From the NCBI GenBank assembly GCA_035583565.1, contig DATEUR010000036.1, forward strand, positions 1 to 39,931: DNA of 39,931 nucleotides. Reading direction: 5' to 3'. A program made the translations under genes and the position numbers. A model generated the notes under the pieces. The model did not search any database, was not told where the DNA came from, and saw nothing but the letters and a program-made list of their open reading frames with translations. Positions 1 to 39,931 of the stretch are shown here, piece by piece. Numbering within the stretch: position 1 is the first letter of the stretch; each line of letters begins with the position of its first letter. The stretch comes from Minisyncoccota bacterium. GTDB taxonomy: Bacteria > Patescibacteriota > Minisyncoccia > Phycocordibacterales > DATEUR01.

Positions 1-135
1 AATCGGCGCGTCGGCATTGGGAACGGGCGGAGTGCTTGACGGCGGTGTCCACGTCTGCGCGAAAGCGATGCCGATGCTCAAAAGAGCGCCGAGAATAATG
101 ACCTTTAACGACTGGAGAAGGGATTTTTTGTTCAT
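1..135 (-). CDS. secreted hypothetical protein, N-terminal fragment (continues past window start)
   Basis: Reverse-strand ATG at 133-135 opens MNKKSLLQSLKVIILGALLSIGIAFAQTWTPPSSTPPVPNADAPI. This is a signal-peptide-like n/h region followed by a Pro-rich mature start. The frame stays open to position 1. Confidence 0.5.
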   Translation of the reverse strand, partial: MNKKSLLQSLKVIILGALLSIGIAFAQTWTPPSSTPPVPNADAPI

Positions 136-191
136 GTGATTAATTATACTATTAATAATTTAACCAATAAATTCGCTAAAAGTGAAAAAGC

Positions 192-1190
192 TTAAAACTC
201 TTCAAAGACCGGGGCGCCCGGCTTGCCGACGCAATTAGTAGTATCAAATTTACAATTGGTACATACCAAAATGCCGCCGCCAGCAAAACCTCGCGTTTCG
301 CATGTTTCGTTGCCTACGCCACCCTCGCAGTCTTCGTCGAGATCAATGACGCCATCACCGCAAAAGCCGACCCCAGCGATTTGTCTGAAAACTCTGACCT
401 CGGCGGAAACTTTGGTATTTAAAGTGGTATCACATTCTAGTGTAAAAAGACTAGACGGAGAGGCCACAGCCACACTGCTTTGAGATTGAATTCCATTGGT
501 AGTCGATGGCGCTGTCTTTGCTCCTGTCCAACCACCAGTAGCAACACAAGGAGTATTTGCGATAAGCGAAGGATCGGAAGCTTGCCAGGTTAGGTTAGTT
601 TCATATGGAGCAGGCACTGGCGAAGGAGAAGCGGTCAGAAATAAAGTAACCTGAGTAATTGGCTGGGTCGAGGCCAAAAACTGCAGCCAGCCGACAACCG
701 TCGAACCCCAACCATAGCCCGTGATTGCTCCGGTGGCGGGATTAACACTGACGCTGGTTAATTCAACGCAGCCGTCCCAACAACCGGCATTAGTAGGATC
801 GGTAGCAGGACAAGTGCTCGGCGAACCGGTGCCGGCAACAAAGCGCGCCCAGCCGGTGAGTTGAGTACCAGTAATTCTGGCGCCAACTCCGCCCGGACAA
901 CTCCCAACATCAGTCGCGTTAAAAGAAAGCCAGCCGATATTGGATGACCAGCCGTAGCCGGAAAGATCACCGCCTGGGGAAACCGCCACGCTATAAGTGC
1001 CGCCCGCGCCTGCAGTTGGATTAGTGCTGTTTAATGAGACCCAGCCAATATTGCTTGACCAAAGCCAGCCGCTAATCGACGTGGGGCCAGCGGCCTTGGC
1101 TTCTTCCTTAAAACCCCGTAAGCCAGTAATTAAAATCACCGCCAGAAAGACGAGAAAAATTGTGTTACGGATAAAGATTGGTTTCGTCAT
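192..1190 (-). CDS. secreted repeat protein with a Cys-rich C-terminal module (hypothetical)
   Basis: 332-aa ORF with an N-terminal TM/signal (IFIRNTIFLVFLAVILITGL). Repeated (S/T)G(W/Y)xWSSNIGW(V/L)S(L/F)N motifs. C-terminal CGDGVIDLDEDCEGG...CTNCKFDTTNC module. Confidence 0.75.
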   Translation of the reverse strand: MTKPIFIRNTIFLVFLAVILITGLRGFKEEAKAAGPTSISGWLWSSNIGWVSLNSTNPTAGAGGTYSVAVSPGGDLSGYGWSSNIGWLSFNATDVGSCPGGVGARITGTQLTGWARFVAGTGSPSTCPATDPTNAGCWDGCVELTSVSVNPATGAITGYGWGSTVVGWLQFLASTQPITQVTLFLTASPSPVPAPYETNLTWQASDPSLIANTPCVATGGWTGAKTAPSTTNGIQSQSSVAVASPSSLFTLECDTTLNTKVSAEVRVFRQIAGVGFCGDGVIDLDEDCEGGVGNETCETRGFAGGGILVCTNCKFDTTNCVGKPGAPVFEEF

Positions 1191-1192
1191 AT

Positions 1193-1474
1193 TTATTGAC
1201 TGAGAGAGTTAAGAATCGCTTCTTTTTCTTCATCGGAAAGCGCCGGCTCGTTTTGGCTTGCCTCGGACAACTGCTCTAAAATATCTGCCTTGTCTTCAGC
1301 GGAAAGCTCCGGTTGCAGAGCCGCTTGCTTCGCTAATTCTTCGAGGATCGCTTGCCTTTCGATTTCTTCTTGAGACGGTCGCTCTCTTTTAGACACGAAA
1401 TAAATGCCGGCAAAGATAACAAGGGCAAGAAGGATAACGAGCCCGATGATTTTCCCAAATCGTTGGCTATTCAT
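1193..1474 (-). CDS. small membrane-anchored acidic protein (hypothetical)
   Basis: 93-aa ORF with one N-terminal TM helix (IIGLVILLALVIFAGIYFV) and a Glu/Ala/Leu-rich tail. Its stop lies 2 nt before the start of the downstream ORF. Confidence 0.6.
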   Translation of the reverse strand: MNSQRFGKIIGLVILLALVIFAGIYFVSKRERPSQEEIERQAILEELAKQAALQPELSAEDKADILEQLSEASQNEPALSDEEKEAILNSLSQ

Positions 1475-1499
1475 TTACCTTCATTTTACACTATATATA

Positions 1500-1527
1500 T
1501 TGACTTATTGTGGATATCGGGTAAGAT
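1500..1527 (+). promoter_or_regulatory. sigma70-like promoter upstream of nusA
   Basis: TTGACT (1500-1505), 16-nt spacer, TAAGAT (1522-1527). Confidence 0.35.
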
Positions 1528-1538
1528 TACGTTAATCC

Positions 1539-1561
1539 AGTCCGTTCCCACGGACTTTTTT
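1539..1561 (+). terminator. intrinsic-terminator-like hairpin in the nusA leader (candidate attenuator)
   Basis: AGTCCGT / tccc / ACGGACT stem-loop followed by TTTTT. It sits about 12 nt after the putative -10 and 65 nt before the nusA ATG. Confidence 0.45.
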
Positions 1562-1625
1562 AATAAAAACCCTGATAAATTAGAAAACTTCTCACAATGA
1601 AGTTTTCTAATAAAATAAATATAAT

Positions 1626-2843
1626 ATGGACTTAAAAACAATCAAATCAGCCCTCGAACAGCTCGAGGAGGAACGAAAAATCCCGCGCGGGGAGCTTGTT
1701 GACGTTATCGAGCAAGCCCTCGCCGCCGCTTATAAAAAGGAGTACGGCAAGAAAGGTCAAATTGTGCGCACCCGCTTTGACGCGGATTCAGGTGAGGTCA
1801 CCTTTGAACAAGTCAAAATAGTCGTTGATGAATCAACGGTGCGCATGGTCGCGGAAGGCGAAGAGATGAAGGAAGAAGAAGTTCCCCCGGAAGACACCCG
1901 GCCACGCTTTAATCCGGAACATCATATTCTTCTAAAAGACGCCAAAAAAATTAAAGGCGACGCAAAACTCGAAGACGAACTCGTTTTCCCGCTTGAAGCC
2001 AAAGAGGATTACGGCCGCATTGCCGCCCAAACCGCCAAACAAGTCATTATTCAAAAAATTCGTGAAGCGGAAAAAGGCGGAATTCTCTCGGAATTCAAAG
2101 GCAAAGAAGGAGAAATCATCTCCGGTTTTATCCAACGGGTAGAACGAGGAATTGTTTACATCGATCTCGCCCGCACTACTGCCATCATGCCTTACGAAGA
2201 ACAGATTCCAGGCGAACGACTGGTGCGCGGTTCAAGAATTAAAGCGTTTCTTTACTCCGTCGAAGACACGCCGCGCGGCGTGACTATCCGCCTTTCCCGC
2301 AGTCATCCGAAATTTTTGGAAAAACTTTTCGAGATGGAGGTGCCCGAAATTGTCGCCAAAACCGTTGAAATAAAAGCCATTGCCAGAGAAGCTGGTAGCC
2401 GCTCTAAAATTGCCGTTGCTTCAACTGACCCTAATGTTGACCCGGTTGGTTCTTGCGTCGGTCAAAAAGGCGTCCGGGTTTCCGCGGTCATGTCGGAAAT
2501 TTCCGGCGAGAAAATCGATATTATTCCTTGGTTCGCTGATCCGCAAAAATTCATTGCCGCCGCTCTCTTGCCGGCCAAAGTGCTTGAAATTCAAATTGAT
2601 GAAGAAAGGAAAGAAGCCGCCATCGAGGTGGAGGCAGGCGAACTTAGTCTCGCTATTGGCAAGGGCGGCCAAAATGTCCGCCTCGCCGCCAAACTCACCG
2701 GTTATCGCATCGACATCCGCGGTGCCGAAGAAGAACCGCTCGAAGAATTGACGGAGACAAGCGAACAGGAAGAAACAGAAGGTATCAAAGAAGTGCCAGC
2801 CATAAAAGAAGAATTAGCTGAAGCCGACGAAAAAGCCGAATAG
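1626..2843 (+). CDS. nusA: transcription termination/antitermination factor NusA
   Basis: 405 aa with the NusA N-domain, an S1-like region and two KH GxxG motifs (GQKGVRV, GKGGQNVRLA), plus an acidic C-tail. Confidence 0.95.
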   Translation: MDLKTIKSALEQLEEERKIPRGELVDVIEQALAAAYKKEYGKKGQIVRTRFDADSGEVTFEQVKIVVDESTVRMVAEGEEMKEEEVPPEDTRPRFNPEHHILLKDAKKIKGDAKLEDELVFPLEAKEDYGRIAAQTAKQVIIQKIREAEKGGILSEFKGKEGEIISGFIQRVERGIVYIDLARTTAIMPYEEQIPGERLVRGSRIKAFLYSVEDTPRGVTIRLSRSHPKFLEKLFEMEVPEIVAKTVEIKAIAREAGSRSKIAVASTDPNVDPVGSCVGQKGVRVSAVMSEISGEKIDIIPWFADPQKFIAAALLPAKVLEIQIDEERKEAAIEVEAGELSLAIGKGGQNVRLAAKLTGYRIDIRGAEEEPLEELTETSEQEETEGIKEVPAIKEELAEADEKAE

Positions 2844-2894
2844 GGTTTTGTGGTTTCGTGATTTTAGATAATTATTATTAATTTTTAATAAAAT

Positions 2895-4862
2895 ATGTCA
2901 GCAATATTAATTGGTAGCAGTTTACTCGCAATCATCGTCGGTCTCTTGCTAACGCGACACATTTTGAATTTGCCGAAAGGCGATGAAAAAATGCAAGCAA
3001 TCGCCCGCGCGATCCAAATCGGCGCGAAGGCCTATCTTAATCGCCAATACCGGACGATCATGCTTGTCGCGATTGTTATTTTTGCCGCCATCGGTTTTGC
3101 GCTTGATTGGCTGACGGCTCTCGCTTTTCTTGTCGGCGCGATTCTTTCAGGCATCACTGGCTATATCGGAATGAATGTTTCTGTCCGCGCCAATGTTCGA
3201 ACCGCACAGGCCGCTAAATCAGGGCTCGCCAAGGCGTTCGCGGTGGCCGTCGAGGGCGGCGCTGTCACCGGCCTTCTTGTTGTCGGATTGGCGCTGCTTG
3301 GGGTAGCCGGTTTTTATCTTTTAACCGGTGATGTGAAATCACTAATCGGTCTTGCCTTCGGCGGTTCACTCATTTCTATTTTTGCCCGTCTTGGCGGCGG
3401 CATTTTTACCAAAGCGGCTGATGTCGGCGCCGATCTTGTCGGCAAAGTTGAAGCCGGTATTCCGGAAGACGATCCGCGTAATCCGGCCGTGATCGCTGAT
3501 AACGTCGGCGATAATGTCGGCGATTGCGCCGGTATGGCGGCTGACCTTTTTGAAACTTACGCCGTTACCGCCATCGCCACGATGGTGCTTGGCTCGCTTG
3601 TTTTCCCGAGCATGCCCGAAGCAGTTATTTATCCGCTCGCTCTTGGCGCCGGCGCGATCGTCGCTTCTCTTCTTTCACTATTTTTCATTCGACTTGGTAA
3701 AAAGCAAAACATTATGGCCGCGCTTTACAAAGGCCTCGGTGCGGCGGGTCTTTTCTCGGCAATTCTTTTTTATCCCATCACAAAGTTTCTTCTCCCGGGC
3801 GAAAATGTCCTAAATATTTACTTTGCCGCGCTAATCGGTCTTCTGGTAACAGCGCTTCTCGTTATCATCACCGAATACTACACCTCGACCGCTTTCAAAC
3901 CGGTGCGAGATATTGCTAAAGCAAGCCAATCCGGCCACGGCACCAATATTATCGCTGGCCTTGCCGTTTCGATGCGCTCCACCGCGCTCCCTATTATCGT
4001 TATCGTTGCTGGTATTCTTCTTTCTTTTGAATTCGCCGGTCTTTACGGTGTCGCCATTGCCGCGATGAGCATGCTCTCACTTGCCGGTATTATCGTCACC
4101 ATCGATGCTTATGGCCCAATCACTGACAACGCTGGCGGCATTGCTGAAATGGCCGGCTTGCCAAAAGAAGTCCGCGATGTTACCGATCCGTTAGATGCTG
4201 TTGGAAATACAACCAAAGCAGTGACAAAAGGTTACGCTATTGGTTCAGCTGCTTTAGCGGCATTGGTTTTATTCGCTGATTACACTCATAGCCTCCCGGC
4301 GGATGTCCAGTTTTTAATCAATGATCCAAAAGTGTTGGCCGGACTTTTTATCGGCGGTCTTCTTCCGTATTTTTTCGGCGCAAAAGCTTTGGAAGCCGTC
4401 GGCCGAGCGGCGCAGTCGGTCGTCTTTGAAGTACGCCGGCAGTTTAAAGAAAAACCCGGCATTATGATTGGGAGCGAATTGCCAGATTACGGCAATACTG
4501 TCGATATCGTCACCCGCTCTGCAATTAAAGAAATGGTTTTGCCGGCTATGCTTCCGGTTCTTACTCCGATTGTTGTCGGTTTTGCCCTCGGTAAGGAGGC
4601 GCTCGGCGGACTTCTTGTCGGCTCGATTATTACCGGTATTTTTGTTGCCATTTCGATGACCTCGGGCGGCGGCGCATGGGATAATGCCAAGAAATACATT
4701 GAGTCAGGCAACTTCGGCGGCAAAGGGTCGGAGGCCCACAAAGCGGCTATCACCGGCGATACCGTCGGCGACCCTTACAAAGACACCGCCGGCCCGGCTA
4801 TTAACCCAATGATCAAAATCTTAAATATCGTCGCTCTGCTCATTGTCGGCCTGTTAATATAG
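2895..4862 (+). CDS. hppA: membrane-bound proton-translocating pyrophosphatase
   Basis: 655 aa, polytopic. M-PPase signatures [46 protein letters not shown] and [22 protein letters not shown]. Confidence 0.95.
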
Positions 4863-4943
4863 GATTGTAAGATAAAGGGGGCTCGCCCGTCTTTATAGAT
4901 AAGTCGAATTTTATTAGTTTATTAATAATTATCAATATATTTT

Positions 4944-5690
4944 ATGAAAAAGTATTTAAGTTTGTTAGTTATCGCCGGTCTGCTCTTCGCCGTCGCCCCT
5001 TCTTTTGCCAAAGCTGAAGGAGAACCGACCGATTCTTCCGGTTCCGGCTCAACGCTTGAAAACCGTCAAGCAAAAATCCGGGCAGAAATCGAGAAACGCG
5101 AAGCCGCTATCGCTGAAACAAAAGCGCAAGCGCAGGAAAAATTAGGAGAGTTTGAGACTCGCGTCTCGGAAAAGAAAGCCGAGTTTGAAACCAAGAAAAC
5201 CGAGCGGGAAGCAAAGCTTTTGGCTCGAAAGCAAGAAATAATCAAAAAGCAAGTTGACCGGGTAGTAAAAAGACTTAGTGATTTTGTCAAAAGACTTAAT
5301 GACTATTACGCCAGAGTTTCTGATCGAATCGCCAAACTTTCTGAAAAATATGATACGACTGAACTCGAAACTCTTCTCGGTACGGCCCGCGCGAAAATTG
5401 ATGCCGCCGAAGCCGAAATTGGTTCTATCAGCACCGCTCTTGGCACAATCAGTATAACCGATCGCGATTCTTTCAAAGCCGCCGTCAAAGACATTCATTC
5501 AAGCGCAAACGAGGCTAAAGAATCTCTCAAAGATGCCCACAGCGCCTTGGTTGATGTCGTTAAAGCCTTAAAACCGGGTCAACTGAAAGAAAAAGTAAAA
5601 GCCGATGACGATGAAAATGGTGATGATGCGAATGATGAAGAAGACGGTGATGATGAAGCCGGAAACGAAAACGAAAATTCTCCCGAGTAA
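4944..5690 (+). CDS. secreted coiled-coil protein with an acidic tail (hypothetical)
   Basis: 248 aa with signal peptide MKKYLSLLVIAGLLFAVAPSFAKA, a long Lys/Glu/Ala heptad-like region and a D/E/N-rich C-terminus. Confidence 0.7.
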   Translation: MKKYLSLLVIAGLLFAVAPSFAKAEGEPTDSSGSGSTLENRQAKIRAEIEKREAAIAETKAQAQEKLGEFETRVSEKKAEFETKKTEREAKLLARKQEIIKKQVDRVVKRLSDFVKRLNDYYARVSDRIAKLSEKYDTTELETLLGTARAKIDAAEAEIGSISTALGTISITDRDSFKAAVKDIHSSANEAKESLKDAHSALVDVVKALKPGQLKEKVKADDDENGDDANDEEDGDDEAGNENENSPE

Positions 5691-5700
5691 ACCCCCCAAA

Positions 5701-5728
5701 AACCGCTTCCCAAAAGAAGCGGTTTTTG
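5701..5728 (+). terminator. intrinsic terminator
   Basis: AACCGCTTC / ccaaaa / GAAGCGGTT followed by a T-run, 10 nt after the stop codon. Confidence 0.65.
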
Positions 5729-5761
5729 ATATACTGACCATTATTTAATTAATTACAATTT

Positions 5762-6001
5762 ATGCCAGAACAAAAAAAATCAAGTGGTGCTTTAATCGGC
5801 ACAATCATTATTATCCTTATTCTCATTATTGGCGGCATTTACTTCTGGAAATCAAGCATTAAGGAAGCAATCACCGGAGAAGTAACGGAGGAAAATATTG
5901 AGACGGCGGGCGCGGAAGAGTTGGGAAATATCGATACCGATCTTAATGCTCTTCTCGAAGGATTGGAGGGACTTGATACTTTAGAGGAAACGCCACAGTA
6001 A
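5762..6001 (+). CDS. small single-TM protein (hypothetical)
   Basis: 79 aa with one TM helix (ALIGTIIIILILIIGGIYFW) and an acidic tail. Confidence 0.55.
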   Translation: MPEQKKSSGALIGTIIIILILIIGGIYFWKSSIKEAITGEVTEENIETAGAEELGNIDTDLNALLEGLEGLDTLEETPQ

Positions 6002-6030
6002 TATAAAGATATTCACTCTGCAAATTAGAA

Positions 6031-6076
6031 AAAGACCAGGCGCCTTTATCAGGAAAGCGTCCGGTCTTTTTTCTTT
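6031..6076 (+). terminator. intrinsic terminator
   Basis: AAAGACCAGGCGC ... GCGTCCGGTCTTT stem (one mismatch) followed by a T-rich run. Confidence 0.55.
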
Positions 6077-6078
6077 TT

Positions 6079-6106
6079 TTGACAAACGCCATAATTTCAT
6101 TAGACT
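6079..6106 (+). promoter_or_regulatory. sigma70-like promoter of tig
   Basis: TTGACA (6079-6084), 16-nt spacer, TAGACT (6101-6106). The ATG lies 9 nt downstream. Confidence 0.4.
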
Positions 6107-6115
6107 TTAAAGACA

Positions 6116-7111
6116 ATGATAAAAGTTAATAAATTACCCAAATCAATCACGGAGCTCGAAGGCGAACTTGAGATAGCGGCCTTTGAAAAGTACCGCCCGC
6201 AAGCCCTTTCCGAATTCGCGGCAAATATCGAAGTACCGGGCTTCCGTAAAGGTCATGTTCCGAACGATCTCTTGGAAAAAAATATTTCCGCGGTAAAAGT
6301 TTTGGAAAAAATGGCAATTTTAGCTTTAGCCGAACTTTATCCAAAACTTCTAGCCGAAAATAAAATCGATGCTATTGGTAAACCCGAGATTATTATCACC
6401 AAACTTGCCCCCGGCAATCCTTTGGGTTTTAAAATCCGGACCGCCGTTTTGCCTTCCTGGCAACTGCCGGATTACCGAGCCATTGCCAAAAAAGAAGCTG
6501 TCCTTCTCGAAACAACCGTTACTGACGAGGAATTTAAAAATACGATTGAAACAACCCGCCAAATGCGAAAAAACGAAAACGGAGAACTGCCAATCTATAA
6601 CGATGAATTCGTGAAATCGCTTGGCAAATTCGAAAACATTGCCGACTTTGAAAAAAAACTTCGGGAAAACATTAAATTAGAAAAGGAGATAAAGGCGCGG
6701 GATAAGCGACGACTCAAAATCATGAGGAATATTCTCGCTACTATCCCGATGGATCTGCCGCAAATTATCGTTGATTACGAACTTGAGAACCTTATCAATC
6801 AATTTAAACATAATATCGAGCATGGCGACTTTAAATTTGATGACTATCTCAAAAATGCCAAAACCGATTTAGCAACCCTACGGAAAAACTGGGAACCAGT
6901 CGCGATCGAGCGAGCAAAAACGGAAATAGTTATCAGTAAAATTTCCGAGGAGGAAAATCTTAAACCCACACCCGAAGAAATAGAAGAAAATCTATCTTTT
7001 TATGCCGGAACAATTAAAGACAAGGAAAATACCGGCGGCATCCGCAATTACATCTTAAACTCCTTAATTCGAGAAAAGGTTTTGAGTTTTCTTGAAAATT
7101 TGGCGAAATAA
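6116..7111 (+). CDS. tig: trigger factor, short form lacking the PPIase domain
   Basis: 331 aa. The N-terminal ribosome-binding signature GFRKGHVP is present. The C-terminal arm region is recognisable (DEFVKSLG...LRENIKLEKE...). No FKBP-like segment lies between them. Confidence 0.85.
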   Translation: MIKVNKLPKSITELEGELEIAAFEKYRPQALSEFAANIEVPGFRKGHVPNDLLEKNISAVKVLEKMAILALAELYPKLLAENKIDAIGKPEIIITKLAPGNPLGFKIRTAVLPSWQLPDYRAIAKKEAVLLETTVTDEEFKNTIETTRQMRKNENGELPIYNDEFVKSLGKFENIADFEKKLRENIKLEKEIKARDKRRLKIMRNILATIPMDLPQIIVDYELENLINQFKHNIEHGDFKFDDYLKNAKTDLATLRKNWEPVAIERAKTEIVISKISEEENLKPTPEEIEENLSFYAGTIKDKENTGGIRNYILNSLIREKVLSFLENLAK

Positions 7112-7127
7112 AAGCTAAGTGGTATAA

Positions 7128-7233
7128 TTACGAAACCACATTTCTCGCGGAGTACGGATATTTTTCTGCTGAAAAATTCCTCGTGCTCGGCCCGTCGGCC
7201 TCGCAAGTCTCCGCTCGAAACATGGTTTCGTAA
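7128..7233. repeat. 106-nt inverted-repeat-bounded structured element between tig and clpP
   Basis: Termini TTACGAAACCACATTTC (7128-7144) and GAAACATGGTTTCGTAA (7217-7233) are complementary in 15 of 17 positions. Internal hairpins include GGCC cgtc GGCC. The interior is G+C-rich relative to its flanks. Confidence 0.6.
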
Positions 7234-7248
7234 TTAAATAAAATATAT

Positions 7249-7836
7249 ATGCTTATTCCAACAGTTATTGAAAAAAGTCAGTACGGCGAGCGGGCTTATG
7301 ATATTTACAGCCGCTTGCTTGAAGAGCGCATTATTTTTCTTGGCGGGTCTATTGATGACCAAGTAGCCAACAGCGTTATTGCCCAAATGCTTTTTCTTCA
7401 ATACAAAGATCCGAAGAAAGACATTTATCTTTATATCAATTCCCCGGGTGGCTCTATTACCGCAGGTATGGCTATTTATGACACCATGAAATACATAAAA
7501 CCTGATGTGCAAACGATTTGCGTGGGCATGGCCGCTTCCATGGGCGCTTTTCTTCTCTCGGGCGGCGCGAAGGGAAAACGCTTTGCTTTGCCAAATTCAG
7601 AAATTATGATTCACCAGCCTCACGGCGGCATGGAAGGCCAAGCAGTTGATATTGAGATTCACGCTAAAAGAATCATCAAAACAAGAGACCAAATTAACCA
7701 GATTCTTTCAAAAAACACCGGCCAACCGCTCGCTAAGGTCCAAAAGGACGCCGATCGCGATTTCTTTATGAATGCCGAAGAGGCCAAGAAATATGGCCTT
7801 ATTGACGACATCATCCAAAAAGCCAAAATAGGATAG
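7249..7836 (+). CDS. clpP: ATP-dependent Clp protease proteolytic subunit
   Basis: 195 aa with catalytic-triad context [17 protein letters not shown] and DRDFFM. tig-clpP is the typical gene order. Confidence 0.95.
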
Positions 7837-7914
7837 AGGGCAAGATCCCATTCTAGCTTGCTTTTTTTGTTTGTGGTATCATGAAATCAATTAATATTAA
7901 TAAATATTTAGATT

Positions 7915-8196
7915 ATGGCGAAAATGACAAAATCACAAGTTATTAGCACTTTGGCCGAAAAGCTTGAAAAGTCGAAAAAGGAAGTTTCGACAATGATCGA
8001 AGCTCTTGTTGACTTGGCTTATCAGGAAACAAAGAAATCCGGCGAGTTCACTATTCCGGGTCTCGGCAAGCTTCAAAAGAAACACCGCGCCGCCCGCATG
8101 GGCCGCAACCCGGCTACCGGCGAACAAATTCAGATTAAAGCCAAAACCGTCGTGAAATTCCGGGTCGCCAAGGCCGCTAAAGACGCCATTCTTTAA
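7915..8196 (+). CDS. HU/IHF-family DNA-binding protein (divergent paralog)
   Basis: 93 aa with the arm motif RAARMGRNPATGEQIQIKAKTVVKFRVAKAAKDAI. Confidence 0.85.
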   Translation: MAKMTKSQVISTLAEKLEKSKKEVSTMIEALVDLAYQETKKSGEFTIPGLGKLQKKHRAARMGRNPATGEQIQIKAKTVVKFRVAKAAKDAIL

Positions 8197-8217
8197 ATAT
8201 CCCCTCTCTCTCAAAAA

Positions 8218-8240
8218 ACTCCCGCCAGTCGGGAGTTTTC
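8218..8240 (+). terminator. intrinsic terminator
   Basis: ACTCCCG / ccagt / CGGGAGT followed by TTTT. Confidence 0.65.
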
Positions 8241-8449
8241 AAAAAGGAGACCCATGGCTTGCCATGAAAAATCCTTTCTGTTATGATGATGGTGTTTAAC
8301 TTAAAAATAATTGAAACTATGAGAACTTACCTGGTGACTTCAAATCGAAAAACTTTGACCCCCAAATTTTCTTCAATTTTTTCACTAATTACCGATTAAA
8401 CTTCGGTCTTTTTGGCACTTAGGTAACTTCTCGTAAAAAAGAGAAGTTT

Positions 8450-9970
8450 ATGGACCCATTAATTATTGCAATCGGCGCCATTATTTTGGGCGGTATCGTC
8501 GGATACTATCTCCGGTATTTCTATGCCCTCTCCCAAAGAAAGGGCATCGAACTTGAAGTCAAGCAATTAATGCTTGGCGCAAAAGAAGACGCACAGCGCA
8601 TCTTAGATGATGCCAAGAAAAAAGCCGAGGAAAAATCGGTGGAATTTCGCAATGAAGAAAGGAAAAAAGAAGCCAATTTAAAAGAAAAAGAGGAACGGCT
8701 TATAAAAAAGGAGGGGCTTCTTGACGGCCGACAAGCCGATATTGATAAAGAAGCAGAAAACCTCAAATTAAAAATCGAGGATGTCAAGAAAATCCGAGAA
8801 AAAGTCGAGGGTCTGGAAAAAGAAAAGATTGGCGCTATTGAAAAAGTGGCAAACCTTACTCGCGATGAAGCCAAGGAAGAGCTTATCCGCGATATTGAAA
8901 GAAAAGCCGAAGAAGACCTCTTGGTCCGTACTCAAAAACTCGAAACCGCTCTCGGTGAAAAGATTGATCGCCGCGCTAAAGAAATTCTGGCAAGCGCCGT
9001 CCAGCGGCTTGCTTCTTCCACCGCCCCAGAATTAATGACAACAACGGTTTCTATCCCGTCGGATGATATTAAAGGCAAGATTATCGGCAAAGAAGGCCGG
9101 AATATCCGGGCTTTTGAGCGGGTCGCCGGCGTTGAGCTTATTGTTGATGACACGCCCGGCTCGATCATTATCTCTTCTTTTGACCCAGTCCGCCGGCAAG
9201 TGGCAAGACTTGCGCTTGAAAACCTTATCCTTGACGGCCGGATTCAACCCGCCAAAATCGAGGAAATGGTAGCTAAAGCTAAAGACGAAATTAATCGGAT
9301 TATTAAAGAAAAAGGCGAGCAAGCGGTTTATGAATGCGGCGTCTTTAATCTTGATCCCAGAATTATCGCAATTCTCGGCCGACTTTATTTCCGCACCAGT
9401 TATGGTCAAAATGTTTTGCAACATTCAATTGAAATGGCTCACATCGCCGGAATGCTCGCTTCAGAACTCGGCGCTGATCCTCTTATTGCCAAAGCCGGCG
9501 CCTTGGTCCACGACATTGGTAAAGCGCTTGATCATGAAGTCCCCGGCACGCATATTGAAATTGGCATGCGAATTTTGCAAAAATTCGGCGCCGACCCAAG
9601 GATTATTACCGCGATGAAAAGCCACCACGATGACTGGCCCCATGAAACACTTGAAGCGGTCATCGTGACTACCGCCGATACTATTTCCGGCGGCCGGCCG
9701 GGCGCCCGCAGTGATTCAGTTGAAAATTATCTAAAACGCCTGGCTGAACTTGAAGCAATTGCTAATTCGTTTACCGGGGTTGAAAAATCTTATGCCTTGC
9801 AAGCCGGTCGTGAAATCAGGATGTTTGTAACACCAGACAAAATTTCCGATCTTGAAGCCAAAAAACTCGCTCGCGATGTTGCCACGCGCATCGAACAAGA
9901 ACTTAGATATCCGGGTGAAATAAAAGTCACCATCATCCGCGAAACGAGAGTTATCGAATACGCCCGCTAA
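8450..9970 (+). CDS. rny: ribonuclease Y
   Basis: 506 aa with an N-terminal TM helix, a Lys/Glu coiled coil, KH motif GKIIGKEGRNIR and HD domain (LVHDIGK ... HH). Confidence 0.95.
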   Translation: MDPLIIAIGAIILGGIVGYYLRYFYALSQRKGIELEVKQLMLGAKEDAQRILDDAKKKAEEKSVEFRNEERKKEANLKEKEERLIKKEGLLDGRQADIDKEAENLKLKIEDVKKIREKVEGLEKEKIGAIEKVANLTRDEAKEELIRDIERKAEEDLLVRTQKLETALGEKIDRRAKEILASAVQRLASSTAPELMTTTVSIPSDDIKGKIIGKEGRNIRAFERVAGVELIVDDTPGSIIISSFDPVRRQVARLALENLILDGRIQPAKIEEMVAKAKDEINRIIKEKGEQAVYECGVFNLDPRIIAILGRLYFRTSYGQNVLQHSIEMAHIAGMLASELGADPLIAKAGALVHDIGKALDHEVPGTHIEIGMRILQKFGADPRIITAMKSHHDDWPHETLEAVIVTTADTISGGRPGARSDSVENYLKRLAELEAIANSFTGVEKSYALQAGREIRMFVTPDKISDLEAKKLARDVATRIEQELRYPGEIKVTIIRETRVIEYAR

Positions 9971-10083
9971 CCAAAATCTTTTCTTAAGACATTTCTTTGT
10001 TAGTCATAGTTGAAATAAATGACGGGGTTTGCTATAATCATCGAATATTCCGCGGTCGAATTAAAAATTAAAATTTTTTAAAC

Positions 10084-10359
10084 ATGGCAAATAAACAATC
10101 AATCGTTGACATGGTCCAAGGTAAACTTGGCGGCACGAAAACCCAAGCCGAAGAAATCGTTAATGGCCTTTTCGACATGATCGTAAACACGATCAAGGGC
10201 GGTGAAGAAGTTTCGATCGCCGGCTTTGGTGTCTTCTCGATCAAAGAAAGAGCCGCTCGCCAAGCAAGAAATCCAAAAACTGGAGAAACCGTCTCGGTGC
10301 CGGCTACCAAGGTGCCGAAATTCCGCGCCGCCAAAGCGCTCAAAGAAGCGGTTAAATAG
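10084..10359 (+). CDS. hup: DNA-binding protein HU (canonical)
   Basis: 91 aa with GFGVFSIKERAARQARNPKTGETVSVPATKVPKFRAAKALKEAV. Confidence 0.9.
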   Translation: MANKQSIVDMVQGKLGGTKTQAEEIVNGLFDMIVNTIKGGEEVSIAGFGVFSIKERAARQARNPKTGETVSVPATKVPKFRAAKALKEAVK

Positions 10360-10380
10360 ATTTCCTCTTTATCATTCAAA

Positions 10381-10417
10381 AACCACTCAAGGATTTTCTT
10401 GGAGTGGTTTTTGTTTT
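10381..10417 (+). terminator. intrinsic terminator
   Basis: AACCACTC ... GAGTGGTT stem followed by TTTTTGTTTT. Confidence 0.6.
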
Positions 10418-10464
10418 GCCTTTGGCCTGTCTCACTGCGTTCGACATCGGCCAATGCCACTTCT

Positions 10465-10567
10465 CGGCACCGGGCAAAAAGCAAAGCAGTTGCATTTGCC
10501 TATCGCCTATCTCGCTTCGCTCGATAACGGCGATTGCCTACGGCACCGGGCAAAAAGCAAAGCAGTT
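10465..10567. repeat. exact 27-nt direct repeat (2 copies) flanking a 49-nt imperfect palindrome
   Basis: CGGCACCGGGCAAAAAGCAAAGCAGTT occurs at 10465-10491 and 10541-10567. The second copy ends 7 nt from the tRNA-Gly 3' end. Confidence 0.85.
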
Positions 10568-10574
10568 TGTTTTT

Positions 10575-10645
10575 TGCGGGATGGGAGAATCGAACTCCCA
10601 ACCTCAGTTTGGAAAACTGATATTTTACCATTAAACTAATCCCGC
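10575..10645 (-). tRNA. tRNA-Gly (anticodon UCC)
   Basis: Hand-folded cloverleaf: acceptor GCGGGAT/ATCCCGC, anticodon loop TTTCCAA, T-arm GGGAG TTCGATT CTCCC. 71 nt, no encoded CCA. Confidence 0.9.
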
Positions 10646-10696
10646 GCTTGCTTAATATTATACGAATTAAAAATTTTGTGTATACTTCTGATACAA

Positions 10697-10767
10697 CGGG
10701 CTGTAGTATACCGGTAGTACGCACGCTTCGGGTGCGTGTAGACTGGGTTCGATTCCCAGCAGCCCGA
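10697..10767 (+). tRNA. tRNA-Pro (anticodon CGG)
   Basis: Acceptor CGGGCTG/CAGCCCG, anticodon stem CACGC/GCGTG, loop TTCGGGT, T-arm CTGGG TTCGATT CCCAG. 71 nt, no CCA. Confidence 0.9.
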
Positions 10768-10794
10768 AAATCGAAAGAGGATTAAAAAAATTTA

Positions 10795-10865
10795 CGGGGT
10801 GTAGTATACCGGTAGTACGAGCCCATGGGGTGGGTTTAGACCGGGTTCGATTCCCGGCACCCCGA
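10795..10865 (+). tRNA. tRNA-Pro (anticodon GGG)
   Basis: Acceptor CGGGGTG/CACCCCG, anticodon loop ATGGGGT, T-arm CCGGG TTCGATT CCCGG. 71 nt, no CCA. Confidence 0.85.
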
Positions 10866-10880
10866 TATTTACCCAAACAA

Positions 10881-10916
10881 AAAATCCCTTCTGTCTTACA
10901 ACAGGGGGATTTTTTG
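10881..10916. terminator. bidirectional terminator hairpin
   Basis: AAAATCCCTTCTGT / cttaca / ACAGGGGGATTTT with A-run and T-run flanks. It lies between the convergent tRNA-Pro genes (+) and the RRM gene (-). Confidence 0.6.
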
Positions 10917-10933
10917 TTTCACTATTTTGTGAT

Positions 10934-11227
10934 TTATCGGTCACGGCCATAGCCGCCACCAGATCGAAATGGTCTCTCTTCCTTCGCACGGGCTTCGCTG
11001 ACTGAAATGTTTCGGCCTTCAAGATCTTTGCCGTTTAACGTTTCAACAGCGCGAGCCGCGTCATCATCATTTGCCATTTCCACAAAACCGAAACCGCGGG
11101 AGCGGCCAGACATTTTGTCGGTAATAACATTAGCTGATTCAACTGTGCCAGCTGCCGAGAAAAAATCTTTCAAAGCATCTGAGTTGGTGCGGTAGGAAAG
11201 ATTGCCAACGTATAGTTTTTTTGCCAT
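10934..11227 (-). CDS. RRM-type RNA-binding protein with a Gly/Arg tail
   Basis: 97 aa with RNP-2 LYVGNL, RNP-1 RGFGFVEM and C-terminal RSGGGYGRDR. Confidence 0.9.
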   Translation of the reverse strand: MAKKLYVGNLSYRTNSDALKDFFSAAGTVESANVITDKMSGRSRGFGFVEMANDDDAARAVETLNGKDLEGRNISVSEARAKEERPFRSGGGYGRDR

Positions 11228-11330
11228 TTGTTGTCTCTATCTTTCGTTCAATAAATGCAAGTCGACCTTCTTTGCCAACCTATCACTCATTAAACGAGCA
11301 GGGCGGACTAAAGATACTTACACGCAAAAG

Positions 11331-11359
11331 ACTATACAGCAGTTTCACTAAAAAAGCAA
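11331..11359 (-). promoter_or_regulatory. sigma70-like promoter of the RRM gene
   Basis: Reverse strand reads TTGCTT, 17-nt spacer, TATAGT. This implies a leader of roughly 95 nt. Confidence 0.45.
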
Positions 11360-11482
11360 TTAGTGGAGCAAAAAATGGTGAAACCGCTTAAAGGCCGATG
11401 ATTTCGACAAGTTTTTGCCCGACCTCGCTTTCCGCCGCCGCCGAATTTCGTGCCAGTGAAACTGGCACGCCGCACTGTAATT

Positions 11483-11869
11483 TTATCTACTGAACCATTC
11501 TTTCCAGTTTTTTGGCCAGCCAAGAAGTAACAGTAAGGCAAGTGGCGCGCCCCAGTTTGCCCAGCGCTCTACAAAGTCCCAAATTGGCTCCCCTACAATC
11601 GGACGCACAAGAGCGGTCCAAAATCCCCAGAACGCTGCCCACAAAACAACCGCGCGGATTGGACGCACTAAGACAATGAGCGCAACAAGCAAATCCAATA
11701 GACCAATGAGCGTCAGAAGGGTTGCCGCTGTGCCGATTTCTGCGCCCGTGAGCTGATGAATCCAATCAATCCATGCTTTCTTGCCTTGAAACGCAAAAAC
11801 GCCATGGCCAGCAAACTCGCCGGCAACGGCAACACGCAGAATCCATGCAATTTTTTTAGAATTTTCCAT
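11483..11869 (-). CDS. four-TM membrane protein, DoxX-like (tentative)
   Basis: 128 aa with four hydrophobic helices and a Trp-rich pattern (WILRVAV..GHG, LVRPIRAVVLWAAFWGFW). Family assignment is from memory only. Confidence 0.55.
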   Translation of the reverse strand: MENSKKIAWILRVAVAGEFAGHGVFAFQGKKAWIDWIHQLTGAEIGTAATLLTLIGLLDLLVALIVLVRPIRAVVLWAAFWGFWTALVRPIVGEPIWDFVERWANWGAPLALLLLLGWPKNWKEWFSR

Positions 11870-11996
11870 ATCGCTATTTTACCACTAATTGAGGATTAAA
11901 GGAAAAGAATGTTTAGCTTAAATCCTTTTTCCTCTCCTCAAATTCTTTCTTGTCAATTTCTCCTTTAGCGTATCGTTCTTTCAAGATTTCAAGTGG

Positions 11997-12595
11997 TTAT
12001 TTTTCATGATCATGGTTGCCGCGAGATTGCGTCGTAAGCCATTTGATAAGCGCGACAATGCCCGCGATTATCAAAACCCACAGAGGAAATCATAAAAATC
12101 CAGCCGAATCCGCCCAAAGGCCCGAATCCAAAATTCATCATATTATTTGTTGAGTTATTACTACCAAAGGGAGACAACCACCCTCCCCACAGCATATTCA
12201 TCATCGGCATCCAGCCGCCGCTTATGGCCGGAAACGCCGCAGAGGTATCGCCCCCGAAAAGACGCTTGCCCATGACGATATGAATCTGCTCCTCGCCGTC
12301 TTCACCGTGCGCTTGAATCATCATCGCATTCATGGCGGCGTGCGAATCTCCGGCCATTTGGGGCCCATAAAGTATTCTCCAAGCACTCCATACTGCTCAT
12401 CGTTTAGATCGGGACAAGCGACTTCCTTTGCTTGAAGTTTATTCCAAAGCTTCTTGCCCTCTTGTTCTTCGCGGGCGGTATGGCCATCTGAAACTGTTGC
12501 GGTATCTCCCATCATTCCTTGAGCAAAAGAAAAGTTAGGGAGTAAGGCAAAACTGAAAACAAAAATAGAAATTGTGATAGAAAAGATTTTTTCAT
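11997..12595 (-). pseudogene. frameshifted gene for a secreted Met/Gly-rich protein with a C-terminal TM anchor
   Basis: Track ORFs 12330-12515 and 12010-12357 are consecutive pieces of one gene. A signal peptide (KIFSITISIFVFSFALLPNFSFAQG) and a TM tail (FPLWVLIIAGIVALIKWLTTQSRGNHDHEK, stop at 11997-11999) lie in other frames. At least three frame breaks are present. Confidence 0.7.
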
Positions 12596-12598
12596 AAG

Positions 12599-12982
12599 CT
12601 AGTTCGCATTATTGATAATGTTTTGAATAATTTGATCAATTTCTTTCGGCCGCTCGCCTAAATCGGCCTGCGGGAAAAACTGCGGCAGAATAATCGGCCG
12701 CATGCCGGAAATAAAAGTTTGTCCGTCTTTGACATAGACATTTATCTTGCAGGGCAGGCAAAGGCCGAGTTTGATATCTTTATTCAAAAACTCGTTGGCA
12801 AACTTTGCGTTACAAAACTCAATAATCTTAAATTTCTCTCGTTCAAACCCCTTCTCGGATAAAGTCTTTTGCACATCATGAACATACAAAACCCGCATAC
12901 CGGCTTTGGCAATTTCGTCTTGCACGCCCCGAACCGCCGCGTCAAAAGTTTTTGTTGTAGTTGTGGTGTAATCGAATTCCAT
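12599..12982 (-). CDS. DUF302 domain protein
   Basis: 127 aa. The pattern F..AV..V...I...G..V....D.Q..L...G ... and LPCKINVY match what I recognise as the DUF302 fold family. Confidence 0.8.
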   Translation of the reverse strand: MEFDYTTTTTKTFDAAVRGVQDEIAKAGMRVLYVHDVQKTLSEKGFEREKFKIIEFCNAKFANEFLNKDIKLGLCLPCKINVYVKDGQTFISGMRPIILPQFFPQADLGERPKEIDQIIQNIINNAN

Positions 12983-13023
12983 AATTTTAAAATTTTTTTA
13001 TCAACACAACTCAACTCGTCTTT

Positions 13024-14085
13024 TTATTGATTAATCCCCCCATTTATTTCTCCAATAAGCTGGGGGCCTTCATAAATCATCCCGGTTATTAATTGAACCA
13101 AATCCGCTCCCGCGTTAAGCCTTTCTCGCGCATCGTCTGCCGAGAAAATGCCACCACAACCGACAATCACCACACTATTACCAAAGACATCCCTGGTGTG
13201 TTTAATGAGTCTTTCCGAATTTTTGGCTGTCGGTTTGCCGCTGAAATTGCCGTTTACGTTTTTAAATCTGGCAATTTCTTTCTTGTTAAACGTCTGATTG
13301 TTTCTGTCTTTGACGAGATTAGAAAAAATAAAACCACAAATGCCATTCTCTAAGGCCGAGCGTACCAACGTATCGCTTTCGTCAAAATCGATCTCGTTCG
13401 GCATTTTTACGAATATCGGTTGTGTTATGCCGCAAGAAGCCACAGCCTGGACAAGCTCCTTAAAATTTCTCGGATTAGAAAAAGATTCTGCCATCGCCGC
13501 GTTAGGACAGCTTATGTTCAGTTCAAAGTATTTGACATAGGGTTTATCTTTAAATATGCGAAAGGTCTCCAGATAGTCGTCTACGGCTTTGTTGATAGTG
13601 TTGACATTCGGAACATTGGAACTCCCCACGCTTATACCAATCAAATGTCCCTCTATTTTTTTCTCATCTAAACGCCCGGCAATAGCTTCTGCTCCATCGG
13701 ATTTAAAACCCTTGTTTACCAAAAGCGATTTTGATTGTGGAAGTCGCGCAAGACGCGGCGGCTTGTTCCCCTCATATTTTTGCGCCGTTACTGTTCCCAC
13801 TGTATTAAAACCAAACCCAATATGCTTCATAACTTTTGCCAAATGTCCATTATAATCAAAACCGGCTGCCAGACCAACAGGGTTTTCAAATTCCAAGCCC
13901 AAAATATTCTTTTTGATAGTTTTCTTTCCGCGCGACAACAAAAAATCCAGCAGCCATTTCTGATTCTCTAGACCCTCACCGATTTGCGTTATCATATTAT
14001 GAACAAACTCGGCATCCAATTGGAAAAGGATGGGCTTTATGAGATTTCTATACAAAATACCGACCGCTTTATTGATCATATTCAA
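13024..14085 (-). CDS. pyrD: dihydroorotate dehydrogenase-family flavoenzyme
   Basis: 353 aa with NPVGLAAGFDYNGH, GFGFNTVGTVT, GNKPPRLARL, LNISCPN, GNFSGKP and VGCGGIFSADDA. The track start is TTG at 14085; an ATG two codons in (14079) is equally possible. Confidence 0.85.
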   Translation of the reverse strand: MNMINKAVGILYRNLIKPILFQLDAEFVHNMITQIGEGLENQKWLLDFLLSRGKKTIKKNILGLEFENPVGLAAGFDYNGHLAKVMKHIGFGFNTVGTVTAQKYEGNKPPRLARLPQSKSLLVNKGFKSDGAEAIAGRLDEKKIEGHLIGISVGSSNVPNVNTINKAVDDYLETFRIFKDKPYVKYFELNISCPNAAMAESFSNPRNFKELVQAVASCGITQPIFVKMPNEIDFDESDTLVRSALENGICGFIFSNLVKDRNNQTFNKKEIARFKNVNGNFSGKPTAKNSERLIKHTRDVFGNSVVIVGCGGIFSADDARERLNAGADLVQLITGMIYEGPQLIGEINGGINQ

Positions 14086-14086
14086 T

Positions 14087-14272
14087 TTAAAATGTTAAAA
14101 CTTTATCGCTTTCCTTAACAAGGTTTGCCAAATCGCTCATGTGCCCCTCAACAATTCCATCAATCAGTTTTTCTTTGCTAATGCCGCAAACTTTGAGACA
14201 AGCAGAGCAGGCAATAAAAGAAACATCTTTTGCGAGCAAACTCTTTCCCCTGAAAATTTGAAATGTCTTGAT
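14087..14272 (-). pseudogene. 5'-truncated remnant of a DsrE/TusD-like gene
   Basis: Reverse frame reads ...IKTFQIFRGKSLLAKDVSFIACSACLKVCGISKEKLIDGIVEGHMSDLANLVKESDKVLTF*. It resembles only the C-terminal half of DsrE-family proteins. It has no start codon, and its upstream end runs into the tRNA-Pro gene. Confidence 0.5.
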
Positions 14273-14347
14273 TGGTCGGGCTGCTGGGATTCGAACCCAG
14301 ACTAAATCCTCCCAAAGGACTCGTGCTAGCCGTTACACTACAGCCCG
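14273..14347 (-). tRNA. tRNA-Pro (anticodon UGG), CCA encoded
   Basis: Acceptor CGGGCTG/CAGCCCG, anticodon loop TTTGGGA, T-arm CTGGG TTCGAAT CCCAG, 3' ACCA encoded. Confidence 0.9.
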
Positions 14348-14392
14348 TTTTCAATCAATACTCGTCAATCTTAACATAAAAAGATAAAAATT

Positions 14393-14419
14393 AAGCCCGA
14401 CTTTTTACAGTCGGGCTTT
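14393..14419 (-). terminator. intrinsic terminator of the 14438-14680 gene
   Basis: AAGCCCGAC / loop / GTCGGGCTT. On the reverse strand it is followed by AATTTTTATCTTTTT. Confidence 0.65.
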
Positions 14420-14437
14420 GATGTTTTTTTCACAACT

Positions 14438-14680
14438 TTAGAAATCAAGTTCATCTTCCTCAAAGGCGCAGAGGTATCTTTGTCCTCCATCTGTCATAAT
14501 AATTCCCTTCTCATTGCCAGAATCGGTTTCGTCAATTCTTTTGTTGTTGATTGTGTCAAAGTGGCGCGGCAGTTTTTTCGGAGCGTTTGTGATACTCAGA
14601 AGTTTTAAATCTTCACTAACAAGTTCTTGAGTCGGCTCGTCAAAAAAAGTTCTGGTTTTGGGTGATGTGATTTCAGTCAT
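14438..14680 (-). CDS. small acidic hypothetical protein
   Basis: Track ORF 14438-14758. I prefer the internal start MTEITSPK (ATG at 14680), because a strong promoter occupies 14740-14768 and the ATG at 14758 lies between its -35 and -10 boxes. Confidence 0.5.
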   Translation of the reverse strand: MTEITSPKTRTFFDEPTQELVSEDLKLLSITNAPKKLPRHFDTINNKRIDETDSGNEKGIIMTDGGQRYLCAFEEDELDF

Positions 14681-14739
14681 AAAAATGAAGTTAAGGGTTT
14701 GTGTTTGATTTAAAGGGCATAAAAACGATGCTAAATTTA

Positions 14740-14768
14740 TTAATACCACTTTTACCATGTTTTGTCAA
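14740..14768 (-). promoter_or_regulatory. sigma70-like promoter
   Basis: Reverse strand reads TTGACA, 17-nt spacer, TATTAA. Confidence 0.5.
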
Positions 14769-14812
14769 GGGCTTCGATTTTTATCAAGACTTTCGTTTCT
14801 TTCGCTCGCTTG

Positions 14813-14844
14813 AAAAAAACCGCCCTTGATTAGAGAGCGGTTTT
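14813..14844 (-). terminator. intrinsic terminator of the 14859-15395 gene
   Basis: Reverse strand reads AACCGCTC / loop / GGGCGGTT followed by TTTTTTT. Confidence 0.6.
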
Positions 14845-14858
14845 GCCTGAATTTCTCT

Positions 14859-15395
14859 TCAGGTAAGGTAACCTTTGCAGAAAAGAACTGCGCAAATGAC
14901 GATAAAATGAATATCCCAGGAAACAAGACGTTCGACTTGCCAAGCCCAGCCGTTGGTTAAACCGCCAGTGAAAGCAATATCGGAGAGCGGCCAGAGCGGT
15001 TGCGGATTCGTTTCCCTGTTTTCATACTTATGCGTTGGTAAGTCATACAATTGGTGGATCAAAAGACCCAAACTGAAAAATAAATTACCAAGCAGAAACA
15101 TTTCAATGAAGCCAATCAAAAAAAGAAAAAGAAAACTGTGCATGGTTTTGTAGATCTTGTACCAGCCAATTCGTGGAGCATGATCGTTCCAATCATGTTC
15201 ATTCAGTTCCATTTTCCGCACGCTCTTCATTGTTATTTTGCCTATTGCTTTCCAGATAAAAGGTACGGGGATGTCAGCAACTACAGAACCGACAACAACT
15301 AATCCTTTTTGAATGTAGTTTTTTACCGGATCAGGGTCGTCCGGTAAAGCAATAGCAATTGCTATCCCCGATAAAAAGTGCGAGCCACAATCCAT
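14859..15395 (-). CDS. membrane protein, YdjM/DUF457-like putative metal-dependent hydrolase (tentative)
   Basis: 178 aa with an N-terminal GSHFLSG, several TM helices and LIHQLYDLPTH...PLWPLS near the C-terminus. This resembles the H..D..TH...WP signature I recall for DUF457. Confidence 0.55.
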   Translation of the reverse strand: MDCGSHFLSGIAIAIALPDDPDPVKNYIQKGLVVVGSVVADIPVPFIWKAIGKITMKSVRKMELNEHDWNDHAPRIGWYKIYKTMHSFLFLFLIGFIEMFLLGNLFFSLGLLIHQLYDLPTHKYENRETNPQPLWPLSDIAFTGGLTNGWAWQVERLVSWDIHFIVICAVLFCKGYLT

Positions 15396-15499
15396 TGGTT
15401 TTTGGTTTTAGTTTATGTTTAGGAATTTAAGCCGTTTTCAGTATACTAGAAAAATCATGATCTGTCCAGTCAGCCACTTTTTTGATTAATTAATCTGAT

Positions 15500-15532
15500 A
15501 AAAAAACCCCATGTTGTTTAAACAACATGGGG
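15500..15532 (-). terminator. intrinsic terminator about 180 nt downstream of the 15712-16113 gene
   Basis: Reverse strand reads CCCCATGTTG / tttaaa / CAACATGGGG followed by TTTTTTT. Confidence 0.7.
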
Positions 15533-15711
15533 GCAACTGTCATACATCTTATTGATCCGTTTGCGTCGACCAAAGAGACGGCACTGTCGTTCGCACCCCT
15601 TTGCCCGTTACTCGGCTTGGGGGCGGTCTCACTGTCGGTACTCTTCCCTATCCCGGAGACATCGGATTTTGGGAAGGGATTACTGTCTCATCACTGGGCG
15701 ATTGTAAATTT

Positions 15712-16113
15712 CTAGTTCTTTTTTCTTCTTTCTCTTGCTTCTGATTCCTCAGATGGTCTATTCAAGATTAAAAACAGAGCAGCAAGAGAAATAAACATAG
15801 CAGTTACTGGAGGATTACCGGCGACACTAGCTATTAACCCCGATAAGGAAAACAGAATAGGTACTACTATCCTTAAATCCCATTCGTAATGAGCTACAAA
15901 ATAGGCGGAGGTGAGAGCAGAGGTGATAAAGAGGCCGAGTATACTCCCTACAAGGAGGTTTTCAGCATTTTCCTCTGAGCCGCGAATTTCGTAATCAAGA
16001 TACGCCCATTGATATGAATCAGAATTCAGTACTGATGACCAAATCAATGAAGAAATTAGACAGGCGATAGATAAACCGCCAAGAATAAAAGTTGCTATTT
16101 TAAGTTTTTTCAT
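15712..16113 (-). CDS. four-TM membrane protein (hypothetical)
   Basis: 133 aa with four hydrophobic helices and a basic C-terminal tail (EARERRKKN). Confidence 0.65.
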   Translation of the reverse strand: MKKLKIATFILGGLSIACLISSLIWSSVLNSDSYQWAYLDYEIRGSEENAENLLVGSILGLFITSALTSAYFVAHYEWDLRIVVPILFSLSGLIASVAGNPPVTAMFISLAALFLILNRPSEESEARERRKKN

Positions 16114-16272
16114 TGTAAAGAACTTTAGGGTTGATGTTTCAGGAACCAGGTTTAACTTTAGTTTAATTGTAATTGATTTCTAGATTTCCAAAAGACTCAG
16201 CTTGTTTAATTAAATAGGAGTAATTTAACTGCCTAAATAATACCATAATAGAGACGGATTTGTCAAGTCCAC

Positions 16273-16737
16273 TCAAACCGTAATATTCTCAATCAGTGTC
16301 ACTTGCCCTACCTTTTTTGACAAATTTAGTTTCACCACGGCGATATCAATTTGCCACGGTAAATCAAGGTTTTTTTCAGCTAGATAACCCTCAACAGTTC
16401 TAAATAAACGCTTTAATTTCCAAGGATGGACGTTCTCCTCCGGCCTGTATGTTTCATATGAAACCTTGTTTTTGGTTTCATGTGGAACACCCTGTGACTT
16501 ACTGGCCTGATTAGCAACGGTTTCATGTGTAACCTTATTAGATGTTTCATATGAAACACCGGCTTTTACTTCAATAAAATGCAAAACACCGCCCTTTTTG
16601 GCGACAACATCAATTTCACCCCATTTTTTTGTATAGTTTCTTTCCAAAATGGAAAAACCGTTTTTCATAAGAAATCGGCAGGCGAGATCCTCACCGATTT
16701 CCCCTATTTTTTGGGCTTTTGAACTAAATTTCTTCAC
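16273..16737 (-). CDS. yraN: YraN-family (UPF0102) endonuclease-like protein with an internal insert of about 35 aa
   Basis: 154 aa. Core motifs [34 protein letters not shown] and QIDIAVV are interrupted by [38 protein letters not shown]. Confidence 0.85.
16451..16557. repeat. four copies of a 14-nt palindrome inside yraN
   Basis: GTTTCATATGAAAC at 16451 and 16544 (perfect). GTTTCATGTGGAAC at 16475 and GTTTCATGTGTAAC at 16520. Start-to-start spacings are 24, 45 and 24 nt. Confidence 0.9.
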
Positions 16738-16850
16738 GTTAGCAACATGCTTTTCCCCGTTTCAAATTTATTGAGAAATCCTGGTCCTGTAAAAAGACGG
16801 GGGTAACCGTTTTAAAGGACATCTTAACGGACATGGACAAGATTTTTTTG

Positions 16851-16921
16851 TGCGGCCAGGGAGAATCGAACTCCCACCTGCTCGTTGGCAACGAGCCGTC
16901 CTACCACTAAACCATGGCCGC
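16851..16921 (-). tRNA. tRNA-Gly (anticodon GCC)
   Basis: Acceptor GCGGCCA/TGGCCGC, anticodon stem GCTCG/CGAGC, loop TTGCCAA, T-arm GGGAG TTCGATT CTCCC. 71 nt, no CCA. Confidence 0.9.
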
Positions 16922-17030
16922 AGAATTATTTAAATTGTTTTAAGATATACTCCGGTAAAATTTGCATCCATGTTAACATTTTTTCCTTGAGAAATCTACC
17001 ATGGAAAATAAAAAGGATGCCTGACATCGT

Positions 17031-17102
17031 ATCCCCCGGCAGGAATCGAACCCATATCACGGGATCCGGAATCCCGTATTCTATCCATTGAACTACGAGG
17101 GA
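17031..17102 (-). tRNA. tRNA-Arg (anticodon CCG)
   Basis: Acceptor TCCCTCG/CGGGGGA (U1:A72), anticodon stem CGGGA/TCCCG, loop TTCCGGA. T-arm ATGGG TTCGATT CCTGC has wobble pairs. No CCA. Confidence 0.8.
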
Positions 17103-17221
17103 AGCAAGGCATTTGCATTATACAGCCAGTTTCAAAAGTGTTTTAGCAGAAATTTCTGACTGAAACTAATCGATGACAACTTGAACGCCGAAGGTTGATC
17201 TTACAAGGGGAATTGGAGTAA

Positions 17222-17253
17222 TTACTTCGAAACTTTGTTGTGTTTCGAAGTAA
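17222..17253. promoter_or_regulatory. perfect 12-bp inverted repeat over the -35 region of the HNH gene
   Basis: TTACTTCGAAAC / tttgttgt / GTTTCGAAGTAA, ending 8 nt before the TATAAT box. Confidence 0.6.
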
Positions 17254-17260
17254 GCCAAGA

Positions 17261-17266
17261 TATAAT
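17261..17266 (+). promoter_or_regulatory. -10 box 7 nt upstream of the HNH ATG (leaderless geometry)
   Basis: TATAAT then tagatta then ATG (17274). Confidence 0.4.
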
Positions 17267-17273
17267 TAGATTA

Positions 17274-17723
17274 ATGAAAAGGTGCACCAGCTGCAAAAAA
17301 AGAAAGCTGATTAGTAATTTTAATTTCAAAATCAAAGCCTTGGGATTGCGCCATTACCAATGTAAAGACTGTACTAGACTGTTTGTGAAGAATCACTACA
17401 ATAAGAACAAGGGGTACTATCTGGAAAAAACACGGAAACGAAACAAAGAATTAAGGTTAGAAATACTAAAATATATCCGTCAATATTTATTACGGAACCC
17501 ATGCGTAGATTGTGGTGAATCAGATATTACGGTTCTTGAATTTGATCATAAAGGTGAAGTCCCAAAATTTAAAGCTGTTTCCAGTTTAGCAAGATCTCGT
17601 TATCCGCTGGCAAAAATCAAAGAAGAAATCAATAAATGTGAGGTGCGATGCGCTAATTGTCATAGAAGAAAAACAGCAAAAGAATTTAGATGGTTTAAAA
17701 ACAATAATGCCCTTGTAGCTTAA
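17274..17723 (+). CDS. HNH endonuclease with an N-terminal Cys4 zinc ribbon
   Basis: Starts MKRCTSCKK...CKDC, then CVDCGESDITVLEFDHKG ... CEVRCANCHRRKT (HNH motif). The track ORF's TTG start at 17235 is rejected in favour of the ATG at 17274. The stop codon lies inside tRNA-Arg. Confidence 0.85.
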   Translation: MKRCTSCKKRKLISNFNFKIKALGLRHYQCKDCTRLFVKNHYNKNKGYYLEKTRKRNKELRLEILKYIRQYLLRNPCVDCGESDITVLEFDHKGEVPKFKAVSSLARSRYPLAKIKEEINKCEVRCANCHRRKTAKEFRWFKNNNALVA

Positions 17724-17780
17724 AGGATAAAGTACTGGTCTTCGAAACCAGTGATGGGGGTTCGATTCCCTCCAGGGGCA
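17709..17780 (+). tRNA. tRNA-Arg (anticodon UCG)
   Basis: Acceptor GCCCTTG/CAGGGGC, anticodon stem CTGGT/ACCAG, loop CTTCGAA, T-arm GGGGG TTCGATT CCCTC. 72 nt, no CCA. Confidence 0.9.
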
Positions 17781-17791
17781 AAAATATAAAA

Positions 17792-19252
17792 ATGCAAAAC
17801 AAAATTCCTCTTGAGGTTTCACATGTAACCGAATCCTTAGAAAAGGCCGGATTTAAGGCCTTTTTGGTTGGCGGTTGTGTGCGTGATCTCATTATTGGGA
17901 AAAAACCAAAGGACTGGGATATTACTACAAATGGGAAACCGGAACAAATCGAAAAACTTTTTCCAAAAACAGTTTATGAAAACAAATTTGGCACTGTCGC
18001 CGTAATTACTGAGTCCTTAGATGAAACACTGAAAGTAGTTGAAGTGACTCCATTTCGTCTTGAAGCAAAATACAGCGACTTTCGACACCCTGATTCAGTT
18101 ACTTTTGCTGATAAACTTGAAGACGATTTGGCTCGACGTGATTTTACCGTTAACGCAATAGCCATTGGAACAGGAGGGGAAGTGGTTGACCCTCATGATG
18201 GCCAAAAAGACTTGAAAAATAAGGTTATTCGGGCGGTTGGCAACCCTCTCGAGCGTTTCCATGAAGATGCCCTCCGGATGCTCCGAGCGATTCGCTTGGC
18301 TGGGGAACTTGGTTTCGAAATTGAAAAAGAAACTCAGGAAGCAATCAAAAAAACCGCGAAATTTCTTGCTGAAATTTCTGCTGAAAGAATTCGTGATGAA
18401 TTTGTTAAAATTGTCATGAGTCAAAGCCCAATGAAAGGAATTCTTCTTTTGGAAGAAACCGGGCTACTTGAATTTGTTATTCCCGAATTGCGAGAGGGGA
18501 TTGGAACAAAGCAAAACAAAGACCATATTTACGATGTTTGGGAACACAGTCTCCGTGCGGCCGAACACGGCGCCAAAAAGGGCTGGCCGCTCGAGACAAG
18601 ATTAGCGGCCCTTTTCCACGACATTGCCAAGCCCCGAACCCGGGAATACGTCCAAGAAAAGAAAGATTTCACTTTCTACGGTCATGATGTCGTGGGTGCG
18701 AAAATGACCCAAAAAATCCTGGAACGCTTGCGATTTTCCCGCAAAGAAACGGAAATTGTCAGCAAACTCGTCCGATATCACATGTTTTTTTCCGATGTCG
18801 AAAAAATTACCTTATCGGCTGTCAGACGGTTACTTGTCAAAGTAGGGAAGGAAAATATTTGGATATTGATGAATGTAAGAAATTGCGATCGGATCGGCAT
18901 GGGCCGGCCGAAAGAATCGCCTTATCGCTTGCGAAAATACGAATCAATGATCGAAGAGGTGATGCGTGATCCAATTTCCGTGGGGATGTTAAAGATTAAC
19001 GGCGGCCGGATTATTGAGATAACGGGAGAGAAACCGGGACCGCGAATAGGTTTTATTTTGCACGCCCTTCTTGAAGAAGTCTTAGAAGACCCTAGTTTAA
19101 ATACGGAAGGGTATTTGGAAAAAAGAGCTGGTGAACTTGCGGCGCTTTCGCTAAAAGATTTGGAAGAATTAGGAAAAGCCGGAAAGGAAAAGAGGGAGGA
19201 ACTCGAAGAACGCGAGCTTGGCGAGATCCGCAAAAAATACGGGGTAAGATAA
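17792..19252 (+). CDS. cca: CCA-adding enzyme (tRNA nucleotidyltransferase with HD domain)
   Basis: 486 aa with GGCVRDLIIGKKPKDWDITT, RRDFTVNA and an HD region (LFHDIAKP, YGHD). Confidence 0.9.
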   Translation: MQNKIPLEVSHVTESLEKAGFKAFLVGGCVRDLIIGKKPKDWDITTNGKPEQIEKLFPKTVYENKFGTVAVITESLDETLKVVEVTPFRLEAKYSDFRHPDSVTFADKLEDDLARRDFTVNAIAIGTGGEVVDPHDGQKDLKNKVIRAVGNPLERFHEDALRMLRAIRLAGELGFEIEKETQEAIKKTAKFLAEISAERIRDEFVKIVMSQSPMKGILLLEETGLLEFVIPELREGIGTKQNKDHIYDVWEHSLRAAEHGAKKGWPLETRLAALFHDIAKPRTREYVQEKKDFTFYGHDVVGAKMTQKILERLRFSRKETEIVSKLVRYHMFFSDVEKITLSAVRRLLVKVGKENIWILMNVRNCDRIGMGRPKESPYRLRKYESMIEEVMRDPISVGMLKINGGRIIEITGEKPGPRIGFILHALLEEVLEDPSLNTEGYLEKRAGELAALSLKDLEELGKAGKEKREELEERELGEIRKKYGVR

Positions 19253-19258
19253 TTATTC

Positions 19259-19286
19259 TTGCAATTCGATTCAAAACGGCTATAAT
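19259..19286 (+). promoter_or_regulatory. sigma70-like promoter
   Basis: TTGCAA, 16-nt spacer, TATAAT, 53 nt before the ATG at 19340. Confidence 0.45.
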
Positions 19287-19339
19287 GGTGGGCTCGTTCT
19301 TTAAATCATCAACATTCAATCTTTAACACCTATCTCCAG

Positions 19340-19708
19340 ATGAAAAATCTCTATGTTTTGCTGACCTTTTGGGCCGTAATTTTTGGTATTATTGTTTTCA
19401 ATCAAATTTACAAAGATTGGCCAATCGCTTTTGGATTGACATTACTCTGTGTAACTAGTATCTGGTGTGTTATTTTAATTTCCAGAAAAATTTTGTGCCT
19501 GGATACCTGGGATGGCTCGATTGGTAAAACTGTTCCGCCTGCAACACAAATTTTCTTTGAAAAGGTTCCGCCCGCCGTCCAAAAAGAACTTTTAAATTTC
19601 GAAGAAAAAAGAAAATTAGAAGATCAAATGGAAAGTGAAACCGGGGTTCCCATAAAAACCCATAACGAGATCCATGATGGATACACCCATGCGGACAGTT
19701 ATCGTTGA
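19340..19708 (+). CDS. two-TM membrane protein (hypothetical)
   Basis: 122 aa with two N-terminal helices and a hydrophilic tail. Confidence 0.6.
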   Translation: MKNLYVLLTFWAVIFGIIVFNQIYKDWPIAFGLTLLCVTSIWCVILISRKILCLDTWDGSIGKTVPPATQIFFEKVPPAVQKELLNFEEKRKLEDQMESETGVPIKTHNEIHDGYTHADSYR

Positions 19709-19732
19709 TGACAGTGATATTGTTCAAATTTT

Positions 19733-19760
19733 ACCCCTTGGCTTGCCAAGGGGTTTTTTA
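19733..19760. terminator. bidirectional terminator hairpin
   Basis: ACCCCTTGGC tt GCCAAGGGGT followed by TTTTTT. It overlaps the stop codon of the convergent recombinase gene. Confidence 0.6.
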
Positions 19761-20672
19761 ATTCTTTTTGCCGTGGAATTTTTTATGGATTTCCTTGAGT
19801 TGGCGATCGGTAACGTGGGTGTAAATTTGAGTAGTAGTAACACTCGCATGACCAAGCATTACCTGAACGCTTCGGATATCGGCGCCGTTTTGGAGAAGAT
19901 CCGTCGCAAAGCAGTGCCGGATCACATGCGGCGTCACTTTTTTTGAAATGCCCGCCTTAATCGCGTAGTGTTTGACGATCCGCTCAATCGAACGGCGGGC
20001 CAGTCCTTCTTTTTCTTTGCTTGCCTTTTCCGTTCCGACTTTCACAAAAAGAGCATCGTCGAAATCCTTCCTTTTTTTAAGATATTCACTGACGGTCTTT
20101 TTCGCTTCAGGTGAAAGAAAGACAACTCGCACTTTGCCGCCTTTGCCGCGGATTGAGAACTCATCGGTGGAAAAATCCAGATCGCGCGTGAGTGAGCAAA
20201 GCTCCGAAACCCGGAGGCCAGTGGAAAAAAGAAGCTCCAAAATTGCCCGGTCGCGAAGAGATTTCAAATCATCGCCATCCGGGGCAGCGAGGAGCCGAGA
20301 AAGCTCTTGCGGGGAAACGAGGTCAAGGGAGCGCTCCGGGACTTTGGCGAGATCAATCCGTTCGGCGGAAAGAGAGGCAACGCCGCGGCGGGCGAGATAT
20401 TTAAGAAACGCCCGAAGGCCGATGAGATAATAATTTTGGGTTTTTTTCTTCAAGGTTTCGCCAGTCGCGCGGTTATTGCCAGCTGATTGGCGATTAAGTG
20501 CGAGACGGAACTCACGCACCACCTCGTCGGTGATTTCTTTTGGGTCTTTTATTTTCGAAAACTCAAGAAAGCGCGAAAGATAGCGATCGTAGTTTTCAAG
20601 GGTCTTTAGGCTTTGACCCTTTTCGATTTCCAAATGCTCTAAAAATTCTCTTTTTAATTTTTTAAGCGTCAT
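19758..20672 (-). CDS. xerC: XerC/XerD-family tyrosine recombinase
   Basis: 304 aa with an N-terminal SAM-like core-binding domain and catalytic region ...GLRVSE..., HVIRHCFATDLL, LGHASVTTTQIYTHV. Confidence 0.9.
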   Translation of the reverse strand: MTLKKLKREFLEHLEIEKGQSLKTLENYDRYLSRFLEFSKIKDPKEITDEVVREFRLALNRQSAGNNRATGETLKKKTQNYYLIGLRAFLKYLARRGVASLSAERIDLAKVPERSLDLVSPQELSRLLAAPDGDDLKSLRDRAILELLFSTGLRVSELCSLTRDLDFSTDEFSIRGKGGKVRVVFLSPEAKKTVSEYLKKRKDFDDALFVKVGTEKASKEKEGLARRSIERIVKHYAIKAGISKKVTPHVIRHCFATDLLQNGADIRSVQVMLGHASVTTTQIYTHVTDRQLKEIHKKFHGKKN

Positions 20673-20678
20673 GATCTA

Positions 20679-20684
20679 ATTCTA
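20679..20684 (-). promoter_or_regulatory. -10 box 6 nt upstream of the recombinase ATG (leaderless geometry)
   Basis: Reverse strand reads TAGAAT tagatc ATG. Confidence 0.35.
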
Positions 20685-20734
20685 AAGTATCCGCCAATGT
20701 CGCACAACATCCTGCGACACCGAGTATCGGATTT

Positions 20735-20763
20735 TTGCAATTTTTGGGATTTTTTGTTACAAT
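20735..20763 (+). promoter_or_regulatory. sigma70-like promoter of rpsO, -10 box 8 nt from the ATG
   Basis: TTGCAA, 17-nt spacer, TACAAT, then tcgagttc ATG. Confidence 0.5.
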
Positions 20764-20771
20764 TCGAGTTC

Positions 20772-21032
20772 ATGTTAGCTAAAAAGAAAAAACAGGATGT
20801 CATAAAAAAGGCCCAAACCCATGCTAAAGACACGGGTAGCCCCGAAGTCCAAGCGGGCGTTTTAACAGCGCGAATTGAAGAATTAACCAAGCATTTGAAA
20901 AAACACAAAAAGGATTTCCATTCCCGAAAAGGGCTTCTTAAAATGGTCGCCAGCCGCCGCAAACTCTTGAAGAATCTTGAAAAAGTTGACGTCAGGCGCC
21001 ATAAGGCGCTTGTCAAGAAACTCGGCCTTTAA
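20772..21032 (+). CDS. rpsO: 30S ribosomal protein S15
   Basis: 86 aa from the internal ATG of the track ORF: GSPEVQAGVLTARIEELTKHLKKHKKDFHSRKGLLKMVASRRKLLKNL. Confidence 0.9.
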   Translation: MLAKKKKQDVIKKAQTHAKDTGSPEVQAGVLTARIEELTKHLKKHKKDFHSRKGLLKMVASRRKLLKNLEKVDVRRHKALVKKLGL

Positions 21033-21035
21033 TCT

Positions 21036-21548
21036 ATGGCTATTATCAAACATAAAGAACAGCGAGTCGGGGTCTTCATCGACACCCAGAATCTTTACCA
21101 CAGCGCCAAAAACCTTTATAAAAGAAAGGTTAATTTTGGCGCCATTTTAAAAGATGCCCTCGCTGGCCGCAAACTCGTTCGGGCCACGGCTTACGTCATC
21201 ACAACTGAAAGTGGAGAAGAAAAAGCTTTTTTTGAAGCGCTGGAAAAACTTGGCATTGAAGCGAAAACAAAGGATCTTCAGATTTTTGCCGGCGGGGCTA
21301 AAAAAGCCGATTGGGACGTAGGGCTCGCGATTGACGCAATTAAGATGGTGCCGAGGCTTGATGTGATTGTCCTCGTGTCTGGTGACGGTGATTTTGTTCC
21401 CCTTGTTGAATATTTGAAGGGCGCTTACCTTGCCCAAGTCGAAGCGATGACATTCGGCCGCAGCGCTTCCGCCAAATTAAAAGAGGCGGTTGATGAATTC
21501 ACTGATCTTGATAAAAATCCCCGCAAATACTTGATTGGATATAAATAA
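21036..21548 (+). CDS. NYN-domain (LabA/DUF88-like) putative ribonuclease
   Basis: 170 aa with RVGVFIDTQNLYHSAK, ADWDVGLAIDA and VLVSGDGDFVPLVEYLK. Starts 3 nt after the rpsO stop. Confidence 0.85.
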   Translation: MAIIKHKEQRVGVFIDTQNLYHSAKNLYKRKVNFGAILKDALAGRKLVRATAYVITTESGEEKAFFEALEKLGIEAKTKDLQIFAGGAKKADWDVGLAIDAIKMVPRLDVIVLVSGDGDFVPLVEYLKGAYLAQVEAMTFGRSASAKLKEAVDEFTDLDKNPRKYLIGYK

Positions 21549-21579
21549 ACTGCTAATATAGCTTAGTTATAAGTAATTT

Positions 21580-21640
21580 GTTAGTCTTCGGACAGGTAGA
21601 ATTGCAAAGATTTTTGCAACTCTAAAGTCTGAAGATTAAC
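21580..21640 (+). promoter_or_regulatory. long stem-loop in the pnp leader
   Basis: GTTAGTCTTCGGAC pairs with GTCTGAAGATTAAC (14 bp including 2 G:U). It encloses a second hairpin, TTGCAAA/TTTGCAA. Confidence 0.5.
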
Positions 21641-21678
21641 ATCCTGCTTGGCAACTTGATTGCCGGCAAAAATTTAGT

Positions 21679-23856
21679 ATGAAAACAAAAGAATATTCTT
21701 TGGAAGTGGGCGGCCGCAAGGTGACCGCCACCTTCTCCGACCTCGCCGATCAGGCGCATGGTTCGGTCTTATTAAAATATGGCGAAACCGTTGTTTTAGC
21801 GACGGCTTGTATGTCCAAAGAAAGAGAAGTGGGCCGGGGCTTTTTCAATTTGACGGTTGACTACGTTGAGCGCTTTTATGCCGCCGGCGAGATTTTAGGT
21901 AGCCGTTTTATGCGCCGCGAAGGAAGACCAAGCGACGACGCGGTTTTGGCCTCCCGAATTATTGACCGGACGATTCGCCCGCTTTTTAACCGCCATTTCA
22001 AACACGCGGTGCAAGTGATTGTGACCGTCCTTTCGGTCGGCGATGCCGATCCGGCCGTTCTTGCCATCAACGCCGCTTCGCTCGCGCTTGCCACATCGCA
22101 AATCCCTTGGGGCGGCCCGGTCGGGGCAGTGCAGATAACTAAAACGCTGACAAGCGAGATCAAAATTAATCTGCCGCAAAAAAGAGAAATTCCACCCGAT
22201 GACGTAAAAGTCAAATACAACTTGATCACTTGCGGCAAAGAAAATAAAATAACGATGATCGAGGCTTCAGCCACGGAAGCAAAAGAAGAGGAAATCGAAG
22301 AAGGTCTCCAAACCGCTCTTCTCGAAATTAGCAAACTGGAAAATTGGCAGAAGAAAATAACTGCGGAAATCGGTGTTGCCAAACACCCAGTAGAAAAAAT
22401 TGAATTGCCGCCAGTAAGCAAAGAGCTTTACGATAAACACATTGCTCCGCGCCTTGCCGCGGCTGTTTTTTCCGGCGCCGGTAAAAAGGAGCTTGCCGCC
22501 CTCCATTCCGAATGGAACGAGATGGTAAAAAAAACCCATCCGGACCGCGTCGATTTCGCGACCGAAGATGATCACTTCGACGAGGCGGTCAATGCTGTTT
22601 TACATGAAAAAGCGGTAAAAGAAGGAAAGCGGCCGGATGGCCGAGCTATGACCGAGCTCCGCTCTCTTTTTGCCAAAGCCGGCGGATTTTCCGAAATCAC
22701 TCATGGTGTCGGAATTTTTTACCGCGGCGGCACGCACGTTCTTTCCGTCCTGACGCTTGCCGGCCCTGAAGGCGCCCATATTATTGAAGGCATGGAAACA
22801 AAAGCCAAGAAACGCTTCATGCATCATTATAATTTCCCGCCTTATTCCGTCGGCGAACTCGGCCGAGGAACTTTCGTTGGCCGTCGAGAAATAGGCCACG
22901 GCGCGCTCGCCGAAAAATCTTTTTACGCCGTCCTGCCCGATCAAATTAAATTTCCTTACACTATTCGGGTCGTTTCGGAAGCGCTCGCGTCAAACGGTTC
23001 ATCTTCGATGGGCTCGGTTTGCGGCACAACTCTTGCTCTTATGGACGGCGGCGTACCAATCACTCGACCAGTTGTCGGTATCGCAATGGGTCTCATGTAT
23101 GAAAACGAAAAAAATTACAAAGTGCTGACCGACATCCAAGGACCGGAGGATCATCACGGCGACATGGATTTCAAAATCGCCGCGACAGAGGTCGGCGTGA
23201 CGGCGCTCCAGCTTGATATCAAACTCGACGGCGTTTCAGTGCCAATTTTGATCGAAGCTCTGAAGCAATCCCGCGCCGCTCACGGAGAAATTCTTAAAGT
23301 CATCACGGCCACAATCGCGGCGCCTCGGCCGGAACTCGCCAAAACCGCGCCTCGGGTTCTTTCCACCAAAATCAATAAAGATATGATTGGTATGGTCATC
23401 GGCTCCGGCGGCAAAACAATTAACGCCATCCGTGATGAAACTGGCGCGGAAATCACCATTGAAGAAGACGGCACGATTTTTGTTTCCGGGAAAAACGGTG
23501 GCGCCGAGCGAGCGCTCCAAATTATTGAGGAAATGACCCATGAATATAAAATCGGGGAAAAAGTCATCGGCGAAGTTGTTAACATCACAGATTTCGGAGC
23601 TTTTGTAAAATTAAACCAAGCCACAGAGGGCTTGGTGCATATTTCAGAAATCGCTCCTTTTCGAGTCGGCAGTGTCGGGAGTGTCCTCAAAGTAGGCGAC
23701 AAAGTGCCTGTTATTGTTATTCCGGGTGAACCGGGGAAAGTTAAGCTCTCCATTAAACAAGTCGACCCGACTTTTATAAAAGAAACCGATGAATCAAAAC
23801 AACAACCAAAACAAGGAGGTTTTGCCAAAAGGCCCGAACGCAGGGGGCGCTGGTAA
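21679..23856 (+). CDS. pnp: polyribonucleotide nucleotidyltransferase (PNPase)
   Basis: 725 aa with two RNase PH domains, KH (GMVIGSGGKTINAIR), S1 (GEVVNITDFGAFVKL) and a basic tail. Confidence 0.95.
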   Translation: MKTKEYSLEVGGRKVTATFSDLADQAHGSVLLKYGETVVLATACMSKEREVGRGFFNLTVDYVERFYAAGEILGSRFMRREGRPSDDAVLASRIIDRTIRPLFNRHFKHAVQVIVTVLSVGDADPAVLAINAASLALATSQIPWGGPVGAVQITKTLTSEIKINLPQKREIPPDDVKVKYNLITCGKENKITMIEASATEAKEEEIEEGLQTALLEISKLENWQKKITAEIGVAKHPVEKIELPPVSKELYDKHIAPRLAAAVFSGAGKKELAALHSEWNEMVKKTHPDRVDFATEDDHFDEAVNAVLHEKAVKEGKRPDGRAMTELRSLFAKAGGFSEITHGVGIFYRGGTHVLSVLTLAGPEGAHIIEGMETKAKKRFMHHYNFPPYSVGELGRGTFVGRREIGHGALAEKSFYAVLPDQIKFPYTIRVVSEALASNGSSSMGSVCGTTLALMDGGVPITRPVVGIAMGLMYENEKNYKVLTDIQGPEDHHGDMDFKIAATEVGVTALQLDIKLDGVSVPILIEALKQSRAAHGEILKVITATIAAPRPELAKTAPRVLSTKINKDMIGMVIGSGGKTINAIRDETGAEITIEEDGTIFVSGKNGGAERALQIIEEMTHEYKIGEKVIGEVVNITDFGAFVKLNQATEGLVHISEIAPFRVGSVGSVLKVGDKVPVIVIPGEPGKVKLSIKQVDPTFIKETDESKQQPKQGGFAKRPERRGRW

Positions 23857-24655
23857 AATCCTTCACACTTATGCTTCGGATTTAGCCGAGACAATGAAAG
23901 AATCGGGCAGCCGAGGAGCTTTTGTCAAAGAAGCCATTACCGAGTCTCGCGAAAGAGAAAAAATAGCCGAGGAGAAATTTCCTTATTCGCCGAAAAATAT
24001 TGCCTTTACTATCGGCGGTATTGTTTTACTTATCGCCGGCATTATTGGCATTGTCTTGTCTTTTCGAAAACCCGTCTCGCCGCCACCGCCACCGACTATT
24101 TTGCCAATCATAATAAGCGACAATAAAATAATTCTCCCGATTATCGACTTTGATCGAGAAAAAGTTATCGCTGCCCTTATCAAAGAAAAAGGGAAGCAGC
24201 TCGGGAGCGGCGCGATCGAAACATTTACTTTGACAAAAAATGGCGGGCTGATTAATAAGAGAGATTTTTTCTCCCTCTTTGCGCCAAACGCGCCCCGCCT
24301 CGCGGCTTTTACCAGTGATTATCTGCTTGGCCAATATGGCGATACGCCAAACAAATTTTTTATTTTACTAAAAACAGATCAGTCTTATGATTTCCGCCTT
24401 GCTTTGCAATCCTGGGAGGAAAAGATGACGGATGATCTTTATCCGCTTTTTGGCATCACGCCGACCTTGCCGCTTCTCCAACTTCGTTTTACTGACGATT
24501 TTATCTTAAACCATCCGGCCCGCGTCGTAAAAACAAACGAGGAGTTGGTCCTTGGTTATTTGTATTTGGATGACGGAACAATTGCTGTCGCCAATGATTT
24601 GGCCGTTTTTACGGAACTTGACCAGCGGTTCTTCCAGCAGAAAATCAGAAAATGA
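23789..24655 (+). CDS. single-TM hypothetical protein
   Basis: 288 aa with N-terminal ...ILHTYASDLAE..., then a TM helix (IAFTIGGIVLLIAGIIGIVLSF) and an extracytoplasmic domain. The ATG at 23789 overlaps the pnp 3' end by 68 nt, so the start is uncertain. Confidence 0.6.
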   Translation: MNQNNNQNKEVLPKGPNAGGAGKILHTYASDLAETMKESGSRGAFVKEAITESREREKIAEEKFPYSPKNIAFTIGGIVLLIAGIIGIVLSFRKPVSPPPPPTILPIIISDNKIILPIIDFDREKVIAALIKEKGKQLGSGAIETFTLTKNGGLINKRDFFSLFAPNAPRLAAFTSDYLLGQYGDTPNKFFILLKTDQSYDFRLALQSWEEKMTDDLYPLFGITPTLPLLQLRFTDDFILNHPARVVKTNEELVLGYLYLDDGTIAVANDLAVFTELDQRFFQQKIRK

Positions 24656-24696
24656 GAGCGAAGGAACATATCTCGCAAGGCACGGATAATTTTCTA

Positions 24697-24705
24697 TGGT
24701 AATAT
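24697..24705 (+). promoter_or_regulatory. extended -10 box 6 nt upstream of the ATG (leaderless geometry)
   Basis: TGgTAATAT then ggattt ATG (24712). Confidence 0.4.
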
Positions 24706-24711
24706 GGATTT

Positions 24712-25095
24712 ATGGATTTAAAAGAAATCAAAAACAAATTAGTGGCCGAGAAAAAATTAGTTGAGGAGGAATTAGCCAGTCTTGGTATTTTTGACAAAGA
24801 AAAAAAAGACTGGGGAGCGCAAAGCGTGCCGGCGGAAACCGCCGACCGAGCTGACGACAACACGGCCGCTGATTATTCAGAGGAGTACGCGGAAAAAGTA
24901 GCCACCGTCGAAATTCTTGAGTTTCGTTTAAAGGACATTAATGACGCTCTCAAAAGACTGGCCAATGACAATTACGGCAAATGTTTTGTTTGCGGCGAGT
25001 CAATCGAAGAAAAACGCCTCCTGGCCAATCCGGCCGCCAAAACCTGCATTAAACATAAAGAAGAACTCAAACCGGAGCACATCACTAATCCGTAA
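24712..25095 (+). CDS. DksA/TraR-family C4 zinc-finger protein
   Basis: 127 aa with a coiled-coil N-half and CFVCGESIEEKRLLANPAAKTCIKHK. Confidence 0.8.
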   Translation: MDLKEIKNKLVAEKKLVEEELASLGIFDKEKKDWGAQSVPAETADRADDNTAADYSEEYAEKVATVEILEFRLKDINDALKRLANDNYGKCFVCGESIEEKRLLANPAAKTCIKHKEELKPEHITNP

Positions 25096-25141
25096 ATCCT
25101 TTCCCAAAAATGTTTTGGAATAATTGGTTTATAATAAAGAT

Positions 25142-26668
25142 ATGTCATTCGCGAGAGTCTCCGCTGCCCAGCCCTATTTAACGGAAGGCCGCCTCGTCAC
25201 CGTTGAGGTGGATATTTTTCGCAATTCCCTCCACAACTTTTCGATTGTTGGCTTGCCGGAAAGGGCGGTCGACGAAGCAAAGTACCGGGTTTCATCGGCA
25301 ATCAAAAATTCCGGACTGCCTTCGCCCAAAAGCAAAAACCAAAAAACTGTTGTTTCTCTTTCGCCAGCTGATCTGAAAAAAGAAGGATCATATTTCGATT
25401 TGGCGATTTCTCTCGCGTATCTCTTGGCCGACGAGAGTTTGAAGTTCGATCCCAAAGACAAACTATTTCTTGGCGAGCTTAGTTTAAATGGCGATCTGCA
25501 ATCGATTAAGGGCATCCTGCCGCTTGTGATGCTAGCTAAAACAAGGGGCTTTACGGAAGTTTTTGTGCCGGCATCGAACGGCCAGGAAGCGGCGCTGGTA
25601 AAAGATATTAAAATTTTTGCTTGTCAAAAATTAAGTGAAGTTATCGAACATTTCAGCGGTGAAAAAGCGCTTCTGCCTCTGCCGCCAACTGAAATTAGCT
25701 TTGAAAAAGAAAAACCAGACTTTGATTTTTCCGACATTCGCGGCCAAGAAACGGCCAAGCGGGGTCTCGCTCTGGCGGCGGCCGGCGGCCACAATATGCT
25801 CCTGGTCGGCCCGCCGGGCACCGGCAAAACTCTGCTTGCCCGAGCTTTTTCCGGCATCCTCCCGCCGCTTGATTTTGAGAGCACGCTTGAGGTGACGGGC
25901 ATCCACTCGGTGGCCGGCGTTTTAAAAAACAATTTGATCACCCGGCCACCAATCCGCGCGCCACACCACCGCGCGAGCGCGGTATCGCTTATCGGTGGCG
26001 GGGTCGTGCCGAAACCCGGCGAAATCACTCTTGCTCATCGCGGCGTACTTTTCTTGGACGAATTTCCGGAATTTAGTCGCGATGTTTTGGAAGCCCTCCG
26101 GGAGCCGCTCGAGGAAAAGAAGATTTCGGTCTCAAGAGCCAATGGTCGCGCTGTTTTCCCGGCCAATTTTATTTTAATCGCCGCAATGAACCCTTGTCCT
26201 TGCGGCTTTTTCGGCACTGCAAAAAATTGTGTTTGCGCGCCAATGGATCTCGTTCGCTATCAGAAGAAAGTTTCGGGGCCAATTCTTGACCGGATTGATC
26301 TTGTCATCAATGTTGAAAATATTGATCATGAAAAGCTGGCGGGGGAAAAGCAAAGAGACGAAACTCTGCCGGAAAAAATAAAAGCCGCGAGGGAGAAGCA
26401 GCGGGAGCGTTTCCGTAAACTCAATTTGGATTCTTTAAAAACAAACAGCGACATCACCGCCAAGGAAATTGATTCGGTAATTGAATTATCAAAAGGAGTC
26501 CGCGGCCTTCTAAATGAAAGTGCTCGCAAATTCGATCTGTCGCCGCGCAGTTATCACCGCGTCCTGAAGCTGACTCGCACTATTGCTGATTTTGAAGGAA
26601 GTGAAAATATCAGCGAATCGCATCTTCTTGAAGCGCTTCAATATCGGCCGAAATACAACTTTTTATGA
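25142..26668 (+). CDS. comM: YifB/ComM-family Mg-chelatase-like AAA+ ATPase
   Basis: Starts MSFARVSAAQ. Lon-protease-like N-domain, Walker A GPPGTGKT, Walker B LFLDEFPEF, Cys cluster CPCGFFG...CVC. TATAAT (25130-25135) lies 6 nt before the ATG. Confidence 0.9.
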   Translation: MSFARVSAAQPYLTEGRLVTVEVDIFRNSLHNFSIVGLPERAVDEAKYRVSSAIKNSGLPSPKSKNQKTVVSLSPADLKKEGSYFDLAISLAYLLADESLKFDPKDKLFLGELSLNGDLQSIKGILPLVMLAKTRGFTEVFVPASNGQEAALVKDIKIFACQKLSEVIEHFSGEKALLPLPPTEISFEKEKPDFDFSDIRGQETAKRGLALAAAGGHNMLLVGPPGTGKTLLARAFSGILPPLDFESTLEVTGIHSVAGVLKNNLITRPPIRAPHHRASAVSLIGGGVVPKPGEITLAHRGVLFLDEFPEFSRDVLEALREPLEEKKISVSRANGRAVFPANFILIAAMNPCPCGFFGTAKNCVCAPMDLVRYQKKVSGPILDRIDLVINVENIDHEKLAGEKQRDETLPEKIKAAREKQRERFRKLNLDSLKTNSDITAKEIDSVIELSKGVRGLLNESARKFDLSPRSYHRVLKLTRTIADFEGSENISESHLLEALQYRPKYNFL

Positions 26669-26694
26669 TATATTAAGAAATATATCAATCACTT

Positions 26695-26877
26695 ATGGAT
26701 AAATCGCAACCAGAAAATTTGGAGACCGAAAGACTTGAAATTGCTAAAAAATACAAAGTAGCCGACCCGAATTTGCTTCTGAAAAAAGAAGGTCGCTGGT
26801 ACTTTAAAGAATTGCCGGTTGAAGATTGGGATCGGCTCTACAGCAAGGATGAAAAGGAGGAGTACTGGAAAAGATAA
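26695..26877 (+). CDS. small charged hypothetical protein
   Basis: 60-aa ORF, Lys/Glu/Trp-rich, followed directly by a terminator. No recognisable family. Confidence 0.4.
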   Translation: MDKSQPENLETERLEIAKKYKVADPNLLLKKEGRWYFKELPVEDWDRLYSKDEKEEYWKR

Positions 26878-26880
26878 CTA

Positions 26881-26908
26881 AAAAACACCTTCTTCTGAAG
26901 GTGTTTTA
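26881..26908. terminator. bidirectional terminator hairpin
   Basis: AAAACACCTTC / ttct / GAAGGTGTTTT between convergent genes. Confidence 0.65.
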
Positions 26909-28147
26909 ATAAAGTTCCGAGAGAATCGGCCGGGCGGCGGCACCGCGGATTTCGAAGTGAAGGTGAGGCCCGGTAGAACGGCCGGTGGAGCCAGTAAGAC
27001 CAATTGTCTGGCCTTGATCAACTCGCTCACCGACGCCGACAATCGCTTTGGAAAGGTGGGCGTAGAGGGTTTGGGTCCCGTTGTCGTGAGCAATAATAAT
27101 CATTTTGCCGTAACCGCCATTCCAGCCGGCGTCTTTCGAACGAATCACTTTTCCGGCGGCGGCCGCAAGAAGAGGGGTGCCGGTCGAGGCGGCAATATCG
27201 ATGCCGTTATACGGGCCGTGAAAACCTTGGGATTTTCGCCATTTTGAATTCGGGCCAACTGGCCGAATATAATAGCTTGCGGCCACTGATTTGAGGGGGT
27301 TTTTGTTTTTAACGATTGGTTTTTTGGAGGTGACTGATTTGACTTCGCCGTCCGGAATGATAAGGAATTCTCCGGGGATCAATTTTTCCTCAAGACCAAG
27401 ACCGTTGAAACGGCGGATTTCAGAAACATCGCCATCGAATTTCTTGGCGATACTCTCAAGGGTGTCGCCTTTTTTAATTTCATATTGAACGCCAGTGATT
27501 GGCAAAATAATCAGGGTGTCGCCGACTTTGAGCTTGCTGCTATCGAGATCATTCGCCCAAATAATGGTATTTGTGGAAACATCATACATTTTGGCGATCG
27601 CCGCCAGCGTGTCGCCTTCGCGGACAACATAAAGACTGATTTGTCCGTCGGAAAAATCTTCTTCGCCAAGATCGGCGGCCGTACCCATTGGCCCGATGAC
27701 AGGCACCAAAGAGCCGTCGGTTTCAACGGCCAAAGTGTTGTCGCTTGTTTCGCCTGCGATCGGAGAAGAAAAACCTTCAAGAATCGGCAAGGTTTGGGTA
27801 TTTGGCTTATTAAGCCCGTCGTCAGTTTGGGCCTCGGCTTGCTTGGCAAAAGACAAAAAGCCGGCTTCCGCTCGGTGGACGGGTAAAATAAGGAAAAGAA
27901 ATAGAGGCGCGAGTATTGAAAACGCCAAAAATAAAGGTTTTTCTGGGGCCTGTTTTGAGGTAGGCCCTCGTTTTGTTTTGAGTAAAATAAGCCTAATTTG
28001 ATTTCGTTTGGTCTCTGTTTTTCGGCAAAAAGTGCCTTTTAGAGGGGAACCAAACGAAGTTACGGATTTGCTGTCAATCCGGAAAAGCCAGTATTTCCAA
28101 GGCTTTTTCGGAAAATCTGCCGTTTCAGTCAGCTGTAAGGATAACAA
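26906..28147 (-). CDS. M23-family peptidoglycan endopeptidase with two LysM domains
   Basis: 413 aa with a TM helix (PLFLAFSILAPLFLFLILPV). LysM repeats (YVVREGDTLAAIAKMY..., YEIKKGDTLESIAKKF...). M23 motifs HGPYNGIDIA and GPHLHFEI. The first ~60 aa are atypical and the start is uncertain. Confidence 0.85.
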   Translation of the reverse strand: MLSLQLTETADFPKKPWKYWLFRIDSKSVTSFGSPLKGTFCRKTETKRNQIRLILLKTKRGPTSKQAPEKPLFLAFSILAPLFLFLILPVHRAEAGFLSFAKQAEAQTDDGLNKPNTQTLPILEGFSSPIAGETSDNTLAVETDGSLVPVIGPMGTAADLGEEDFSDGQISLYVVREGDTLAAIAKMYDVSTNTIIWANDLDSSKLKVGDTLIILPITGVQYEIKKGDTLESIAKKFDGDVSEIRRFNGLGLEEKLIPGEFLIIPDGEVKSVTSKKPIVKNKNPLKSVAASYYIRPVGPNSKWRKSQGFHGPYNGIDIAASTGTPLLAAAAGKVIRSKDAGWNGGYGKMIIIAHDNGTQTLYAHLSKAIVGVGERVDQGQTIGLTGSTGRSTGPHLHFEIRGAAARPILSELY

Positions 28148-28182
28148 AAAGTCGGCCTTCGGTCAATCTGGTTTCCCCACAA

Positions 28183-28234
28183 GGTCAGGGTACCTTTGGG
28201 TCAGGTACCCTTTCTCAGAGAAAAGGTACCTGAC
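28183..28234. promoter_or_regulatory. GGTACC-centred direct and inverted repeats in the divergent M23 / helicase control region
   Basis: GGTCAGGGTACCTTT (28183-28197), GGTCAGGTACCCTTT (28199-28213) and the inverted copy AAAAGGTACCTGAC (28221-28234). Confidence 0.6.
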
Positions 28235-28291
28235 TCCTGATTCGCAAAGCGGGATCTTTTAGAGTAAAATTAAGTCCTAAAGATTCAAAAT

Positions 28292-30175
28292 ATGGACTAT
28301 TTAAAGGGTTTAAACGAGGAACAGCAAAAGGCGGTCCGGTACATTGATGGACCGCTTTTAATTGTAGCCGGCGCGGGGACTGGTAAAACGAAGACTTTGA
28401 CCGCCCGTATTAGACATTTGATTGAATCCGGTGTCAATCCTAAAGCGATTCTCGCCATCACTTTTACAAACAAGGCCGCCGGCGAAATGCGTCTGCGGCT
28501 CGATCCTTTCCTTGAGGGCTTTTCTGAACGGCCGTTTATCGGCACTTTTCACTCGCTTGGCGTCAAAATTCTGCGGGAGCAGGCTCACGCCGCCGGCCTT
28601 ATTCAAAATTTTGCCATTCTTGATGAAGAAGACGCCCTCGCTATCTTGAAAGACGCTCTTCGCGAAGCTGGTTTTGATCCGAAGCAAATCGAACCGAAAA
28701 AAATCAAATCAGTCATCTCCTGGCAGAAAAATCATTTCGTTTCCAGAGAAGATTTTGCGAGCCGAGCCGAGGAGTTTCTTGACGAAGTTGCCGTAAAAGT
28801 TTGGGAAAGATATGAGGCCAAATTAAAAAAAGAAAGAGCGGTTGATTTTGACGACCTTTTAATCCGGGCAACAAAACTTCTGGCGGAAGAAAAGGTAATC
28901 CGCGATCACTACGCAAATTCTTTCCAGTATATTAACGTCGACGAATATCAGGACACCAATGTCGTGCAGGACAAATTAATCAGGCTGCTTTCCCCGCATG
29001 GGCGGGTGGCCGTTGTCGGCGATCCTGATCAAGGGATTTATTCCTGGCGCGGCGCCAATATCGTTAATATTTTAAATTTTGAGAAAAATTTTCCCGGGGC
29101 GAAAATAATTTTTTTAGAGGAAAATTACCGCTCGACTAAAATAATTCTTGAGGCCGCCAATAAAGTCATAAAGAAAAATGTTTGGCGGCAAGATAAAAAT
29201 CTCTTTACCCGAAGCAAACTTGGGGAACCGATTACGCTTTTCGAGGCGTTTGATGAAAAAGAGGAAGCAAATTTTATTGTCCGGAAAATTTCGGAGTTAA
29301 AGCCAAATCTTAGCGAGGTGGCGGTGCTTTACCGGACTAATTGGCAATCGCGGATACTTGAAGAAACGATGCTCCGGGAAAATATTCCTTACGAAGTCAT
29401 TGGGGTTAAATTTTTCGCGAGAAAAGAAATTAAGGATGTTCTTTCTTTTATCCGCGCGGCCATTAATCCGGAGAGCTTGAATGACATCAAACGGATCATT
29501 AATTTGCCGCCGCGGGGCATTGGGAAAGTCACGCTTCTTAAAATTTTTGCCGGCAAAATAAACGAATTACCCGCAAAAATGCAGGAGAAAATAAAGATTT
29601 TTTACGAATTACTGGCGGAAATTAAGCGCTTCTCGGAAAATCACGCCCCGGCGAACACAATAAAATTCATCATCAAAGAAAGCGGTCTTGAGAAATGGCT
29701 TTCAGAGGGAAATGACGAGGATTTGGAGCGTTTGGCGAATATGAAAGAATTGGTGAGTTTGGCGAAAAAATACGACTTTTTAGGCGGGGAAGTGGGTATT
29801 TTAAAACTTCTTGAAGACGCCGCGCTCTCTGTCTCTGAAGAAACGAGTGAAGAAAATAAAAACGGCATAAAATTAATGACTGTTCACGCCGCCAAAGGGC
29901 TTGAATTTGACACGGTTTTCGTTACCGGCCTTGAAGAAAATTTATTTCCTCACAAGCGCCGAGAAGAATCGACTGATCTTGAGGAGGAGCGCCGACTTTT
30001 TTATGTCGCCATTACTCGCGCTCGCGAACGTCTTTTTCTTTCTTTTGCCGATTACCGGACAATTTTTGGCGGCCGGCTGGCCGGCTACCCTTCAGAATTT
30101 TTGGCCGATCTGCCGCCGGAAAATTTGGTTTTGGAGAAGGGCGAGTATTTAAAAAATATTTCTTATGATGAATAA
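28292..30175 (+). CDS. UvrD/PcrA/Rep-family SF1 DNA helicase
   Basis: 627 aa with Walker A GAGTGKTKTL, DEYQDTN, GDPDQGIYSWRGA, YRS, TVHAAKGLEFD and LFYVAITRA. Confidence 0.9.
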   Translation: MDYLKGLNEEQQKAVRYIDGPLLIVAGAGTGKTKTLTARIRHLIESGVNPKAILAITFTNKAAGEMRLRLDPFLEGFSERPFIGTFHSLGVKILREQAHAAGLIQNFAILDEEDALAILKDALREAGFDPKQIEPKKIKSVISWQKNHFVSREDFASRAEEFLDEVAVKVWERYEAKLKKERAVDFDDLLIRATKLLAEEKVIRDHYANSFQYINVDEYQDTNVVQDKLIRLLSPHGRVAVVGDPDQGIYSWRGANIVNILNFEKNFPGAKIIFLEENYRSTKIILEAANKVIKKNVWRQDKNLFTRSKLGEPITLFEAFDEKEEANFIVRKISELKPNLSEVAVLYRTNWQSRILEETMLRENIPYEVIGVKFFARKEIKDVLSFIRAAINPESLNDIKRIINLPPRGIGKVTLLKIFAGKINELPAKMQEKIKIFYELLAEIKRFSENHAPANTIKFIIKESGLEKWLSEGNDEDLERLANMKELVSLAKKYDFLGGEVGILKLLEDAALSVSEETSEENKNGIKLMTVHAAKGLEFDTVFVTGLEENLFPHKRREESTDLEEERRLFYVAITRARERLFLSFADYRTIFGGRLAGYPSEFLADLPPENLVLEKGEYLKNISYDE

Positions 30176-30224
30176 TCAGCTAACAAAAATTATCAAGTTA
30201 ATTTTTGTTAGCTATCCACAATAT

Positions 30225-31148
30225 ATGGAAACAAAAGCGAAAAAATCTCTTGGGCAACACTGGCTTAAAGAAGAAAAATATTTGGACCTAATTGTCGACA
30301 CGGCTGATCCGACCGCGGATGAGATTGTTTTGGAAATCGGGCCGGGCACAGGATTGCTCACTGAAAAACTTCTCAAACTTGCCGGTAAAGTCATTGCCGT
30401 TGAAAAAGACCATGAATTAGTTGACTCGCTTCGAAAAAAGTTTAAAGAAGAAATCAAAAATAGCAAAATCGATATTATAGAAAAAGATATTTTAGATTTT
30501 GATCCCACTTCCTGTTTCTCGTCGTCTCGCGAGTTTCCTCGACCCAAGGGAGCCGAAAGATTGGCCGTCTCACCTCCCCAGCCGTTAGGGAACGGTTCGC
30601 CAGCCAATCCTTCGGCTCTTTCACCGGCTCACAAAAAATCTTCTTATAAAATCGTCGCTAATATTCCTTACTACATCACCGGCGCCATTCTCAAAAAATT
30701 TCTCACGGCCGGCCATCAGCCCGAGAAGATGGTTCTTTTGGTTCAAAAAGAAGTGGCGGAAAGAATTGTCGCCCGCGATGGTAAAGAAAGTATTCTCTCC
30801 ATATCGGTTAAAGTTTACGGTAAGCCGCGGCTCGTTCTCAAAGTGCCGGCCGGCGCCTTCTCGCCGCCGCCAAAAGTTGATTCGGCGATCCTAGAAATTA
30901 AAAATATTTCCAAAAATTTCTTTACCAAGGAAAAAATCGAAGAAAAAGCTTTCTTTCGGGTAGTTCGGGTCGGCTTTTCGAGCAAAAGAAAAACTTTGCT
31001 TAACAATTTAGGCGCGCTTTTCGGCCGAAAGGAGACGCAAATCGGCTTGAAAAACTGCCAAATCGCCGAGAATACTCGAGCGGAAAGACTTACCCTTCCA
31101 AATTGGCTTTGTATCACTAGGGAATTCACAAAAGCCGCTAAGAAATAA
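30225..31148 (+). CDS. rsmA: 16S rRNA (adenine1518/1519-N6)-dimethyltransferase with an internal insert of about 30 aa
   Basis: Starts METKAKKSLGQHWL. SAM motif LEIGPGTGLLT, ANIPYYIT and PPKVDSAIL. Pro/Ser/Gly-rich insert SCFSSSREFPRPKGAERLAVSPPQPLGNGSPANPSALSPAH. The track ORF's upstream extension (30165) is rejected. Confidence 0.9.
   Translation: METKAKKSLGQHWLKEEKYLDLIVDTADPTADEIVLEIGPGTGLLTEKLLKLAGKVIAVEKDHELVDSLRKKFKEEIKNSKIDIIEKDILDFDPTSCFSSSREFPRPKGAERLAVSPPQPLGNGSPANPSALSPAHKKSSYKIVANIPYYITGAILKKFLTAGHQPEKMVLLVQKEVAERIVARDGKESILSISVKVYGKPRLVLKVPAGAFSPPPKVDSAILEIKNISKNFFTKEKIEEKAFFRVVRVGFSSKRKTLLNNLGALFGRKETQIGLKNCQIAENTRAERLTLPNWLCITREFTKAAKK
30550..30618. repeat. 16-nt inverted repeat with a nested hairpin inside the rsmA insert
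   Basis: GAGCCGAAAGATTGGC (30550-30565) and GCCAATCCTTCGGCTC (30603-30618) pair at 15 of 16 positions. Inner hairpin CCGTT aggg AACGG (30582-30595). The segment is G+C-rich within an AT-rich gene. Confidence 0.8.
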
Positions 31149-31161
31149 CAGAAAAGTGGGC

Positions 31162-31167
31162 TATAAT
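31162..31167 (+). promoter_or_regulatory. -10 box 7 nt upstream of the first ATG of the envelope operon (leaderless geometry)
   Basis: TATAAT then taacagt ATG (31175). Confidence 0.4.
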
Positions 31168-31174
31168 TAACAGT

Positions 31175-31582
31175 ATGAAGCGAATGCTAACTTTGTTATT
31201 TGCGTTGGTTTTCTTTGTTGGGGTTTTAAGCGTTGCCGAAGCCGCCAGTTTTTCGTTATCTTTCGGCGGTAGATTAAGCAACGGCAGCGAAACCGAGGCC
31301 AAAAAGGTGTGGGCAAAATTGATCGCCGGCTTTACCTGTAACATCGACGGCCAGACTTTTGATATTATCAAAAAATCACCGCCAATCGCGCCATCCGGCC
31401 CTTATCTTGTTTCTTTCGATCAACTGGCAAAAGCTGGCAATACTTTAAGAGTTGGCCAACAAGTGCTGGGCCGCTATAACATTATTCGTTCGCCGGTTGC
31501 GACTTGTACAAATGAAGAAGGCGCCACGGTCATTGTCTACGGTTATAAAGTGACTTTGCAATTTGGGGTTTCTAAAATTTAA
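31175..31582 (+). CDS. small secreted protein (hypothetical), operon gene 1
   Basis: 135 aa with signal peptide MKRMLTLLFALVFFVGVLSVAEA and two Cys residues in the mature part. Confidence 0.7.
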   Translation: MKRMLTLLFALVFFVGVLSVAEAASFSLSFGGRLSNGSETEAKKVWAKLIAGFTCNIDGQTFDIIKKSPPIAPSGPYLVSFDQLAKAGNTLRVGQQVLGRYNIIRSPVATCTNEEGATVIVYGYKVTLQFGVSKI

Positions 31583-31585
31583 ACT

Positions 31586-32440
31586 ATGAACAACTATCTT
31601 CCCAGTAAAAGATTTCTCATTTTTATCGCCATTATTGCCGGCGGCGCTTTAATTTTTCTTGTTGGCAGTTATCTCGTCAACAAAAAACAGGAATTTGCCC
31701 AAAAAAGTTCGCCGATCACTGCCGATAAATCTCTTCTCGAAAATCTTTTTGACAAAGACTCGGACGGCGATGGCCTCAAAGACTGGGAGGAGGTGCTTTG
31801 GGGCACCGATCAGGAAAAAGCTGCCACTTTTGATGAAATCCTAGATCTAGCTTGGGTAGAAAGCCGGCAAAAAGAAATTGCGGGTAGCAACGGAATTACC
31901 GCAAGCGATGAAAATGGCGAAGAAAATCAAACCGATAAATTTAGCCGGGAACTTTACGCCACTTTAGCCGCGTTGGAAGCCGAAAATGTTGATCAAACAA
32001 CAATTTATGATATTTCCGCCAATTTGGGAACGGCCATGTTTGATAGCGAACTGCCTGATTATTTCAAACAAGTCAAAATCGGATCGATTTCGGAAGAAAC
32101 GTATCTGGAAAATTTGGTAAATTCGATTGAAAAAGCCGGCGACATTGGCAATGAACTGGCGGTTATCGGCGCGGTTACGGCCGGCGAAGAAAGCCCGGAA
32201 AAAATTGTCGGCTTTGCGGGTAGCTATAAAGATTTGGCTAATGAATTAAGCAATTTAATCGTGCCTGAAGGTTTGTCGGCTTTTCATCTTAGTTTGATCA
32301 ATGACCTCTATAAAGTCGGCCTCTCTCTTGATTCCTTGGCCAAAACAACGTCTGATCCGATAGTCGGCCTCATCGGTCTTGCCCAGTACCAAAAATACAC
32401 GGAAAGAATTGAGGAAAATATGGATAATATCGTTATTTAA
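31586..32440 (+). CDS. N-terminally anchored protein with a Ca-binding-like DxDxDG motif (hypothetical), operon gene 2
   Basis: 284 aa with TM helix FLIFIAIIAGGALIFLVGSYLV, then DKDSDGDGLKDWEEVLWGTD. The 3-nt gap to gene 1 supports co-translation. Confidence 0.7.
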   Translation: MNNYLPSKRFLIFIAIIAGGALIFLVGSYLVNKKQEFAQKSSPITADKSLLENLFDKDSDGDGLKDWEEVLWGTDQEKAATFDEILDLAWVESRQKEIAGSNGITASDENGEENQTDKFSRELYATLAALEAENVDQTTIYDISANLGTAMFDSELPDYFKQVKIGSISEETYLENLVNSIEKAGDIGNELAVIGAVTAGEESPEKIVGFAGSYKDLANELSNLIVPEGLSAFHLSLINDLYKVGLSLDSLAKTTSDPIVGLIGLAQYQKYTERIEENMDNIVI

Positions 32441-35058
32441 TGAATAATTTGGTCAAAAAATTTATCGCGGTTTTGATTGTTGTTGGTCTTAATTTGCCGA
32501 CGGCCAGTATTGCCTTGGCGCAAAGCAATTTCACGCCTTCTTCTGTAAATCCTTCCGGTTTTAAGCCTACCGCCGCTAATCTTAAAGCTGACCTGGCTGG
32601 CACAGAAGATCTCTGTAAACTTGATTTCTTGAATAAAGGGGTGACCAAATTAAAAGGCTTGCTTAAGAAAAAAGATGAAGTAGCAGAGATATCACCTGAG
32701 ATAAATGAAATTGGAGAGGTAGCAACCGAGGCAAGTGAGCTGGAAACTCATGTCTGGGTTACTAATGACGACTTTGCCTTTCTTCCAAAAATCGACGCCA
32801 GTACAAAGCAATCGGCAAAAGACACGGCTCGTCTTCGAAGTAAAGCTTTTTGCCTTGATGGTCTGGCGACAATATTAATTCGGACAATGCTTCAACACGT
32901 CACTAATTCAATCGTTGATTGGATTAACAACGGCTTCGAAGGCGACAACGGCGAGCGGGCGCCACTTTTCGTTTCTGATACCCGATCTTTTTTCAATACC
33001 ATTGCTCAAGCGGAAATCAACGCCTTTGGTCTTGAACTCAATAATTCCAAAAATCCTTACGCCCGGGGATTTATGACAAGTCTTGCCCAAGCTCTCCAGA
33101 ACAGATTTGAAGACAATGCCCGCTATTCTTTCAATGAATTAATGAGCGGCGGCATAAGTGGCGCCGGACTTGGTATTACCATTGCTGATTTCCAGCGGGA
33201 TTTCACCTTGGGCGGCTGGGAAGCGTGGCTTGCGCTGACTCAAGTGCCTTACAACAATCCAATCGGGGCCGAAATCGAATTTTCCCGAGAACTTGGCACA
33301 CGACTGCGCGGACTTTATCAAAATAATCTTGAACAAGCCCGGGCTGAACTTACGGTCACTGGGGGCTTTCTTGGCGACGAACGGTGCATTGATAAGGGCA
33401 AAAAGAAAGTTACCCGGCGTCAAGATATGCAAGCCCGAGCTCGAGATCCAGAAGAATATGCAAAGAAGCCACTTTGCCCGAGTGGTCAGTTCCAGTATGT
33501 TACGCCGGGCCAATTTATCGCAAGCCAAGCTAATCTGGCCAACTCTTCGGTTCTTCGACAATTTGAAATGGCTGATAGTTTGACGGATGCTCTTGCCGCC
33601 ATTTCCGACGCTTTAATTAATCAACTTACTAAAACAATGACCGAGGGCTTCTTTGAACCAATTGAAATTAATACTTCTGGTTTCCAACTAGGAATCAGTC
33701 AACCAGAAGGCAATCAATACATTCCGCCGCTTTACCAAAACAGCGATTGGTTCTTGGCCCATCCGGATTTCGATATTACCAAAGGCATCAGTCAGGCGAT
33801 TATCGACGAGCAGAGAACGATGAAGAGCAAATTGGAGGAACAAAATAAGGAATTGCTGGATTTAATTAAGTGGATCAGACAACTTGATTATTGCGTGCCG
33901 GGACCGAGTTCGGATTGGGAAACAAGAGCTAATGAATTACTTAGCCAAGAGATTGAGCTTATACCTCCTTTTGATACCTGGCTTGGTAAAAAAGAGAAAA
34001 CGCTTGATCAGATTGTCGGTTCAATGGCTCTTGCTGGCGCTGGCATTGGCGCGCTAGTTGGATCACTCACCGTGGTTCTCATACCGGTCGGCGCGGCGGT
34101 TGGCGCAATAATTGGAGCAGTAGCAGGTTTCTTAGTCAATATCTTCGGCAACCAAATAAATGATAAAGACATGGCGAATATCGTTGCTGTCTTTTTAGGC
34201 GCTTTATACGACATTCACTTCATGCCTTCGGTAGAACTGATTAGTGGCGGTGCTGTTGTTAGTGTATTGTCAGATACTTTGGAGAGCTATCGAGAAATTA
34301 TCGAAAAGACTTATTTTGACCCCGCTGATCCGCTAAATATCATGCCGACAGTAACCCCAGAAGCGAGAACAGCATTGGCAGAAATTATCGGCTACGATCA
34401 GATGATGAATAAGAATCTTGAAAGAATATCAATAACAACAAATGTCATTAATAATCTGACGGATCTCAAGGAAAAATTGGATCTTTTAGTGCCAAAATAC
34501 AATCCAGCCGATCCAGCCGTTGTTCAGCAATTCAAAGATTTCGGCGCCTTGTTTGCTCGCTTAACTAACAACATGGCTTCTGGTGATGATATTGCTGAAG
34601 TTGACGATCTTCTTAAACAGATTAAAGATAAACGCGATTATGTTAAAGATACCTTGGTTGGCAGTTGCGAATCTGAAATAGCGAAACTTAGCGCTGATAA
34701 TCCTGCTGTTTATAAGACTTACGTCGGGCGGCGACCCTATCCGATTGGCCAGATTGACCATCCTTATGCCGACCCACCCGGCCGAGACCTTGGATTTCTG
34801 TACTACAACACTTTCCATTCATCATGGGGTCCTTCTTCAGGGGTTACTACTGGAAAATGTACGCCACCACTTTCTGGTTTACCAGCGGTTCACACCACCT
34901 TCGATAATACACTGCGTTTAGATATTGATCATTCGGGGACTGATTGCAGTGCCTCTTTGTGGAAGAAAGATTTTTGTCCTTTGCCGTCAGGAGCGCCTGG
35001 GCCAAATAATTGTGGCTCGGTGTCTCGTCGCTTTGAAGGATTAATGGGTATGTATTAA
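32440..35058 (+). CDS. large secreted/membrane protein (hypothetical), operon gene 3
   Basis: 872 aa with signal peptide ...PTASIALAQS, a large ectodomain, a Gly/Ala-zipper hydrophobic hairpin (SMALAGAGIGALVGSLTVVLIPVGAAVGAIIGAVAGFLVNIFG) and a Cys-containing C-terminus. Its start overlaps the previous stop (TAATG). Confidence 0.8.
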   Translation: MNNLVKKFIAVLIVVGLNLPTASIALAQSNFTPSSVNPSGFKPTAANLKADLAGTEDLCKLDFLNKGVTKLKGLLKKKDEVAEISPEINEIGEVATEASELETHVWVTNDDFAFLPKIDASTKQSAKDTARLRSKAFCLDGLATILIRTMLQHVTNSIVDWINNGFEGDNGERAPLFVSDTRSFFNTIAQAEINAFGLELNNSKNPYARGFMTSLAQALQNRFEDNARYSFNELMSGGISGAGLGITIADFQRDFTLGGWEAWLALTQVPYNNPIGAEIEFSRELGTRLRGLYQNNLEQARAELTVTGGFLGDERCIDKGKKKVTRRQDMQARARDPEEYAKKPLCPSGQFQYVTPGQFIASQANLANSSVLRQFEMADSLTDALAAISDALINQLTKTMTEGFFEPIEINTSGFQLGISQPEGNQYIPPLYQNSDWFLAHPDFDITKGISQAIIDEQRTMKSKLEEQNKELLDLIKWIRQLDYCVPGPSSDWETRANELLSQEIELIPPFDTWLGKKEKTLDQIVGSMALAGAGIGALVGSLTVVLIPVGAAVGAIIGAVAGFLVNIFGNQINDKDMANIVAVFLGALYDIHFMPSVELISGGAVVSVLSDTLESYREIIEKTYFDPADPLNIMPTVTPEARTALAEIIGYDQMMNKNLERISITTNVINNLTDLKEKLDLLVPKYNPADPAVVQQFKDFGALFARLTNNMASGDDIAEVDDLLKQIKDKRDYVKDTLVGSCESEIAKLSADNPAVYKTYVGRRPYPIGQIDHPYADPPGRDLGFLYYNTFHSSWGPSSGVTTGKCTPPLSGLPAVHTTFDNTLRLDIDHSGTDCSASLWKKDFCPLPSGAPGPNNCGSVSRRFEGLMGMY

Positions 35059-35065
35059 AACAAAA

Positions 35066-36232
35066 ATGATCAAAAAAGTTCAAAATTTAATAGTCTTGAT
35101 TTTGGTCTTTACCGCTTTGCCGACTTTCGTTTCAGCCCAACTTGAGGTTGCTTGTCCGCCAAGTCCAGCCACTGATTGCCCGACGACACTCGAGGCCACC
35201 GACCGCACATCAACAAAGGTGCGGCTTGGCGGGCAATTTACGATTGCCGGAAGCAAACCGACTTCAGGCTACTTCCGCTACACCGATTCTTTCCCGCCGC
35301 CGGTTTTCTGCAAAGAAATTTACGGCAGTGATATGTTTGCCACGAGCGAAATCGGTCTCGGCAGTATCAATGGCGGAAAGCAATGGAACCAAGTCGTCAG
35401 CGGACTCGAGCCAGAAATACTCTATTCTTTCTGCGCGATTGCCTCGGACAGTGGAGCGATTCACTACGGCGACGTCAAAACTTTCACTACCCTGCCGGCC
35501 GGCTGCGATGATCCAACCAATTGCCCTTTTGTGAAAGTCACCACTAAAAATGCCTTTGCGATTACCAACACGACAGCCTATCTTTCCGGCAGTTTTGAGA
35601 ACACGGTTGCCGGCAAGGTTTGGTTTGAATACGACACCGCCGGCGCCTCCGGTAATCCGAAAGAAACAGCCAAAAAATCAATTGGGCTAACCCCCGGCAA
35701 CGGCGATTATAAGCCACAGATTACCAACCTTGCCACCGGCACCACTTATTACTTCCAAATGGTCGGCGAAGAGGATGCCACCGGCAATATCACTACTGGC
35801 AATGTTCTAAATTTCACGACCACCGGCAGAAGTGTCGGCCCAGGTCCAGGACCCGGGCCAGGGCCCGGACCGGGACCGGCTATTCCTAACGCTTACGTCC
35901 GCCTAAACGAGGGGGTGGAACACGTGCTTATCCGTCAGTTAAGCGTGGACGAACCGATTCTAAAGGAGTTCGGCTATACTACTAATCAGGACAGAGGGAA
36001 TTTTGTAAATAACTTGGCTCATAATTTTGCCACCCTCTTTGGCTACTTTAATCCGACCACAAAAGAAGAGGTGCGGGTGCGTTTCCCGGATGTCGCCGCC
36101 TACGTCATCCGTAAATTCAACAATCTTTTCTTTATTGATGAGTACCTGACAACGCAGTTCCTCGACACCCGCTCGGCCGGCCAAGGATTTAAATCACCGC
36201 TTCGCGCCTTCGAATATTTATTCAAAAAATGA
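35066..36232 (+). CDS. secreted two-domain beta-sandwich-like protein with a (Gly-Pro)7 linker (hypothetical), operon gene 4
   Basis: 388 aa with signal peptide ...TFVSAQ. Two Fn3-like modules end in ...FTT (the second contains WFEYDT). Then GPGPGPGPGPGPGP and a ~110-aa C-domain. Confidence 0.8.
   Translation: MIKKVQNLIVLILVFTALPTFVSAQLEVACPPSPATDCPTTLEATDRTSTKVRLGGQFTIAGSKPTSGYFRYTDSFPPPVFCKEIYGSDMFATSEIGLGSINGGKQWNQVVSGLEPEILYSFCAIASDSGAIHYGDVKTFTTLPAGCDDPTNCPFVKVTTKNAFAITNTTAYLSGSFENTVAGKVWFEYDTAGASGNPKETAKKSIGLTPGNGDYKPQITNLATGTTYYFQMVGEEDATGNITTGNVLNFTTTGRSVGPGPGPGPGPGPGPAIPNAYVRLNEGVEHVLIRQLSVDEPILKEFGYTTNQDRGNFVNNLAHNFATLFGYFNPTTKEEVRVRFPDVAAYVIRKFNNLFFIDEYLTTQFLDTRSAGQGFKSPLRAFEYLFKK
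35837..35878 (+). repeat. imperfect hexanucleotide (GGNCCN) tandem repeat encoding (Gly-Pro)7
   Basis: GGCCCAGGTCCAGGACCCGGGCCAGGGCCCGGACCGGGACCG. Confidence 0.9.
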
Positions 36233-38736
36233 AAAACAAAGGACTAAAAATTATCTTTGTGCTCGTGCTTCTCGCAATCGCTTTGTCGCCCTTGCCGAGT
36301 TTGGCGCAAAATCAAGCGCCAACTTACACAAAATCAGAGGCTGAAGTCCAGCAGGAAGCAATTAGTAGGTTTACTGACAACTTCGAATGCTGGGGCGGAA
36401 TAACCGGGGGATTCAATGTTGCTGCTTGCACGGCCTTATTCACTTATTATGTTCTTTTCGTACCGACAAGTTTCATTTTAGCAATAACAGGTAAATTATT
36501 TGATCTTCTTCTTTTCTTTACGATAGACAGCGCTAGTTATTCCGGGGTTTATTCCCAATTTATTACCGAGGGTTGGCGGATTTTACGCGATCTCGTTAAC
36601 ATTGCTTTTATTTTGATTCTTTTATCACTAGGCATAAAAATTATTCTTGATCTTAAAGCCGCGGAGGCCAAAAAAATGATTGGCGCGGTCGTCATTATCG
36701 CTCTTCTTATTAACTTCAGTTTGTTTTTCGTTCGGGTGATCGTTGACGCGGGTAATGTTTTAGCTCATGTCTTTTATAACGCGACAGTCGCCACTACTGA
36801 TCCGAATTACTTGGGTTCAAAATCAATTTCGACGACTTTAGTTAATGCCTATAACCCCTCCAGGATATTTCAGGCTTTTCACCGTCAAAATCAACTTAGC
36901 GTGACTTTAGACAGAGGAGACCCTAATGCCCCGATCGTTGACCTCGTAAAAAGAGAAGGGGCCAAAACAGGTGCTACCAACAGCAATCAGTACGCTGGTT
37001 TCTTCATTCTTTTTGCTCTCTTAGGCACGATTTTAAATGTCGTAACAATTTGGATTTTTCTCATGGTTTGCCTATTGTTTCTTGCGAGAACCGTCGGTCT
37101 TTGGCTTGTCATGATTTTCGCGCCCATTGCCTTTATTTCTTACATTGTCCCGAAAGTGGAAGGATTTAAAACCGGCTTTGGTCACCGAGACTGGTGGATG
37201 GATCTTTTGAAATACACTTTACTTGCCCCAATTTTTGTTTTCTTTCTTTATCTTGTTGCTATGTTTTTGAATCTAGGGGCAATAAAAGATATTTTAAGCG
37301 CGGAAACCTCTTCAACGCTGCAGAAGGTATTGGCCATTATGTTTCCCTTTTTCGTGGTCATCGCCATTCTGCTTCGTGCTAAAAAGACCGCCGTCGAACT
37401 CGCTGGTAAACTCGGCGAAACAATCATGGCCGCCGCGCAGAAAGTGGTCGGCGTCGCCGGCGGCGCGGTGCTCGGCGTCGCTGGTTTTGCCGGCCGGGCG
37501 GTAATTGGCCGCGGGGCTGAAGCCGCTTTAGGCGGCCGAGCGGCGGCGGGAGCTATGGTCGAAGAAGAAGCAATTCGTCGCCGACGTCTGGCAGAACTAG
37601 GCGTCACCGGCGCCGCCGCCGAAAGAATGGCGCCGACCGGATTAAAACCGGGCGAGACTTCGCCTTACGGAAAGAAAGAAGAGCAAGTGGTTACCCCACC
37701 GACGGAGGCAAAAGCGCCTGTCGAAGAAACGCCGGAAGAAAGAGCAGTCGGCCGGTACGAAAAAATTATTACGGCCAAAGAAGAACAAAAGAAGAAAAAC
37801 GAGGCGGCGGTCGCGGCTGGCACGATGGGTTACCAAGCCTCGCAGAGAGAAAACAAGGCAATTGATACTGATATAAAAGAGGCCCAAGCTAAAGTGACAG
37901 AACTAAAAGCTCTACCCAAAAAGAAAAAAGAAGAGGTGGAAGAAGAAAAAGCGCCGCCGAGAGGCAAAACCATTAAAGACCGGGCCGCGGAAGGTGGTGT
38001 CAGAGGTTGGCTCGCGCAAAAAGGCGTCAAAATGCTCGCCGGCGCTTACACCAGAAGCTGGGATCCACGCGCCACTTGGGGCAGTAAACAAATTGAAAAA
38101 TATTTTGGCCTTAATTTTGGCAAACCGAAAGGCAAAGGCGGCTTCAAGGCGGCGCAGGACGCGCGAATCAAATCGGAACTTGAATTCGCAAAACTTTTGG
38201 AACCAAGCCCGGTTGAGCTTTTTCACCTCCGCCGCATTGGCAACACCTTAAATGACATGAAGATCGGGATGAAGCGTTATAACGCCAAGGATTTGTTTGA
38301 ACATGATGATAAAGGCAAGATGAAAAAGGATGCTGAAGGAAACAAAATCACCAGAGCTGGCGCCGATATGAATTTAGTAAATTCTTACAATAATTTGGAA
38401 TCACAAATCGCCAAGTGGCAAAAGTCTTACGATACGGAAAAGAAAAATATGGACGATATTACCGCCACTCGCCTCAATAAATACGCCCGGGTCGCGGGAT
38501 CGGGGAAGGGTATGAATTTTGTCATCAATATGGCGACCATGGGCAAATTCGGCTCGGCGCAAGGCCAAGAAGCCGCCCACCGCATCAGAGAAGCGATTGG
38601 TAAAGGCGGGGTTAGAGTGGAAGACTCAGTTGATGCAATTATGCGGGAATTAAAAGAATTCAAAAAAGAAAAAGAGCAAAAAGCAAAGGAAAAACCGGCG
38701 CCTAAACCAAAAGAGGAAAAAAAGGAGGGGGTCTAA
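36229..38736 (+). CDS. polytopic VirB6/TrbL-like membrane protein with a long charged C-terminal tail, operon gene 5
   Basis: 835 aa with a signal/TM start and about 8 hydrophobic helices over the first ~430 aa (for example FFILFALLGTILNVVTIWIFLMVCLLFLARTVGLWLVMIFAPIAFISYIV). A ~400-aa Lys/Glu/Ala-rich tail follows. Its start overlaps the previous stop (ATGA). Confidence 0.75.
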   Translation: MKNKGLKIIFVLVLLAIALSPLPSLAQNQAPTYTKSEAEVQQEAISRFTDNFECWGGITGGFNVAACTALFTYYVLFVPTSFILAITGKLFDLLLFFTIDSASYSGVYSQFITEGWRILRDLVNIAFILILLSLGIKIILDLKAAEAKKMIGAVVIIALLINFSLFFVRVIVDAGNVLAHVFYNATVATTDPNYLGSKSISTTLVNAYNPSRIFQAFHRQNQLSVTLDRGDPNAPIVDLVKREGAKTGATNSNQYAGFFILFALLGTILNVVTIWIFLMVCLLFLARTVGLWLVMIFAPIAFISYIVPKVEGFKTGFGHRDWWMDLLKYTLLAPIFVFFLYLVAMFLNLGAIKDILSAETSSTLQKVLAIMFPFFVVIAILLRAKKTAVELAGKLGETIMAAAQKVVGVAGGAVLGVAGFAGRAVIGRGAEAALGGRAAAGAMVEEEAIRRRRLAELGVTGAAAERMAPTGLKPGETSPYGKKEEQVVTPPTEAKAPVEETPEERAVGRYEKIITAKEEQKKKNEAAVAAGTMGYQASQRENKAIDTDIKEAQAKVTELKALPKKKKEEVEEEKAPPRGKTIKDRAAEGGVRGWLAQKGVKMLAGAYTRSWDPRATWGSKQIEKYFGLNFGKPKGKGGFKAAQDARIKSELEFAKLLEPSPVELFHLRRIGNTLNDMKIGMKRYNAKDLFEHDDKGKMKKDAEGNKITRAGADMNLVNSYNNLESQIAKWQKSYDTEKKNMDDITATRLNKYARVAGSGKGMNFVINMATMGKFGSAQGQEAAHRIREAIGKGGVRVEDSVDAIMRELKEFKKEKEQKAKEKPAPKPKEEKKEGV

Positions 38737-38777
38737 ATAAACTAGGATTTAATCGCTAAATTGATTAAAATTAAACT

Positions 38778-39803
38778 ATGGCTGATGAGGAAATAAAAAC
38801 AAATCCTGCGAATAGCGTCCCGGCGGAAAAATCATCCGACGAACTTTTGCGCGAGCATATCAATACCCTGCCAAAAGCAGTGGTAGATTCGATTTTAGAT
38901 TTCAAGTGGGACGAAGCGGTGGCAAAAATTGGCAAAAAATACGGCCTCCACATCGATCAAATGGGTGTTTTACGCTTCGAGTCGCTCGCCGCCTCCTCCG
39001 GCCTCACCAGTCCGGCTGATTTTTTCCCAACAATAAAAAGCAAGTTGAATTTAAGCGACGAACAAGCGGTCAACTTGACGAATGACGCCAACGAAGAGAT
39101 TTTCTCCATTATCAGAAAAAATATTCGGGAAAAAATGGGGGAATCAAAAACCGAAGCGGGAGAATTAAAAGAGGCGGAAATATCCCCGGAAGAAAAAGAA
39201 TCAATCCAAGCGGTCGGCGAGCGGTTTAATGATTTGCCCGATGGGGTCCAAGAAGCGATCATCGCGCCGGATCTGCCCGAAAAAATTGATCTCTTGGCCC
39301 GCGAGTATGGCGTCGACCCGGCCAAACTTGACGGCCTCGTTTCTGTCGTTCTTCTTGGTATTGCCGATCCGGACAACTTTGATCTTGAATTAAAAAACGC
39401 TTTTGGTCTTACTGACGAGAAAGCGAAAGTGCTTGCCGCGGCAACAGAGGAAGCAATTTGGAAAAACATTAAAGGAAAAATAAAAGAGGTGATTGCCAAG
39501 GAAGAGATGGCGAAAAAAGTTGAAGGTGTTTTTGTAAAACTTGATCAAGAAAAATATGGCACAAAAACAATTAGCGCCCTCGAGGAAACAAAAGCCGCCG
39601 AAGTAGCGAGGAAAACTTTGCTTGAAGAAAAACTTAAGGGCCAGTTTAGCCTCCCGGCAAGCCAAAGCGTCGTCGCGCCGCCAATTGGCACTGCTCCCGC
39701 GGGACTGCCACCTATCGGCAAGCCGGCGGCGCCAAAAATCCCGGTGGCTCCGCCAACCGCCCCCGCCCCTCAAATTGATCCTTATCGGGAAAAGCCTATC
39801 TAA
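38778..39803 (+). CDS. acidic soluble protein with an internal domain duplication and a Pro-rich C-terminus (hypothetical), operon gene 6
   Basis: 341 aa with no TM helix. Two related ~90-aa modules (GKKYGLHIDQMGVL...LNLSDEQAVNL...EEIFSIIRKNI and AREYGVDPAKLDGLV...FGLTDEKAKVL...EAIWKNIKGKI). The tail reads ...PPTAPAPQIDPYREKPI. Confidence 0.7.
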   Translation: MADEEIKTNPANSVPAEKSSDELLREHINTLPKAVVDSILDFKWDEAVAKIGKKYGLHIDQMGVLRFESLAASSGLTSPADFFPTIKSKLNLSDEQAVNLTNDANEEIFSIIRKNIREKMGESKTEAGELKEAEISPEEKESIQAVGERFNDLPDGVQEAIIAPDLPEKIDLLAREYGVDPAKLDGLVSVVLLGIADPDNFDLELKNAFGLTDEKAKVLAAATEEAIWKNIKGKIKEVIAKEEMAKKVEGVFVKLDQEKYGTKTISALEETKAAEVARKTLLEEKLKGQFSLPASQSVVAPPIGTAPAGLPPIGKPAAPKIPVAPPTAPAPQIDPYREKPI

Positions 39804-39809
39804 AATATT

Positions 39810-39931
39810 ATGCAATTTCGCGTTCCTCAATTTATTGATATCGAAGACAAGATTTTCGGCCCCTTTACTTTCAAGCAGTTTGTCTATCTCTTGGGCGGGG
39901 TCGGGATAAGCTACATTCTCTACAGATTGCT
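39810..39931 (+). CDS. PrgI-family (VirB3-like) T4SS membrane protein, N-terminal fragment (continues past window end)
   Basis: MQFRVPQFIDIEDKIFGPFTFKQFVYLLGGVGISYILYRL matches the N-terminal motif and TM start I recognise for PrgI-family proteins. It begins 6 nt after the previous stop. Confidence 0.7.
   Translation, partial: MQFRVPQFIDIEDKIFGPFTFKQFVYLLGGVGISYILYRL

Follow-up and report, generated by a model that had tools for sequence, protein, structure and literature searches.

Type IV secretion systems (T4SS) of a distinct class have been described from the Patescibacteria in papers of 2023 to 2025, and reviews treat this class as a new T4SS type. The VirB4 proteins of these bacteria form a clade of their own, related to MPF_FATA, and usually occur with TrsD, VirB3, VirB6 and VirB2-like pilins and without a relaxase, often near ksgA or dnaA; KsgA was reported to be abundant near virB4 (Quinonero-Coronel et al. 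2025, PMC12102498). In Southlakia epibionticum the system is encoded by SEML1_0006-0019, and epibiotic growth was found to require T4SS genes (Wang et al. 2023, PMC10633639). It is from this one cultivated species, a member of the Saccharimonadia, that the essentiality of the Patescibacteria T4SS is known. Tubular structures at the host interface of a cultivated member have been suggested to be T4SS pili (2026 preprint). The Patescibacteria account for a large share of bacterial diversity, and theirs is the only T4SS known to be essential for the growth of its owner.

The window analysed here is a stretch of 39,931 nucleotides from an uncultivated Paceibacteria (Parcubacteria/CPR) bacterium. 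At its end lies a block of genes (Table 1) that is probably the promoter-proximal half of a chromosomal, relaxase-free T4SS of the Patescibacteria type, working by the mechanism proposed below. The cluster matches the published systems (Wang 2023; Quinonero-Coronel 2025) and is no new kind of system. An earlier note on this DNA had recognised a T4SS-derived apparatus, which is borne out by the VirB4, PrgI and VirB6-family evidence and by a T4SS pilin domain. The novelty that it implied was overstated, chromosomal relaxase-less T4SS of Patescibacteria, often beside ksgA/rsmA, having already been published. It had also counted seven complete ORFs and the start of an eighth. There are six complete ORFs and the start of a seventh, as follows from its own list of six junctions, all of which are exact (a 3-nt gap, a 1-nt overlap, a 7-nt gap, a 4-nt ATGA overlap, a 41-nt gap and a 6-nt gap). 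Six products do have a signal peptide or transmembrane (TM) segment, out of seven rather than eight, with g6 as the exception. The block directly follows rsmA and a helicase gene, with comM upstream, as had been described.

Table 1. Features of the block and its upstream neighbours (window coordinates)
Feature	Position	Strand	Product length	Remarks
comM/yifB	25124-26668			
PcrA/UvrD-type helicase gene	28292-30175	+		NCBIfam pcrA, 667 bits
rsmA/ksgA 16S rRNA methyltransferase gene	30165-31148	+		Pfam RrnaAD in precomputed annotation
TATAAT hexamer	31162-31167	+		7 nt before ATG at 31175
g1	31175-31582	+	135 aa	ORF; gene caller on longer contig starts g1 at 31184
g2	31586-32440	+	284 aa	ORF
g3	32440-35058	+	872 aa	ORF
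g4	35066-36232	+	388 aa	ORF
g5	36229-38736	+	835 aa	VirB6-like polytopic ORF
g6	38778-39803	+	341 aa	ORF between VirB6-like and VirB3 genes
g7, 5' end (40 codons) of PrgI/VirB3 gene	39810-39931	+		Starts MQFRVPQFIDIEDKIFGPFTFKQF..., cut by window end

The remainder of the cluster was read on a longer contig (L001), which is identical to the window over 10.5 kb with 0 mismatches. The full order is g1-g2-g3-g4, the VirB6-like g5, g6, PrgI/VirB3 g7, TrsD-like g8, VirB4 g9, g10-g13, g14, g15 and g16. The complete g7 encodes 137 aa (L001:11033-11446), with a TM hairpin at residues 27-66, and lies directly before the TrsD-like/VirB4 pair. The PrgI assignment made in the earlier note passes the Pfam cut-off (PF12666, cut-off 27) with the 40-aa fragment (27.1 bits) and with the full protein (38.2 bits), and g7 is thus assigned to the PrgI/VirB3 family. 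The VirB4-like ATPase that had been expected downstream is present as g9. It matches the NCBIfam CD1110-family VirB4 model with 374 bits (cut-off 325), over model positions 183-733 only, as well as P-loop_TraG (98.8 bits) and PDB 4AG5 (3e-39), and its Walker A (AKSGSGKS) and Walker B (LLVVDE) motifs are both intact. Its median identity to the VirB4 of 64 Paceibacteria loci is 76%, and it is a candidate member of the MPF_FATA-related Patescibacteria clade. Directly upstream of virB4, the 212-aa g8 matches the NCBIfam models VirB4_plasma at positions 103-233 (E 1.8e-8) and TrsD (E 9.4e-7), both under the full-length cut-offs, and has Pfam TraC-like in the precomputed annotation. It is found in 64-66 of 80-81 loci and, judged by these matches, is TrsD-like: it corresponds to the N-terminal domain of VirB4, encoded as a gene of its own.

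Beyond virB4, g10-g13 form a 3-kb insertion that is specific to this genome and includes a Na+/Ca2+ exchanger. The 823-aa g15 carries a predicted VirB2-type pilin domain at residues 584-647 (Pfam T4SS_pilin, 33.6 bits, cut-off 26.6), in which a two-TM hairpin is visible, and its relatives have wall-hydrolase-like C-terminal domains. A TM segment and a peptidoglycan-binding domain are present in g16. No family or fold was recognised in g14, whose family profile found no PDB relative; g14 and g2, bitopic or secreted, are candidates for a VirB8-like protein with the NTF2 fold.

The assignment of g5 is less direct. The protein has a signal peptide, some 6-7 TM helices (residues 64-430) and a K/A/E-rich hydrophilic C-terminal half of 400 aa. 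It has no direct Pfam match at all, that to TrbL/VirB6 (PF04610) being absent even at E<=1, and a profile of its TM domain found nothing among the PDB sequences. To this extent the VirB6 HMM support that had been anticipated is lacking for g5 itself. It is present through the family, with 130 homologs, in which 5 of 46 members match TrbL at E<0.01. One of these, P0106 (E 3e-14 to g5), scores 29.7 against the Pfam TrbL cut-off of 25.9, and the match (residues 156-365) overlaps the stretch of P0106 that aligns to g5 residues 81-313. An AlphaFold2 model has pLDDT values mostly of 74-94 over the TM helices and of 51-58 in a loop at ~220-250. The top two Foldseek matches point the same way as P0106, these being DotA and chain 8rtd_L of the R388 stalk-arches-IMC structure (prob 0.98, E 0.035, TM 0.38), which we take from its length to be TrwI/VirB6. 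They are statistically weak, and alone the fold matches are only suggestive. Taken together, there is indirect support for g5 as an extended VirB6-like polytopic membrane protein, and extended VirB6 proteins have been described in the literature on T4SS.

Like the Patescibacteria-clade T4SS, the cluster combines VirB4 and a separate TrsD-like protein with PrgI/VirB3, an extended VirB6-like protein and a VirB2-type pilin domain, has neither a relaxase nor a linked coupling protein (T4CP), and is chromosomal, beside ksgA/rsmA and close to yidC/jag. It differs from that of Southlakia in having one pilin hairpin inside an 823-aa protein rather than an array of small pilins, in the 3-kb g10-g13 insertion after virB4, and in its accessory set, in which an NTF2/VirB8-like protein was not recognised. 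The Paceibacteria-specific partners g1-g4, g6 and g14 are not named in PMC12102498 or PMC10633639. The likeness to pCF10 that had been drawn from the gene order holds, VirB6-VirB3-VirB4 resembling prgH-prgI-prgJ, with the TrsD-like g8 sitting between g7 and VirB4. This order and the PrgI-family VirB3 are shared with the MPF_FATA systems (PrgH-PrgI-PrgJ of pCF10; TrsC-TrsD-TrsE of pGO1/pSK41). The CD1110-family VirB4 is a likeness to pCF10, PrgJ having the same NCBI name, and the separate TrsD-type VirB4 N-terminal domain is a likeness to pGO1. Unlike the MPF_FATA systems, the cluster lacks PcfC/VirD4 and a relaxase; neither the domains of a PrgK-type hydrolase nor a PrgL/VirB8 could be recognised in it, and comparison by hhalign (profile against sequence) with PrgH, PrgK and PrgL was uninformative. 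The pilin domain is absent from the Gram-positive systems, from which this cluster also differs in being fixed in the chromosome. With Helicobacter pylori ComB and Sulfolobus Ced it has in common a chromosomal VirB4-family ATPase without relaxase or coupling protein. However, the outer-membrane parts B7, B9 and B10 of ComB are absent here: no product matches the VirB8, VirB9 or VirB10 families at Pfam/NCBIfam thresholds, and VirB7 has no usable model.

The earlier note had proposed synteny across Patescibacteria genomes as a check. In 80 other species-level genomes the genes keep the colinear order uvrD-rsmA-g1-g2-g3-g4-VirB6-g6-VirB3-TrsD-VirB4-g14-pilin protein; these genomes go by the names Paceibacteria, Nomurabacteria or Wolfebacteria, with no more than generic or Saccharibacteria labels on some. 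The syntenic proteins are 27-60% identical across species. The conserved cluster amounts to 12-13 genes, beyond which there is no further conserved gene family in the 81 loci. Its chromosomal site is constant, with uvrD-rsmA on one side and, in the relatives, jag-yidC on the other; rsmA was found at its colinear place in 52-53 of 80-81 loci, and a helicase homolog occupies the same position in 45 of 81. The uvrD-type helicase is a conserved upstream neighbour, outside the machine.

These conserved housekeeping neighbours agree with the non-mobile context that had been claimed. When every ORF of the window and of L001 was searched against Pfam/NCBIfam, no relaxase, coupling protein or mobile-element integrase was found over 40 kb on the upstream side and 11 kb on the downstream side, the visible portion of the genome being ~61 kb, so that an unlinked T4CP or relaxase elsewhere would escape. 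The sole tyrosine recombinase, 10.5 kb upstream on the other strand, is XerD-like, and was rejected as a mobile-element integrase as being of housekeeping type and distant. There are no flanking att-like repeats, the direct repeats being low-complexity A-rich matches only, and no tRNA gene lies closer than 13 kb. No plasmid replicon or ICE hallmarks were detected for the T4SS. An ordinary ICE or plasmid T4SS is very unlikely, given the absence of relaxase, T4CP and att repeats from the visible ~61 kb and the synteny fixed across species.

For five of the seven genes in the window (g1-g4 and g6) there is no family name, as had been stated, yet they are conserved partners. The product of g1 has a hydrophobic N-terminus, a signal peptide and two conserved Cys, and has no match in Pfam or NCBIfam; it is a small secreted, variable accessory component, and 26 of the 81 loci have a family member at this position. 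The bitopic g2 protein, a conserved partner found in 57-58 of 80-81 loci, has its TM segment at residues 5-33, followed by the invariant residues D58, D66, W67, E69 and W72 (40 homologs). Its Asp-rich motif DKDSDGDGLKDWEE is TSP3-like and putatively Ca-binding (Pfam TSP3_bac, 19.3 bits, under the cut-off of 25). The C-terminal domain of g2 has no known family, the family profile has no relative among the PDB sequences, and in an hhalign comparison with PrgL the TM segment alone aligns. In g3 a signal peptide is followed by a large extracytoplasmic region, predicted by AlphaFold2 to be mainly helical at low confidence (mean pLDDT of g3 59), a glycine-zipper TM pair at ~525-571 (Pfam Gly-zipper_Omp, 23.8 bits, under cut-off) and a Cys-containing C-terminal part. 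It has no Foldseek match in the PDB better than E 0.078 and no PDB profile match. Of its 107 homologs, the ones with a named source are Patescibacteria proteins that lack annotation, and most come from Paceibacteria. Present in 65-69 of 80-81 loci, g3 is a lineage-specific conserved envelope partner without a recognisable fold. The product of g4 is a secreted protein with a signal peptide. Its sequence includes two beta-sandwich repeats of FN3-like type (the internal repeat has a pairwise E of 0.003, and a weak Pfam match to Pur_ac_phosph_N, which is FN3-like, reaches 21.2 bits, under cut-off), as well as a (GP)7 linker and, at the C-terminus, a conserved domain of ~110 aa. Tblastn finds g4 in 31 of 80 loci and transitive clustering in 57 of 81, with lengths that vary greatly, and it appears to be a variable, adhesin-like surface component.

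In g6 there are two copies of a ~100-aa helical domain and a disordered Pro-rich linker, and the protein ends in a DPYRE motif. There is no TM segment or signal peptide, and it is presumably soluble and cytoplasmic. No match was found in Pfam, NCBIfam or the PDB. Conserved between VirB6 and VirB3, and found in 71 of 81 loci, g6 is a member of a large uncharacterised family with 1935 representative clusters at E<=1e-3. A DPY[RH]E-type C-terminus is present in 42 of 45 syntenic g6 homologs and in 132 of 151 top representatives. The family with this tail is a concrete candidate for the missing cytoplasmic adaptor.

In the proposed mechanism, VirB3 would anchor a hexameric VirB4 (g8 and g9) to the membrane under the VirB6-like platform of g5, which would extract VirB2-like pilin to form a pilus, or a channel, through the monoderm envelope. 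A wall-spanning scaffold would be built from g2, g3, g14 and g16, in place of the PrgK/PrgL-type parts of the Gram-positive systems, with g1 and g4 as variable surface or host-contact proteins. At the cytoplasmic face g6 may dock through its C-terminal DPYRE, as an adaptor or regulator where the coupling protein is missing. Such roles for g1-g4, g6, g14 and g16 are suggested by topology, position and conservation. The machine would serve episymbiosis, through host contact and delivery into or extraction from the host, rather than conjugation. The known essentiality is that of the Saccharimonadia system, whose cluster has a different accessory set. It is also conceivable, if doubtful, that the Paceibacteria T4SS has a conserved, undescribed module of its own, in which an outer set of g2, g3, g4 and sometimes g1, without recognisable relation to known T4SS parts, is combined with g6 docking via DPY[RH]E on the VirB3/TrsD/VirB4 energy centre, where g6 would gate substrates in place of the missing coupling protein. 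Were this gating reading true, it would amount to a novel way of selecting substrates, or of import, in a T4SS probably essential to CPR episymbiosis.

Other roles have to be weighed against host contact and exchange. A role in conjugation or mobilisation, as the T4SS of an ICE remnant or of a chromosomal transfer system that exports DNA to other cells and has its relaxase and coupling protein encoded elsewhere, is very unlikely. The VirB4 is a CD1110-family protein, as is typical of the conjugative elements of Firmicutes, and the order of the core genes resembles that of pCF10. However, position and order are fixed beside uvrD-rsmA across species at 27-60% protein identity, which is unlike the behaviour of a mobile element, and relaxase, T4CP, mobile-element integrase and flanking direct repeats are all missing from the 40 kb upstream and 11 kb downstream. 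VirD4-like genes do lie far from virB4 in many Patescibacteria genomes, but in Southlakia the unlinked T4CP was not essential and the T4SS genes were. Relaxases occur in just 103 Patescibacteria genomes, with just 15 relaxase genes near virB4. That the proteins VirB4, VirB3 and VirB6 assemble VirB2-like pili holding the epibiont, with nothing translocated, is quite unlikely. Such an adhesive organelle would fit the pilin domain, the essential pilin arrays of Southlakia, the lack of a T4CP and the variable FN3-like surface protein g4. Yet the Saccharibacteria already adhere via type IV pili, the pilin hairpin is embedded in an 823-aa multidomain protein and is not a free small pilin, and the wall-hydrolase-like domains of g15 relatives fit the assembly of a channel.

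An import machine, either for DNA uptake like ComB or Ced or as a conduit through which the epibiont draws in nucleic acid (RNA) of the host or further cytoplasmic material, is unlikely. CPR bacteria are without nucleotide synthesis, and the 2026 preprint describes uptake of host RNA together with the tubular structures (maybe T4SS pili) and links the monophyletic VirB4 to macromolecule transfer, but itself leaves the uptake mechanism unsettled. The lack of a coupling protein is to be expected if no substrate is recruited for export. The genes for PNPase, RNase Y and comM are in the same window; however, comM, like PNPase and the remaining RNA genes, is of an ordinary housekeeping kind and lies outside the block conserved in relatives. 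The match of VirB4 to the archaeal DNA importer CedB is weak (31 bits against a cut-off of 700, E 7.7e-8) and generic to the ATPase domain. The ComB-like uptake suggested in the earlier note is disfavoured: parts of the VirB7, VirB9 and VirB10 type are absent, ComB being a diderm system, and in Southlakia, the one Patescibacterium open to genetic work, competence depends on ComEC, while type IV pili have been implicated too. The essentiality of the T4SS is not explained by ComEC DNA uptake because deletion of comEC leaves viability unaffected. A T4SS for host contact, delivery or extraction is thus preferred. The cluster itself will not surprise a specialist; it is a clean Paceibacteria example with a defined conserved set, useful for annotation and for the choice of targets.

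The TATAAT hexamer upstream of g1 lies where it had been placed, but is no evidence of a promoter. The promoter reading carries no weight because the hexamer is at chance level (17 in the window against 17.1 expected), has no -35 partner in a promoter scan, and g1 has the alternative start. The statement that the block lacks internal terminator hairpins agrees with a search in which no terminator-like site was intergenic on the + strand inside it; terminator-like sites number 27 against 19.1 in shuffles (sd 4.4), which is not clearly an excess. The end of rsmA is 26 nt from the start of g1, and it is possible that rsmA is co-transcribed with the block.

The interpretation of the block at 31.1-39.9 kb as a T4SS-derived apparatus, proposed in an earlier note made from the sequence alone, stands on the VirB3, TrsD, VirB4 and pilin domain encoded downstream; the novelty that was implied does not, because this class of system is already described. 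What is new here is the g6 family, together with a defined set of partners specific to Paceibacteria.

The block contains six ORFs in full and the beginning of another (g1 to g7), one gene fewer than had been counted. The six junctions are exactly those first read, with a 3-nt gap, a 1-nt overlap, a 7-nt gap, a 4-nt overlap, a 41-nt gap and a 6-nt gap, and the tight same-strand packing of the block is confirmed. Six products have a signal peptide or TM segment, although of seven rather than eight; in the same simple hydropathy scan g6 had neither. As reported, no internal terminators are seen, with no terminator-like sites on the + strand between the block genes; such sites show no clear enrichment, and no Rfam elements were found in the block. 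One transcript across these genes is plausible on this layout and, because rsmA ends just 26 nt before g1, it may begin upstream of g1. The TATAAT at 31162-31167, noted just before the first ATG, is present but uninformative: the window has 17 copies of this hexamer where 17.1 would be expected, no -35 partner for it was found in a promoter scan, and on the longer contig the gene caller puts the g1 start at 31184. A promoter reading was rejected, the match being a chance occurrence.

Eighteen public contigs encode the g6 protein. One of these, the 55 kb contig L001, matches the window without a difference across the 10.5 kb that were compared, and the downstream genes g8 to g16 were read on it. 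The truncated ORF at the window end had been called PrgI, and this holds, since the 40-aa fragment of g7 in the window alone scores 27.1 bits, just over the Pfam cut-off that the full protein clears easily. A VirB4, on whose presence downstream the first reading depended, is there. It is split, with g8 being the N-terminal domain (TrsD-like) and g9 beginning at model position 183 and covering the CD1110 VirB4 model only over positions 183-733; the VirB4 of pGO1 is likewise divided between TrsD and TrsE. Both the Walker A and Walker B motifs of g9 are intact and it matches the VirB4 crystal structure 4AG5 (3e-39). Most relatives of g9 have about 610 aa; the 685 aa found here include an additional C-terminal tail rich in Ala/Glu/Lys.

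Four genes between virB4 and g14 encode a 327 aa product (g10), a 209-aa coiled-coil protein (g11), a Na+/Ca2+ exchanger (g12) and a 127-aa coiled-coil protein (g13). Counterparts of g10 to g12 were found in none of the 80 related loci, so these three genes form an insertion peculiar to this genome. A calcium link between the exchanger and the TSP3-type, putatively Ca-binding motif of g2 is conceivable. In g15 and its relatives (e.g. L034:17160-18746 and L066:16981-18381, from two of the related loci), a VirB2-type pilin hairpin lies inside large multidomain proteins. In some of these relatives the terminal sequence, judged by eye, resembles a wall hydrolase (SLT-like or peptidase-like), which would amount to a VirB2-VirB1 fusion.

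Features of the window and of contig L001, with their occurrence among 81 loci (lower bounds, as contig ends truncate many of the loci)
Feature	Position	Strand	Length	Description	Loci (of 81)
RNase Y, CCA-adding enzyme, NYN-domain protein, PNPase	8450-9970, 17792-19252, 21036-23856			RNA-metabolism genes
XerD-like	19758-20672	-		tyrosine recombinase; best matches XerD, XerC; passes archaeal XerA-type model
LysM + M23	26906-28147	-		peptidase gene, 3 kb upstream of g1
uvrD					45
rsmA					52
g1	31175-31582	+		complete ORF; start at 31184 per gene caller on longer contig	26
g2	31586-32440	+		complete ORF	58
g3	32440-35058	+	872 aa	complete ORF	69
g4	35066-36232	+		complete ORF	57
g5	36229-38736	+		complete ORF	75
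g6	38778-39803	+		complete ORF	71
g7	from 39810	+	137 aa	PrgI/VirB3, cut by window end; Pfam 38.2 bits, cut-off 27	67
g8	L001 11459-14160 (with g9)		212 aa	TrsD-like; matches VirB4 model N-terminal region and TrsD model	64
g9	L001 11459-14160 (with g8)		685 aa	VirB4; NCBIfam CD1110-family VirB4, 374 vs cut-off 325	57
g10-g13	L001 14190-17289			four genes between virB4 and g14
g14			326 aa	secreted protein	55
g15	L001 18244-20715		823 aa	Pfam T4SS_pilin at residues 584-647, 33.6 vs cut-off 26.6	47
g16				start only; TM segment and PG_binding_1	42 (g16-like)
jag		opposite			31
yidC		opposite			22

There is no direct Pfam or NCBIfam match for g5, which had been called VirB6-like. Its 130 homologs are, where the source is named, unannotated Patescibacteria proteins, mostly from Paceibacteria. 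Support for the call comes from family members: 5 of 46 sampled have a Pfam TrbL/VirB6 match, and the database protein P0106 (E 3e-14 to g5) scores above the curated TrbL cut-off (29.7 vs 25.9) over residues 156-365, a region overlapping its alignment to g5 residues 81-313. In the AlphaFold2 model of g5 the helical membrane domain is predicted with confidence (over residues 60-400 the pLDDT is mostly 74-94, dropping in the 220-250 loop), and the half of the protein after it is hydrophilic and rich in K/A/E. This layout agrees with what a 2025 review calls the 'extended VirB6' architecture. In the PDB, the two best Foldseek matches come from the R388 stalk-arches-IMC structure (a chain of 268 residues, most likely TrwI/VirB6 from its length and the reported composition of the structure) and from Legionella DotA; the probabilities are 0.98 and 0.80, with weak E-values (0.035 and 0.045) and low TM-scores. 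No PDB sequence relatives were found with a profile of the TM domain, and the full-length profile returned only low-complexity coiled-coil noise. Alignment to PrgH of pCF10 by hhalign, profile against single protein, gave E 0.004 with a probability of just 8%. Such comparisons of the family profiles with single pCF10 proteins (PrgH, the PrgJ N-terminus, PrgK and PrgL) were uninformative; the expected relation between TrsD and the VirB4 N-terminus failed in hhalign, therefore its negatives carry no weight. The VirB6-like call for g5 is accepted on transitive homology and its position before VirB3/VirB4, direct family matches being absent.

A genome scan with g5, using one genome per species, found a relative in at least 418 genomes. 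Most of the 80 best loci carry the name Paceibacteria, Nomurabacteria, Wolfebacteria or Parcubacteria, and in all loci compared by tblastn and de novo ORF clustering the gene order and strand are alike, with protein identities to the window of 27-76%. Constant order at this divergence indicates an old, fixed arrangement, which argues strongly against the cluster being carried by an ICE or plasmid. As the earlier note had observed, no relaxase or coupling protein is visible, with no match to either among the products of the window and of L001, and the search for att-like direct repeats around the cluster returned just A-rich low-complexity matches. The window does encode a tyrosine recombinase, which that note had passed over, and seven tRNA genes. 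The XerD-like recombinase is, from its best matches, most likely a chromosome dimer resolvase rather than the integrase of a mobile element, and the nearest tRNA gene is 13 kb away. The ICE or plasmid reading was rejected on these grounds. The other products encoded in the window are housekeeping proteins: NusA, H+-pyrophosphatase, trigger factor, ClpP, RNase Y, dihydroorotate dehydrogenase, CCA-adding enzyme, NYN, PNPase, a DksA-type zinc finger protein, ComM/YifB, the LysM-M23 peptidase, PcrA/UvrD and RsmA.

The usual origin neighbourhood is jag-yidC, and in relatives the cluster lies near these genes. In the window the cumulative GC skew has its minimum near 16-17 kb, where gene orientation changes from - to + and in whose region (about 10.5-17.8 kb) the tRNA genes cluster; this minimum may only reflect coding-strand bias.

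The earlier note could not name g1 to g4 or g6, and family names are indeed absent. Direct Pfam and NCBIfam scans of g1 to g6 gave sub-threshold matches only (TSP3_bac, Gly-zipper, FN3-like), and profile searches of PDB sequences found no relatives for the g2, g3, g6, g8 and g14 families. All the same, g1 to g4 and g6 are conserved cluster members and not random neighbours. The small secreted two-Cys protein g1 is present in about one third of loci. The bitopic g2 has an invariant TSP3-like Asp-rich motif (D58, D66, W67, E69, W72), while many residues of g3, which has a signal peptide and a pair of glycine-zipper TM segments, are invariant. AlphaFold2 modelled g3 poorly (pLDDT 59), and the Foldseek matches of that model, generic helical bundles, were dismissed as meaningless. 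In g4 there are two repeats of FN3-like type, a (GP)7 linker and a C-terminal domain that is conserved; lengths differ greatly within its family, as would be expected for a surface or host-contact protein.

The most informative of these partners is g6, a soluble protein. In Paceibacteria its gene always stands between those for the VirB6-like protein and VirB3, as in 71 of the 81 loci. Its family, of 1,935 representative sequence clusters, has no relatives found in Pfam, NCBIfam or the PDB. In its members a helical domain of ~100 aa occurs one to three times, together with a disordered linker and, 2-6 residues from the C-terminal end, a nearly invariant D-P-Y-[R/H]-E motif, which is seen in 42 of the 45 syntenic homologs and in 132 of the 151 top representatives. 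A word-indexed homolog search with g6 gave only 4 proteins, one of them P0230. In this 277 aa protein, from a JGI contig, an SLT_2-type N-terminus is joined to the C-terminal half of g6 (97% identity); it is most likely an assembly chimera, joined at a shared YGVDPA motif. The PrgI of Southlakia, at 300 aa, carries a helical extension at its C-terminus that might be the equivalent of g6 in fused form.

In Southlakia epibionticum, an unusual T4SS cluster closest to Gram-positive conjugation systems has been described, with PrgI, DUF87 VirB4, TrbL-like and NTF2-like proteins and T4SS pilins tabulated (Wang 2023, PMC10633639). Neither a relaxase nor a coupling protein can be recognised in that system, on which epibiotic growth depends; its pilins are essential too (Wang 2023, PMC10633639). 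The Southlakia cluster has an array of small pilins in place of the single pilin hairpin inside a large protein seen here, and its accessory set differs; the genome-specific insertion is a feature of this locus. In a survey of 2,474 virB4 genes, the Patescibacteria VirB4 formed a clade related to MPF_FATA, near which TrsD, VirB3, VirB6 and VirB2-like pilins are found and relaxases are almost absent; ksgA, dnaA and related genes are common virB4 neighbours in Paceibacteria (Quinonero-Coronel 2025, PMC12102498). The 2025 review presents the Patescibacteria systems as a new T4SS type.

To the parts list, order, topology and conservation observed here, and the absence of DNA-processing parts, a mechanism can be added by inference from the R388 architecture and Gram-positive models. 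A VirB4 hexamer (g8 and g9) would be tethered by VirB3 under a VirB6 platform, which would recruit the VirB2-like pilin and form a channel. The wall would be spanned by g2, g3, g14 and g16, with g1 and g4 toward the host and g6 docking at the cytoplasmic face via its DPY[RH]E tail. ComB-like DNA uptake, one of the roles put forward earlier, is the least likely option, because B7/B9/B10 parts are absent and competence in Southlakia is ComEC-dependent and separable from T4SS essentiality, as set out in the 2025 review. A machine that delivers effectors to the host, or that extracts material from it, appears to fit better. An RNA-feeding model, in which host RNA is extracted, has been proposed in a 2026 preprint that leaves the uptake mechanism open. 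It is only in light of this preprint that the RNA-metabolism genes upstream in the window are of interest; they are outside the block conserved in relatives. Peptidase_M23 and LysM, the domains of the peptidase gene upstream of g1, which falls at the margin of the 10-kb flanks compared in relatives, have been reported as extra domains in some VirB1-like homologs (Quinonero-Coronel 2025, PMC12102498).
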